41,644 nucleotides of DNA from Desulfobacterales bacterium (GTDB taxonomy: Bacteria; Desulfobacterota; Desulfobacteria; Desulfobacterales; UBA11574): assembly GCA_032126435.1 (NCBI GenBank), contig JAQBBE010000052.1, positions 1 through 41,644 of the forward strand, read 5' to 3'. Positions within the stretch are counted from its first letter, which is position 1. The number at the start of each line of letters is the position of its first letter. The notes below the pieces were generated by a model. The model did no database searches. It had not been told where the DNA came from and was given only the letters and a program-made list of their open reading frames with translations. A program made the position numbers and the translations under genes. Positions 1-41,644 of this stretch are shown in pieces.

Positions 1-449
1 AGTGTTGAGTTTAAACTAATAAATCCAATAGTTGCCTGCAGAAATAACGCTGCAATAAGCCCGGTTTTTTCTCCGCCAAGGTATCTTCCTAAAAGAAAGG
101 TTATGAATACAGTGCCCATTCCCATTAATACGGATGAAAGATGTGCAACAAAAGGGGACTTTATTCCGGTGAGCTTGAAAAGCATTACAGCAGGTATGTA
201 TCCGAGAGAGGGATATTCCAAAAAGGGATTTCCATTTAGGCGGGGCACGACATAGTTTTTCTCTATGACCATCTCCCAGGCTATTCCGGCAACTCGCGAT
301 TCATCGTGTCTTGAAAATGTGCTGCCCGCAATGGAGCCAAACCCGACAGTCAAGGCAAAAAGCAACAAAAGAAAACGATTTAAATAAGATACATTGTCAT
401 CGGAATGGTTAATTGTGTCGGAGTCTGCGAAAATCTTTTCACCTGTCAT
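1..449 (-). CDS. ArnT-like / GT39-GT83 family membrane glycosyltransferase, N-terminal part (runs off the left edge; not in the ORF track)
   Basis: Manual minus-strand translation from ATG at 449: MTGEKIF...STFSRHDESRVAGIAWEMVIEKNYVVPRLNGNPFLEYPSLGY..., with the ArnT-type DE motif and PxLNGxPFxExP; AAGGA upstream; open to the window edge. Confidence 0.85.
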   Translation of the reverse strand, partial: MTGEKIFADSDTINHSDDNVSYLNRFLLLLFALTVGFGSIAGSTFSRHDESRVAGIAWEMVIEKNYVVPRLNGNPFLEYPSLGYIPAVMLFKLTGIKSPFVAHLSSVLMGMGTVFITFLLGRYLGGEKTGLIAALFLQATIGFISLNST

Positions 450-591
450 TGCCACATTTTCCTTATGATAAGACATCCGGAACTGTGTTGTAATGCACAC
501 AACCACTTGTCGGTTTTAAGTGTAGCTTCAATAACGTCTGGGAAATTCAATAATTTATTTAAAATAAAGGTATTTTTTAGGCTTATATTTT

Positions 592-761
592 TAACTCGGA
601 CATGGAATAATAGAATGATGGAATGATGATTTAAAAAAGATGACATTCCTCTATTTAATTCCCGTCAAGAAGAATTTTACAATAACCCAACTTTCCATTT
701 TGCCATAACCCAATATTCCAGTGTTCCAATATTCCAATTGTGAGCGAAGCGAACTAAGTTC
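592..761 (+). repeat. Octamer-armed intergenic repeat element, family A, divergent copy A1
   Basis: TGGAATAA-TAGAATGA-TGGAATGA array at 603-626, inverse CCAATATT/TTCCA array at ~709-738, 3' end GCGAAGC (744-750) then CTAAGTTC; same layout and terminus as copy A2. Confidence 0.7.
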
Positions 762-1041
762 TATATATGACAAAATTAATTAATTTTAAAAGTTAAAAAA
801 AATTAATTTTTTTATTATTGTTAATGTCATCGTTATCGTTTAAGAAAACAACAGTCACCATGACAGCAGGTGGAAAGCCTAATGCAGACATCGAAACCGT
901 TTTATGCTGGCGATGTAAGCCCTGGTTATATATATCAAGGATGGATATAATAGATCGAAATTTTTCATTACTATCCAGTAGTTGGTGTCCATCGAGCAAA
1001 ATTAAAAAATCATCAGATTATTCAGCCATATTAGTAAAAAA

Positions 1042-2751
1042 ATGAAAAGCCATATTTTTTCCCCTTTTATGAACAAAAACAGCCAGGAAAATATACAATA
1101 TGCTTTTTTAATTTTTGCATGCATAACTCTATGCTTTACAGGTATATTAAATTGCGATCTATGGGATTCCGACGAGCCAAGAGTCGCTGCCATATCTCTG
1201 GAGATGAGCCGAAACGGCAACTTCATTATACCTTATCTGGCCGGAGAACCGTTTATAGAAAAGCCGCCGCTGCATTTTGCCTTAGCGGCCGGGCTAACAC
1301 GCATCCTTGGCACAACCATTGGAAATACCGGGGCTATCAGGCTGTTATCAGCGCTTATGGCCATGGGTACGCTGGCAGTGACATTTCTTCTTGCAAGACG
1401 CCTCGGTGGGATGACGCTTGCCCTGCCGGCAGCGATTATTCTGGCAACTATGCCCGGTTTTATCGATAACTTTCACCGAATTAGAGTTGACCCGTCCCTG
1501 GCCTTTTTTGTGGTCGCTGCGATCTGGTGTTTTGCCGAAGTATATGTTGCAGACCGACGATGGTACTGTCTTCCTGCCGGTTTATTTACGGCCGGGGCAT
1601 TTCTTGTAAAGGGATTTATCGGCCCGGTGCTGATTGGCATGGGATGGTTGGGCCTGGCAATACCCTGGTTGATCAAAAGAATCCGGGGGGAGGGAAAACC
1701 ACAGTTTTACGCGGGGGTTCATGGTTTCGGTGCCCTCCTGTTCATAATTTTAATAGGATCCTGGATGGCGCTCTTTCGGTTAAAAGGCGGAGCCGATCTG
1801 TGGAACACGTGGTTCTGGGAAAATCAGGTGGGAAGGCTTCTGGGTACATCACAGGGATTGGGCCACATGCACCCGGGAAAACCATATTACTATCTCATCG
1901 TCCTTGCCAAGTATGGAATGCCATGGCTCTTGGCTATCTCTCTTTGGGTATGGTCTTTTTTCAGAGACCTCTTCAAAAAACGCTCTGTCTCTACTACACG
2001 GGTGTTTCTTCTGGCCTGGGGTTTTGGAACCTTAGTGTTTCTTACCTTGTCGGTCACCAAACGTTCGATTTACCTAACACCGGCTTTGCCCGCATTTGCG
2101 ATTATGGGAGCCGATGTTTTTAAAAAGTTTCTCCCCAAATGGTGTCGGGTGTTTTTTATTTGCTGGATCGGTTTATCTGTTTTAATTATTGCCGGACTGA
2201 CCGGCTTTCCTATAGTATCCAGTCTCTTGGCCATAAAGATGCCGTCCCAAGCTGGCGCATTCATGGCGGTATTTTCCTGGAAGAACCTGGTCGCCGGAAT
2301 AGGTTTGGCGCTATGCCTGTTTCTGGCCTTCCGGCCGGGCAGGATGTCCTTTTTTGGCCGTGTTGCTTTAGCAACAGCCATGGTATGGATTTCCATTTAT
2401 ATGGGACCGGTTAAAGCCATTGATCTGGAAAAGAGCATGCAAAAAACGGTCACCGAATTTTACGCACAAATTCCTGCCGAGCAAAGACCGAGAGTCGCGG
2501 GCCTGGATTTCAGTGAAACCATGCGTGCGTACTTTTATTATTATTGCGACTGGTCCGTACCCCAGATAAGGGACCCGGACCGAGTGCGGAAAATTATTGC
2601 CGGTATCGATTCGGAGTACGACAGCATTATTGTTAATGGCAGAAAATTAGATCAACTGGCGCAGCTAAAATCGCTTTACCGTATCATTGGCGAAAATTAT
2701 CCCAGTAAAACTAACTGGAAACGAAAAATATATTGGATAACAGGAAGTTGA
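1042..2751 (+). CDS. arnT: 4-amino-4-deoxy-L-arabinose transferase ArnT-like membrane glycosyltransferase
   Basis: WDSDEPRVA and PFIEKPPL motifs, many TM segments, directly upstream of arnB. Confidence 0.85.
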   Translation: MKSHIFSPFMNKNSQENIQYAFLIFACITLCFTGILNCDLWDSDEPRVAAISLEMSRNGNFIIPYLAGEPFIEKPPLHFALAAGLTRILGTTIGNTGAIRLLSALMAMGTLAVTFLLARRLGGMTLALPAAIILATMPGFIDNFHRIRVDPSLAFFVVAAIWCFAEVYVADRRWYCLPAGLFTAGAFLVKGFIGPVLIGMGWLGLAIPWLIKRIRGEGKPQFYAGVHGFGALLFIILIGSWMALFRLKGGADLWNTWFWENQVGRLLGTSQGLGHMHPGKPYYYLIVLAKYGMPWLLAISLWVWSFFRDLFKKRSVSTTRVFLLAWGFGTLVFLTLSVTKRSIYLTPALPAFAIMGADVFKKFLPKWCRVFFICWIGLSVLIIAGLTGFPIVSSLLAIKMPSQAGAFMAVFSWKNLVAGIGLALCLFLAFRPGRMSFFGRVALATAMVWISIYMGPVKAIDLEKSMQKTVTEFYAQIPAEQRPRVAGLDFSETMRAYFYYYCDWSVPQIRDPDRVRKIIAGIDSEYDSIIVNGRKLDQLAQLKSLYRIIGENYPSKTNWKRKIYWITGS

Positions 2752-2772
2752 ACCGGACAGGAACTCTTGACC

Positions 2773-3930
2773 ATGCGCAGTGAATTTTTACCATTTTCGC
2801 GGCCGTCCATCAGCCGGCAAGAAATAGATGCGGTCATCGAGGTATTAACCTCCGGATGGATAACCACCGGAGAGAAAAGTGCCCAATTCGAGCAAAAGAT
2901 TTGCGACTATACCGGCTGCGCCGGTGCTGTCGCCCTATGTTCAGCGACCGGCGGAATGCACCTGTTGCTCAAGGCCTTAGACATCGGACCGGGCGATGAG
3001 GTCATCACCCCGTCAATGACCTGGGTGTCCACAGTAAACCTGACCGTTCTGGCCGGAGCCACGCCCGTTTTCGTGGATATCGACAGAGAAACTCTGATGA
3101 TGAGGGCCGAATCGCTGGAAGGGAAAATCACCCCGCGAACCCGGCTCATCATACCGGTTCACTTTGCCGGCGCCGCGGCAGACATGGATGTCATCCGCCA
3201 AACCGTATCCGCATATTCGGATCAGGACATCTTTATTGCCGAAGATGCCGCTCACGCTATCGGTACGGAATACAAGGGAAAACGGGTGGGCCGGCAGGGC
3301 ACGTCTATTTTTTCCTTCCATCCCATTAAGAATATTACCACCGGCGAAGGCGGAATGTTCTGTTCGGATGATGAGAAGCTCATTAACCGGGTGCGACAAT
3401 TAAAATTTCACGGCCTGGGTGTGGATGCTTATGATCGACAGACCCAGAGTCGGTCTCCCCAGGCGGAAGTACTGGAGCCCGGCTATAAATATAATATGAC
3501 TGACATCTCAGCAGTACTGGGCTTGGGACAGTTGTCGCGACTTCAAGAATTCAATCGGAAACGCGCGGAATTGGCTTCACTATACCTGGAAAAGATATCC
3601 GGAATCCACGAAATATTACCCCTTGGCATTCCGTCCTATCAAATGAAACATTCCTGGCATCTGTTCATTGTCCGCCTGGATATCGAAAAAGCGGGAATGG
3701 ATCGCGATGAATTTATGCAAGAATTAAAACGGAGAAATATCGGTACGGGAATTCATTTCCGCGCCGTCCATCTCCAAAAATATTACACCGAGGCCATGCA
3801 AACCCGTCGAGGAATGTTGCCCAATACCGAATGGAATTCGGACCGGATCGTATCGTTGCCTCTGTTTCCGGACATGACTGAAAAGGATATCGACTCGGTG
3901 ATAGAAGCCATAAAGGAGGTTTTGAGCTAA
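2773..3930 (+). CDS. arnB: UDP-4-amino-4-deoxy-L-arabinose aminotransferase (DegT/DnrJ family)
   Basis: FLPFSRP, EDAAHA, SFHPIKNITTGEGG (PLP lysine), LKFHGLGVDAYDR; arn operon context; ATG 2773 chosen, TTG 2767 possible. Confidence 0.95.
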   Translation: MRSEFLPFSRPSISRQEIDAVIEVLTSGWITTGEKSAQFEQKICDYTGCAGAVALCSATGGMHLLLKALDIGPGDEVITPSMTWVSTVNLTVLAGATPVFVDIDRETLMMRAESLEGKITPRTRLIIPVHFAGAAADMDVIRQTVSAYSDQDIFIAEDAAHAIGTEYKGKRVGRQGTSIFSFHPIKNITTGEGGMFCSDDEKLINRVRQLKFHGLGVDAYDRQTQSRSPQAEVLEPGYKYNMTDISAVLGLGQLSRLQEFNRKRAELASLYLEKISGIHEILPLGIPSYQMKHSWHLFIVRLDIEKAGMDRDEFMQELKRRNIGTGIHFRAVHLQKYYTEAMQTRRGMLPNTEWNSDRIVSLPLFPDMTEKDIDSVIEAIKEVLS

Positions 3931-3933
3931 ACC

Positions 3934-4920
3934 ATGACAACGGATATTTCTATTGTAATTCCGGTATTCAACGAAGAAGACAATCTTAAAGAGCTTCTGG
4001 ATCGATGCCTCGATGCCTGTAACAAGATGGATAAGTCATTCGAAATCATCCTGGTTGATGACGGGAGCTCTGACCGGTCGGCGGAAATCATCGCCCGGAC
4101 GGCCCGAGAAAATCCAGGAAAGGTAATCGGTGTATGTTTAAACCGTAATTACGGCCAACACGCGGCGGTAATGGCCGGATTTAAAGAGTCCAGGGGTGAT
4201 ATTGTTGTTACGCTTGATGCTGACCTGCAGAACCCGCCCGAGGAAATACCAAGGCTGGTCGAATGTGTGGACAAAGGTTGCGACGTGGTGGGAAGCGTAC
4301 GAATGAATAGAAAGGATACCCTCTTTAGAAGGATAGCTTCTGCCATTATTAACAAAGCGGTACAGAAATCGACGGGTGTGATGATGCATGACTATGGCTG
4401 CATGTTACGGGCCTATCGCCGTCATATTGTTGATGCTATGCTGATGTGCAAGGAGCATAGCACGTTTATTCCGATTCTTGCCAATAGTTTTGCCCGTACC
4501 ACCACAGAAATAGAAGTAAAACATGAAGCGCGCAGACAGGGGGAATCGAAATACAATTTTATGAAGCTCGTGATGCTGCAATTCGATCTGTTAACCAGTA
4601 TGACAACCTTTCCACTTCGTCTTCTTAGTATACTTGGAGGAATTGTCTCTTTAGCAGGAATCGGTTTTGGTTTTTTCCTTTTAATCATGCGTGTCATTTA
4701 CGGAGCCAAATGGGCGGCTGAAGGTGTTTTTACGCTTTTTGCGATATTATTTATTTTTGTAGGTGCTCAGTTTATCGGAATGGGACTGCTTGGGGAATAT
4801 ATAGGCAGAATTTACTATGATGTCAGAGCCCGTCCCCGTTACTTTGTGCAACGGGTTACCGGCAAAAGCAACTTTGAGTCAAAAAAAACTTACCCGGATA
4901 ACCAGAACTCCGGCCGGTAA
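3934..4920 (+). CDS. arnC: Undecaprenyl-phosphate 4-deoxy-4-formamido-L-arabinose transferase (GT2)
   Basis: [35 protein letters not shown], two C-terminal TM helices. Confidence 0.95.
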
Positions 4921-4940
4921 GTCTTTGACCGGAAAATCAT

Positions 4941-5139
4941 TAAACGTCTCTGAAATTCTACAACTTCTCGAAATAACGAGTCTTTTAATGGTAATCTGTT
5001 TATGCCATCAGAATGGAATATTGGAATATTGGAATCAGGGCGGAAATAAAACCATTTTAATTGTAAAAAACTCCTTCAAACCCATCATTCCATTACTCCA
5101 TCATTCCATTATTCCAATTAGGGCGAAGCCCCTAAGTTC
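4941..5139 (+). repeat. Octamer-armed intergenic repeat element, family A, copy A2
   Basis: Starts TAAACGTCTC, ends GGGCGAAGCCC-CTAAGTTC; 5037-5119 equals the reverse complement of 11077-11158 except one A indel. Confidence 0.9.
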
Positions 5140-5180
5140 AAATCATCCGCCATCAAGGCGCAGACACACAAAGGATAACA

Positions 5181-7187
5181 ATGAAAGCGATCGTATTGGC
5201 ATACCACAACATCGGTTGTATCGGAATTGAAGCACTGCTTAAAAACGGATATGAAATTGCGGCAGTTTTTACACATAATGACAACCCAAATGAAAATATC
5301 TGGTTTAACTCGGTGGCCGAACTTGCTTCAGGTCATGGAATTCCGGTTTTCGCGCCCGAAGACATAAATCATCCTTTATGGATACAAAAAATTATTGAAT
5401 TAGATCCGGATATTCTTTTTTCATTTTACTACCGTAATATGGTCACTTCAGAAATCCTGGATATTCCTTCTTCAGGCTGTTTGAATCTGCACGGTTCTTT
5501 TTTGCCCAAATACCGCGGGCGATGCCCCATCAACTGGGTGCTGGTCAACGGGGAGACCGAAACCGGAATAACCCTTCATTACATGACTCCTCGGGCCGAT
5601 GACGGCGATATTGTATGTCAGAAAAAGATTGCGATATCCGATACGGATAACGCACACACACTTCATGAAAAAGCCGCAAAGACTGCAACCGATGTATTAA
5701 ACGAAATTCTACCGAAGTTACGGGAAGGAACGGCTCCCCGCATTCCTCAGGATCATTCTAAGGCTTCTTATTTTGGAGCCCGCAGTGCCAAGGACGGTGA
5801 AATCGACTGGAATCAAGATGCCGTTGCAATAAGGAATCTGGTGCGGGCGGTATCCCGGCCCTATCCCGGGGCTTCCAGCTATTTGGGTAACCGAAAATGT
5901 ATATTCTGGTCCGTTAGCGCGGCAAAAGGAAACAGCGAAAGGCCGGGTACTATTCTTTCTAAGGTTCCGTTAGTGATTGCCTGCGGCAAAGGAGCCATAC
6001 AGGTTGATTTTGGCCAGTTCGAAGGTGGGATATTCATGAGCGGCTTACAGCTTGCTGAAGAAATGCACCTTGTTGCGGGCATGAAATTTGGCAAACATAA
6101 AGGGAGCCGGGTTGAAACGGCAAGAAAAAAACAGGTGCTTATCCTTGGGGTTGACGGATTCATAGGCAACCATCTTACTGAACGGCTTTTAGATAGTGGA
6201 AAATATGAAGTTCACGGTATGGACTTAGGGGCACATTCCATTCAGCGTTTCGTGGGCGTTCCGGGGTTCCATTTTTCCGAAGGGGATATTTCCATCCATC
6301 GTGAATGGATAGAATATCATGTAAGAAAGTGCGATATAGTTCTTCCTCTTGTTGCCATTGCAACACCTGTTGAATACATCCGTAACCCTTTGAAGGTATT
6401 CGAACTCGATTTTGAAGAAAACCTCCACATTGTCCGCTACTGTGTCAAATACGGCAAAAGAATACTGTTCCCTTCTACCTCGGAAGTATATGGAATGTGC
6501 CATGATCCGAAATTCAATGAAGAAAACTCTCAATTAGTATTGGGACCCATCCGAAACCAGCGCTGGATTTATTCCTGCTGCAAGCAATTACTTGACAGGG
6601 TCATCTGGGCCTACGGCGCAAAAGAGGGTTTGCAGTTTACTCTGTTCAGGCCTTTTAACTGGATCGGCCCACGGCTTGACAGCCTGGCATCCGCCCGCAT
6701 CGGTAGTTCTCGTGCTATTACCCAGTTGATTTTAAATCTTACCGATGGGACTCCGATCCAGCTCGTTGACGGCGGCAGCCAAAAACGATGTTTTACTGAT
6801 GTAAAAGATGGTGTTGAATGTCTGTACAGGATTATTGAAAACCCGAACGGTTGTTGCGACGGCAAGATTATCAACATCGGAAATCCAGACAATGAAGCGA
6901 GCATCAAGGACCTGGCCGACATGCTAGTGGAAAAATTTCATCAACATCCTTTGTGCAAAGAATTCCCTCCCTTTGCAGGTATCAGCAAGGTGGAAAGCAA
7001 AACTTTTTACGGGTCAGGTTATGAGGATGTAAAACACAGAAAACCTTGTATCGATAATGCCCGACGTCTTTTAAACTGGGAACCCAAGATTAATATCGAG
7101 CAATCGGTTGAAGAAACCCTTGATTTCTTTCTAAAAGAAGCGATCCGGACGGGAGAATGCGGCACCACCCGACCCTGTGACGTGTAG
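5181..7187 (+). CDS. arnA: Bifunctional UDP-glucuronate decarboxylase / UDP-L-Ara4N formyltransferase
   Basis: N-terminal formyltransferase ([18 protein letters not shown]) plus C-terminal SDR ([22 protein letters not shown]); AAGGA RBS. Confidence 0.97.
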
Positions 7188-7263
7188 TTAAAACGATGAT
7201 CAAAAATTTGGCAAAGCAATATCTTAAACTCGATTCCCGGAACCCGGATAAACCGGAAAAAAA

Positions 7264-7466
7264 CAAATTACAAACAAATCGCAATAGCCGAAATTCAAAA
7301 TTCGAAACCTTATGATCTTGAAGAAAGTAAACGAATTGAAAAAGATATCTTCATCAATACCGGAAAAATCGAAATAGTTTAGGTCATTGGTATTTGGAAT
7401 TTGAGATTTGTTTGTAATTTGATGCTTGTGATTTGGGATTTATTTGTAATTTGGTGCTTGGAATTT
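7264..7466 (+). repeat. Heptamer-armed cassette, family B, copy B1
   Basis: Perfect 17-bp inverted repeat CAAATTACAAACAAATC (7264-7280) / GATTTGTTTGTAATTTG (7405-7421); degenerate ATTTGGN-type heptamer tandem running to the arnD ATG. Confidence 0.85.
7284..7377 (+). pseudogene. Internally deleted remnant of a probable four-helix-bundle (23S rRNA-IVP-like) gene
   Basis: 7284-7328 reads (ATA)AEIQNSKPYDLEES; after a frame change 7333-7377 reads ELKKISSSIPEKSK*; these resemble my recollection of the N- and C-termini of that family, not search-verified. Confidence 0.6.
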
Positions 7467-8360
7467 ATGAAGACAGGTTTACGTATTGACGTTGACACAT
7501 TCAGGGGCACCAAAATTGGTGTGCCGAATTTGTGCAGGATTCTTGCCGGTTACTCTATACGAGCATCATTCTTTTTTTCCGTTGGTCCGGATAATATGGG
7601 GCGTCACCTGTGGCGTCTGCTGCGCCCCTCTTTTTTTAAAAAAATGCTGCGCTCAAAAGCGGCAAGCTTGTATGGCTGGGATATTCTGCTTAAAGGGACT
7701 TTTCTTCCGGGGCCGGTTATCGGAAAAAGACTGGCCGATATAATACGTTCTGCCGCGAACCAGGGTCACGAAATCGGTTTGCACGCCTGGGATCATCACG
7801 CCTGGCAGGTCCACATCGACAGGATGGATCAGCAGTCCATAAGGCATCACCTTCGCAAAGGGGTTGATCAGCTTGCACCTATTCTCGGCAAGATTCCGGT
7901 TTGCTCGGCTTCCCCAGCATGGAAATGTAATAATCTTGTACTAATGGAAAAACAGAAATTCCCTTTTTTTTATAACAGTGATTGCAGGGGCGAAAGTATT
8001 TTTCTCCCATTGGTTGATGGGAAGAAACTCTCGCAACCCCAGATTCCCGTGACATTGCCTACCTATGATGAAGTAATCGGAAGAAAAGGAGTGTCGGATA
8101 GTAATTACAATGAATATATATTGTCGCTGATGAAACCGGAGAAATTGAATGTCCTGACTATTCATGCAGAAGTCGAGGGGATATTCTGTGCCGAAATGTT
8201 CGAACACTTTTTAAAGACAGCCCTGTCAAGAAAAATATCCTTTATCCCTCTGGGAACATTTCTACAGGAACAAATACCCACAGACTATGCTACCCTTGTG
8301 CCTGGAAAGATTCGCGGCCGAGAAGGATGGGTTGCATACCAGACACAAGATAATACTTGA
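7467..8360 (+). CDS. arnD: 4-deoxy-4-formamido-L-arabinose-phosphoundecaprenol deformylase
   Basis: MKTGLRIDVDTFRGT, SVGPDNMGRHLWRL, GLHAWDH, TIHAEVEG; the ORF-track extension 7401-7466 is repeat-derived. Confidence 0.95.
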   Translation: MKTGLRIDVDTFRGTKIGVPNLCRILAGYSIRASFFFSVGPDNMGRHLWRLLRPSFFKKMLRSKAASLYGWDILLKGTFLPGPVIGKRLADIIRSAANQGHEIGLHAWDHHAWQVHIDRMDQQSIRHHLRKGVDQLAPILGKIPVCSASPAWKCNNLVLMEKQKFPFFYNSDCRGESIFLPLVDGKKLSQPQIPVTLPTYDEVIGRKGVSDSNYNEYILSLMKPEKLNVLTIHAEVEGIFCAEMFEHFLKTALSRKISFIPLGTFLQEQIPTDYATLVPGKIRGREGWVAYQTQDNT

Positions 8361-8393
8361 TAAAATTCTGTATTAGATTTAAAATTGATGGCT

Positions 8394-8414
8394 TCGTAGA
8401 AAGTCTTTTGCGAG
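8394..8414 (+). repeat. Collapsed palindromic repeat, family C, copy 1
   Basis: TCGTAGAAAGTCTTTTGCGAG, 19/21 identical to the reverse complement of 38699-38719. Confidence 0.55.
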
Positions 8415-8457
8415 TGACTTTGACCATTTTGAGAAAATTCAAAGGTCCGTTTCTCAA

Positions 8458-8844
8458 CTAAACGACATTTGCTACAGGCTCGGTATGGATACAATATCAG
8501 TGGGAAATCTCTGTGGATTTACAATTTAAGAAAAAGGTTGATTTTAAGATAGAATACGGAGATGTGAATGCCATAGCCGGTTTGCTCAAAAAAATCGCAA
8601 CCAGGCAGGGCATTGGTAATATTCTGGCTCGGGGATTAGACATGCGGCCCAGATCTGGAACATGGAAGACATGGCTGTGCATGTTAAAGGACTTGAACTG
8701 CCCGGTTATGATCCCAGAGTTCTTAAGGGATGCGGGCTTGCCTTTGCCACCGCCGACAGTGGCGCATGCCATTTAAGGGCGCCGTTCCATAATCCTGAGA
8801 TAAAAGGCGTGATCGCCCCGGAGATTATCAAAAGGAAAGCCGAA
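8458..8844 (+). pseudogene. Aldehyde:ferredoxin oxidoreductase (AOR family) internal fragment, disrupted
   Basis: Three pieces broken by a stop and frameshifts: LNDICYRLGMDTISVGNLCGFTI*, IEYGDVNAIAGLLKKIATRQGIGNILARG, RHAAQIWNMEDMAVHVKGLELPGYDPRVLKGCGLAFATADSGACHLRA. Confidence 0.85.
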
Positions 8845-8964
8845 AATAAAATTTTAGAAAAAATTCTTTCTCAGAAAAAACCGTTGTGTCCCCACTACGG
8901 TAAGGAAATGAACATATGGGAGGTTCCCCCTTTTTCCTTCTGTGACGATCTCGGCTTGGGTAAA
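8845..8964 (+). pseudogene. Fragment of an unrelated small zinc-ribbon-like protein fused in frame to the AOR fragment
   Basis: KILEKILSQKKPLCPHYGKEMNIWEVPPFSFCDDLGLG; CPHY looks like a decayed CxxC; not AOR-like. Confidence 0.45.
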
Positions 8965-9118
8965 ATTTTCACGTTGACTTGGGGCGTCCATACTTCTCGC
9001 CGTTGTGGGCAGCTTGTCAGCTGTCCAATTCTGCTATCCTGCAGAATTGCCCTTGGCCTTGAACGAAATTGAGCATTTTTCAAGGTCTCAATGGTGCTGA
9101 AAAAAGGCTTGATACTCA

Positions 9119-9808
9119 ATGAGCACAACACACACTAAAACTTATAATTCATATCATTTTGGATCACCATCAAATATAGCCGACCAGCAACTGAAACAAC
9201 TCATTAGATTCTTTAATTTACCAAAAAATAGCGTTAATTCAGCCCTCGGCGGAAGAACCTCCATTACAGTTACACAGCTTAACGGCATAGGATCTGTAGT
9301 TATTAAATATTATAGACGGGGAGGAGTCATTCGATATCTGATCAAAAAACGGTATCTTAAATGTGGAAAAACGCGTTGCCAGATTGAATATGAACTGTTG
9401 CAGAAGGTCAGAAGTTTAGGCATAAATGCCCCTGAGCCGGTTGCCTTTGCTTATAGAGGCCGCCTGTTCTATCAATGTTGGCTGGTAACCCGAGAGATCC
9501 AAGATCATCAAACACTTGTCCAAATAAGTCGTTCAAATGAAGAACAGGCCCGTATGGCAATGAAAGCAGTCGTCAAGCAAGTTTCAATGCTCATAAAAAA
9601 TAAAATTTTACATGCCGATTTACATCCCGGCAATGTAATAGTGGACAATCAAAACCAAGTTTACATTCTTGATTTTGACAAGGGGTGTGTTTTTCACGGA
9701 GATAAAAATGCGCTGAGAACTCGATACCTGCGTCGCTGGAATCGGGCAATACAAAAGCATGGGCTACCGGAGATGCTTAGTGAAGTTAATGCGTTAAACT
9801 CTCTTTAA
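9119..9808 (+). CDS. Kdo kinase-like LPS kinase (Kdo/WaaP family)
   Basis: VIKYYRRGG, HADLHPGNVIV, ILDFDKG, KdkA-type motifs. Confidence 0.85.
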   Translation: MSTTHTKTYNSYHFGSPSNIADQQLKQLIRFFNLPKNSVNSALGGRTSITVTQLNGIGSVVIKYYRRGGVIRYLIKKRYLKCGKTRCQIEYELLQKVRSLGINAPEPVAFAYRGRLFYQCWLVTREIQDHQTLVQISRSNEEQARMAMKAVVKQVSMLIKNKILHADLHPGNVIVDNQNQVYILDFDKGCVFHGDKNALRTRYLRRWNRAIQKHGLPEMLSEVNALNSL

Positions 9809-9810
9809 CC

Positions 9811-9891
9811 ATTACAAATAGAAATGGTTTGGGTTATTGGTATTTGGAATTTACGATTTGTTTGGAATTTGATGCTTGAGATTTGGGATTT
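9811..9891 (+). repeat. Heptamer-armed cassette, family B, shorter copy B2
   Basis: 9821-9891 matches 7371-7441 at 64/71 positions; preceded by ATTACAAA, a stub of the B1 left arm. Confidence 0.85.
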
Positions 9892-9905
9892 CAAAAAATT
9901 CTTAA

Positions 9906-10979
9906 ATGTTTATTAGTTCCGTTATGGATACACCCACTTTTAAAATATTCTCTTCAGCACCATCAATCCTCATCATTCTGATGGGGTCTATAGGAGATGT
10001 GGCGCGAGGTCTGTGCCTGGTGTCACATATTAAAAACAATCTGCCGGGAAGCAGGGTAACATGGCTTGTAGAGCCAACGTGCTCGGAAGTGGTCTGTCTA
10101 CACCCACGCATTGACAAAATGATCGTTTTTAACAGACCCAGACATATGTTAGGAATACGAGATCTGTATAAAGACTTATCCCGAGAACACTTCGACATCA
10201 CTCTGGATCTTCAGCGTCACTTAAAGAGCGGCTTTTTCTCGTTTCTTTCCGGAGCGAAAAGACGAATCGGCTTTAATCGCCGTAATTCAGGGGAATTTAA
10301 CTGGATCTTTAATAACGAATACATCCCCTATGTCAGCGATGAGCTTGAGTTGCCCAAATTGCATCATTATCTTAAATTTACAGAATACCTGGGGTTATCT
10401 GAGCCCGCATCCTTGGACTTCGGTTTTTCCTGCCTTGATGAAAAATCTAATCTGCCGGATATTGTTGCTAAAATAAGTAAACCCTTTATCGCTGTTGTAA
10501 TGGGATCATCCTGGGAATCTAAAGACTGGTTCTTTGAAGGATACTATCGACTGGTAAAAAATATTCTTTCTTCAATGAAAGAGGCGGTTGTACTGCTTGG
10601 TGACGGCTCACAAGTATCATCTGCAACAAAACTGTGCCAAAAAGTTGGCTCACATGAATTAATCAATCTTGTGGGAAAAACGTCGATTCCTGAACTTGTG
10701 GCCGTGCTTAAAGCCGCTGCTGCCGGTTTAGGACCGGATTCGGGGCCGGGTCATTTGGCAGCAGCGGTGGGAACTCCCTATGTGTCTCTTTTCGGTCCAA
10801 CACCTCCGAAACGGGCAGCGCCTTATAAATGTGAACACCTTGTCGTTCAATCCGGGGTAAGCTGTGTTTCCTGTTATAAAAAGAAATGCCCTGACCTCGA
10901 CAGATTATGTATGCAGCGTATCAGCGTTGAATCGGTCCAGGAAAAACTTTCTATAGCACTTGGAACTGTTGGTGACTAA
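9906..10979 (+). CDS. Glycosyltransferase family 9 (LPS heptosyltransferase-like)
   Basis: MGSIGDV, TWLVE, LDLQ, DSGPGHLAAAVGTPYVSLFGPT, C-terminal Cys cluster; start may be 9924. Confidence 0.9.
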   Translation: MFISSVMDTPTFKIFSSAPSILIILMGSIGDVARGLCLVSHIKNNLPGSRVTWLVEPTCSEVVCLHPRIDKMIVFNRPRHMLGIRDLYKDLSREHFDITLDLQRHLKSGFFSFLSGAKRRIGFNRRNSGEFNWIFNNEYIPYVSDELELPKLHHYLKFTEYLGLSEPASLDFGFSCLDEKSNLPDIVAKISKPFIAVVMGSSWESKDWFFEGYYRLVKNILSSMKEAVVLLGDGSQVSSATKLCQKVGSHELINLVGKTSIPELVAVLKAAAAGLGPDSGPGHLAAAVGTPYVSLFGPTPPKRAAPYKCEHLVVQSGVSCVSCYKKKCPDLDRLCMQRISVESVQEKLSIALGTVGD

Positions 10980-11056
10980 CCATCTGTCTTCCCTTTTGGC
11001 TGTCGATCTCCTATTTCCAATCGCAGCATAAGATACAAAACAAAAAGCCAAATAAA

Positions 11057-11271
11057 AACTTAGGGCTCTTCGCCCCAATTGGAATAATGGAATGATGGAG
11101 TAATGGAATGATGGGTTTGAAGGAGTTTTTTACAATTAAAATGGTTTATTTCCGCCCTTGCTCCCAATATTCCAGCATTTCAATATTCCATTCTTCCATT
11201 TTGATGGCATAAACAGGTTGCTATTGATAAACTGGTATTTTCGATAAGTTGTAGAATTTTCGAGACGTTTA
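11057..11271 (-). repeat. Octamer-armed intergenic repeat element, family A, copy A3 (inverted relative to A2)
   Basis: Reverse complement runs TAAACGTCTC...GGGGCGAAGAGCCCTAAGTT; octamer array TGGAATAA TGGAATGA TGGAGTAA TGGAATGA at 11080-11111. Confidence 0.9.
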
Positions 11272-11273
11272 TA

Positions 11274-12431
11274 TTAGCCTGTATTTCTCTTTATAAGTCC
11301 TTGGAGCCGACTTTTAATGAAGGATTTAAAAGCAATATCGTTTTCTCCAAAGGAAATCTCTATCCCGATGATAACCAAGGTGATGGGCCATTTTATTTTA
11401 TGAGCAATCCGGACATAATCTTTTTCTGTGGTAAAAATAAATTCTGCCGATAGATCCGTTGCTGATTTCACAATTTCATCAAGTTCTCTATCCGAATACG
11501 GGTGATGGTCCGGAAATCCTGAAAAATCTTCTATTTTACATTTAAAACTCTCAATTGTTCGGCGAAAATCATCATTGCTTGCTATCCCGGAAAAAGCAAA
11601 GACCCTCTTATTTCTAAAGATATCAAAATCGTACTTGGATGAAATAGTTGGCAGATCTCGTGATTGGGAACGGTTTCCGGTAACAATTTTATAAATATAT
11701 GGGGTATGAAATGAATGAAAAATCGGCGTTCTCGGAAAATGTTTTTTTATTTGATCCAAAGACGCCGGCTTCTCGATATTCGATCGGGTTAAAATCACAA
11801 CGTCTCCCCGCGACAACGCAGAAGCGGTTTCTCTTAGGGTGCCCCTAGGGAAAAGATAAGTATTGCCCAACGGGTTATTACTGTCTAAAAGCACCAGGTC
11901 TAAATCTCGATGGAGCTTTAAATGTTGAAATGCATCATCAAGCAGTAAAACATCCGGTTTAAATTCCTGTATCGCCAATATTCCGGCCTTAAAACGGTCT
12001 TTCCCAACAATAACAGGAACCGTTTTTAGTCTCTGGGCAACCATAAATGGCTCATCGCCTGCTGTATCCGGCCCCATACAAATTTTACGCCCGTCACATA
12101 CCACGCCACCAATTTTCTCTGCTTGGCCTTTATATCCCCTGCTGATAATTGCAACACCATACCCGAGATGCTTAATTAGCTCCGCGACATAAATCGTCAT
12201 AGGTGTTTTCCCCGACCCGCCAACCGTAAGGTTACCAATGGAAATAACCGGGCAAGGTAGTCTTTTTGACTGCAACAGACCTTTTTTGTAAAAAGTTTCC
12301 CTCAGCTTAACCGAACCGCCATAAGCAATTGATATTGCGAAGAGAAAGGATTCGAGGAACAGGGACCTGCTTTCGCCCCTATTAGTCATAATCGTTTCGA
12401 CTTTTTTCTTAACGTTTTCCAGAGTCGCCAT
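11274..12431 (-). CDS. lpxK: Tetraacyldisaccharide 4'-kinase
   Basis: SIGNLTVGGSGKTP, SRGY, GDEP, LDDAFQH, FPDHH, TTEKD; ATG at 12431 chosen. Confidence 0.96.
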   Translation of the reverse strand: MATLENVKKKVETIMTNRGESRSLFLESFLFAISIAYGGSVKLRETFYKKGLLQSKRLPCPVISIGNLTVGGSGKTPMTIYVAELIKHLGYGVAIISRGYKGQAEKIGGVVCDGRKICMGPDTAGDEPFMVAQRLKTVPVIVGKDRFKAGILAIQEFKPDVLLLDDAFQHLKLHRDLDLVLLDSNNPLGNTYLFPRGTLRETASALSRGDVVILTRSNIEKPASLDQIKKHFPRTPIFHSFHTPYIYKIVTGNRSQSRDLPTISSKYDFDIFRNKRVFAFSGIASNDDFRRTIESFKCKIEDFSGFPDHHPYSDRELDEIVKSATDLSAEFIFTTEKDYVRIAHKIKWPITLVIIGIEISFGENDIAFKSFIKSRLQGLIKRNTG

Positions 12432-12681
12432 TAATTTATCTCTATCTAACCCGAACACAAAAATTACCCTTTCATTGCCCGTAAAGAGCAAAACAACCGG
12501 CAACAAACTATATTAAGATGTTACTTTTCTATCACATATAATGTCTCCTATCAAGGAGGTATAAAACCAAAATCCGCCGCCTAATTTTTAATCAAGTCGT
12601 TTTATGCTACACAGAGTTTTTTTGAATAAACCAATAGAAAAGAAGGTAAAATCCTTGGTGGCAATCCCTCCAAAATAGCGC

Positions 12682-12710
12682 TTGACTTTAGTTACGGCTA
12701 AAAGTAACGT
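12682..12710 (+). promoter_or_regulatory. Putative sigma70 promoter for the methyltransferase-kinase pair
   Basis: TTGACT (12682-12687), 17-bp spacer, TAACGT (12705-12710). Confidence 0.45.
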
Positions 12711-12774
12711 TTTATTGGAGTGGGTTTCAATTATTATATAATGCCAGTACGAAAAACAAAGGAGAATAAAATCA

Positions 12775-13347
12775 ATGCCAACGTCTTTGGGGTTGCAAAA
12801 ATTCTTTGACGATATTCGATACCACAGGGAACGCTTCCGTCAATTCATCGGAATCTGTTTAGTCATCCTTTTCAGTGTTGCAGGTAAACCTGAGAAACTC
12901 CTGTTCTCTGCCGGTTCTGTGCTGGTTATCCTGGGTGTTGCATCACGAATGTGGGCATCGGGGCATATTAAAAAGAACAAGGCCCTTGCTACCGACGGTC
13001 CTTACTCCTATGTCAGACACCCCCTCTATGTGGGCAACCTTACTTTAGGATTTGGTTTTGCTCTTGCCTCTAGCCTATGGTGGAGCCTTCCCCTCTTTAT
13101 ATTGATGGTGCTTCTCTTTTACCCTCATGCCATCCGCCGTGAGGATGAAAAACTTAATCGTATGTTTAAAGAGAATTGGGAGCAATGGCGCAAAGAGACG
13201 CGAGCGCTTATTCCTCGCTTTACCCCCTACCAACCGCGACAACGCGGCGGCTGGTCATTCATGCAAAGCTTGCGGCAAAACGGTGAGCCCGTTATCGCCT
13301 TGTTTTTACTGTTTTTGCTTTACATCCTTTCCATGGGGCTCCAATGA
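12775..13347 (+). CDS. ICMT/PEMT-family integral membrane methyltransferase
   Basis: LATDGPYSYVRHPLYVG and REDEKL motifs, several TM segments, AAAGGAG RBS. Confidence 0.88.
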   Translation: MPTSLGLQKFFDDIRYHRERFRQFIGICLVILFSVAGKPEKLLFSAGSVLVILGVASRMWASGHIKKNKALATDGPYSYVRHPLYVGNLTLGFGFALASSLWWSLPLFILMVLLFYPHAIRREDEKLNRMFKENWEQWRKETRALIPRFTPYQPRQRGGWSFMQSLRQNGEPVIALFLLFLLYILSMGLQ

Positions 13348-13363
13348 GCCCACAATTACACCG

Positions 13364-14053
13364 ATGATCAGAGAAATAGAAAACATTACTGAAAGCGAAC
13401 TCCTTCAGTGGATCAGGTTGGGCGTCAAAACTGAGACGAACATTCTTAGCCACGGCTATCAGGGCTGTATCTACCTGTACGAATCCAAAGGCCAGCGTCT
13501 AGTCCTCAAGGCGCCTATAGGGTGGGGGTTAGGCAGATTCATCCGCACAGCGATGCTGCGTAGGGAATACAAAATCTACTCAAGGCTATCTGAAATACAG
13601 AATATACCTCGCTGTTACGGTCTCATAGATGGTCGCTATCTAGTGCTTGAATATATTGTCGGCATTCCAATAAAAAGTGCTCAACTTACAAATCGAAGTG
13701 AGTTTTTTGAAGATCTCTTGAATTTGATCAAAGAGCTGCACAAAACTGGAGTCGCACATACAGACCTTAAGAAAAAAGACAACCTTCTCGTTGTAAAAGG
13801 GAAGATGCCTTATATAATAGACTTTGGTGCTGCTGTTATCAGGAAGTCGGGTTTTGCGCCTTTAAACCACTGTCTGTATAATATTGCAAGTAAATTTGAT
13901 TTCAATGCCTGGGTGAAGTTGAAATATGACGGATATAAAAACGTGTCTGAAAAGGATAGAGAATACTACAACCGGACAGTCGTTGAAAAGATATCATGCT
14001 GGATCAAGGATATTTATTTGATACTGAAAAAATTATTGGTGTTGAACCGTTAG
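13364..14053 (+). CDS. RIO/Kdo-like protein-kinase-fold enzyme
   Basis: LSHGYQGCIY G-loop, VLK, LVLEY, HTDLKKKDNLLV, IIDFG; ATG at 13364 avoids overlap with the upstream gene. Confidence 0.82.
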   Translation: MIREIENITESELLQWIRLGVKTETNILSHGYQGCIYLYESKGQRLVLKAPIGWGLGRFIRTAMLRREYKIYSRLSEIQNIPRCYGLIDGRYLVLEYIVGIPIKSAQLTNRSEFFEDLLNLIKELHKTGVAHTDLKKKDNLLVVKGKMPYIIDFGAAVIRKSGFAPLNHCLYNIASKFDFNAWVKLKYDGYKNVSEKDREYYNRTVVEKISCWIKDIYLILKKLLVLNR

Positions 14054-14056
14054 GGT

Positions 14057-15133
14057 TTACTCAGCATTCAGCAAAGCAAGCAGACCGAAACATAATAAAA
14101 TAAAATTTGCAATCCATGCGGCAACAAAAGGAGTAAGCATCTCTCCATATCCAAGCGACAGGCAAAAGCTATAAAAAACCCAGTAAATAAAGACTATTCC
14201 GATACCGTAACATATACTAACGGACAGACTTTCCTTTCTCTTATCTCGACCCCCAACGCCTGTCCCCACCAAGCACATGATGAAACAGACAAAAGGCAAT
14301 GAGAGCTTAGCATACAGGTCTACTTTGTAGACAGAAGCATCGTATCCTTCGTTTTCAATATTCTTGATATACTCTGATAGCTCCAACAGATTCATTTCCT
14401 CCGACTTTTTAACCACCCTCTTTATATCCTCTGGCAAAAAATGGAACGGTTCCTCCCGCTCTTCATGGAATGCAACACGGTGGTTGTTGTTTTTTTTATC
14501 AAATTTTTGCTCAATAATTTCATAGAAAATCCATCGTCCTTTTTCGAAGACACCTTTTTTTGCGTCAATCCTTCGGGTTAATCTGAATTCATCATCGAAA
14601 AAATTAAGAGTGACCCCCAAAATAGTACTGTTTACAGGATTATAATATGTAATGTAGTATATGGCATGGTTATCCTTAATCCATATATTCTTTCCCTTAG
14701 ATACAACAGAAGATCTTTTCTTAACCTCTAAATTCCAGATCCTGTTGACCTTGCTTATTGTAATCGGCACAATCAACTCTGATAATAAAAAAATGAGAAT
14801 GCTTAAGAATAGTCCAATTGATACAACTGGCTTTAAAAGGTAATAGATACTTACACCGCTGCTTTTTAACGCGATGATCTCATTGTTCTTATTCATCAAG
14901 CCGAAAACAACAAGAATAGCCAGAAGAATGCCGACCGGCGCGAATTGTGCAACTATCGACGGTATCTTGAGATAAAAAAACCTTATAATTTTTGAAAATG
15001 GAAGGCCGGCTTCCATAAAATTATCTATTTTTTCAAAAAAATCGACCGCCAAATATATGCTGACCACAGTTGCAAGAAGAATACAAAAGTATTTTAATAT
15101 CTCCTTTGTCACATATTTTTCGATTAAGTACAT
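14057..15133 (-). CDS. lptG: LPS export ABC transporter permease LptG
   Basis: YjgP/YjgQ pattern (NNEIIALKSSGVS), downstream of lptF. Confidence 0.92.
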   Translation of the reverse strand: MYLIEKYVTKEILKYFCILLATVVSIYLAVDFFEKIDNFMEAGLPFSKIIRFFYLKIPSIVAQFAPVGILLAILVVFGLMNKNNEIIALKSSGVSIYYLLKPVVSIGLFLSILIFLLSELIVPITISKVNRIWNLEVKKRSSVVSKGKNIWIKDNHAIYYITYYNPVNSTILGVTLNFFDDEFRLTRRIDAKKGVFEKGRWIFYEIIEQKFDKKNNNHRVAFHEEREEPFHFLPEDIKRVVKKSEEMNLLELSEYIKNIENEGYDASVYKVDLYAKLSLPFVCFIMCLVGTGVGGRDKRKESLSVSICYGIGIVFIYWVFYSFCLSLGYGEMLTPFVAAWIANFILLCFGLLALLNAE

Positions 15134-15224
15134 ACCCCTAACAATTCGAAAATTTGGAATTTAGAAATCGGATGAAAATTTACTTAAAATGCCGCACCCC
15201 TCATTTTCTTTACTCTTCTATACG

Positions 15225-16409
15225 TTAAGCCCCTTCATATCCGGCCAATCGAGATTTAATCATTTTTATCAGATTCGCAATAGCATTGACCCTCAATTGA
15301 CGGTCATTGGCCGTTTTAACCAGAAGATACAGGCCTAAACCGCCCAGTACAATATTTGGAACCCACATTCCCATGATCGGAGGATAAGCGCCTGTTTCAC
15401 CAAAAACCAACCCTGCAGATAACAACATGTAATAAATCAAAAAGAAAATGAGGCCCAGCACCAGCCCAAAGGATCTTTTTGCAGATTTGGACTGTATACC
15501 TAATGGAACAGCCAGAAGTCCGAGGGCAAAACATGCAACTGGAATTGAAAACTTCTTATACAACTCCATTAACGCGTTATAATAATTAGCATCCTTTATA
15601 GTGCTATTATTCAAATATTGCCGCAATTCAGCAAGACCCATCTCCTTTCTGTGTTTAGTCCCTCGTTTCAATCTTGAAGCCGCATTTTTAATATCAAGGC
15701 GCACCTCGTAAGTTTCAAAATCAATGGAATTGGCCAGCCTATTCTTTAGATTAACTTGATATATGACGCCATTGTAAAGCAATAAATTATAAATGTGTTT
15801 GTCGGGTTCGCTGAAAAGCTTTCCCTTTGGTGCAACAACAGTGCTGACAATGTTTTGGGTCCTTTTATCTTCGATAAAAATATCCTGAAGTTCTTTGTTC
15901 TTAGGATTTATTTTGTTTACATAAAGCATAACGTCTTCAAAACTGTCATTGAATGTTCTATCTTTGAGTCCTATTTCGAGATTGGAAGAAACAACGCGGT
16001 ACGTCAATTCTTTGACCGATAGTCTTCCCCACGGCATTCCATAAGCTGTCATAAAAAATGTAAGCAAGCACCCTATTAGGCAAAATAAAACCACAGGCGG
16101 AAGTAACCCGTATATGCTCATGCCGCTGGTTTTTAATGCAACAATCTCATTATCACCGGATAATCGCAGGAAGGTAAGTAGAACCGCCATCATGATCGAC
16201 ATGGGTATAACAAAAGTGAGGAAATAAGGAGTGGAATACACAAATATTAGCAAGACGGTAAACACACCAACGCTGTAATTAATAACCATGTCGGCAATTT
16301 TAAGCATCTCAGCCATCAAAAATACAAAAGTAAAAAACATCAGATTGATGACAAAAGGAGGAATCATCTCTTTGAACACATATCTATATATAATGGAGTT
16401 GATTTTCAT
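15225..16409 (-). CDS. lptF: LPS export ABC transporter permease LptF
   Basis: MKINSIIYRYVFKEMIPPF, RLSGDNEIVALKTSG; start set at 16409. Confidence 0.92.
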   Translation of the reverse strand: MKINSIIYRYVFKEMIPPFVINLMFFTFVFLMAEMLKIADMVINYSVGVFTVLLIFVYSTPYFLTFVIPMSIMMAVLLTFLRLSGDNEIVALKTSGMSIYGLLPPVVLFCLIGCLLTFFMTAYGMPWGRLSVKELTYRVVSSNLEIGLKDRTFNDSFEDVMLYVNKINPKNKELQDIFIEDKRTQNIVSTVVAPKGKLFSEPDKHIYNLLLYNGVIYQVNLKNRLANSIDFETYEVRLDIKNAASRLKRGTKHRKEMGLAELRQYLNNSTIKDANYYNALMELYKKFSIPVACFALGLLAVPLGIQSKSAKRSFGLVLGLIFFLIYYMLLSAGLVFGETGAYPPIMGMWVPNIVLGGLGLYLLVKTANDRQLRVNAIANLIKMIKSRLAGYEGA

Positions 16410-16500
16410 AAAAATTTTGGGATTTTTTTTGCGATAATGAGATGTTACATAAGCATACCAATGGACATGGCGAGATTTTTTTTCAAAATTGCGATTTAAA

Positions 16501-18297
16501 TCATATGGAACAAGGCTTGCCGGCATGCTTTTTTGCGCTGAATTTTGATACCGCTTTTTCTGAATTGCCAGTGTTATATTGCATCTGGTAAAGCTTGTTA
16601 AATTCCCCCTTAAGTGCAATTAACTCATCATGTTTTCCCTCTTCCACAACTCGTCCGTTTACAATAACAATGATCCGGTGAGCATAGCTGATGGTAGATA
16701 GTCTGTGGGCAATGACAAATGTTGTTCGCCCTTTCATCAGATTCTCAAGGGCCTTTTGAACAAGCATCTCGGATTCTGTATCCAGTGAGGAGGTTGCTTC
16801 ATCAAGGATTAATATGGGAGCATCTTTCAGCAAAGCCCGGGCAATACAGATACGCTGCTTTTCTCCACCTGACAGCCGTCCGCCCAGTTCCCCGATGGTC
16901 GTATCAAATTTGTCCGGAAAACTTTGTATAAAATCATACGCATATGCAGCCTTTGCAGCGCGCTCAATTTCATCGTTAGATGCATTCTGGTTGCCATAAG
17001 CGATATTATTTCTGATAGTATCGTTGAAAAGGATTGGATCCTGAGTAACAATTGCAATCTGCTCACGGAGTGACGATATGGAACAATCCCGGATGTCCGT
17101 TCCGTCAATCAGGATAGCTCCTTTGCTGATGTCATAAAATCTCGGTATCAAATTAACAAGTGATGTCTTGCCGCCCCCGCTCATACCTACCAGAGCCAGA
17201 ATCTCTCCAGCTTTGGCATCGATGTTAATATCTTTTAAAACCATCTCTTTTTCATATTTGAAAAAGACGTTTTTAAATGTAACACTGTGAGGTCCCGGTT
17301 TTATTATAACAGGGTTCTTTTGTTCTCTGACTTCCGATTCCCTCTCAATGATATCAAAAACCCTGTCAGTAGCGGCAAGACCCTGTTGAATGGCATTATT
17401 AAGCTTACTTAAATTTTTAATCGGCGCATACAACAATAAAACAGCAGCAAGAAAGGAAATAAAGGTTCCCGTTGTATAATCTCCCGCAATTACTTTTGAT
17501 CCTCCATACCAGATGATTACGGCAGCCCCAACACCTCCCAAGAATAAATTGATGGGGCTCGATATCACTCTGGCCTTAACTTCCTTCATCTCAAGCCTTA
17601 AAAGCCTACGTGTCTTTTCAAAAAAACGCTTTTTTTCATAGGGCTCCATTCCGAAAGCCTTTACAATTTTGTTGCCTGCAAAGGTTTCGTGCAGAAAAGA
17701 ACTCATATCAGCCATGGCTTCCTGGCACCCTGTACTTACCCTGCGTACCTTCCTCCCAAATATTACAATAGGAAAAATGGAAATAGGCAGGACGATAAAT
17801 GCAATAAGTGCCAGTTCCCATATCTGGTAAAAAATGACCAAAGTCAGGCCCACTATGGTAAAACAGTCCCTGAGTGATCCTGTAACAGCAATAGAAACCA
17901 TTGCTTTAATAATATTAACATCATTGGTAACACGCGACATTAAAACGCCAGTCTTTTCTTCCTGAAAAAAAGAAAGGGAAAGATCTTGAATTCGGTTGTA
18001 TAGAATATTTCTAAGACGCCGTATGATGTTTTGCCCAACATAGCTCATTAAATATTCCTGCCCGTACATTGCGACGCTGCGGAAAAAATATACGATGATT
18101 ATTGCTGCGGGAATTAGTTTTAACATCCTGACATCTTTATTAATAAACACATCATCAATTACTGGTTTTAACAAATACGCCGCGGCTGCTGTTCCCGCAG
18201 ACATAATCAGCATGCACCCCATTGCCATAAACAGGATAAGCCAGCTGTCTTTAACCATGCCTATTAAACGTCTATGCCTGTCTTTTATTTTTATCAT
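16501..18297 (-). CDS. msbA: Lipid A export ABC transporter MsbA
   Basis: TM domain plus GMSGGGKT, LSGGEKQR, LDEATS; next to lpxB. Confidence 0.92.
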   Translation of the reverse strand: MIKIKDRHRRLIGMVKDSWLILFMAMGCMLIMSAGTAAAAYLLKPVIDDVFINKDVRMLKLIPAAIIIVYFFRSVAMYGQEYLMSYVGQNIIRRLRNILYNRIQDLSLSFFQEEKTGVLMSRVTNDVNIIKAMVSIAVTGSLRDCFTIVGLTLVIFYQIWELALIAFIVLPISIFPIVIFGRKVRRVSTGCQEAMADMSSFLHETFAGNKIVKAFGMEPYEKKRFFEKTRRLLRLEMKEVKARVISSPINLFLGGVGAAVIIWYGGSKVIAGDYTTGTFISFLAAVLLLYAPIKNLSKLNNAIQQGLAATDRVFDIIERESEVREQKNPVIIKPGPHSVTFKNVFFKYEKEMVLKDINIDAKAGEILALVGMSGGGKTSLVNLIPRFYDISKGAILIDGTDIRDCSISSLREQIAIVTQDPILFNDTIRNNIAYGNQNASNDEIERAAKAAYAYDFIQSFPDKFDTTIGELGGRLSGGEKQRICIARALLKDAPILILDEATSSLDTESEMLVQKALENLMKGRTTFVIAHRLSTISYAHRIIVIVNGRVVEEGKHDELIALKGEFNKLYQMQYNTGNSEKAVSKFSAKKHAGKPCSI

Positions 18298-18307
18298 TGG
18301 GTTTCGG

Positions 18308-19450
18308 TTATTCCAGCATATTCAAAGCAATATCGGCAACACGCTTTGACGCACCCGGGCCGCCGAGTACATCTTTTACTTGGAGCAATTCGAGTCTTAA
18401 CTTTTCAAGGCCGGGAGCATCACTTAACATATTGAAGACCGTGTCTGCTATCCGGATAGGAGATGCTTGGTCCTGAACCAATTCGGGAACAATCTTTTTG
18501 CCGGTAATGAGGTTGACCAGGCCGATATGTTTGACCTGTATCATTGCTCTTCCAAGCCAGTAGCTTATGGGAGATACTTTGTAAATAATTACCATGGGTG
18601 TTCCGGAAATTGCGGATTCAAGAGTAACCGTGCCAGATGCGGCAATAACAACGTTGCTTTTTTCAAAGATTTTTCTGACATGGCCGGATACGATCTCAAG
18701 CTCGGCAACCCCCTTGTGTTTGTTAACGATTTCTTCCACGGTTTTTCTTTTCACATCAGGGGCAAGTGAAACCATGAATTTTACGTTCTTCATCCTTTTG
18801 AATAAAATTTGGGCAGCACCAAGCATTATGGGAAGGTGTCTATCAATTTCCCGATCGCGGGATCCCGGGAAAAGACCTATGACAGAAATATCATTTTCAG
18901 GCTTTTGAAAAGTTTTTGTTCCATAATCAAGGTTCGTATCAAGTAAAGGATGCCCAACAAATGTTACCGGAATTTTATGTTTTTTATAGAAGTCTTCTTC
19001 AAAAGGCAGGATAACCGCCACATGATCTACAAGCTTTCCGATCTTCTTGACACGGCCGGGTCTCCAGGCCCAAATCTGAGGGCTGATATAATAAAGTACT
19101 GGTGTTCCAAGTTTTTTGGCGAAGGATGCCAGATGAAGATTAAAATCCGGGAAATCTATAAGAATCAGAAGATCGGGACGCAGTGTATTAAGGGCCTTTT
19201 TGGCAACGCTCAGGCCTTTTAGAATATTTGGCATTTTTGAAAAAACCTCGATTATTCCCACAACGGCAAGCTCAGAAGCATCCATCAATATTTTGACTCC
19301 GGCTTCCTTAAGTGCCCGGCCGCCTATACCGCAGAAAAACAGCCCTTTGTTCCTTTTTCGCATGGCGCTGACAAGTTTTGACCCGTGTAGATCACCGGAA
19401 GTTTCACCGGCAATAATCATGACACATTTTTGATCTGAAGACCCATCCAT
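18308..19450 (-). CDS. lpxB: Lipid-A-disaccharide synthase
   Basis: IAGETSGDLHG, IDFPDFN, SPQIWAWR, FVGHPL, PGSR. Confidence 0.97.
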   Translation of the reverse strand: MDGSSDQKCVMIIAGETSGDLHGSKLVSAMRKRNKGLFFCGIGGRALKEAGVKILMDASELAVVGIIEVFSKMPNILKGLSVAKKALNTLRPDLLILIDFPDFNLHLASFAKKLGTPVLYYISPQIWAWRPGRVKKIGKLVDHVAVILPFEEDFYKKHKIPVTFVGHPLLDTNLDYGTKTFQKPENDISVIGLFPGSRDREIDRHLPIMLGAAQILFKRMKNVKFMVSLAPDVKRKTVEEIVNKHKGVAELEIVSGHVRKIFEKSNVVIAASGTVTLESAISGTPMVIIYKVSPISYWLGRAMIQVKHIGLVNLITGKKIVPELVQDQASPIRIADTVFNMLSDAPGLEKLRLELLQVKDVLGGPGASKRVADIALNMLE

Positions 19451-19456
19451 AGATTT

Positions 19457-20413
19457 CTAACGCAAAAACCGTTGAACGTTATCCTTGATCTGATCCATAA
19501 TATCCAAGGCAACCTCCAGAGCATCACGCCCCATTTGAGCAGTTACTTCAGGAGATTCACGCATTGCAACCGCTTTTACAAAGGATTTTAATTCATTCTC
19601 CAGTGCGTCACCGGCTTCAAAGCTAACCTGTTTGATATCCATGCCCGGTATAAGACTACATTCAGCTTCGCTATCCTTCTGGATAATGACAATTCCCTTG
19701 TTAGAAAAATCGACAGAAACATAGGCATCTTTTTGAAACAGCCTGATTTTTCTTTCATTTTTGGTCGATATTCGACTGGCTGTCACGTTTGCCACGCATC
19801 CGCTTTTAAATTCAAGACGTGCGTTTGCGATATCGACATGCTCGGATATTACAGGAACTCCTGAAGCTCGGATATCGCTAATTTCCGACCCGACAAGGCT
19901 CAAAATAAGATCAATATCATGGATCATAAGGTCGAGCACGACACTCACATCGGTACAGCGCCCCGTAAAAATACTCAACCGGTGTGATTCTATGAACATC
20001 GGTTTTTTAACAATATCCTGCAGAGCAACGCTAACCGGATTAAATCGTTCGAGATGCCCGACTTGGATGATAAGACCCCGTGATTCTGCAAACCGAATCA
20101 GTTCATCCGCCTCTTCGGTCGTCTCTGTCATAGGTTTTTCAATCAGGATATCGATATTATTTTGTAAAAAATCCTTGGCAACTTCAAAATGAGCCGGTGT
20201 CGGAACAGCGATACTAACAGCGTCTACTTTCCCAAAAAGGTCCTTATGATTAAGATATGCCCTTGTATTAAACTTTTGGGCAACATCTTCGGCTTGGGAT
20301 TTATCGATATCAACAACGCCGGCAAGTTCGACTTCATTCATTTGGCTGTATTTTTCAGCGTGAAATTTTCCAAGATAGCCGACACCGACAACACCAACAC
20401 GCAATTTTTTCAT
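19457..20413 (-). CDS. Gfo/Idh/MocA oxidoreductase, GnnA-like (possible UDP-GlcNAc 3-dehydrogenase)
   Basis: GVGYLGKFH, EKP, VGHLERFNP, DLMIHD; position between lpxI and lpxB. Confidence 0.85.
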   Translation of the reverse strand: MKKLRVGVVGVGYLGKFHAEKYSQMNEVELAGVVDIDKSQAEDVAQKFNTRAYLNHKDLFGKVDAVSIAVPTPAHFEVAKDFLQNNIDILIEKPMTETTEEADELIRFAESRGLIIQVGHLERFNPVSVALQDIVKKPMFIESHRLSIFTGRCTDVSVVLDLMIHDIDLILSLVGSEISDIRASGVPVISEHVDIANARLEFKSGCVANVTASRISTKNERKIRLFQKDAYVSVDFSNKGIVIIQKDSEAECSLIPGMDIKQVSFEAGDALENELKSFVKAVAMRESPEVTAQMGRDALEVALDIMDQIKDNVQRFLR

Positions 20414-20417
20414 GGCT

Positions 20418-21221
20418 TTACTTTTCCATCGCAACAATAGTTATTCCGAACTCGTCCGCCAGATTGATCATCTCCTGACGGTCAAAAACAATCGCCTTTC
20501 CGGCTTCAACTACCAGTACCTTTGCTCCTGCTTCCTCCATGGTTTTAATTGTCTGCGCACCAACAGCAGGAATATCGAATCTTATGTCCTGGTTTGGCTT
20601 GCAAACCTTAACAACTACCGCATCACCTCTGCCCAGCTTGCCACCCCGCATTATCGTGGCATCTGTTCCATCTATAGCCTCCACTGCCAAAACAGATCCG
20701 CCGCCGACCACCACACACTGGCCAATATCAAGACGCCCGATCTCTTTCGCCATTTTCCAACCCAGTTCGATATCCTTTTTTTCGGATCGTGACGGTTTCT
20801 GTTTTGTCCAGCAGCCCGGCTGCGCCAGAAGGTCCGGGAGTAAAAATGTCGAGGCCTGTACCTCTACCCCCTCTTTTTCAAGGACCCTTGCAAATCTCCT
20901 GAGCAGCCCGTCGTCATGAGTATCCCGCATGCCCGCAATGAGCGAAATTGCTTTGGTGTCAGGCCTCACATCTGAAAACATCCTTGTCTTTGTTATTCCA
21001 CCAATGAGAACAGCCTGGCTGATATGGTTTTTTTTAAAAAACTTGAGAATACGCTTGATCTGCCCAATATGAATCCATTCAATTGCATCAACATGATCTT
21101 TCAGTCCGGGATCTGTCTCATTATTATGAGCAACCGCATAAACAGCAAACCCCTTGGCTTTTGCAGCTTTTGAAAAAATGATGGGGAACTGTCCATTCCC
21201 GGCGATAAGTCCTATCCGCAT
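20418..21221 (-). CDS. lpxI: UDP-2,3-diacylglucosamine diphosphatase LpxI
   Basis: IGLIAGNGQFP, DIGQCVVV, EAIDGTD, KPNQDIRFDIP. Confidence 0.93.
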   Translation of the reverse strand: MRIGLIAGNGQFPIIFSKAAKAKGFAVYAVAHNNETDPGLKDHVDAIEWIHIGQIKRILKFFKKNHISQAVLIGGITKTRMFSDVRPDTKAISLIAGMRDTHDDGLLRRFARVLEKEGVEVQASTFLLPDLLAQPGCWTKQKPSRSEKKDIELGWKMAKEIGRLDIGQCVVVGGGSVLAVEAIDGTDATIMRGGKLGRGDAVVVKVCKPNQDIRFDIPAVGAQTIKTMEEAGAKVLVVEAGKAIVFDRQEMINLADEFGITIVAMEK

Positions 21222-21361
21222 GGCAGTATTCTCGAAACTCCTGACACGAAGGAATGTTAACAATACCAATTTGAAAAAATATTGAGTATGGTTTATCTGG
21301 AAGAAACCGTTAACGTCTTTTGCGAAAGAGATTAAAGATATTCGATGGTGCTACCTTGGTT

Positions 21362-22132
21362 CTACCTTGTTATTCCCCGTTGAGAAGATTTAATAAACTT
21401 GATCAGATTAACCACCTCGGGGACCTGATCCACCTCCGCCTTAACCCTTTCAATGGCTTCGTTCAGTGTCAGCCCGATACGAAAAAGAATCCGGTACGTT
21501 TTTTTTAACAAAGATAACGTATCTTGTGAAAACCCCTGTCGTTTCAGTCCTACACTGTTTAATCCGTACAGTTTTGCCCGGTCTCCCGCTGCGATTACAT
21601 ATGGCGGGATGTCTTTAACCACAGCCGATTTTCCACCAATATATGCGTAATTTCCAACTCTTACAAATTGATGAATTGCCACCAGCCCGCCGATGGTTAC
21701 AAAGTCTCCGATGCTGATATGACCCGCCAATGTTGCATTATTTGCAAGGAGAACTCTCCGTCCGGTTTTGCAGTCATGGGCGATATGGGCATAAGCCATC
21801 AGGAAATTCTCTTCTCCAATTTCAGTAATACCTCCGCCAAATCCCGTTCCTCTATTAATTGTAACAAACTCGCGCACAACCGTACCGCGCCCGATCTTAA
21901 GGAATGTTTTTTCGCCTTGAAATTTTATTGCCTGGGGAACGGCACCGATGGAAGCATACTGAAAGATATGGCAATCCGAACCGATAGTAACATACGGCTG
22001 AATAACAACATGTGGACCGATGATCGTTCCGGATCCAATCTGAACATCTGCTTCGATAATCGAATGCGGACCGATTTCAACATTAGAATCTATATCGGCC
22101 TTCGGGTCGATAACTGCTGTAGGATGTATCAT
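21362..22132 (-). CDS. lpxA: UDP-N-acetylglucosamine acyltransferase
   Basis: MIHPTAVI, hexapeptide repeats, HIAHDC, HQF, GLNSVGLKR. Confidence 0.97.
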   Translation of the reverse strand: MIHPTAVIDPKADIDSNVEIGPHSIIEADVQIGSGTIIGPHVVIQPYVTIGSDCHIFQYASIGAVPQAIKFQGEKTFLKIGRGTVVREFVTINRGTGFGGGITEIGEENFLMAYAHIAHDCKTGRRVLLANNATLAGHISIGDFVTIGGLVAIHQFVRVGNYAYIGGKSAVVKDIPPYVIAAGDRAKLYGLNSVGLKRQGFSQDTLSLLKKTYRILFRIGLTLNEAIERVKAEVDQVPEVVNLIKFIKSSQRGITR

Positions 22133-22575
22133 TACTCTCCTCCAAAAGTTGCCATAAGTTGAGCCTCAGCCACGATTTTCTCATCAACATATGCGATTCC
22201 GGCCATCTTGAACACCTTGCCCCGTCGTTTAAGAAATTTCATTTCAAACACAAGCTGATCACCGGGGATAACGGGTTTGCGGAATTTTACCCTGTCCATA
22301 CCCATAAAAAATATGAGGGAACCGTTTTCTTCCCGGGACATGGACTCAGCAGCCAGAACAGCACCGGCCTGCCCCATGGCTTCGATGATAAGTACGCCGG
22401 GCATAATTGGATTTCCCGGAAAATGTCCCTGGAAAAAGGGCTCGTTGATAGTGACGTTTTTGAGAGCAACAACTTTCTCACCCGGCACAAGTTCAAGTAT
22501 TCGATCGATCATAATGAACGGATACCGGTGAGGCAGCGACTTCATAATTTCCAGAATATCAATAGGTTTATTCAT
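22132..22575 (-). CDS. fabZ: 3-hydroxyacyl-ACP dehydratase
   Basis: LPHRYPF, NEPFFQGHFP, MPGVLIIEAM. Confidence 0.97.
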   Translation of the reverse strand: MNKPIDILEIMKSLPHRYPFIMIDRILELVPGEKVVALKNVTINEPFFQGHFPGNPIMPGVLIIEAMGQAGAVLAAESMSREENGSLIFFMGMDRVKFRKPVIPGDQLVFEMKFLKRRGKVFKMAGIAYVDEKIVAEAQLMATFGGE

Positions 22576-22593
22576 TTCCCAACGCTCCTTACG

Positions 22594-23622
22594 TTACTCC
22601 AACGTTTCCTCAATTTTATTTAATCTTTTCTCGATCTTGGAAACCTTTTTTATAAACTCGGGAAGCTTTGGCAGAACATTTTGGACCCTTAGCCATAATT
22701 TATGGGGCATCGCGACTACTCCCGATACGACCTGACCTTCGGGCACCGATTTGGCAACGCCTGCTTTCGGACCGACAATGGCATTGTCACCGACGTTCAG
22801 ATGGCCCGCAATTCCGGCCTGACCTGCCAAAATAGCATTTTTCCCAATGGTTACACTTCCTGAAATACCGACTTGGGCAACCAGAATAGTGTTTTCACCT
22901 ACGGTCACATTGTGCGCAATTTGAACCAGATTGTCGGTCTTGACACCACGACATATCCGGGTTTTTCCAAAGGTCGCCCTGTCGATGGTGTTCCCGGCAC
23001 CAATTTCAACGTCGTCATCGATCTGAACAATACCGGTATGGGGTATCTTGTAATACTTTCTACCCTCCGGAGAAAAACCGAAACCATCACTCCCGATCAC
23101 CGTACCGGCATGAATTGTCACTCGATTTCCGATTATGCAACGCTCAAGGATTGTCACATTGGGGTATATCAGAACATCATCTCCCATGGAAACGTTGTCT
23201 CCGATCACGACATTGGGATGGACAAACACACGATTGCCCAGGGAAACATTGTCTCCGATCACGACAAAAGGAGCGATGAACACATCTTTTCCGCAGTTGA
23301 ACTTTTTGCCGATATATGCACTTGAGCTTATGCCGGGCTCGGGTTTTGAAGCAGGATAAAAAAGATTCAAAACCTTGATAAAAGAAAGCTTTGGATTATC
23401 CACCTTCACAAGGTTTTTTGTGGCGGTTTGAAAATCCCGGGGGACAATAACGGCTCCGGCACTGGTTTCATCAATCCTTTTTAGGAATTTTGCATTGCCG
23501 GCAAATGTTATTTCATCACCGTTTGCTTCTTCAAAAGATGCCGCGCCACGAATCTTTTTACCCGTGTTGCCGCTGAGTTCTCCTTCAACAATTTCGGCGA
23601 TCTTGACAAGTGACAGTTCCAT
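22594..23622 (-). CDS. lpxD: UDP-3-O-acylglucosamine N-acyltransferase
   Basis: IGSDGFGF, TIDRA, KTDNLVQIAHNV; start set at 23622. Confidence 0.96.
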   Translation of the reverse strand: MELSLVKIAEIVEGELSGNTGKKIRGAASFEEANGDEITFAGNAKFLKRIDETSAGAVIVPRDFQTATKNLVKVDNPKLSFIKVLNLFYPASKPEPGISSSAYIGKKFNCGKDVFIAPFVVIGDNVSLGNRVFVHPNVVIGDNVSMGDDVLIYPNVTILERCIIGNRVTIHAGTVIGSDGFGFSPEGRKYYKIPHTGIVQIDDDVEIGAGNTIDRATFGKTRICRGVKTDNLVQIAHNVTVGENTILVAQVGISGSVTIGKNAILAGQAGIAGHLNVGDNAIVGPKAGVAKSVPEGQVVSGVVAMPHKLWLRVQNVLPKLPEFIKKVSKIEKRLNKIEETLE

Positions 23623-23644
23623 TTTAAATATAACCAAATCGTTA

Positions 23645-24211
23645 TTATTGTTTTTTATTTGTTTTATCCTTTTTTTCAGTATTCTGGGCAAAAACTGCAT
23701 TGTATTCCTGGATCAACCGGTCGCTGATATCAATGGTGTCCGGCGAATATATTATCCCTGCTTCCCGTTTTTCGAGGATAAGCAGAAAGCCTTCTTTTTT
23801 GCCAATCTCAGCAACAATCTTTAGAAGCTCTTTCTGAATGCGGGTAACAAGTTTTTTTTCTTGTTCCTTGAAATCATCCATATAATTTTTCTGCAATGAT
23901 TTAAAATCATTGATACTGATTCTGATTTCACGTTCTTTCTCTGCCCGCATCTCATTGCTCATCACCAGAGCTTCACGCTCCAGTTTTTTCTTTGTCTCTT
24001 CAATATTTTCACCCTTTTTCTTGAGATCTGCCTCCATCTTTCTCCCTTGCTCATTGATTTTATCCCTCGCCAATTTCCCGGCATTGGAGATCTCAAGAAC
24101 TTTTTGAAAATCGACGACACCGATTTTGGCAACATCCGCCCCATAAGAAGAAGCAACAAGGAAACCAAAACAAACAACTATTGCAACTAAAGCCGTTTTA
24201 AACGTACGCAT
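23645..24211 (-). CDS. skp: OmpH/Skp periplasmic chaperone
   Basis: Signal peptide, KIGVVDFQKV, coiled coil; between bamA and lpxD; AAAGGGG RBS. Confidence 0.92.
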   Translation of the reverse strand: MRTFKTALVAIVVCFGFLVASSYGADVAKIGVVDFQKVLEISNAGKLARDKINEQGRKMEADLKKKGENIEETKKKLEREALVMSNEMRAEKEREIRISINDFKSLQKNYMDDFKEQEKKLVTRIQKELLKIVAEIGKKEGFLLILEKREAGIIYSPDTIDISDRLIQEYNAVFAQNTEKKDKTNKKQ

Positions 24212-24394
24212 TTTATCCCCCTTTAGAGATCGTTTAATCATTGACCAATTTACCTGTTTCTGAATTTTTGATATTAGAATATAGACAACCCCTCAAACAG
24301 ATAATGAATTTATTTTGTTGCAGAATTTCTCAATTCTGTTTGCACGCATTTGGAATTTAACAAAAAGAACAAGTACTCTGGAGAAGACATTTTT

Positions 24395-27028
24395 TTAAAA
24401 TGCTGAACCCATTGAAAATTCCCAGCGGCCACCCGAATCTTCGCCTTCTTGAACATCCAGTTTGTGCCCATACTCAATCCGGAGAGGTCCCATGGGAGAA
24501 TACCATCTGATGCCTAACCCGACGCTACTCCTCAAGTTGCCCATGTCTATACTCTCACCGTTGTTGTATACATTGCCGGTATCATAAAAGAGGAGACCCA
24601 CAAGGCCTTGATCCTTTAACAGCGGAATTATGTATTCAACATTAAACTGTACGAACTTGTCTCCCCCGATTTCGTAGCCGTCTTCGTCTAAAACATGTAC
24701 CTCTCGCCATTCATAACCACGCAAGGAATTAATACCACCCAAATAAAACCGTTCATAATCCGGTAAGATGCCGCCTGAATTTTCTTCCACATATCCTCCT
24801 TTGCCATGTAAAAAACCGACGGTTCCCTTAAACAGGGGAAAATACCAGCCGGTCTCAGCGAGATATTTTGTGAAGGCAACATTTCCCCCAAGGCCGGCAT
24901 ATTCCACCGTGATACTGTGCTTCGATCCTTCTGTAGGATTAAAGACTCTGTCTTTTGAGTCGTAAGTTACAGCGGCGGATACACTGCTCGTTATGTTGGT
25001 GCCCTCCAGGTCTATGATCGATTTTGCTGCAAACTCAGATATATTTGATATATCGGAATTGTCGTAATTATATCTTAGATATCCCCTTGTATAATCAAAA
25101 ATAGGATAGCCGAACCTTACACCGCCCCCGACACTTGCCTTGTCATAGGTGTCATAGTCGGTTTCCCAGTTATACAGGTCAAATCCCGCTGACAAAGGAA
25201 TATCAAACAGCCAGGGTTCCGTAAAACTCAATTTATAGGCACTTGTTCTCCCGCCTATCTGACCTTCCAGCGAGAGAACCTGGCCACGCCCGAACAGATT
25301 ATTCTGGTTAATGGAAGCCGTTAAAAAAACATTTTCCTGGCTGCTATAACCTGCGCCAAACATAATGGCGCCGGTTGACTTTTCAGTAACATCGATTTTT
25401 AAAATCATACTGTCATCGGTGCTTCCCTTGGCCGTATTTATCTTTATATCTTCAAAAAAATTAAGCCGATGAAGGTTCCGAACGCTCCGTTTTAACGCTC
25501 GACCGCTGTAAAGTTCTTGCTCATATACCATAAGCTCTCGTCGGATAACCTTATCTCTTGTTTTGGTATTGCCGCCAATAATTATTTTATCAAAATAGAC
25601 CTGTTTACCCTTTTGAACGACATAGGTTATATTCACTTTCAATTCATCAAAATCTTTTTCAATTCTGGGCGCTATATCGGGATAGGCATAGCCTTCATCA
25701 GAGTAAAGATCCGTTAGGGCCAGCACATCATTCCGAACAGTTTCACGATTGTAATATGTCTCTTGGGTGATTTTAAGGTTTTTTATCAATTCATTTTGGG
25801 GTAAAACAAGGTCACCCGTAATATCGACTTTCCCAACCTTAAACTGTGGCCCTTCATCTATTTTTAGGGTGATGTAGATCCATCTGTCCTTGTATTCAAC
25901 TCGAGGTTCCCCGATTCTGGCCTGTATGTATCCATGGTTATAATAAAAGGCCGATAATATTGCGACATCCTGTTCAAGATCTTCCTTTTTAAGATCTCCG
26001 GACGAGGTCACCCAAGAAAGAAACCCCTTTTCCCGGGTCTTCAAATATTTTTTTAATTCCTTATCAGTATACGCATGGTTCCCTTCAAAAATTATGCTTT
26101 TTATCAAAACCTTTTCACCCTCATCAATATCGAACTCCAAGTCAACCTGATTTTGTTCCAGAGGATGAATCTTGTAGGTAATTTGAACATTATGATAATT
26201 TTTCTCTTTGTACAGTTCTTCTATCCGGTCGACGTTACTGCGAATTTTAGAAATATTCAAAATCGATCCGGTTTTAATCGTCAAATTCTCCTTAACCTTA
26301 TCCTCTTTATATACTTTATTACCTTTAATATGAATGACGCGTATGGTCGGTTTTTCTTTAACCCTGAATATTATATTTTTCCCGATGGGAGTGTCCTCGG
26401 CCTCAATCCTTATATCGTCAAAATATCCCATTTCATAGACTGCTTTAAGGTCCTCGGAAAGGCTTTTTGAAAGATAGATGTCGCCGGGTTTTGTTTTAAT
26501 AACCCTTTTAATGGCGTCAGCCTCTATTCGCTTGTTATCGGCAATGACAACACTGGCCACCTTTTCCCGCTTAAAGAGTTTCATTCCGATATCACGGGCG
26601 AGTTGTTTCACGGTGCCGGACAGATTCTCTATGCCTTGCCCCTCTTTAATAAAGACACGGGGGGGACCTTCATCAAAAGATTCTATCATCTTTACATCAA
26701 GGCTGAACTGTTGTCCGATCAATGTAAAGCTGCCCCAGACAACATAATCAACTCCATTCTTGATGCCGAGATTCCGAATTTGACCGAAGCTCTCGGTCGT
26801 TTCTCCGGATGTAAAATCTGGAATAATTCCTGGAGCTAAAATAGCAGCACCTTCCTGTTTGAGATGACTCGTTATTACCGCCAGTATTTCTTCTTTCAAG
26901 TAGGAAAGTTCCCCAATCGCATGGATTTCAAATGGTAATACCATTACCCTGACACTGTCCATGGGACGTGCGGTTTTCGGGCAAAAGCACAATACTGCGA
27001 TAATAAACAGACTCAATTTTCTAAACAT
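24395..27028 (-). CDS. bamA: Outer-membrane protein assembly factor BamA with an extra N-terminal domain
   Basis: POTRA repeats, GNTKTRDKVIRRE, LRGY, SPMGPL, terminal F; TTG at 27040 is an alternative start. Confidence 0.96.
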   Translation of the reverse strand: MFRKLSLFIIAVLCFCPKTARPMDSVRVMVLPFEIHAIGELSYLKEEILAVITSHLKQEGAAILAPGIIPDFTSGETTESFGQIRNLGIKNGVDYVVWGSFTLIGQQFSLDVKMIESFDEGPPRVFIKEGQGIENLSGTVKQLARDIGMKLFKREKVASVVIADNKRIEADAIKRVIKTKPGDIYLSKSLSEDLKAVYEMGYFDDIRIEAEDTPIGKNIIFRVKEKPTIRVIHIKGNKVYKEDKVKENLTIKTGSILNISKIRSNVDRIEELYKEKNYHNVQITYKIHPLEQNQVDLEFDIDEGEKVLIKSIIFEGNHAYTDKELKKYLKTREKGFLSWVTSSGDLKKEDLEQDVAILSAFYYNHGYIQARIGEPRVEYKDRWIYITLKIDEGPQFKVGKVDITGDLVLPQNELIKNLKITQETYYNRETVRNDVLALTDLYSDEGYAYPDIAPRIEKDFDELKVNITYVVQKGKQVYFDKIIIGGNTKTRDKVIRRELMVYEQELYSGRALKRSVRNLHRLNFFEDIKINTAKGSTDDSMILKIDVTEKSTGAIMFGAGYSSQENVFLTASINQNNLFGRGQVLSLEGQIGGRTSAYKLSFTEPWLFDIPLSAGFDLYNWETDYDTYDKASVGGGVRFGYPIFDYTRGYLRYNYDNSDISNISEFAAKSIIDLEGTNITSSVSAAVTYDSKDRVFNPTEGSKHSITVEYAGLGGNVAFTKYLAETGWYFPLFKGTVGFLHGKGGYVEENSGGILPDYERFYLGGINSLRGYEWREVHVLDEDGYEIGGDKFVQFNVEYIIPLLKDQGLVGLLFYDTGNVYNNGESIDMGNLRSSVGLGIRWYSPMGPLRIEYGHKLDVQEGEDSGGRWEFSMGSAF

Positions 27029-27181
27029 CGATTTTTTCAAAACCTAAATTCCCATCCCCTGAGCAGTTTGTTTTTTTAGTTCAATTTAGTCTAAGGAAAA
27101 ATCTGCCTCATTCGGTTTCAGTGGATCTGGTTTCACCCCTATCAAATGTCACCTTTTGCTTTGTTATCCTAAAGTCAAACC

Positions 27182-27895
27182 TTACAATTCCACCAGTTGA
27201 CCATCCACAATCGTTGTTCTGCGTGACATATAAGATGCAAGTTCCATATTGTGAGTTACGACGATTAATGTCATGCCGAACTCGTCATTCAACTCCAAAA
27301 GTAAATCATGAATATGCTCGCTGTTTCGCTTGTCAAGATTGCCGGTAGGTTCATCCGCCAAAAGCATCGCAGGTTTGAGAACCAACGCCCTTGCCAAGGC
27401 AACCCGTTGCTGTTCACCGCCTGAAAGCTTGCCGGCTCTGAAATTCAATCTGTCCTTAAGATCTACTCTGACAAGCATCGCCTCTGCAATCTCTCTGGCT
27501 TCTTTCTTCCTCATCCCTTTAATCAGTACCGGCATTATCGTATTTTCAAGGGCTGTAAATTCGGGAAGCAAGTAATGAAACTGAAACACAAAACCCACCG
27601 TTTCGTTTCGAAATTGGGCCAGTCTGATTGGATCAAAAACAAAGATATCATCACCATTGAAAAAATAGGCCCCGCTATCGGGCGGATCCAGCGCGCCAAG
27701 GATATGAAGCAGCGTAGACTTGCCGATGCCGGATGCGCCAACAATCGCCAAGGTCTCGCCAGCATCCATATCAAGATTAACGCCCTTTAAGATATCAATG
27801 CGGGTCTCACTGTTGTCGAAACTCTTGCATAAATCTCTGACCGTCAAAAACCGATCCGGAAGAGGCCTTTTTTCATCGCCCATACCGTTAACCAT
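27182..27895 (-). CDS. lolD: Lipoprotein-releasing ABC transporter ATPase
   Basis: GASGIGKST, GFVFQF, LSGGEQQR, ADEPTGNLD; adjacent to lolC/E. Confidence 0.9.
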   Translation of the reverse strand: MVNGMGDEKRPLPDRFLTVRDLCKSFDNSETRIDILKGVNLDMDAGETLAIVGASGIGKSTLLHILGALDPPDSGAYFFNGDDIFVFDPIRLAQFRNETVGFVFQFHYLLPEFTALENTIMPVLIKGMRKKEAREIAEAMLVRVDLKDRLNFRAGKLSGGEQQRVALARALVLKPAMLLADEPTGNLDKRNSEHIHDLLLELNDEFGMTLIVVTHNMELASYMSRRTTIVDGQLVEL

Positions 27896-29123
27896 ACCGT
27901 ATGGCCTCCACAGGGTTGAGCTTTGACGCCTGCCGCGCCGGATAGAGGGTTGCTACAAAACAGATGATCAATGCAGCGGCAGCGATTATTAAAACATCCA
28001 TAGGATTAAGTCGAACCGGAAGCGTCGAAATATAGTACACATCTCCCGGGAGTTCGATAAACTTGTACTTTTCCAGCAACTCACACATAATAAAACCCAG
28101 ACATACACCCAGCGTAGTGCCCACAGAACCGATGATCATCCCATTAAAAATAAAAATCTTCCTGATACTGCTGTCCATGGCTCCCATGGCCTTTAATATG
28201 GCGATGTCCCTGGTTTTCCCCATCACCATCATAATCAGTGTGCTTGCAATATTGAACGCCGCCACCAGCACGATAAGGGCCAAAATTATAAACATAACCG
28301 TTTTCTCCAGCTTAAGTGCAGAAAAGAGATTGTGGTTCATTTGCATCCAGTCTTTGGCCCAATAAGGAAATCCAAGATTTGAAACGATCTTTTCCGCAAT
28401 ATTCCTTGCATCGTAAACATCTTTAACACGAACTTCGATGCCGGTCACAGCGCCTTCCATATGTAAAATTTTCTGCGCGTCTTTCAGATTGATATAAGCA
28501 AGAGACCCATCATATTCGTACATACCGGATTCAAAGAGTCCCGTAACCTTGAAGCGCTTCATTGCCGGCAGGTATCCTATGGGTGAAATCATACCCTGGG
28601 ATGATATCAGATAGACCGCATCGCCCTTAGCGACCCCCAGATTTCTGGATAGCTCTTTACCCAGGATAATTCCCGGCACCAAGGACTCGGAGTTCCCCAG
28701 TCCCTGGGTCTGCTTCAAATTCTGCAAACCGGAATCCTTCAGAATTTTTATTACCCCTCCGGCGGATTCCGGGTCTATACCTCTTAAAACGGCTCCCGAC
28801 ACCCCGGATGGGGATCGCAGCATGATTTGAGTGTATATAAACGGTGTGGCAGCCGTTACGCCGTCCAGCGTGTCGATCTGTTTAGATATTTTGCGATAGT
28901 CGGAGAAGGAACCGCCGTGTCGCATCAGCACAATATGGGATTCTACCCCGAGTATACGCTGCTTAAGATCAGACTCAAAGCCGGCCATTACAGCAATAAC
29001 AACGATCAACGCCATAACCCCAACCGTCACTCCGGCAATGGACAGTATGGTTATGAGTGAAATAAACGTTTCTTTTTGTTTGGCTCTGAGATAGCGGCCG
29101 CCGATGAAATACTCAAAAGACAT
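27888..29123 (-). CDS. lolC: Lipoprotein-releasing ABC transporter permease LolC/E (single copy)
   Basis: ALIVVIAVMAGF, LFSALKLEK, DIAILKAMGA, YPARQAS. Confidence 0.9.
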   Translation of the reverse strand: MSFEYFIGGRYLRAKQKETFISLITILSIAGVTVGVMALIVVIAVMAGFESDLKQRILGVESHIVLMRHGGSFSDYRKISKQIDTLDGVTAATPFIYTQIMLRSPSGVSGAVLRGIDPESAGGVIKILKDSGLQNLKQTQGLGNSESLVPGIILGKELSRNLGVAKGDAVYLISSQGMISPIGYLPAMKRFKVTGLFESGMYEYDGSLAYINLKDAQKILHMEGAVTGIEVRVKDVYDARNIAEKIVSNLGFPYWAKDWMQMNHNLFSALKLEKTVMFIILALIVLVAAFNIASTLIMMVMGKTRDIAILKAMGAMDSSIRKIFIFNGMIIGSVGTTLGVCLGFIMCELLEKYKFIELPGDVYYISTLPVRLNPMDVLIIAAAALIICFVATLYPARQASKLNPVEAIRYG

Positions 29124-29254
29124 AATAAAAATAGGTTGTGGATTATAGGTTGTTGGGCATTGGGTTTATGGCTTTTTTGTTCATGATCCACTCCCGAGTC
29201 CCTTTTGAAAAGTTAAACTTGATTGGCTAACCCATTTACAAATAAGTGTCAAGA

Positions 29255-30556
29255 TTAAGTTGTCATATCTATCTGATTTAATTTCCAAGTAAATTTTGTC
29301 CCCTCACCGACCTTACTCACAACATCAAGCCAGGTATTGTAGGACTCGAGTATACTGTGAACGATGGAGAGTCCAAGCCCTGTCCCGTGTGGTTTTGTAG
29401 TAAAAAAGGGGTCAAAAATCGATTGTATTTGCTTTTTTGTCATGCCCATGCCATTGTCGCTAACCTCAACACATGCATAATTGAGCTTCAGCGGATAAGT
29501 TTTAACCTTGATCAAGCCTTCACCCTCAATCGCCTCGGCTGCATTTAAAAGTAAATTCCACATCACCTGACGGAGATGCACCGGATCCATTTCAACCCAG
29601 ATATTGGGAGTAAGATCGATGGTGATCGAAACCCTGTTACTGGTCGCTTGGTTTTTTTCAAAAAGCTTGAGCGTCTCTTTCAAGGCGTTTTCAAGCTCAA
29701 TTTTCTCGATTTTACCCACCGGGGGTTTTGCGAACAAAAGAAAATTACTGACCAGCGTATTTAATCGGTCTGTTTCACGCAGTACAATCTGCATCAACTT
29801 GTCATGTTCAGGATCATAGGGAATTTCTTTTCTTAAAATCTGAATCGATCCCGCCAGAGAGGCCAGTGGGTTCTTGACTTCATGGGTGATACCGGCAGCC
29901 ATTTCACCCATATAGGCCATCTTTTCGACGCGTTTTACACGATCCTCCATGACCGAAAGCTCTTTCTTGGTCCTTCTCACCTGTTCCGACAGCAGCCCGC
30001 TCAAAAAAGCCACCGCAAAACACGCTGACATGATAATCACGACCTTGAAAAGCACGATGTTCCAAGCATAATCGCCAATGGTGCTGCTTCCTTTTATAAA
30101 AAAAGGGTTAATAACACCATAATATTCGAGATCAATCAGAATACCGTACTGAATACTGCAAAGCGTCGCCATAACCATGCTCCCTCTTCTAAAAATGATC
30201 ATACTCGAATAGATAATGACGACCAGATATAGAAAAGAAAAAACGCTTGTGAAACTACCGGTAATAAAAATAATTACCGTGACAATAAATGTATCGATTC
30301 CGGTCTGTATATAAGGGAAAAGCAGATTAAGTTTTTCATGTCGAAAAATTAAGGCATAGTAAACTGATAGCAAAAATATTCCGACGATGATTCCGTAAAG
30401 AACGATGAACGATTTGGTCAAAGGGAAAGGGTTTTCACTGACTTGAACAATAACAGCGGAGCCCAGCATTAACGAAGCAAATAGGATTCGAAAGAAGATT
30501 AGCCATTTAAGCTTATGAGACAAATCATCTTCGGGTTTTATGGTAAAATTCCGCAT
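29255..30556 (-). CDS. pilS: PilS-like membrane sensor histidine kinase
   Basis: Multi-TM N-terminus, THEVKNPL H-box, NLLLNA, DNGMG, FDPFFTTK, GTGLGL; follows pilC. Confidence 0.8.
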   Translation of the reverse strand: MRNFTIKPEDDLSHKLKWLIFFRILFASLMLGSAVIVQVSENPFPLTKSFIVLYGIIVGIFLLSVYYALIFRHEKLNLLFPYIQTGIDTFIVTVIIFITGSFTSVFSFLYLVVIIYSSMIIFRRGSMVMATLCSIQYGILIDLEYYGVINPFFIKGSSTIGDYAWNIVLFKVVIIMSACFAVAFLSGLLSEQVRRTKKELSVMEDRVKRVEKMAYMGEMAAGITHEVKNPLASLAGSIQILRKEIPYDPEHDKLMQIVLRETDRLNTLVSNFLLFAKPPVGKIEKIELENALKETLKLFEKNQATSNRVSITIDLTPNIWVEMDPVHLRQVMWNLLLNAAEAIEGEGLIKVKTYPLKLNYACVEVSDNGMGMTKKQIQSIFDPFFTTKPHGTGLGLSIVHSILESYNTWLDVVSKVGEGTKFTWKLNQIDMTT

Positions 30557-30583
30557 AATTATCAGAATATTTTAAAGGCGTTA

Positions 30584-31792
30584 TCAACCCAGCGCCGCTG
30601 CCATTTTGAAGATCGGCAGGTACATTGAGACCACAAGGCCGCCGATGACCACACCCAAAAATACAAGCATAAACGGCTCAATTAACGCGGTCATGTTCTC
30701 CACTGCCTGATCGACTTCTTCGTCGTAAAAGTCGGCAATTTTTGTTAACATTGAATCGAGGGCCCCGGTGGATTCACCCACTGCAATCATTTGGCATACC
30801 ATCGACGGAAAAACCCCGCTTTCAGAAAGTGGATCGGAAATTGTGCGGCCTTCCGAAATGGCTGATCGGGTCTCGTACACCGCTTTTTCAATGGTTTTGT
30901 TTCCTGCTGTTTTAGCTACAATTTCAAGTGCATCTAAAATCGCAACGCCGCTGGAAAGCATGGTTCCCATGGTGCGCGTAAATTTGGAAACAGCGGCTTT
31001 GCGGATTAATGATCCGAACAACGGAACCCTGAGAAAAAGATCATCCATCAAGACCTGTCCTTTTTCGGTTTTATAAAAACGCCGTATTACAAAGATCAAT
31101 ACGCCAATGAAACCGATAATATATAGGATGTTGGATTTAACAAACCGGCTCATCTTGACAACAATTTGAGTGGGAACCGGAAGCGCACTCCCCATACCTT
31201 CGAACATCTCTTCAAATACGGGGATAACAAAGACCATGATGATGGCAATAACAATAATTGCAATAACTATGGTTACAATGGGATACGTCATGCCCCCTTT
31301 AATTTTAGCTTTAAGTTTTGCAGCTTTCTCCATATACGCCGACAACCTTCTTAAAATCGAATCAAGGATACCCCCGGCTTCACCGGCTGCAATCATATTT
31401 ACAAAAAGATCATCAAATTGTTTGGGATACTTTTTTAAAGCTTCTGCAAAGGTTTGTCCGCTCTCTACATTCCCTTTTATTTCTTTGAGGATCTTTTTAA
31501 ATGTTTTGTTTTCATTCTGGCTATAGAGAATGTCAAGGCATTGAATGATGGGAAGTCCGGCATCGATCATGGTAGAAAACTGTCGGCAGAAAATTATGAT
31601 ATCGGCCTGTTTGACTTTGGGCTGCATAAAAGCAATATTTTCAAAAATGTCCTTGGGTTTCAATTTGATCTTGGTTTGTGTAATCTTACGCCGGATCAGC
31701 TCCGAATTTACAGCTTCTTCGGTGGGCGCTTCCATCTCACCTTTTTTTTTCTTATTATGTCTGTCCTTTCCTCTCCACAAATAAACCGGCAT
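30584..31792 (-). CDS. pilC: Type IV pilus platform protein PilC (T2SS F family)
   Basis: RQFSTMIDAGLP, AGEAGGILD, VGESTGALDSML, YLPIF; AAAGGAGG RBS before ATG at 31792. Confidence 0.93.
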   Translation of the reverse strand: MPVYLWRGKDRHNKKKKGEMEAPTEEAVNSELIRRKITQTKIKLKPKDIFENIAFMQPKVKQADIIIFCRQFSTMIDAGLPIIQCLDILYSQNENKTFKKILKEIKGNVESGQTFAEALKKYPKQFDDLFVNMIAAGEAGGILDSILRRLSAYMEKAAKLKAKIKGGMTYPIVTIVIAIIVIAIIMVFVIPVFEEMFEGMGSALPVPTQIVVKMSRFVKSNILYIIGFIGVLIFVIRRFYKTEKGQVLMDDLFLRVPLFGSLIRKAAVSKFTRTMGTMLSSGVAILDALEIVAKTAGNKTIEKAVYETRSAISEGRTISDPLSESGVFPSMVCQMIAVGESTGALDSMLTKIADFYDEEVDQAVENMTALIEPFMLVFLGVVIGGLVVSMYLPIFKMAAALG

Positions 31793-31962
31793 GATCGTTC
31801 CTCCTTTAGCTGGAGACAATACGGAGCTTATATCGAAACTGATACTACTAAGGTTACAGAGAATTCCTGTCAAAAAAATGTCATCAACAATACGGGTTGA
31901 TAACTCGGGGGTTAGCCGATTAGTTTGTATCATAAACGAAGCAAAACAACAACAGATTTGCG

Positions 31963-32176
31963 GTACGTATTCAAGGGGTGCGCTTCGCCGTGTAACGATA
32001 TTGGCGGAGTGGCTTCGTTATTTCAATAACTTAGCAGTGGTGGAGACCGCGGCTCCCGCATGCTTTTTGCGGGAGAACGCGGAGGGGGAAGGAATGCCCC
32101 CGCTGCTAAGTCATTGAAATAACCAGACACGTAGACGGCAAAGTGCATCGGGGAAGCGTACCCCCTGAACACATAC
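31963..32176. mobile_element. 214-bp MITE-like element with nested inverted repeats and a 7-bp target-site duplication
   Basis: Terminal IRs 31963-31986 / 32153-32176 (20/24), inner IRs 32017-32040 / 32100-32123 (22/24), central CTCCCGCA/TGCGGGAG, flanked by ATTTGCG at 31956-31962 and 32177-32183. Confidence 0.85.
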
Positions 32177-32317
32177 ATTTGCGGAGTTTATTGCAAAACC
32201 AGACATTATACAGCTTGATAAACTCACCCATATATGCATATGTTGAGTGTTCAAAGAAACGTAACAGTTTGATGAACTCGTTATAAATTTTTAGGGAATA
32301 AAATCCGAAAGCGCGAT

Positions 32318-34990
32318 ATGGTGGTGAAAACCAAAGCACATCAAAAAAACGGTCTGACCGTCATTACAACCCACATCAATGCCGACTTTGATGCTTTGGC
32401 TTCCATGCTGGCAGCTCAGAAGTTATATCCCGACTCCATAGCGGTTTTCCCCGGTTCTCAGGAAAAAAACTTGAGAAATTTTTTCATCAAATCGATGGTT
32501 TACCTCTTTAACATCGCCGACGTTAAAGATATCGACATCGAAAACATTAAACGACTGGTTCTGGTGGATACCCGGCAGGCAAACCGTATCGGAAACCTTT
32601 CTGCGGTATTGGACAGGCCCGATGTTGATATTCATATCTACGACCACCACCCCCCCATGGGCAATGATATCAAAGGGCATCACGAGGTTCATTATTTAAC
32701 CGGCGCCACCGTCACCATACTTACTGAAATCATTAAAAAAAAAGAGATCGATATTTCACCGGATGAAGCGACCATCATGTGCCTGGGCATATATGAAGAT
32801 ACCGGCTCCTTTACATTTCCCTCCACCACCGAAAAAGATTTTACTGCTGCAGCGTTTTTACTATCAAAAGGCGCTAATTTAAATGTCGTTTCGAATTTAA
32901 TCTCCAGAGAGATCAGTCCGGAACAGATCGGACTTTTGAATGACATGATTCAGGCCGCCAGCCGATATAATATTAACGGCATCGAAATTGTAATTACCAC
33001 TGTAACCACTGACAATTATGTGTCTGATTTCGCTTTTCTGGTTCACAAAATGGTTAAAATGGAAAACCTTGATGCGATTTTTGCCATTGCCCTCATGGGG
33101 GACAAAATCTATATCGTCGCAAGAAGCAGAATACCGGAAGTCGATGTGGGAGCGGTGGTCACTCCCCTTGGCGGCGGAGGGCATACATTTGCGGCTGCCG
33201 CTACGATCCGGGGTAAAACGCTGGCTCAGATTGAGTGCGAGCTGCTGGAGATTCTTTATAAAAAAGTAAGATCTCGAACCCGGGCCAAAGACCTTATGTC
33301 ATCACCGGCCATCACAGTCGATGCGGATGTACCCTGTAAAGATGCAGGCGATCTTCTTACACGGTATAATATCAACGCGCTTCTGGTTACCCAGAAATAT
33401 GACGCCAAGAAAAACCTCGTGGGTTTTATAACACGCCAGATTATTGAAAAGGCTATGTTTCACGGACTTGATCAGATCCCGGTGAAAGAGTATATGACGA
33501 CCGAACTTGCATCCGTGGAACGCGATTCCGAGCTTCAGGAAATACGAGAAAAAATTATCGGAAATAAACAGCGCCTCCTGCCTGTCATCGATAATGATAC
33601 GATTATCGGAGTGATTACCCGTACCGATCTACTCAATATCATGGTGCGGCAATCCGAACATACCGACCCAGGTTCACCCGATTTGCTGAAGGAACACGGC
33701 CACGCAAGAACCAGAAACATCGTTAAATTCATGAAAGAACGCCTGTCTCCTAGTATTATTGATATCCTCAAAACCATTGGGGAGAAGGCCGAGGAGATTG
33801 GTTGTGGTGCTTATGTCGTTGGTGGATTCGTACGTGATCTGTTTCTGTATCGGAACAATGAAGACATGGATATTGTTATTGAAGGCGACGGCATCGCATT
33901 TACGAAAAAATATGTACAAACGGTCGATGCTCGTATTCATTCCTATGAAAAGTTCGGCACTTCTGTAATTATTTTCCCAGACGGTTTTAAAATCGATGTG
34001 GCTTCGGCCAGAATGGAATACTACAAGTTTCCGGCGGCCCTTCCTACGGTGGAAATGAGTTCCATTAAACTCGATCTTTTTCGTCGAGACTTCACTATAA
34101 ATACCTTATCCATCCAACTCAACCCCGACCGGTTCGGGGTATTGATAGATTTTTTTTCAGCCCGGAAAGATCTCAAAGAGAAAGTCATTAGAGTATTGCA
34201 CAATCTAAGTTTTGTTGAGGATCCAACCCGGGTTTTCCGTGCCATCAGATTCGAACAGCGTTTCGGTTTTTCCATCGGCAAACTGACTTCAGGTCTGATT
34301 GAAAACGCCGTAAAATTGGACTTTTTTAAAAACCTCAGCGGGAGGAGAGTATTTGCAGAGCTCCGTCAGATTCTTGAAGAAGAAAATCCTTTTGCCGCCA
34401 TAACACGGCTGAATGAATATAATCTTCTGAGTGTGATCCACCCCTCCATAGTCCTGAACAACGAAATGATTTCCTTGTTTAATTCGGTCAAAAAGGTGTT
34501 ATCTTGGCATGATTTGCTCTTTCTGGAAGAACCCTATATGAAATGGGCGGTATATTTTCTGGCACTTATCAGATCCTGCGACAAAAAAACGGCCAGCGAA
34601 ATTTGCCAGAGGATTGAAATAACCCCTCGTTACAGGCCCATCTTCTGCAAAGAACGCTTTGAGGCTGACAAGTGCATCTCTTGGCTGGAACGAAATCTCT
34701 CTGCAAAAAACAGTACAATCTACCATCGGCTTTCCGTTTTTAAGATCGAGTTGATCCTTTACATGATGGCCGCCACGAAAAATAAACTGGCAAAGCGATC
34801 CATCTCCAATTATTTTACCCAACTGAGGCAAATCAATACGTCTATTAAAGGCAGAGACCTGAAAAAAATGGGTCTTGAACCCGGACCGATTTATCGTGAA
34901 ATCCTGCAGGCTGTCCTTGATGCTAGATTAAACGGTCGTCTTAAAACCCGCAGTGATGAACTGTCTTTTGTGAGAAATTATGCTCGATAA
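32318..34990 (+). CDS. DHH-CBS-tRNA nucleotidyltransferase (CCA/A-adding family)
   Basis: HINADFD, YDHH, GGGGH, two CBS domains, VGGFVRD, DMDI, DLFRRDFTIN, EDPTRVFRAIRF. Confidence 0.92.
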   Translation: MVVKTKAHQKNGLTVITTHINADFDALASMLAAQKLYPDSIAVFPGSQEKNLRNFFIKSMVYLFNIADVKDIDIENIKRLVLVDTRQANRIGNLSAVLDRPDVDIHIYDHHPPMGNDIKGHHEVHYLTGATVTILTEIIKKKEIDISPDEATIMCLGIYEDTGSFTFPSTTEKDFTAAAFLLSKGANLNVVSNLISREISPEQIGLLNDMIQAASRYNINGIEIVITTVTTDNYVSDFAFLVHKMVKMENLDAIFAIALMGDKIYIVARSRIPEVDVGAVVTPLGGGGHTFAAAATIRGKTLAQIECELLEILYKKVRSRTRAKDLMSSPAITVDADVPCKDAGDLLTRYNINALLVTQKYDAKKNLVGFITRQIIEKAMFHGLDQIPVKEYMTTELASVERDSELQEIREKIIGNKQRLLPVIDNDTIIGVITRTDLLNIMVRQSEHTDPGSPDLLKEHGHARTRNIVKFMKERLSPSIIDILKTIGEKAEEIGCGAYVVGGFVRDLFLYRNNEDMDIVIEGDGIAFTKKYVQTVDARIHSYEKFGTSVIIFPDGFKIDVASARMEYYKFPAALPTVEMSSIKLDLFRRDFTINTLSIQLNPDRFGVLIDFFSARKDLKEKVIRVLHNLSFVEDPTRVFRAIRFEQRFGFSIGKLTSGLIENAVKLDFFKNLSGRRVFAELRQILEEENPFAAITRLNEYNLLSVIHPSIVLNNEMISLFNSVKKVLSWHDLLFLEEPYMKWAVYFLALIRSCDKKTASEICQRIEITPRYRPIFCKERFEADKCISWLERNLSAKNSTIYHRLSVFKIELILYMMAATKNKLAKRSISNYFTQLRQINTSIKGRDLKKMGLEPGPIYREILQAVLDARLNGRLKTRSDELSFVRNYAR

Positions 34991-35642
34991 TTTAAATCTG
35001 AATCAAATCGTTGTAATGATTGTTCCACTCCTATTCTCCGTAACTATTCACGAAGTGGCTCACGGCTATGTGGCGCTTCGAATGGGAGACAATACTGCCC
35101 GACTGGCCGGCAGGCTGACGCTCAATCCAATAAAACATCTTGATTTTTTCGGATCGCTGATCCTGCCGCTCATTTTGAAATTAACCGGTTCTCCGGTAAT
35201 TTTTGGTTATGCCAAACCGGTGCCGGTGAATTTTTCCAATTTCCGTGATATTCGAAAGGGTACCATTTATGTTGCATCGGCCGGTGTTCTGGCCAATTTC
35301 ATCCTTGCGATTTTATCGGGAGCTCTCTTTCAAACATTGGTCCATTTTCAATCGGTATGGTATCCTTCTTTCTTCAAACCCTTGATCATGGATTTTTATC
35401 ATATGCTTTTTTATAGTGTGGTTATTAATTTGGTCCTTGGTATATTCAATCTGATCCCGATTCCCCCCCTTGACGGAAGCAAAATACTTGCCATGTGTCT
35501 GCCGCCAGTTTTAAGGGTGCAATTTGTTCGTATTGAACGATTCGGCATGATCATCATTATTTTCTTGCTTCTAACAAATCTTCTGGATAGGTTAATATCG
35601 TTTTTTTTGACCCCGATGTTCAATATTCTACTTGGAAAATAG
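34980..35642 (+). CDS. Site-2 protease family (M50) membrane metalloprotease
   Basis: HEVAH and NLIPIPPLDG motifs. Confidence 0.93.
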   Translation: MLDNLNLNQIVVMIVPLLFSVTIHEVAHGYVALRMGDNTARLAGRLTLNPIKHLDFFGSLILPLILKLTGSPVIFGYAKPVPVNFSNFRDIRKGTIYVASAGVLANFILAILSGALFQTLVHFQSVWYPSFFKPLIMDFYHMLFYSVVINLVLGIFNLIPIPPLDGSKILAMCLPPVLRVQFVRIERFGMIIIIFLLLTNLLDRLISFFLTPMFNILLGK

Positions 35643-35758
35643 CAATAAAACAGAAACAGCCGTCGAACAATGATCCGGAATTTAAAGAAACGGACTTGGG
35701 CAATAGACTTTTGAAATTAAAATAAACATTTTTTTCACTGCAGTACAGGAAAATCCAT

Positions 35759-36745
35759 ATGACGAAAAAGAAACGGATATTAAGCGGAATGCGCCCTACC
35801 GGACCACTTCACCTTGGCAATTTGCACGGCGCACTTGCAAACTGGGTCGAAATGCAAGAAACGTACGATTGTTTTTTCTTTATTGCCGACTGGCATGCAC
35901 TCACCAGTGATTATGAAGGTACCGACCGGATTGCGGAATATGTTCGGAAAATGATCGTTGACTGGATGAGTGCGGGCCTATCGCCTGAAAAAAGCACGCT
36001 TTTTGTCCAATCACACATCAAAGAACATGCCGAACTGTTTCTAATCCTTTCCATGATAACACCGGTTCCGTGGCTGGAGCGCAATCCCACCTATAAAGAT
36101 CAGATTACCCAGCTCAGCAACAAGGACCTTTCCACATTTGGCTTCCTTGGCTATCCGGTGCTCCAGGCAGCGGATATTATTATGTATAAGGCCTATGGTG
36201 TCCCAGTAGGTGTCGATCAAGTCCCGCATGTTGAAATTACGCGCGAAATAGCAAGAAGGTTCAATTCTTTCTACGGTGATATTTTCCCGGAACCGGAGTC
36301 GATTTTAACAGACACCCCCAAAATTCTCGGTCTAGACCGGCGCAAGATGAGCAAAAGTTATAACAACGCGATTTTTCTATCGGACAGCCCCGATGAAATA
36401 ACCGTTAAAGTCGCCAAAATGTTGACGGATATCCAGCGGGCAAGGAGAAGCGATCCGGGAAATCCCGATGTATGCAATGTTTTTGAATTTCATAAACTTT
36501 ATAGCGACGGCCAAACCATCGAAAGAATAAACCGAGAATGCCGAAGCGCTGAAATCGGGTGTGTGGAATGCAAGCAGATAATGGCTCAAAATCTCATCAA
36601 AGCCCTTAGGCCCTTGCGCGCAAAAAGAGAATATTACGAAGCACATCCGGCCCTCGTAGACGACATCATCGCGGACGGATGTGAAAAAGCCCGGCGAGTC
36701 GCCCATCAGACCATGGCGGAGGTTAGAGAGGCCATAAAAATATAA
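35759..36745 (+). CDS. trpS: Tryptophan--tRNA ligase
   Basis: SGMRPTGPLHLGN, YPVLQAADI, VPVGVDQ, KMSKS. Confidence 0.97.
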   Translation: MTKKKRILSGMRPTGPLHLGNLHGALANWVEMQETYDCFFFIADWHALTSDYEGTDRIAEYVRKMIVDWMSAGLSPEKSTLFVQSHIKEHAELFLILSMITPVPWLERNPTYKDQITQLSNKDLSTFGFLGYPVLQAADIIMYKAYGVPVGVDQVPHVEITREIARRFNSFYGDIFPEPESILTDTPKILGLDRRKMSKSYNNAIFLSDSPDEITVKVAKMLTDIQRARRSDPGNPDVCNVFEFHKLYSDGQTIERINRECRSAEIGCVECKQIMAQNLIKALRPLRAKREYYEAHPALVDDIIADGCEKARRVAHQTMAEVREAIKI

Positions 36746-36850
36746 CCTAAAAACTGCAAAAAAAATTTGCAATTGCAGATTTTAAGTATAAACCGTTCAG
36801 AACATTGAAATTTTACATCCTGGAGATCTTGTTGGAAACGATTTAACCCA

Positions 36851-37561
36851 ATGCAAGAGGACATTTATAACGTACAAATCGATGATATCTTCGAAGGTCC
36901 CCTGGACCTTTTGCTTCACCTTATCAAAAAGCATGAGGTGGACATCTATGATATTCCCATTGCCTTGATAACCAAACAATATCTTAAATACATCGAATGG
37001 ATGAAGATAATGAACATCGATATTGCCGGAGATTTTATTGTGATGGCATCCACTCTGACGAAGATTAAATCCAGGATGCTTCTCCCTTCCCATGAAGAAG
37101 AAGATGAAGAAGATCCCCGTTTGGAACTCGTCAAACCCATTGAAGAGTATTTGCTGATGAAATCAGCAGCCGAGAAACTGGCCGCCAGAAGCCTTCTGGG
37201 AGAAGACACCTTTGTCAGAAATCCGAGACTGGAAAATCATCTGATGGATCATGAAGGTGAAATCATACCGATCGGATTATTTGAACTTATCGATGCGTTT
37301 CAAAGAATACTTGAAAATATATCCCCCCACGAACGGATAGACATCACCGCCGATACGATTTCTGTCAGGGACAAAATCGTTCAGATCGTAGAAATTTTTG
37401 AAACCCGGGGATCGACAACTTTTAACGAACTTTTTCCCAAAGACGCTGAACAAAGCGAAGTTATAGTGACATTTCTTGCGATTCTTGAAATGGTGAGACT
37501 CTCCTTGGTCCGTATTATCCAGAATACACGGACCGGTATTATCAGACTTTTTTATTTGTGA
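36851..37561 (+). CDS. scpA: Segregation and condensation protein A
   Basis: FEGPLDLLLHLI, IKSRMLLP, VTFLAILEM. Confidence 0.95.
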   Translation: MQEDIYNVQIDDIFEGPLDLLLHLIKKHEVDIYDIPIALITKQYLKYIEWMKIMNIDIAGDFIVMASTLTKIKSRMLLPSHEEEDEEDPRLELVKPIEEYLLMKSAAEKLAARSLLGEDTFVRNPRLENHLMDHEGEIIPIGLFELIDAFQRILENISPHERIDITADTISVRDKIVQIVEIFETRGSTTFNELFPKDAEQSEVIVTFLAILEMVRLSLVRIIQNTRTGIIRLFYL

Positions 37562-38103
37562 TGGAAGATATAAAGAACATCATCGAAAGCCTCCTCCTGG
37601 TGACAGAGGAACCCTTAACAATCGACCGTATTAAAAACATTCTCATTGAGCCAGGAAGAAAAGAGATACAAAACGCCCTCACTGAGCTTTCGGCTGAATA
37701 TGAAGCTCGAAAGGGCGGTTTCCTCTTACGGGAAGTCGCAGGCGGATACCAGATCCGTACCCGTCCCGAATATAGGGAATGGATTAAACGTTTAATCCAC
37801 TCCAAACCGCTGCGCTTGAGCAAGGCCGCCCTTGAAACACTGGCGATCATCGCCTACAAACAGCCGATTATACGCAGCGATATAGAACACATCCGTGGCG
37901 TCAACTGTGGCGGCATCCTCCGAATGTTGTTTGAACGGAAACTGATACGGATCTTGGGGAGAAAGGAAATCCCCGGCAGACCGATTATTTATGCCACCAC
38001 AAAACAATTTTTAGAGACATTTGATCTTAAAGATTTAAAAGACCTTCCAACACCCGAAGAAATCGCAACACTCGGTGATGCGTCATTTGAAAACATGGAA
38101 TAA
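37561..38103 (+). CDS. scpB: Segregation and condensation protein B
   Basis: VAGGYQIRT, LSKAALETLAIIAYKQP, IRGVN, PGRP; GTG at 37558 is an alternative start. Confidence 0.95.
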   Translation: MEDIKNIIESLLLVTEEPLTIDRIKNILIEPGRKEIQNALTELSAEYEARKGGFLLREVAGGYQIRTRPEYREWIKRLIHSKPLRLSKAALETLAIIAYKQPIIRSDIEHIRGVNCGGILRMLFERKLIRILGRKEIPGRPIIYATTKQFLETFDLKDLKDLPTPEEIATLGDASFENME

Positions 38104-38241
38104 CATCCTGTTTTGAATATGGAAAAAAGTACTTGACTTAAAAGTTATCAATGCTCTATATAAATAATGAATTTCCTTCAGAAGCCTGAAGTCATTGAAA
38201 ATGATGCGATTGGATGTTTTATCTTTCCATAAGGAGTTTTT

Positions 38242-38520
38242 ATGAACAGATCCGATTTGATTAATTCACTCAAGAATAAAGTGGCGCTTAGCAGAAAAGA
38301 CGCTGGTAAAGTTGTTGACACGTTTTTCGACGCATTAAAAGAAACGTTGTCAAAAGGCGATCGGGTTGAAATTAGGGGTTTTGGCAGTTTTTCCGTAAAA
38401 AGTTACAAGCCGTATATCGGACGAAACCCGAAAACCGGCGAAAAGATTAATGTGACCTCCAAGAAATTACCCTTCTTCAAGGTCGGTAAAGAGTTAAAGG
38501 AGATGGTGGACAAACCATAA
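38242..38520 (+). CDS. ihfB: Integration host factor beta-like / HU family DNA-binding protein
   Basis: RVEIRGFGSF, GRNPKTGE, FKVGKELKE; AAGGAG RBS. Confidence 0.88.
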   Translation: MNRSDLINSLKNKVALSRKDAGKVVDTFFDALKETLSKGDRVEIRGFGSFSVKSYKPYIGRNPKTGEKINVTSKKLPFFKVGKELKEMVDKP

Positions 38521-38524
38521 TAAC

Positions 38525-38599
38525 GGGCGGTTAACTCAGCGGGAGAGTGCTACCTTCACACGGTAGAAGTCACTGGTTCAATCCCAGTACCGCCTACCA
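38525..38599 (+). tRNA. tRNA-Val (anticodon CAC), CCA encoded
   Basis: Acceptor GGGCGGT/ACCGCCT, anticodon arm CTACC-TTCACAC-GGTAG (CAC at 38557-38559), GGTTCAATCCC T-arm, ACCA end. Confidence 0.96.
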
Positions 38600-38610
38600 T
38601 TGAAATCAAG

Positions 38611-38641
38611 AGGTTATGGTTCATACCGTAACCTTTTTTTT
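38611..38641 (+). terminator. Intrinsic terminator after ihfB-tRNA-Val
   Basis: AGGTTATGGT-TCAT-ACCGTAACCT stem-loop followed by a T run. Confidence 0.75.
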
Positions 38642-38698
38642 GTGTTTGTGACCCGATTGCGACCCATTGATTGAAGCATTACGGTGGATTATTGAGGT

Positions 38699-38719
38699 CT
38701 CACAAAAGACTTTTTACGA
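38699..38719 (-). repeat. Collapsed palindromic repeat, family C, copy 2 (overlaps the cysQ stop)
   Basis: Reverse complement TCGTAAAAAGTCTTTTGTGAG, 19/21 to 8394-8414. Confidence 0.55.
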
Positions 38720-39590
38720 GTTTGTCATCATTGATTCTGGCGATAAACCATGGGTTCAACAGGTTTTTCTTATTGTACCGCAGGGGTTCATCCTTCTCAT
38801 AGTTCAGGACGCTCCCCTGAGCCTGTTCAACAATAACCTGACCGGCAGCCGTATCCCATTCCATGGTGGGTCCCAGCCTCGGATAAATATCTGCCCTCCC
38901 TTCAGCCACCAGGCACAGCTTTAAAGAACTGCCGGCGGATATAAACTCCACTTGTTCATGTTTCTTTCGCATGGTTTCAATAAAAGCTTTGAGTTCCTTT
39001 GTGGCATGAGAACGACTGCCCACGATGGTTATTTGTGAATCTTTTTTTTCAAAACGATGTTTATCCTCCGGCAGTTTAATGGAACCCGCTAGGATCGTCT
39101 CCAAAACACCGGCCGGATCATTTTTAAAGGGTCTCTTGGTGCTTGGCGCTAAAATGTCACTGTTATCCATCCGGTATGCGCCCAGTCCCTCACCTGCAAA
39201 ATATAAAACATCCTTAACCGGTACATAAATCACCCCGAGGATCGGCCTGTTTTGATGTATCTGGGCGATATTCACCGTAAACTCATCGTTTTTTTTGATA
39301 AATTCCTTGGTGCCGTCCAAAGGATCGACCATCCAGAAATATTCCCACCGCCGTCTCTGCTGATAAGAGATGCTTCTCCCTTCCTCACTCAAAATCGGAA
39401 GAGGCTCACCGGTTAAGTCTGATAGGTGAGAAACAACTATGCTATGGGAACGCTGATCTGCTAGGGTGAGTGGCGAATGATCGTCTTTATAGGAAATGTC
39501 AAAATCCTGATTATATACATCGAGAATAGCCCTTCCGGCGTCCTTTGCAGCCAATAATGCCATCAACAAGTGATACGTTAACTGATTCAT
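38700..39590 (-). CDS. cysQ: 3'(2'),5'-bisphosphate nucleotidase CysQ
   Basis: SPLTLAD, LSEEG, VDPLDGTKEF, GSSLK, TMEWDTAAG; ATG at 39590 just after the sat-cysC stop. Confidence 0.94.
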   Translation of the reverse strand: MNQLTYHLLMALLAAKDAGRAILDVYNQDFDISYKDDHSPLTLADQRSHSIVVSHLSDLTGEPLPILSEEGRSISYQQRRRWEYFWMVDPLDGTKEFIKKNDEFTVNIAQIHQNRPILGVIYVPVKDVLYFAGEGLGAYRMDNSDILAPSTKRPFKNDPAGVLETILAGSIKLPEDKHRFEKKDSQITIVGSRSHATKELKAFIETMRKKHEQVEFISAGSSLKLCLVAEGRADIYPRLGPTMEWDTAAGQVIVEQAQGSVLNYEKDEPLRYNKKNLLNPWFIARINDDKLVKSLL

Positions 39591-39600
39591 TGTAATTTTG

Positions 39601-41316
39601 TTAAATGTATCCTTTCTGACCCAGCAGGAGTAAAATTTCCTGGGCAGCCTCATCAGGTGCCTGATCGGTGGTGTCGATTCTCAGTTCCGGTGACTCTGGA
39701 ATTTCATAGGGGTCATCAACACCGGTAAATCCCTTGATCAAACCCGCCCGAGCCTTAGCATACATCCCTTTGCGATCTCTTTTTTCACATACGTCCAGAG
39801 GCGTGGATACGTGTATCTCAAAGAACCCGCCGTAAGTTTCGATGTTGTTCCTGATTTCCAATCGAGTGGCATTATAGGGTGCTATGGGCGCACAAATGGC
39901 GATGCCTCGATTTTTGGTGATTTCACTGGAAACAAAACCGATGCGTCGAACATTGATATCTCTGTGTTCTTTTGAGAAACTCAGCTGGCTCGACAGATTC
40001 CGCCGCACAATATCGCCGTCCAGCAGCGTCACCGGTCGATCGCCTATTTCCAAAAAGCGCGTATACAGTACCTTGGCAATGGTCGATTTACCGGCCCCTG
40101 AAAGGCCTGTCAGAAATATTGTAAAGCCCTGTTTGTCAGGAGGTGGATATGCTTTTTTCAATTCCGCCTCAACCTCAGGAAACGTTGCCCATTCCGGTAT
40201 GCTTCGTCCCGTTCTGATCCGTTCGCGAACATCGGAACTCGAAAAAGAAATATACTGTACGCCCTCGGGGATCTGATCCGCGGAGCGGTACTCATCTTCA
40301 AAAGGCAAATAGACCAGATCTTCAAACGGAATAATATTTATATCGATTTCTCTGCAATATTCTTCAGTCATTCTGTGAGCCGTATCGCTTGGGTAGAAAA
40401 GATTCCCGGCGGAATCTTTTCCCGGGCTGCCGTGATCACGTCCGATGATAAAATGGGTGCAGCCGTAATTTTTAGCAACGATTGTATGTAAAAGTGCATC
40501 TCTGGGTCCGGCCAGGCGCATTGAAAACGGCAGCAAATTCAGCACAAAAGAATCCGGCGGGTAGTGCCGGGTCACCGCCCGATAACACCGAACTCTGGTG
40601 TAGTGATCAAAATCGCCGGGTTTTGTCCTGCCTGTAACAGGAAGAAGCAGCAGATTGGCTTTAGCCTGACGCATGGCCCGGACCGTCATTTCAAACTGAG
40701 GGCGCTGGATAGGATTCCGGGTTTGAAATCCCACAACCCGACGCCATCCGAGCTTATGATAAATATTCCGGATCTCCTGGGGCGTCATGCGAAGCTGTTT
40801 AAAGTCAAAATGCAACGGAAGACTTAGAACCTCGAGTTTGCCCCCGATGAAATAATCCCCCTCGGTATTGGACAGATAGTTAACTCCCTGGTGGGCAGTG
40901 TCGGTGGTACCGTATACCAGAGTTGCTTCTTTCTCTCGATCTACAGGCCACATATCCTCAATGTGCATAATGGCCAGCAAAAATCCTTCGTGATCCCTTA
41001 AGGTGACCGACTGGCCGGCTTCCAGGCTCCGGGCTTTAGTATCGGATATACTTAAGCATATCGGTATGGGCCACAGGATACCGTTTTGAAGGCGCATGCG
41101 GTCGAGGACGGATTCGTAGTCCGATCGAGTCATAAAACCGTCAAGGGGTGAAAAGGCTCCGTTTGTCAGGAGTTCGAGATCACAAAGCTGCCGATCATTC
41201 AGGGTAACGTCCGGCAGGTTCAGGGCGATATCCTTGAGTATTGCAGCCCGCTCTTCATCCACCATAAGATTGATTAATGAACCGCCGTGAGGTTCAGCTT
41301 TCGATACCTTTTTCAT
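39601..41316 (-). CDS. Sulfate adenylyltransferase-like / adenylylsulfate kinase fusion (Sat-CysC)
   Basis: GAFSPLDGF, FQTRNP, GRDH, then TGLSGAGKST, LDGD, KGFTGVDDPYE; GGAGG RBS. Confidence 0.93.
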   Translation of the reverse strand: MKKVSKAEPHGGSLINLMVDEERAAILKDIALNLPDVTLNDRQLCDLELLTNGAFSPLDGFMTRSDYESVLDRMRLQNGILWPIPICLSISDTKARSLEAGQSVTLRDHEGFLLAIMHIEDMWPVDREKEATLVYGTTDTAHQGVNYLSNTEGDYFIGGKLEVLSLPLHFDFKQLRMTPQEIRNIYHKLGWRRVVGFQTRNPIQRPQFEMTVRAMRQAKANLLLLPVTGRTKPGDFDHYTRVRCYRAVTRHYPPDSFVLNLLPFSMRLAGPRDALLHTIVAKNYGCTHFIIGRDHGSPGKDSAGNLFYPSDTAHRMTEEYCREIDINIIPFEDLVYLPFEDEYRSADQIPEGVQYISFSSSDVRERIRTGRSIPEWATFPEVEAELKKAYPPPDKQGFTIFLTGLSGAGKSTIAKVLYTRFLEIGDRPVTLLDGDIVRRNLSSQLSFSKEHRDINVRRIGFVSSEITKNRGIAICAPIAPYNATRLEIRNNIETYGGFFEIHVSTPLDVCEKRDRKGMYAKARAGLIKGFTGVDDPYEIPESPELRIDTTDQAPDEAAQEILLLLGQKGYI

Positions 41317-41644
41317 TCAACAGCCTCCGATCACTGCTTGCAGATTGTCGTATTATGCCCTAAACAAGCGTGAATAAAATTAAGAATGTCTGTAAGGCAA
41401 CCCATTTATTTCCAATTTATTTTTGGAAGATGTTCTCATATATTATTGTTATCATATGGTAATTATTAATTTTAATTTTGAAATCGTAGTCAAACCAGAA
41501 CGCATTGTCAAGAGAAATGGCGTGTGCGCCCAAAAGGACAGCGGACGACAACTTCACACTTGTGGCCGTGTCCTTGTGAAACGAAGTTCCCGTTATCGTT
41601 GAATCCGCCTGTCCGGTGAAATGCTTGCCCAATGAAATGTTTAC

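Follow-up and report, generated by a model that had tools for sequence, protein, structure and literature searches.

Probable miniature derivatives of an IS91-family insertion sequence between the genes of an uncultured Desulfobacterales bacterium

Insertion sequences of the IS91 family rely on a Y2 HUH transposase and move by rolling-circle, single-strand transposition through a single-stranded circular intermediate; their oriIS end carries one or two imperfect subterminal palindromes. In the descriptions of these elements that we drew on, the terIS end has one subterminal palindrome that adjoins the cleavage site (GTTC or CTCG), the left end begins with a tetranucleotide that is followed by a GC-rich stem-loop, and the target is not duplicated (PMC13181058, PMC3189936). 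Miniature derivatives of IS801, 229-679 nt long, are described as transposing in vivo (PMC3189936). For the IS200/IS605 family, the relevant part of PMC10055086 describes a flanking TAM, an element-encoded TEM and scarless donor joints. The GGGNATC repeats of Xanthomonas and Nostoc are tandem short units for which the account in PMC4692102 gives no known function.

We analysed a window of 41,644 nt from the 2.7 Mb genome of an uncultured Desulfobacterales bacterium, labelled G000 in comparisons with other genomes. An initial annotation of the window pointed out two near-identical elements of about 200 nt, and both of these, here called copy A and copy B, are real and lie in opposite orientation (Table 1). 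We assign a probability of roughly 0.6 to the reading that they are transposase-less miniature copies of an IS91-family insertion sequence. The element is a mosaic of a conserved 5' end (ACGTCTCGGAAATTCTACAAC...), inverted TGGAATnn arrays, a GCGAAGC mini-hairpin and a 3' terminus that reads TAAGTTC or TAACTTG. The DNA mini-hairpin of the GCGAAGC type is described in PMC13037366.

Table 1. Positions of the repeats, of their parts and of the adjoining target motifs in the window
Feature	Position	Strand	Remarks
More diverged third copy of the family; 3' end of the second type, TGAGCGAAGCGAACTAAGTTC	534..761	+	
Target motif by copy A, TCATTAA	4937..4943	+	Flanking DNA, outside the element; family consensus TAATTWA
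Copy A, 196 nt	4944..5139	+	Between arnC-like gene and arnA
Copy A, 5' end (LE): box ACGTCTCTGAAATTCTACAAC and about 50 nt	4944..5013	+	Proposed oriIS side; family alignments
Copy A, left octamer array: TGGAATAT TGGAATAT TGGAAT	5014..5035	+	
Copy A, centre	5036..5083	+	Loop of the long hairpin
Copy A, right octamer array: ATCATTCC ATTACTCC ATCATTCC ATTATTCC AATT	5084..5119	+	
Copy A, subterminal GC mini-hairpin: GGGC-GAA-GCCC	5121..5131	+	
Copy A, 3' terminus CTAAGTTC	5132..5139	+	Proposed terIS cleavage tetranucleotide GTTC at 5136-5139
Inverted octamer-array hairpin of an unrelated second family, bare, CAAATTAC.../...GTAATTTG type	7264..7473	.	Abuts deacetylase gene start
Partial copy (one arm) of the second hairpin family	9816..9891	+	Between Kdo-kinase-like gene and GT9 gene
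Copy B, 214 nt	11056..11269	-	Between GT9 gene and lpxK
Copy B, terminus CTAAGTTT	11063-11056	-	
Copy B, hairpin	11076-11063	-	
Copy B, right array	11115-11077	-	
Copy B, centre	about 11162-11116	-	
Copy B, left array	about 11199-11163	-	
Copy B, LE	11269-11200	-	
Target motif by copy B, TAATATA	11270..11276	-	Contains lpxK stop codon (11274-11276)

A repeat search finds the two copies as two pairs of arms, namely 5014-5128 with 11068-11182 (115 nt, 90% complementary) and 4941-5035 with 11177-11271 (95 nt, 83%). When copies A and B are aligned, the first 69 nt at the 5' end give 57 matches, 12 mismatches and 9 gap columns, and the remainder gives 120, 5 and 11, respectively (Fisher p = 0.003). 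The longest identical run is 71 nt, which makes the earlier description of a core of 82-83 nt, identical except for an indel, approximately correct. Inverted arrays of TGGAATnn / nnATTCCA are likewise present as first described, and the element folds into a long imperfect stem. The boundaries given in the initial annotation were close; however, family alignments and empty sites shift them to 4944-5139 for copy A (ACGTCTC...CTAAGTTC) and 11269-11056 for copy B, and the first four bases of the start proposed there, TAAACGTCTC, belong largely to the target motif. At 5139, the right boundary of copy A, loose ends are seen in three public runs. The two ends are unlike each other in alignments of 11 and of 57 copies, and in agreement with the first observation neither a terminal inverted repeat nor a target duplication is present in the alignments and empty sites.

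A profile search with nhmmer yielded 92 matches in this genome, which reduce to 53 non-overlapping ones and, after merging, to 47 loci. Both ends are present at 31 of these approximately 47 loci, two have the 5' end only and 14 are without it. The family is intergenic, with all of the loci lying between genes: credible genes contain none of the 53 non-overlapping matches, and two of the 53 overlap a short called ORF. Furthermore, of 24 genomes from the same bacterial family 23 have the element, as do 2 of 16 from other families of the order. The 20-nt 5' box has at least 121 exact matches in metagenome contigs, and a 21-nt box with up to three mismatches is found 9-43 times per genome in five related genomes, compared with 0-1 times for the reversed pattern; the box is far more abundant than expected by chance. 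With some 47 loci here and hundreds in relatives, the elements are not just two copies kept at orthologous positions, which had been named as the sign of a static duplication.

Next, we looked at the sites of insertion. Among 57 copies, 47 could be anchored (the other ten, with no anchor, were dropped), and their left flank has the consensus T30 A36 A36 T32 T42 W A39, followed by ACGTCTCG. In two clean comparisons of filled and empty sites, the TAAT(T/A)(T/A)A motif was there before the insertion, the element begins immediately 3' of it, and the target is not duplicated. One concerns a copy on contig C267 that is missing from the genomes G004 and G003, where the flanks are 95-97% identical: the empty site reads ...AATAATTTA|TTTCATATC and the filled site reads ...AATAATTTA|ACGTCTC...CTAACTTG|T(C/T)TCATATC. 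The terminal tetranucleotide is missing from the empty site and thus travels with the element. The other concerns copy B, which is missing from a contig of the public run X5 that is about 98% identical; 11046 is joined there to 11270 with 10 other bases in between, and the contig is an empty allele of the copy B site. The empty-site comparison that the initial annotation proposed therefore finds polymorphic sites, filled in some relatives and empty in others. Copy A is absent between arnC and arnA in the five congeners searched (of six).

It had been noted that both copies begin close to a stop codon, and this holds: position 4920 is the end of the arnC-like ORF, and the target motif of copy B includes the stop codon of lpxK. 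For the 33 copies of the genome that have a 5' end, a co-oriented long open frame ends 14 nt away or less in 11, so that the proximity to stop codons is frequent, not universal. Copies often land on stop codons because the target motif contains TAA. A position at gene ends could also indicate RNA or DNA signals that serve the host, such as terminators, mRNA stabilisers, RNase III sites or small RNAs, which were duplicated, are kept by selection and do not move. The long stem fits such a role and has a lower folding energy as RNA from the complementary strand (-53 kcal/mol, z -2.7) than from the element strand (-38.6, z -1.9); the region is covered in part by contigs from one RNA library, which cannot show transcription. 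We nevertheless regard this explanation as very unlikely, since the elements point either way with respect to tandem neighbouring genes (co-oriented in 14 cases and opposed in 9), there is no T run after the hairpin and no covariation in the 5' part, and Rfam gives no match below E 0.28 (the best, at E 0.28-0.47, score far below the gathering scores). Moreover, close strains differ in whether they have a given copy, and some of the sites are occupied by other elements instead.

At the 3' end, a single subterminal GC palindrome (with GGGGCGAAGCCCC or a GCGAAGC core) is followed by TAA and then by GTTC or CTTG; of 24 rows with AAGTT, 20 have C as the next base, and of 14 rows with AACTT, 11 have G, and the covarying bases of GTTC and CTTG hold across both hairpin types. 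A GC-rich subterminal palindrome beside a tetranucleotide of the GTTC/CTTG type is also described for one end of IS91-family elements (PMC13181058, PMC3189936). The repeats further share with IS91, IS801 and IS1294 the unlike ends without terminal inverted repeats, the lack of a target duplication and a fixed sequence preference beside one end. On the other hand, this preference differs: instead of CTTG or GTTC, the motif next to the proposed oriIS is the 7-nt A/T-rich TAATTWA, both as the flank consensus and in the two empty sites.

RNAalifold predicts no pairs for the 5' end, and neither a consensus RNA structure nor covariation was found there. Two 5' hairpins that we drew by hand pair in 65.1% of the cells compared with 63.7% after shuffling, and 55 of 500 shuffles reach a value as high. 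The left octamer array could act as an oriIS palindrome only by pairing with the right array.

An HUH/Y2 transposase in longer versions was one of the checks that the initial annotation suggested, and three longer copies indeed contain fragments of a Y2 (IS91-family) transposase gene. These fragments come from three independent sources, lie at the position of the copy A loop, after the left array, and are antisense to the element, the orientation that an oriIS at the 5' end and a terIS at the 3' end would predict; in the IS91 family the transposase is likewise read from the palindrome end to the other end. In the metagenome locus L323 a 5' end and left array are followed by a 198-aa frame on the opposite strand, the right array and the 3' end, and the frame matches PF04986 (Y2_Tnp, E 4.9e-19) over profile positions 40-178 of 183. 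The locus L386 in genome G175 has the same layout with a shorter Y2 fragment (38 aa at 79% identity). Its loop starts with the same sequence as that of L323, which fits a stepwise deletion from one ancestor. The layout with a shorter fragment is also seen in L399 of genome G632; two loci of G632 match the Y2 protein at 84-85% (residues 215-330), the layout having been read in L399 only. A further locus, L333, also has a fragment of this transposase (residues 290-404, 72% identical), but here it is located beyond the hairpin and oriented as the 3' end, opposite to those of L323, L386 and L399.

Full-length relatives of this transposase are found in metagenomes (154 proteins at E <= 1e-10). The best of them have 413-418 aa with PF14319 and PF04986, are up to 90% identical and lie mostly on contigs of 1.3-4.4 kb; they may represent the mobilising enzyme. 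An intact element with a full transposase gene between both ends was not recovered from 401 sampled genomes of the order and 401 of the phylum (E-value cut-offs of these searches, 1e-70 and 1e-18), and 52 genomes of the bacterial family contain only Y2 fragments or a contig-limited piece. No Y2 gene was found in G000, G002, G015 and G011, even though the 5' box occurs 36 times in G002. The ends described here are not shared by distant IS91-like elements of the bacterial family.

Taking copies A and B as IS91-family miniatures, we propose the following arrangement from 5' to 3'. The flanking TAAT(T/A)(T/A)A motif would be followed by the ACGTCTCGGAAATTCTACAAC... end of about 70-95 nt as the oriIS side, then by the left TGGAATnn array, a loop from which the opposite-strand transposase gene would have been deleted, and the right nnATTCCA array. 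The GC mini-hairpin around GCGAAGC and TAA-GTTC or TAA-CTTG would form the terIS side with its cleavage tetranucleotide. A transposase acting in trans would make two nicks, one after the target motif and the other after the terminal tetranucleotide; one strand would then move and be joined to the 3' side of a new TAATTWA site, leaving the target unduplicated. This single-strand chemistry would be that of the IS91 family, in which gene-less derivatives can also be moved in trans (PMC13181058, PMC3189936). Note that the likeness has its limits: the IS801 miniatures are one-ended products, while here both ends are kept and the middle is deleted, and the present repeats differ from the IS91 family in their number (dozens in each genome, throughout a whole bacterial family), in the inverted octamer arrays within the ends and in that no intact parent was recovered.

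A Y1 HUH enzyme, working in the manner of IS200/IS605 PATEs or of REP/RAYT, might instead move the elements, with the Y2 fragments as incidental passengers or insertion targets. We find this improbable, even though it accounts for several features. Insertion 3' of a short fixed motif, the lack of target duplications and terminal inverted repeats, a subterminal 3' hairpin and a conserved 3'-terminal motif are all shared with these elements, as are gene-less copies moved in trans and scarless empty sites. The layout matches that of TAM, TEM and scarless joints in the description of IS200/IS605 (PMC10055086), and the flanking motif resembles the 3' terminus (TAA-T-T-W-A and TAA-S-T-T-S). In L398 the element is inserted into the Y2 transposase gene at a TAATTAA site, and therefore a neighbourhood of element and gene can also arise by insertion. 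There is one RAYT-like Y1 protein in G000 (351 aa, PF01797 E 3.8e-11), which scores 63.8 bits with NF047646, below the 80-bit cut-off of that model. However, 33 of 41 genomes have the RAYT-like gene, among them some that are free of the element (G011, a complete genome, is one), and the element was found within about 1.5 kb of none of 14 scanned Y1-gene loci (three have a lone GCGAAGC and no terminus). IS200/IS605 TnpA binds hairpins at both ends, whereas a 5' hairpin is not supported here; the genome has no canonical small TnpA and no TnpB-type domain (no match to PF07282). Finally, the gene remnants at the same internal position and orientation in three sources are Y2, not Y1.

With REP, BIME and REPIN sequences and their RAYTs, the repeats have in common that they are high-copy, intergenic, hairpin-forming, mosaic, nested and in either orientation to genes, and that the genome has a single RAYT-like gene. 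A REP, though, is a tagged palindrome of 20-40 nt, unlike the approximately 200 nt with two unlike ends seen here, and a RAYT gene is flanked by its REPs, unlike the RAYT-like gene here, which these repeats do not flank. CGTC-tagged REPs are described with a stem of 8-9 bp (PMC3733652), whereas the CGTC at the 5' end here has no stem next to it.

The array units and nested modules are gained and lost rapidly. In the minimal copies L313 (about 70 nt) and L275 (112 nt) both ends are kept and the arrays are replaced by other small hairpins, and therefore the ends, not the arrays, are the constant unit. This bears on the idea that the elements belong to a wider class of octamer-array hairpins whose spread is linked to the arrays, the ends and the Y2 fragments being secondary additions. 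Cassettes that bracket small four-helix-bundle genes would be one example. Bare TGGAAT-array hairpins without these ends make up 14 of the 47 loci in G000, and in G002 the array pattern occurs 125 times forward and 132 times reverse (control, 1 and 0), compared with 36 for the 5' box. Other array families are found in the same window, inverted octamer arrays that differ in sequence bracket four of the six matches to PF05635 (four-helix bundle) in G000, and at the C144 site two congeners have a different array hairpin at the same junction. We consider this explanation unlikely all the same: not only do L313 and L275 swap the arrays, but every TGGAAT hairpin in G000 has a loop of at most 141 nt that encloses no gene. 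PF13366 (GxxExxY) has no match in G000, and the 8-nt length steps between near-identical strains fit slippage rather than a transposition signal.

Cyanobacterial STRR sequences consist of tandem 7-8-nt intergenic units, often just after stop codons and in variable number. The arrays share these properties with them and with the GGGNATC repeats as described in PMC4692102. In contrast to both, the arrays here form an inverted pair within an element that has fixed unique ends and a defined insertion site, and they are not G-rich.

The description of the elements as non-autonomous and not of the classical TIR type is borne out by multiple gene-less copies with sharp, asymmetric ends and no target duplication. 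Recent activity, which had also been suggested, is supported only in part. A strain about 98% identical is without copy B, and the left array of copy A differs between public samples, being longer by 8 nt (X3) or 16 nt (X1). On the other hand, copies within the genome are mostly 68-88% identical (best pair seen, 94%), and several are at orthologous sites in other species of the genus. Since no cognate transposase gene was found in this genome, its copies are probably immobile now.

The two copies bracket a block of lipid A genes, and an inversion of this block had been proposed. Neither its flipping nor a regulation of the genes by the copies is supported. Congeners keep arnC and arnA co-oriented, the only "opposite strands" joint in public contigs has the wrong geometry for an inversion junction, and these contigs break inside the core shared by A and B, so that they cannot phase 5140-11056.

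The window contains further repeats. The third copy of the family was found by nhmmer at 533-758 (profile positions 3-204, score 61). The hairpin of the second family is without the ends of copies A and B; the gap between arnA and the deacetylase gene in which it lies is 299 nt in this genome versus 43 nt in G004, and copies of it that are 89-91% identical are found at other sites in G004 and G006. The single arm of this family is 89% identical to 7366-7441.

The two look-alike elements that had been flagged in the window (copies A and B in the table) are real, and each lies at a gene junction of its own. Along the 5' 69 nt they show 57 matches and 12 mismatches, and along the remainder 120 matches and 5 mismatches. 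They are not the only copies: using BLAST and a family profile built from 11 copies, we found 92 matches in the uncultured Desulfobacterales genome G000 (2.74 Mb in 329 contigs, with the window as contig C52; 95% complete, 46% G+C), which reduce to 53 non-overlapping matches and 47 merged loci, all of them intergenic and with both orientations occurring. The nearest proteins to the ArnA of the window come from uncultured Desulfobacterales. Of 24 genomes in the same bacterial family 23 contain such elements, as do two of the 16 genomes that represent other families within the order, one of them weakly. In five relatives, the 21-nt box at the conserved start of the 5' end (at most 3 mismatches) has 36, 43, 25, 9 and 12 occurrences, compared with 0-1 for a reversed control, and the exact 20-mer of this box was found in at least 121 metagenome stretches. 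Viral contigs gave neither a match to the box nor a useful transposase relative.

Positions of family copies and neighbouring features in the window, and of PF05635 loci elsewhere in the genome
Feature	Position	Strand	Remark
Copy A	4944-5139	+	
Copy B	11056-11269	-	
Third family copy	534-761		
GT2 (arnC-like) gene	3934-4920		before copy A
arnA	5181-7187		after copy A
Second, unrelated inverted octamer-array hairpin family	7264-7473 and 9816-9891		without conserved ends
Aldehyde ferredoxin oxidoreductase gene fragment	8461-9072		PF01314; matches only positions 198-243 of the 385 in the profile
GT9 gene	9906-10979		one neighbour of copy B
lpxK	11274-12506	-	other neighbour of copy B
PF05635 loci bracketed by arrays	G000:C71:579-980; L171, L173, L176		

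In alignments of 11 and of 57 copies the ends of the family are sharp and unlike each other, in agreement with the asymmetric ends described in the initial annotation. The element begins with ACGTCTCGGAAATTCTACAAC; a TGGAATnn array on the left, a centre and an nnATTCCA array on the right follow, and it closes with ...CCAATTG, a GC mini-hairpin (GGGGCGAAGCCCC in one type, TGAGCGAAGCGAAC in the other) and the terminus TAAGTTC, for which TAACTTG is an alternative. The fourth and seventh bases of this terminus covary: in 20 of 24 rows with AAGTT the next base is C, and in 11 of 14 with AACTT it is G, counts that include a few orthologous copies and hence non-independent rows. The number of array units varies from copy to copy (for copy A, public contigs have 8 or 16 nt more), and additional GC hairpin modules are inserted close to the 3' end. 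There are deletion forms in which both ends are retained and the array is halved or lost; eleven copies with the 5' end alone are decayed or deleted forms. One could imagine that some mechanism linked to the arrays spreads the elements; against this, in the minimal metagenome copies (~70 and 112 nt) all that is left is the 3' terminus, ~35-40 nt from the 5' end and, between them, a small hairpin that is unrelated. The constant unit of the family is thus its ends and not its arrays. Neither does the anatomy favour the idea that the elements serve the host as RNA, since there is no conserved structure in the 5' part (RNAalifold gave 0 pairs, and two hairpins drawn by hand were no better than shuffles) and an Rfam scan of 4700-11500 gave no meaningful match. 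Contigs from RNA libraries cover parts of the region, which cannot show expression. The result warns against assigning the elements a regulatory role for the lipid A genes (arn and lpx).

A copy on contig C267 is missing from two congeners with flanks of 95-97% identity. Without the element, the sequence is ...AATAATTTA|TTTCATATC, and in the filled site the element stands exactly between these halves; its terminal CTTG is not in the empty site. For copy B, a contig from the public sequencing run X5 (~98% identical) has 10 unrelated bases in its place, joined directly after TAATATA, which includes the lpxK stop codon. The seven bases preceding the element in 47 anchored copies are T30 A36 A36 T32 T42 W A39. 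These two comparisons of filled and empty sites, together with the flank counts, argue that insertion takes place 3' of a pre-existing TAATTWA word and without duplication; the initial annotation, too, had seen no target duplication. For the copies on C249 and C22, our searches gave no clean empty site. Insertion at TAATTWA accounts for the 11 copies out of 33 that directly adjoin a stop codon in the same orientation, and the proximity to stop codons that had been noticed for copies A and B holds for the lpxK stop within TAATATA and for the arnC-like gene that ends before copy A. One family copy (locus L398, G620:C975) lies inside an IS91-like transposase gene, at a TAATTAA word of the coding sequence.

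A candidate partner emerged when the 5' box was followed through metagenomes, where 78 different occurrences were distinguished. In one, locus L323 (911 nt), the 5' end and the left array are followed by an open frame of 198 aa that runs on the opposite strand, and then by the right array and the 3' end; the frame matches the Y2 HUH transposase family Y2_Tnp (PF04986) with E 4.9e-19. An 89-aa frame of the same locus resembled a four-helix-bundle protein, a reading that was discarded as there was no Pfam match. The L323 layout recurs, with shorter fragments of the same gene, in another family of the order (L386 in genome G175, which has the sequence of the loop start in common with L323) and in the same family (L399 in G632, where a second locus matches the transposase protein equally; L399 is the one that we read). 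Of the longer, gene-carrying versions that the initial annotation proposed to look for, copies with gene fragments were thus found, and no intact element with both ends and the gene was recovered in genome searches. Full-length proteins of 413-418 aa with PF14319 and PF04986, up to 90% identical to the L323 fragment, are common in metagenome protein sets, and their genes are mostly located on contigs of 1.3-4.4 kb.

According to two accounts (PMC13181058; PMC3189936), elements of the IS91 family make no target site duplication, a target tetranucleotide adjoins oriIS, terIS has a single GC-rich palindrome in subterminal position, next to a cleavage site that reads GTTC or CTCG, this cleavage tetranucleotide begins the left end, and the gene runs from terIS to oriIS. 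Viewed opposite to the strand of the gene fragments, the 3' end of our element would fit terIS and its 5' end oriIS. We give the reading that the elements are IS91 derivatives a probability of about 60%; we do not set it higher because no intact element was recovered, because the flank motif TAATTWA differs from the tetranucleotide of the IS91 family, and because of L398 and another locus, L333, in which a fragment of the transposase gene lies in opposite orientation outside the hairpin. Distant IS91-like elements of the same bacterial family, for which we could not define boundaries, showed no similarity of ends. In five genomes (G002, G013, G019, G015 and G022) we saw no 5' and 3' end pair more than ~380 nt apart, with a 3' pattern that caught the second end type only. 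No Y2 gene was found in G000, G002, G015 or G011.

Movement by a mechanism of the Y1 type was considered as well. The only Y1 HUH gene of G000 is RAYT-like; neither the element nor its hairpin flanks it, and it is widespread in the order (33 of 41 related genomes, some of them element-free), so that we rejected it as a partner. This gene also resembles DnaA models weakly in their C-terminal part (E ~1e-5), and upstream of it, on contig C129 (L031 1060-1200), there are tandem arrays of GTAACCCn, GATAACCn and TTTTCACn.

Within the IS91 reading, it is a rather unlikely refinement that the elements form an undescribed subgroup with a 7-nt A/T-rich, TAA-containing target and inverted tandem-octamer arrays in its natural ends; the TAA in the target word would then make copies land on stop codons. 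If this were true, at least part of the octamer-array hairpin repeats would be footprints of rolling-circle transposons, and octamer-array repeats would gain a testable way of spreading. Natural high-copy, gene-less elements of the IS91 type would be bacterial counterparts of eukaryotic non-autonomous Helitrons; all the published IS801/IS91 miniatures that a literature search brought up are experimental or one-ended. With defined ends, a target word and candidate transposases, the mechanism is directly testable. For annotation, the family accounts for a large share of "mystery" intergenic repeats and of contig breaks in these genomes of sediment sulfate reducers.

The family was initially taken to be recently active, which is supported only in part: the C267 copy and copy B are polymorphic, and the copies on C109, C213, C313, C24 and C22 have orthologous counterparts at the same sites in further species of the genus. 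The family is old and has been active over a long period, and it is probably stranded in G000, since no cognate transposase gene was found there. At the C144 junction two genomes (G005 and G003) have a CCGATTGn-array hairpin and four others carry this element; at the C132 junction the insert in G004 and G006 is an unrelated sequence, ~285 nt long. Copy A is missing from all five congeners searched (of six). This argues weakly for a recent jump, because the whole arn locus is only ~80% identical to theirs and the window has extra flank of ~69 nt (left) and ~32 nt (right).

The stretch from arnC through arnA to the deacetylase gene (3934-8360) has 73-80% DNA identity to congeners, compared with 86-99% for five other loci, which suggests an imported or unusually diverged locus and not a clean recent insertion site. 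Synteny with congeners ends after the deacetylase gene (8361-11056 compared); five congeners gave no nucleotide match to the Kdo-kinase-like gene or to the GT9 gene, and their lpxK is located elsewhere. The first copy of the second hairpin family fills the gap between arnA and the deacetylase gene (a gap of 299 nt in the window and of 43 nt in G004) and comes to within ~15 nt of the longest deacetylase ORF, the start of which is uncertain; copies that are 89-91% identical are found elsewhere in congeners. Copies A and B share an identical run of 71 nt, so that they could in principle recombine and invert 5140-11056. Public contigs break inside the core shared by the two copies. A single joint on opposite strands (5078 to 11168, run X3, depth 4.7) can be read as another family copy, because it repeats the centre rather than continuing into the 3' end.

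Some observations concern other repeats. No TGGAAT arrays around a gene were found in G000, nor in G002 among the matches listed, and PF13366 has no match in G000. PF05635, the family of small four-helix-bundle proteins from 23S rRNA intervening sequences, has six matches in G000; four of these genes or gene fragments stand between inverted octamer arrays that differ in sequence from those described here, and on C71 a bare TGGAAT hairpin lies directly upstream of the PF05635 locus. We discarded GCGAAGC as a genome-wide signal (287 occurrences compared with ~257 expected, not enriched) and membership in the CGTC-tagged REPs (no stem adjoins the tag). Another small hairpin with a GCGAAGC loop, CCCC...GAAATGCGAAGCATATTT...GGGG, occurs in at least five places (C120, C193, C205, C267 and C301 of G000). 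Finally, the loop of a hairpin module in one family copy (G000:C144:1379-1489; L012/L217) holds a nested GC-rich element of 110 nt, which G000 and G006 have and G004 and G002 lack; it looks recently active, since G001 has at least nine copies that are 94-98% identical.

Follow-up and report, generated by a model that had tools for sequence, protein, structure and literature searches.

Intervening sequences of the 23S rRNA that carry an S23p (23S_rRNA_IVP) reading frame are present in Leptospira, Coxiella, and Brucella. REP/BIME sequences and REPtrons are another type of bacterial repeat, in which a REP-associated tyrosine transposase gene is placed between inverted REPs and the repeats multiply without the gene, and the STRR repeats of cyanobacteria are intergenic tandem heptamers. 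To our knowledge, the mobility of the 23S intervening sequences has been suspected since 1993 without evidence having been reported, and paired heptamer arrays have long been noted as a bacterial oddity for which we know of no explanation. The four-helix-bundle (IVP) family of proteins is large and its structures have been solved since 2006-2007; we know of no role for it outside DGRs.

In Coxiella, the 23S intervening sequence holds an S23p frame which is decaying, has a 28-bp terminal stem, is excised by RNase III and shows direct repeats shortly before the start codon, as described in the sections of PMC4990558 dealing with it. The idea that intervening sequences are mobile and that their frame serves this mobility was put forward in 1993 by Ralph and McClelland (cited through the same sections of PMC4990558). 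With respect to the arrays, the parts of PMC4692102 devoted to them describe GGGAATC heptamers in Xanthomonas and GGGGA(C/T)T heptamers in Nostoc, and report for Xanthomonas ~186 GGGAATC arrays, with 70-75 convergent pairs, possible stem-loops and no general association with mobile elements; a link of these arrays to a four-helix-bundle gene was not met in those parts. PF05635 has been described as resembling Avd (PMC10053308, in excerpt), 18 genes of the family have been located inside cas loci, e.g., between cmr3 and cmr2 (PMC3936711, in excerpt), and the family is listed among CRISPR-linked genes (PMC10910872, in excerpt). The available portion of a review on prokaryotic MITEs (PMC10969869) mentions neither a heptamer-armed nor a four-helix-bundle type, and our literature search, which lay outside most subscription journals, found no published link of four-helix-bundle genes to mirrored heptamer arrays or to mobile shells.

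The insert analyzed here lies between arnA and arnD within the window, i.e., the whole stretch of 41,644 nucleotides that was studied, and all the features given below are on its forward strand. Our data establish that the core of this insert (~7236-7466) belongs to a cassette family and is a copy without coding capacity from which an internal part has been deleted; this family appears to be an undescribed and widespread variant of the IVS-type element. The intact cassette has ~0.5-0.6 kb and its sole gene encodes a 122-aa four-helix bundle of the TIGR02436 family, with the start codon and the first ~8 codons inside an A-rich array and the T-rich mirror array beginning a few bases past the stop codon; many cassette copies also have a short outer inverted terminus. 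Neither a recombinase nor a transposase was found in the cassette, the full-length parent holding only the four-helix-bundle gene, and no known nuclease motif was seen in this fold.

As in the 23S intervening sequences, complementary termini enclose a reading frame and the same protein family is encoded in the loop. In contrast to them, the insertion is in an operon gap between protein-coding genes and not in an rRNA helix, the arms are tandem heptamer arrays, gene-less derivatives have multiplied, and the excision of the heptamer-armed cassette by RNase III is only putative. No large insert was detected in the 23S genes, which were found in four of five genomes and extended at most ~135 nt beyond the 2925-position model. 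The elements resemble REP/BIME sequences in being intergenic, palindromic, multi-copy and lineage-specific, with a small gene between inverted copies of its own repeats; however, this gene encodes a four-helix bundle without the HUH/Y1 motif, the family is shared across phyla, and the arms are tandem heptamer arrays, whereas REPs are single palindromes of 20-40 nt. Like bacterial MITEs, the window copy is short (~180-230 nt), non-coding and multi-copy, has inverted ends and is internally deleted from a longer element, but its parent encodes no transposase, and only an imperfect 15-nt direct repeat (10/15) was found in the closest pair of filled and empty sites. The protein has the same fold as Avd (4DWL), although, in contrast with the Avd of DGRs, neither a reverse transcriptase nor a template or variable repeat adjoins its gene and the genome is devoid of a DGR-type enzyme. 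The arms are intergenic tandem heptamers, as are the arrays of Xanthomonas and Nostoc.

The upstream host gene, arnA (5181-7187, stop codon at 7185-7187), showed the Pfam domains Formyl_trans_N, Formyl_trans_C and Epimerase, corresponding to a product of the formyltransferase plus UDP-sugar epimerase/decarboxylase type, and is preceded by genes for a DegT aminotransferase (2767-3930) and a GT2 glycosyltransferase (3934-4920), both identified with Pfam. The downstream gene, arnD (7467-8360; Pfam Polysacc_deac_1), encodes a polysaccharide deacetylase, and its start codon matches that of its relatives in the alignment. The spacer between both genes has 279 nt in this genome (7188-7466). We found arnD in 14 of the 41 genomes searched, and in all nine relatives with arnA upstream of arnD the distance from the arnA stop codon to the arnD start codon was ~17-20 nt or shorter; in a tenth genome (G015) the gene upstream of arnD is not arnA. 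In the public DNA run X12, a contig with ~97% identity over 445 nt of arnA and four mismatches over 264 nt of arnD lacks the insert and joins 7167 to 7466 through 49 other nucleotides. This contig is an empty allele in a close population. The comparison of arnA-arnD junctions that the sequence-only reading of this DNA had proposed thus yielded empty sites in nine of nine relatives and in the X12 contig.

The junction comparison with the nine relatives placed the first part of the insert, without counterpart in their 17-20 nt spacer, at 7188-7235. It is followed by an outer module (7236-7263) consisting of a CCGG...CCGG hairpin motif and an A run, which was delimited in the sister-copy alignments: its reverse complement is found at the right end of nine copies (L032, L037, L091-L093, L097, L100, L102, and L103), and in L029 the module is on the left, the same side as in the window copy. 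The left arm, formed by A-rich degenerate heptamers, extends from 7264 to 7283, and its array runs on into the N-terminal gene remnant to ~7310 as an A-rich mirror of the right arm. The right arm (7387-7466, from the repeat search and TRF) is a T-rich mirror array whose units end in ATTT and which directly abuts the arnD start codon. The inverted repeat is formed by 7264-7284 and 7401-7421 (21 nt, 95% complementary; the inner 17 nt match perfectly, their left copy being 7264-7280), and a second right-arm partner at 7433-7453 is 90% complementary to the left arm. Both partners lie inside a 32-nt duplication, which TRF reported over 7399-7460 as a higher-order period of 32 with 1.9 copies and 90% matches. 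The 17-mer occurs at four sites in the window with two or fewer mismatches, versus 0.06 expected, and four sites were reached by none of 100 shuffles. Hence, the repeat search and the shuffles bear out the perfect inverted repeat within degenerate 7-mer arrays that had been noticed from the sequence.

In four metagenome or metatranscriptome runs, the summed word depth over 7404-7447 was 196-1904, compared with mostly 2-60 over arnA and arnD; the right-arm sequence is therefore a very common repeat. A single RNA strand of 7240-7470 folded with -47.2 kcal/mol (z = -1.62 versus dinucleotide shuffles, 13 of 200 shuffles being as good), folding energy being uninformative for such A-rich/U-rich sequence. 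Given this z value, it is the repeat statistics and the sister copies, and not the folding energy, that argue for the reality of the window hairpin. Neither promoter-like nor terminator-like sites were seen in 7000-7600, and the only Rfam match in 6500-10500 was at chance level (IS009, 18.5 bits versus 117, E = 0.28).

Between the arms, translation in the frame starting at 7284 gave an N-terminal remnant, IAEIQNSKPYDLEES (7284-7328), with ATA at the place of the start codon, and translation in the frame starting at 7282 gave, one frame over, a C-terminal remnant, NELKKISSSIPEKSK (7330-7377), with its stop codon at 7375-7377. Both peptides read as the sequence-only reading had given them, and the mutation of ATG to ATA that it had assumed is confirmed by the sister copies, in which the start region is ATGACC instead of the ATAGCC of the window. 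The alignment of the 32 copies and the full-length sequence located the deletion junction at 7326-7332, where the gene has lost ~280 nt and its two parts are joined in different frames; the window copy shows a further small change at the junction relative to the consensus of its sisters. The window remnant, with 15 + 15 residues, is too short to be detected and is absent from the ten PF05635 matches of this genome. Its family membership consequently rests on its collinearity with full-length genes.

A DNA search in 40 relatives and the own genome gave matches in 31 of the 41 genomes, the own genome included. One of them, L035, extends upstream into a longer reading frame, which is frameshifted, and a protein search with this frame identified three intact genes, L056, L057, and L076 (122, 122, and 123 aa, respectively), of which L056 belongs to a genome of the same genus as that of the window. 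All three are preceded by an A-rich CAAATNN-type array that extends into the start codon and are followed, just past the stop codon, by its T-rich mirror. The full-length genes start with MTKIPNNKPVYDLEERTF and end with EANELKKIFSSIIEKSK, agreeing with both window peptides, which supports the proposal that these are the two ends of a four-helix-bundle protein. Their TIGR02436 scores were 84.7, 83.6, and 87.0 bits (cut-off 24). The search for full-length copies between the same arms that had been suggested together with that proposal therefore recovered three intact genes and a frameshifted one. A profile built from 19 relatives matched PDB entry 2RLD with E = 1.4e-31, and the AlphaFold model consists of four helices (pLDDT 91) with disordered residues 1-9, which are encoded by the array. 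When the model was compared by Foldseek, the TM values were 0.78/0.88 with 2RLD and 0.79/0.86 with 2GSC, followed by Avd (4DWL) with 0.70/0.77 and an rmsd of 2.4 over 108 columns. The fold shared with the DGR accessory protein Avd, which had been anticipated from the peptides, is thus found in the model, with 4DWL among its nearest structures.

The window copy was aligned with 31 sister copies from 12 other genomes. These sister copies are 80-92% identical to it and occupy unrelated loci in no fewer than 12 genomes besides its own, the most similar copy being in the same genome for 11 of the 32 copies. Of the 31 sister copies, 29 share with the window copy, at different loci with unrelated flanks, an out-of-frame junction that joins the codons for ...DLEE(R) to those for ...(E)ANELKK; of the other two, L040 has lost a larger segment and L104 has diverged. 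Since the junction is common to these 29 copies, no decay in place can have occurred at arnA-arnD. The ~180-nt shell is hence a MITE-like derivative which multiplied after the deletion and reached the arnA-arnD gap already empty. The loss of the gene's middle part predicted by the sequence-only reading was hence real, with ~280 nt missing, but it did not take place at this locus. Similarly, from its view of a mobile unit without transposase which lands in operon gaps and decays there to a shell, the mobility was supported by the empty sites and the sister copies and the decay in place was contradicted by the shared junction. Given that this genome has no intact gene of the clade, the copy at arnA-arnD is an inert relic, adding only an imperfect stem to the arn transcript.

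The pairing of arrays and gene was not restricted to the clade of the window copy. The PF05635 search in this genome produced ten matches, corresponding to eight loci and one likely false match, of which only C71 is full length. All eight loci adjoin heptamer-type arrays, with both arms present in six, and their units differ (CAAGGGT type, CGAATAA type and 9-mer CATTTTAGG type). Among the relatives, the complementarity of the flanks was above that of all 30 shuffles for 19 of 22 full-length genes (exceptions: L077, L061, and L066). The repeat unit is particular to each clade of four-helix-bundle proteins and appears in mirror image on the two sides.

A cross-phylum scan, with one genome per species and a single-protein query covering only the clade of the window copy, yielded 299 relatives. 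The best 80 of these 299 had 70-100% protein identity and were labeled as Desulfobacterales, Cloacimonadota, Bacteroidota, Ignavibacteria, Calditrichota, KSB1, WOR-3, Nitrospira and others, labels which may include binning errors. Judging from these identities, the cassette family is shared horizontally across phyla. In the 61 loci with complete flanks, CAAAY was counted 196 times and RTTTG 47 times in the 100 nt upstream of the gene, and 30 and 251 times, respectively, in the 100 nt downstream; a strict per-locus criterion on these strand motifs was passed by 35 of the 61 and failed by 26. The strand-specific motif counts were used in place of an inverted-repeat score, which against mononucleotide shuffles is insensitive for this low-complexity clade (>4 above the maximum in 33 of 76 loci). 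More distant members were found by tblastn on 30 plasmid records, and four loci, from cyanobacterial, Chloroflexota and Bacteroidota plasmids, were inspected. Heptamer-type arrays flank the gene in all four and the mirror is clear in three. On the Planktothrix plasmid, clearly mirrored arrays with AATCCCC and AATCGTA units are placed between drmD and an MmeI-type gene, and on the Chlorohelix plasmid, equally clear ones with the GATGAAG unit are located between helicase and methylase genes. The arrays of the Anabaena plasmid (GTAAAAA unit, between cas2 and cas1) are mirrored in a more complex layout, and the mirror arrangement of the Bernardetia plasmid is only partial. With respect to phages as vehicles, 50,697 phage records contained two weak matches and no close relatives were found among viral contigs.

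Presence/absence differences were also found elsewhere. At six loci, flanks with 75-97% identity enclose the element in a relative but no more than a short spacer, or a different one, in this genome (L027/L028 versus C299, L035 versus C187, L037 versus C284, L032 versus C292, L026 versus C89, and L085 versus C324). Neither a clean target-site duplication nor a sharp boundary was seen in the seven filled-versus-empty comparisons; in the best pair, with flanks 95-97% identical, 348 nt stand in place of a 28-nt spacer and the already indicated imperfect direct repeat is present. A search for both outer termini gave only 11 element instances, without a consistent flanking duplication. The empty sites C89 and C324 carry another family of heptamer hairpin, which fits an exchange at hot spots as well as transposition, and L035 adjoins an array of the CACGAAG type that is also found at its empty site, i.e., in a nested arrangement. 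A single heptamer (7 nt) in one arm distinguishes L027 from the orthologous copy L028. It must be noted that all the genomes are metagenome bins, in which repeats are prone to misassembly.

Among the scorable loci, co-orientation with the cassette gene was observed for 36 of 37 upstream neighbors and 36 of 42 downstream neighbors, and no divergent arrangement of neighbors was seen. The bias is weaker in derivative copies (15 co-oriented versus 5). This orientation could reflect selection for expression instead of the mechanism of insertion. With respect to transcription, a contig from an RNA library (X10) spans 7110-7453 with one mismatch and may stem from DNA in that library; it is compatible with co-transcription across the insert, DNA carry-over being possible. 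Neither X16 nor the small-share RNA runs gave a contig across the element, and they were counted neither way. Cognate arms paired with -33.55 kcal/mol, compared with -31.59 kcal/mol for non-cognate arms of the same clade, a slight difference for which 34 of 5000 permutations were as low. The sense strand paired better in 31 of 61 loci and the antisense strand in 30 (p = 0.71), and in the short copies the sense strand did so in 22 of 32 (p = 0.077). Pairing is therefore equal on both strands and lends no support to an RNA stem over a DNA hairpin, so that the suggestion that the arms fold the cargo into an mRNA stem-loop was not favored by these data.

In our opinion, the arnA-arnD insert, a dead, deleted copy of a mobile cassette, was probably spread in trans, with the four-helix-bundle protein of an intact copy as the likely factor. 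The functional core would be the long hairpin or cruciform of the two arrays and not the array sequence, because the repeat units differ by clade yet their sides always mirror each other. The cassette gene would lack a promoter of its own and be expressed by read-through from the upstream host gene, which would account for the strict co-orientation. The spread would be driven in trans, since gene-less shells have multiplied, and our best guess for the trans factor is the Avd-like four-helix-bundle protein, putatively pentameric, that an intact sister copy encodes. This protein would recognize its own arrays and recruit a host nuclease or a replication-repair function at intergenic hairpins. 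We infer that this protein is most likely the element-specific factor, acting with host functions. A broader proposal, which we advance only tentatively, is that of a phylum-spanning class of transposase-less elements in which the putative pentameric protein recognizes its own arrays and drives or licenses the spread of cassettes and shells.

Other explanations have to be weighed against the trans-driven spread of a four-helix-bundle cassette. The heptamer hairpins might be REP/BIME-like and moved in trans by a Y1/HUH REP-associated tyrosine transposase, the four-helix-bundle gene being a passenger in the loop, an explanation that we regard as rather unlikely. The genome does have one Y1_Tnp gene (44.3 bits, cut-off 23), which resembles the REP-associated tyrosine transposases, albeit with a score (63.8 bits) under the cut-off of 80, has a DnaA-C-like tail and lies immediately downstream of an array of the TAACCCG type on a contig dense in heptamer arrays; a DNA substrate would agree with hairpins whose stability is the same on both strands, and such a transposase with the multiplication of shells without a gene. 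However, this Y1 gene is single, the adjacent arrays have a different unit and these genomes harbor seven or more unit families; a cognate Y1 gene flanked by the repeats of the window copy was not found, the RAYT-like gene being flanked by the TAACCCG type. Moreover, neither the pairing of clade and unit nor the sharing of arms plus gene across phyla is expected of a passenger. If there were no transposition at all, arrays would grow by slippage at intergenic hot spots and cassettes would move by homologous recombination or gene conversion based on the arms. The lack of a clean target duplication, the spacers that are replaced and not interrupted, the different hairpin families at one intergenic site in different genomes, the gain or loss of a single heptamer between orthologous copies and the nested L035/CACGAAG arrangement all agree with such a process. 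Nevertheless, it requires arms of the same family at the target, and a 180-nt derivative with a single junction is found at many unrelated loci whose empty counterparts are devoid of the arms of that family, with the cassette spread across phyla, so we judge it unlikely.

A route through RNA, in which RNase III frees the stem-loop from a read-through transcript and a reverse transcriptase re-inserts it with an Avd-like helper, is quite improbable. Its appeal is that the Avd fold is that of the obligatory partner of the DGR reverse transcriptase, that the cassettes are strictly co-oriented with the upstream gene and that family members are present in 23S rRNA intervening sequences excised by RNase III (PMC4990558, in the sections indicated above); but a group II intron maturase (TIGR04416, 334.6 bits) is the genome's sole reverse transcriptase, with no DGR enzyme found, and the arms show neither a sense-strand excess of G-U-tolerant pairing nor poly-A or other marks of retro-copying. 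Finally, the hairpin abuts the start of arnD and the RNA-library contig from arnA reaches 7453, within the right arm, as might be observed for a regulatory hairpin (attenuator, stabilizer or processing site) evolved locally for arnD without any mobile history. That possibility is hardly conceivable in view of the 80-92% identical copies at unrelated loci, the absence of the insert from the arn operons of nine relatives and from the ~97% identical contig, the gene remnants inside it and the lack of a terminator-like site in 7000-7600. A locally evolved arnD regulator was rejected on account of the sister copies elsewhere and the empty arn operons of the relatives.

The data presented here tie together the four-helix-bundle proteins, the paired heptamer arrays and the 23S intervening sequences: sites are polymorphic for the presence of the cassette, a deletion derivative propagates, the family is shared across phyla and its orientation follows a strict rule. 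The question about the function of the protein thereby becomes testable, namely whether it binds its own arrays and whether it mobilizes shells. If the class of transposase-less elements tentatively proposed above were true, it would provide a common origin for the 23S rRNA intervening sequences, for many paired heptamer arrays (Xanthomonas, cyanobacteria, and Desulfobacterales) and for the reported "association" of the family with CRISPR-Cas and other defense operons. From a practical point of view, the arrays break metagenome assemblies, and cassettes in operons may alter mRNA processing.

This genome contains 12 loci with the arm family of the window copy, mostly still more reduced than it. 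One further reduced copy is within the window, at 9816-9891, between a gene of the Kdo-kinase family and a GT9 heptosyltransferase gene. It consists of the right arm and the gene tail, with 89% identity to 7366-7441, and includes the fourth site of the 17-mer (9855-9871).

Most copies of the heptamer arm family in the genome bin of the window (G000) are enclosed by a longer conserved frame, which was found on contigs C86, C193, C50, C269, C20, C63 (two copies), C277, C189 and C21. On the left side of these copies the frame consists of a GGACCAGG...GGGGATTTGCTTTG segment, and on the right side a GACACAAAACTCCAAGGCAGAGCC hairpin precedes GGACCAGGTTTTT. The same GGACCAGG...GGGGATTTGCTTTG / GACACAAAACTCCAAGGCAGAGCC-GGACCAGGTTTTT frame surrounds the full-length copy of a relative in which the four-helix-bundle gene is intact (L057). 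This frame may be an outer terminus of a second kind, or it may mark a composite element. Small G+C-rich palindromes, of the GCCTGCCCGC...GCGGGCAGGC type and others, were also inserted within the arms or loops of heptamer elements (C277:8690-8720 and C21:1290-1330 in G000; L030, L036, L095, L088-L090, L098 and L099 in relatives), which results in nested, onion-like palindromes.

The arn region contains three additional hairpins, at positions 600-740, 5014-5116 (between arnC and arnA) and 11080-11200 of the window. They are composed of TGGAATAA-type 8-mer arrays with CCATTATT as mirror, a family distinct from the heptamer arm family of the arnA-arnD insert. The stretches 5037-5140 and 11060-11160 are mutual reverse complements, and this extends well past the 8-mer arrays. 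Given these hairpins and the several dozen mirrored pairs of the same type in the TRF listing of G000, there are therefore at least four repeat hairpins in the arn region alone. With respect to arnA, its final ~7 codons (7168-7187) diverged strongly from those of relatives (L013-L020), which are otherwise 84-87% identical to the window arnA over the last 200 residues. Judged by this comparison, the arnA 3' end adjoining the insert is remodelled or fast-evolving.

A four-helix-bundle remnant with CAAGGGT-type arms was located in G000 at C88:5520-5900 (L001), where it breaks off after ~45 residues. It is followed, still between the two arms, by a short frame starting MYYTYVLYSKKDDDFYTGF, which we take to resemble the first residues of a GIY-YIG nuclease domain. 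Elsewhere in G000, a RAYT-like Y1 transposase of 351 aa with a DnaA-C-like tail (C129:9900-12800, L186) is directly preceded by TAACCCG/GATAACC heptamer arrays, and its contig is packed with AACCCGT/AACTCGC arrays. This locus may be a REPtron-like unit in which heptamer arrays take the role of the "REPs".

Distant four-helix-bundle members at plasmid loci L187, L189 and L190 occupy gaps in defence operons (cas2/cas1, helicase/methylase and drmD/MmeI-type). In view of these positions, the published "CRISPR association" scores of the family may reflect insertion preference instead of function.

Two different 23S rRNA genes were present in the G000 bin (C300:4070-7065 and C207:26247-28624). The full-length 23S match of C300 scored 1844.5 bits, far below the full-length genes of relatives (2897-2990 bits), and C300 may be a contaminant contig.

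Follow-up and report, generated by a model that had tools for sequence, protein, structure and literature searches.

The window analysed in this study is a whole stretch of 41,644 nt from a Desulfobacterales contig (JAQBBE010000052.1). Inside its lipid A cluster we found two closely spaced genes, encoding a membrane methyltransferase and a small kinase, that run on the strand opposite to their flanking genes lpxK and lptG (Table 1). The coordinates and the Pfam and NCBIfam matches bear out an earlier note on this DNA, which had placed the two genes between lpxK and lptG, on the opposite strand and with a 16-bp gap. The kinase and lptG genes are convergent, with stop codons 3 nt apart, and Ara4N pathway genes are found 4-12 kb upstream of the pair. 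In the whole genome, PF06293 matches a single gene, at 9224-9745, and the methyltransferase of the pair is the sole member of the PEMT family. The locus comes from a sediment bacterium.

Table 1. Features of the methyltransferase-kinase locus and its context, in window coordinates.
Feature	Position	Strand	Description
Kdo-kinase-like gene (context)	9119-9808	+	Pfam Kdo 68 bits
GT9 heptosyltransferase-like gene (context)	9906-10979	+	Pfam Glyco_transf_9 129 bits
lpxK, left flank of the slot	11274-12506	-	Pfam LpxK 292 bits; TIGR00682 223 bits
Divergent intergenic region, lpxK (-) versus pair (+)	12507-12774	.	Sequence read
TTGACT	12682-12687	.	Sequence read
Inverted repeat GTTAC-N8-GTAAC	12691-12708	.	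Sequence read
Candidate promoter TTGGAG-N16-TATAAT	12715-12742	+	By eye
Candidate Shine-Dalgarno AAGGAG	12759-12764	+	By eye
Methyltransferase gene	12775-13347	+	190 aa; predicted ICMT/PEMT-family polytopic membrane methyltransferase, LmtA-like at low score
Spacer	13348-13363	+	Exactly 16 nt from stop to start, C-rich, without a Shine-Dalgarno-like purine run (sequence read)
Kinase gene	13364-14053	+	229 aa; predicted minimal RIO-fold protein-kinase-like kinase
Catalytic loop HTDLKKKDN	13757-13783	+	Kinase residues 132-140
lptG, right flank of the slot	14057-15133	-	LptG TIGR04408 299 bits

Judged by their sequences, both ORFs are real genes. Against the two closest loci dN/dS is 0.16-0.50; the kinase alignment has a mean column identity of 69% and the methyltransferase alignment one of 77%. 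The GC contents (methyltransferase 48.2%, kinase 40.6%, window 43.2%) give no clear signal of foreign composition for either gene compared with the window. RNA-library contigs, in which DNA carry-over is possible, span 12329-13279 and 13250-13649, the second crossing the methyltransferase/kinase junction; the kinase stretch 13650-13948 is without such a contig, which does not show absence of transcript. The last ~130 nt before the methyltransferase gene are conserved in the two closest loci (L001 and L003), and no Rfam riboswitch or other RNA family was detected in 12300-14200. The pair had also been credited with its own promoter, and this claim was not upheld by a sigma-70 scan of 12400-14300, where 5 sites were found versus 4.5 +/- 1.9 in shuffled sequences, that is, no excess. 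A separate promoter is suggested by one fact, the orientation of the pair, which is divergent from lpxK.

The methyltransferase is assigned by profile to the ICMT/PEMT superfamily, above the gathering cut-offs of both Pfam models: PEMT (PF04191) at 41.4 bits for a cut-off of 25 (residues 59-133) and ICMT (PF04140) at 32.6 bits for a cut-off of 24 (residues 65-128). The top NCBIfam model is LmtA_Leptospira (TIGR04571; 49.2 bits, E 5.8e-13), which aligns residues 71-183 with positions 88-199 of the 252-position profile, and the same model was best or second-best in 7/7 other methyltransferases tested, distant pairs included. The parallel with LmtA drawn in the earlier note stands as far as the best model is concerned, but the protein is not an LmtA equivalog, because its 49 bits lie far under the cut-off of 325. 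Hydropathy windows above 1.5 mark hydrophobic segments at about 24-43, 41-61, 91-120 and 168-190, pointing to a polytopic protein. This topology is read from hydropathy only, because the AlphaFold2 model, helical throughout, is poor (pLDDT 66), below what a fold search calls for. A sequence search against solved structures returned AtTam46, sterol reductase and ICMT at E 2e-4 to 0.1. Conserved motifs, formed by invariant columns in 20/20 sequences, are SGH62-64, GPY75-77, VRHP80-83 and E123-D124, and a family-specific block (WSF160-162/QSL164-166/N169/EP171-172) precedes the last helix. By the positive-inside rule, the conserved motifs would lie in cytoplasmic-side loops. ICMT-family enzymes are also known to methylate carboxylates, amines and thiols.

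The kinase is predicted to be a member of the protein-kinase-like superfamily with all catalytic residues. It matches Pfam Pkinase (PF00069; 34.5 bits, cut-off 31.7) and ABC1 (24.4, cut-off 22.9), and its NCBIfam matches are all under cut-off: PRK12274 at 43 bits, Bud32 at 37 and KdkA at 26 (model PRK01723, 25.7 bits for a cut-off of 142). At E<=0.01 it has no match to the Kdo/WaaP LPS-kinase family PF06293 nor to Pfam RIO1 (PF01163), and some homologues bear a precomputed PF01163 label. Residues G31, Q33, K49, E68, H132, D134, K136, N140, D153 and G155 are invariant in 40/40 aligned homologues, as is a C-terminal block, F178-D-x-N-A...K185-L-K-Y188. Among them are the hallmarks of the superfamily: G31 of the Gly-rich loop, the VAIK Lys K49, the helix-C Glu E68, the catalytic D134 and N140, and the DFG Asp D153. 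The catalytic loop HTDLKKKDN had been described as atypical, and it is: its Asn stands 6 residues past the catalytic Asp instead of the usual 5, which amounts to a one-residue insertion. Since H132, D134, K136 and N140 are invariant in the 40 homologues, the unusual loop belongs to the family as a whole and does not stem from an error, and the spacing of 6 is also present in the distant relatives P0233, P0137 and P0152.

According to its AlphaFold2 model (pLDDT 87.5), the kinase would have a RIO-type fold, a core without activation loop. The closest structural matches are Rio2 (1tqi, Z 16.7, rmsd 3.4 over 176 residues) and Rio1 (1zp9, Z 15.2), followed by RIOK3 (Z 14.4), RIOK1 (14.0) and generic kinases (~13). 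The sequence search against solved structures gave Aurora-type kinases only, with E about 1e-4. The protein is basic (37 K+R versus 24 D+E) and ends in an amphipathic, positively charged helix (residues 204-227, hydrophobic moment 1.34). We found 421 homologues at E<=1e-3. The wider family is large: of 1.84 billion representatives, 3777 match at E<=1e-3 and 80 still do so at E<=1e-30. Among the source names listed, homologues are annotated only as generic 'Ser/Thr protein kinase', 'Bud32' or 'RIO-like', and Protein Atlas gave only 'protein kinase domain-containing protein' clusters.

The earlier note had described a two-gene unit, and the two genes indeed constitute an obligate fixed unit, with the methyltransferase directly upstream of the kinase in 44/44 informative loci. 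These comprise 24 public loci, 2 further genomes of the same order and 18 genomes from one gammaproteobacterial order with a strong kinase match; a 25th public locus (L017) is uninformative, having a run of N at the methyltransferase spot. Of 15 related loci whose spacer was measured, 13 have 16-17 nt, and the range over the whole set is 12-17 nt. Moreover, the pairwise distances of the two proteins are correlated (r = 0.90 over 19 close pairs), a value reached in 0/2000 permutations.

The pair is also an insertion-like accessory unit of the lipid A cluster. A search of 6 genomes of the same genus gave no match for the kinase; with the methyltransferase profile, 4 of 5 were without a match and the fifth had only one of 21 bits. 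In three of the 6, waaA occupies the slot, which fits the earlier proposal of an insertion. Distant versions of the pair, with 26-36% identity, recur in other gene orders. A sister genus (L045, L046) has one in this slot with the pair order reversed (msbA-lptF-lptG-kinase-methyltransferase-lpxK), and one from another family lies in the arrangement ArnT-like-GT2-LAB_N-methyltransferase-kinase (L047, L049). The gammaproteobacterial order in which the close family is commonest carries it in 19/61 sampled genomes. In the kinase tree a grade of gammaproteobacterial sequences encloses those of Desulfobacterota, which group in a single shallow clade (100/99). No transfer donor is named, because an AU test did not reject gammaproteobacterial monophyly (p = 0.229). 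A tblastn search of PLSDB gave no match that would indicate plasmid carriage.

Regarding the genomic context, LPS-type neighbours occur, within the flanking DNA covered, in 22/27 Desulfobacterota-type loci, in six architectures, compared with a baseline of 2.2% of the source genome lying within 6 kb of a match to the same query set. Unambiguous LPS genes (lpxK, lptF/G, lpxL-like, Kdo-kinase-like, GT9, ArnT/ArnC-like) are present in 8 loci. In another 14 an MsbA-like exporter gene converges on the pair, accompanied in 7 cases by a GT9 gene; these 14 share synteny and are not independent, and the best NCBIfam model of the exporter is MsbA at 460-468 bits, under the 602 cut-off. At locus L018, homologues of the Kdo-kinase-like and GT9 genes are directly upstream of the pair and co-directional with it. 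LPS neighbours are absent in L021, L023, L024, L036 and L037. In the gammaproteobacterial order, no LPS gene was found within ~4 kb in any of the 10 loci examined, where the neighbours are rpe, a HAD phosphatase, trpE/G, clpB, PlsC-type acyltransferases, copD and a Na/H exchanger. The earlier note had proposed neighbourhood conservation with LPS genes as a check and would have given up its reading for homologues unlinked to LPS genes or to each other. We found the linkage to each other in every informative locus, and the linkage to LPS genes in most of the Desulfobacterota-type loci but in none of the 10 gammaproteobacterial ones, which in part speaks against the note's reading.

Two known systems offer partial parallels. 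LmtA of Leptospira has been described as an ICMT-like enzyme performing SAM-dependent methylation of a lipid A phosphate (review PMC4402001). The enzyme of the pair resembles this Leptospira interrogans lipid A Kdo2 1-phosphate O-methyltransferase in being a predicted small polytopic membrane protein of ICMT/Ste14 type, in a profile match that is not confined to the generic ICMT core but continues into the C-terminal part, and, as far as the Desulfobacterota-type loci go (22/27, versus 0/10 in the gammaproteobacterial order), in a linkage to lipid A genes. It differs, in a comparison made through TIGR04571, in its length of 190 aa for a 252-position profile, in always having a kinase partner, and in belonging to Desulfobacterota and a gammaproteobacterial order, not to spirochaetes. 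The second system, WbdD, caps the O antigen of E. coli O9a with a methyl-phosphate and is our functional model for the pair; PMC3482155 describes a single polypeptide with a 'bacterial methyltransferase domain', a eukaryotic-type kinase domain and a coiled coil, whose kinase works first and whose methyltransferase second, at the cytoplasmic membrane, so that a sugar is phosphorylated and the phosphate then methylated. Whereas WbdD, as described there, is fused and has a soluble methyltransferase, the pair consists of two genes, for a membrane ICMT-type methyltransferase and a 229-aa kinase of predicted RIO fold, and its context is lipid A/core instead of O-antigen polymerisation. By analogy, phosphorylation followed by methylation would have a precedent on LPS in WbdD, and methylation of a lipid A phosphate in LmtA.

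On the kinase side, the KdkA/WaaP family (PF06293) is described as small kinase-fold enzymes that act on Kdo or heptose, and the weak KdkA match and a relative fused to a GT9 domain (P0233, below) recall it. However, the Kdo-kinase-like protein of this genome is encoded by a separate gene and is a far outgroup (branch of 5.1 changes per column), and the kinase of the pair has the one-residue insertion in its catalytic loop. With RIO kinases, which have a ribosome role and act on proteins or as ATPases, the kinase shares the closest solved folds and a minimal architecture without activation segment or substrate-binding lobe, but it has Lys, not Ser, two residues past the catalytic Asp, and it is partnered with, and surrounded by, genes for membrane lipids. 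In agreement with the earlier note, a literature search found no characterised system of the same two-gene composition.

Taken with the Desulfobacterota neighbourhoods, the protein families suggest that the pair probably decorates the lipopolysaccharide of the outer membrane. The methyltransferase would be a SAM-dependent membrane O-methyltransferase of ICMT/Ste14/LmtA type, and the kinase a soluble, basic RIO-fold mini-kinase with complete ATP-binding and catalytic apparatus; because SAM and ATP are cytoplasmic cofactors, both enzymes would be expected to work on the cytoplasmic face of the inner membrane. In the source genome the likeliest substrate would be lipid A, Kdo or inner-core LPS ahead of flipping by MsbA. 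It is quite plausible, at a confidence somewhat short of even, that the two enzymes form a unit that phosphorylates and then methylates lipid A or the inner core at this face. The kinase would place a phosphate on a sugar hydroxyl, the methyltransferase would O-methylate the newly added phosphate, and the resulting methyl phosphodiester would carry one negative charge fewer, a charge-tuning decoration alongside Ara4N. LmtA is not known to need a kinase partner, so the role of the kinase is not dictated by that of the methyltransferase.

A bolder version, in our opinion rather doubtful as a whole, sees here a self-contained 'phospho-methyl' writer, in which a RIO-fold kinase phosphorylates lipid A or the inner core and an LmtA-like enzyme methyl-caps it before MsbA. 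Such a writer would be an undescribed and horizontally mobile form of charge tuning, common to an order of sulfur-oxidising gammaproteobacteria and to Desulfobacterota that reduce sulfate, and existing in at least three deeply diverged versions. If true, phosphate methylation would extend to the lipid A/core of environmental bacteria, the kinase would represent the first lipid-directed role of a bacterial RIO-fold kinase, and a second route of charge masking would exist beside Ara4N.

It is unlikely, in our judgement, that the two genes encode independent LPS decorations that are merely inherited together, with the methyltransferase acting on the existing 1- or 4'-phosphate of lipid A and the kinase on Kdo or heptose as KdkA/WaaP do. 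LmtA being the top NCBIfam model is in line with such an arrangement, and each enzyme has relatives that do without the other. Family methyltransferases without an adjacent kinase lie in lipid A modification clusters (GT2-ArnT-like-PAP2-PEMT-two-component system in L056, PAP2-PEMT in L057), one wider-family kinase without methyltransferase is part of an LPS core cluster (L044), and another forms P0233, a 589-aa protein in which a GT9 heptosyltransferase domain is fused to a kinase that shares the loop spacing and the C-terminal motif of the pair's kinase. What two independent decorations leave unexplained is the adjacency in every informative locus, the 12-17 nt spacer and the joint presence or absence, together with the recurrence of the pair at 26-36% identity in reversed order.

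We give a similarly low likelihood to a target that is not LPS but some other envelope molecule made at the inner membrane. It could be the head group of a phospholipid, an intermediate linked to polyprenyl phosphate, a quinone-like prenyl lipid or a protein carrying a lipid, and the LPS context in Desulfobacterota would then be a chance landing site. The gammaproteobacterial loci, 0/10 with LPS neighbours, and the 5/27 others lacking them argue in this direction. In one of the latter (L036), the genes directly upstream of the pair are those of a UbiA prenyltransferase, a radical-SAM protein and a class I methyltransferase, and the matching Pfam families, PEMT and ICMT, take their names from phospholipid and prenylcysteine substrates. 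PlsC-type acyltransferases also lie within 4 kb in 4/10 gammaproteobacterial loci, but these four share clpB synteny and are not independent. Against a non-LPS target stand the six LPS-linked architectures, set against a baseline of ~2%, the embedding of two distant versions of the pair in lipid A operons, and the GT9-kinase fusion.

Distinctly less probable is that the kinase, as an ATPase or protein kinase of RIO type, binds to the methyltransferase and switches or gates it, methylation being the sole change made to the substrate. Rio2 and Rio1 are indeed its top structural matches, a basic protein with no substrate-binding C-lobe and an amphipathic end helix could sit on the membrane or on a partner, and wider-family members are found beside fur/feoA without a methyltransferase neighbour (L040, L041, L043, L050 and L051). 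Yet the Lys two residues past the catalytic Asp is of the Ser/Thr-kinase type, the invariant F178-Y188 block resembles a dedicated substrate site, and the GT9 fusion suggests a sugar acceptor. Class III/IV lanthipeptide synthetases contain a kinase that phosphorylates Ser/Thr of a peptide, and their class III kinase domains are the top Foldseek match in the PDB (8sap, E 1.4e-8), with a weak NCBIfam match to lanthi_synth_III (28 bits), but a RiPP-like pair that phosphorylates Ser/Thr of a small peptide and methylates its carboxyl is very improbable, given that neither a lyase nor a cyclase domain nor a gene resembling a precursor was seen in the neighbourhoods scanned and that the remaining Foldseek matches are generic kinases with TM-scores of 0.46-0.55.

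A reading as anti-phage defence was discarded, as PADLOC yielded only partial generic kinase-domain matches for the kinase (13-32 bits) and none for the methyltransferase. Two apparent PEMT-kinase fusions (P0244 and P0245) were discounted for low-complexity stretches typical of frame errors. Searching proteins of 402-2000 aa with the kinase revealed no methyltransferase fusion, and the methyltransferase query returned, among longer proteins, only a tandem double-ICMT protein (P0273).

The methyltransferase-kinase pairing is obligate and was found in all 44 informative loci. The earlier note had described a tightly spaced two-gene unit between lpxK and lptG on the opposite strand, and both open reading frames (ORFs) and their coordinates were confirmed (see table). 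They are separated by 16 nt, diverge from lpxK and converge with lptG, and lie in an envelope-biogenesis region where the GT9 gene is followed by lpxK, the pair, lptG, lptF, msbA, lpxB, a GFO/IDH-type oxidoreductase gene, lpxI, lpxA, fabZ, lpxD, skp, bamA and lolCD-like genes.

Coordinates of the methyltransferase-kinase pair and of envelope genes around it
Feature	Coordinates	Strand	Length	Remark
ORF1, methyltransferase	12775-13347	+	190 aa
ORF2, kinase	13364-14053	+	229 aa
lpxK	11274-12506	-		one flank of the pair
lptG	14057-15133	-		other flank of the pair
Ara4N operon	1042-8360			arnT, arnB, arnC, arnA, arnD
Kdo-kinase-like gene	9119-9808
GT9 heptosyltransferase-like gene	9906-10979

Among 25 public loci with close kinase relatives (56-94% identity), the methyltransferase lies directly upstream on the same strand in 24, and in the remaining one (L017) that very position is occupied by a stretch of N. 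Two more genomes of the same order (59% and 53% kinase identity) are likewise paired. In the gammaproteobacterial order Acidiferrobacterales, to which locus L023 belongs, a strong kinase match (E<=2e-77) was found in 19 of 61 sampled genomes and, leaving out that of L023, the methyltransferase is immediately upstream in 18/18. The C-rich intergenic spacer, without a Shine-Dalgarno-like run, is 12-17 nt long in 15/15 loci measured (16-17 nt in 13). The pairwise distances of one protein correlate with those of the other (r = 0.90, 19 close pairs; reached in 0 of 2000 permutations), as is expected of genes inherited as a unit, which is no proof of contact. Two sequences that seem to join PEMT and kinase were discarded as fusions because they resemble frame errors; they still show gene adjacency in high-GC organisms. 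Also, the complete chromosome behind L005 holds a second copy of the cassette (L058, 6123-7011) adjoining sfsA/DUF123 genes, with an intact methyltransferase (75% identity) and a kinase that looks decayed, matching only residues 1-100. Locus L013 contains a further, divergent PEMT-family gene (2805-3401; 30% identity with the methyltransferase of the window), which is encoded on the other strand some 2 kb upstream of the pair.

ORF1, the sole PEMT-family gene of the window's genome, is by its sequence a member of the ICMT/PEMT superfamily, scoring above the Pfam cut-offs for PEMT (41.4 bits; cut-off 25) and ICMT (32.6; cut-off 24). It has four to five hydrophobic segments by hydropathy, the generic ICMT core motifs SGH, GPY, VRHP.Y.GN, ED and WE.W, and a family-specific block, G.WSF.QSL..N.EP, ahead of the last helix, the motif set being invariant in 20/20 homologues; its predicted structure was a poor model. 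The top NCBIfam model was LmtA_Leptospira (E 5.8e-13; residues 71-183 aligned to positions 88-199 of the 252-position profile), and equivalence to LmtA was rejected at 49.2 bits against a cut-off of 325. ORF2 passes the Pfam cut-offs for Pkinase (34.5 bits; cut-off 31.7) and ABC1 (24.4; cut-off 22.9), matches the NCBIfam models PRK12274, PRK09188, Bud32 and KdkA weakly, all well under cut-off, and has no match to the Pfam RIO1 or Kdo/WaaP model at E<=0.01. A good AlphaFold2 model (pLDDT 87.5), compared with about 48,000 PDB representatives, points to a RIO-type fold, with Rio2 1tqi as best match (Z 16.7, rmsd 3.4 over 176 residues), then Rio1 (Z 15.2), RIOK3 (14.4), RIOK1 (14.0) and generic kinases at about 13. 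A profile of 40 kinases searched against 1.84 billion sequences retrieved 3777 representatives at E<=1e-3, 486 at <=1e-10 and 80 at <=1e-30. One relative, P0233 (589 aa), carries a GT9 heptosyltransferase domain (residues 76-296) fused to a kinase with the same catalytic-loop spacing and C-terminal motif as that of the window; in three others (P0137, P0149, P0152) the kinase is extended at its C terminus by about 200 aa that match no Pfam family and repeat the motif VRFGD..LR.

The conserved linkage to LPS genes implied by the earlier note stood in part. LPS-type neighbours occur at 22 of 27 loci, a raw count that kinship inflates and for which a simple longest-ORF criterion defined the neighbour genes. 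The control value is 2.2%, the share of the window's genome found within 6 kb of a match to the same query set. Within the available sequence, eight of these loci have unambiguous LPS genes (lpxK, lptF/G, lpxL-like, Kdo-kinase-like plus GT9, ArnT/ArnC-like) and 14 a convergent exporter gene that scores best against the NCBIfam model MsbA (two were tested, at 460-468 bits; cut-off 602), seven of them with a GT9 gene as well. The 14 share synteny and were counted once, giving six distinct LPS-linked architectures. LPS neighbours are absent from L021, L023, L024 (only 3.6 kb of sequence), L036, where a UbiA prenyltransferase gene is directly upstream of the pair, and L037. The linkage failed in the gammaproteobacterial order, where 0 of 10 loci have an LPS gene within about 4 kb; the neighbours there are rpe, a HAD phosphatase, trpE/G, clpB, PlsC-type acyltransferases (4 loci), copD and a Na/H exchanger. 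That the target is a non-LPS envelope lipid or lipidated molecule is, on balance, unlikely, and we consider LPS of some kind a rather probable substrate.

Among 14 loci with distant kinases, a methyltransferase is adjacent in 4. A third, distant pair (27-36% identity) in another family stands in a row of ArnT-like, GT2, LAB_N, methyltransferase and kinase genes (L047, L049). The LAB_N product (PF07578, 'Lipid A Biosynthesis N-terminal domain'; L047 7340-7714, L049 4991-5302) is a small membrane protein encoded between the GT2 gene and the methyltransferase. Five of the 10 unpaired kinases adjoin fur/feoA and one (L044) belongs to a cluster of LPS core genes. Of five genomes whose kinase is unpaired, four have a related methyltransferase elsewhere, twice beside PAP2 phosphatase genes and, in L056, also GT2 and ArnT-like genes. 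The fur/feoA group (L040, L041, L043, L050, L051) encodes a paralogous small kinase of 31-36% identity, with no adjacent methyltransferase, and is preceded in L040 and L043 by dUTPase and rlmN-like genes.

SAM and ATP are cytoplasmic, and lipid A, Kdo and inner core are assembled at the inner leaflet of the inner membrane before MsbA export. In the kinase, hydropathy over 19 residues does not exceed 1.42 and hydrophobic segments are absent; the protein is basic (K+R 37, D+E 24) and ends in an amphipathic helix of charge +3. The positive-inside rule would place the conserved Lys/Arg-rich methyltransferase motifs in cytoplasmic loops. Since the cofactors are cytoplasmic, the kinase lacks hydrophobic segments and these motifs are probably cytoplasmic, both enzymes would act at the inner leaflet. 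The kinase would phosphorylate a sugar hydroxyl of lipid A or the inner core and the methyltransferase would then methylate the phosphate so installed; this complete mechanism is tentative. According to PMC3482155, WbdD likewise phosphorylates and then methylates, although its target is the O-antigen terminus and not the lipid A or inner core proposed here. LmtA, as described in PMC4402001, shares the proposed phosphate methylation but uses a phosphate already on lipid A. Two independent LPS decorations, one by each enzyme, seem unlikely. The kinase looks catalytically competent, because G31, Q33, K49, E68, H132, D134, K136, N140, D153 and G155 are invariant in 40/40 homologues, as is the F178-D-x-N-A...K-L-K-Y188 block. 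Its HTDLKKKDN loop is indeed atypical, as the earlier note held, the Asp and the Asn being separated by one residue more than is usual, but this is a family trait found also in distant relatives. A role as ATPase or regulator of the methyltransferase is quite improbable, and a peptide-modifying pair can be practically set aside. Open-access papers and preprints yielded no description of a small kinase that forms a pair with an ICMT-like methyltransferase, in agreement with the first reading, to which no characterised system of this two-gene composition was known. We rate the pair as a putative, uncharacterised two-gene form of LPS phosphate/methyl tailoring.

The pair is an accessory cassette in a variable slot. 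Among 301 sampled genomes of the phylum a close kinase orthologue occurs solely in the window's own genome, 30 others having kinases at 28-37% identity, and 61 relatives searched yielded close orthologues in 4 genomes. None of six same-genus genomes has one; the methyltransferase profile found nothing in four of five such genomes and a 21-bit match in the fifth. In three same-genus genomes the lptG-lpxK space holds a co-directional gene of 441-462 aa with the Kdo-transferase domain PF04413 (195-199 bits), and in the sister genus (L045, L046) it is occupied by a kinase gene (35-36% identity) with a PEMT-family methyltransferase gene (26-27%) behind it, both in the same direction as lptG and lpxK. 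The slot can thus be filled in three ways, by waaA, by a distant pair or by the window's pair. The PF04413 genes of the window's genome are on other contigs; one of the two (contig C102, 18227-18770) is matched by two stretches that abut but lie in different frames or segments, and may be frameshifted or split. Identity to the same genus (11274-23700 against L031/L032) falls from 98% for LpxD and 92% for LpxA to 74% for LpxB, 61% for LptF, 58% for LptG and 52% for LpxK. Over the same genes the sister genus (L046) is more similar (KdoK 93%, GT9 90%, LpxK 85%, LptG 76%), so the lpxK end of the lipid A cluster is mosaic, and the lpxB-to-arn end looks replaced by recombination or transfer.

As to the promoter that had been claimed for the pair, orientation, divergent from lpxK and convergent with lptG, implies one of its own, but a sigma-70 scan did not bear it out (5 sites against 4.5 +/- 1.9 in shuffles). 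A by-eye candidate, TTGGAG-N16-TATAAT (12715-12742), and an AAGGAG 10 nt ahead of the methyltransferase ATG both fall in a block of about 130 nt conserved in the two closest public loci. Each of 14 DNA runs, from metagenomes of sediment, marine-sediment and aquatic origin, contains at least 82% of the locus's sampled words. In one metatranscriptomic library, contigs extend over 12329-13279 and 13250-13649, the second crossing the methyltransferase-kinase junction, and in two other RNA libraries contigs reach across the ends of the kinase and lptG, such contigs being no proof of transcription. The stops of kinase and lptG are 3 nt apart on opposite strands (14051-14059), with no space for terminators, and the convergent transcripts may overlap, since RNA-library contigs (13949-14170 and 13960-14110) cross this joint.

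Between arnD and the Kdo-kinase-like gene, a 136-aa ORF (8662-9072) matches only positions 198-243 of 385 of the aldehyde:ferredoxin oxidoreductase C-terminal domain (55.9 bits); apparently a gene remnant, it may lie at the joint of a rearrangement. Also, the lptF ORF (15225-16619, with TTG at 16619 as listed) overlaps msbA (16501-18297) by 119 nt, and its true start is probably further downstream because the LptF profile match begins only at residue 76-79.
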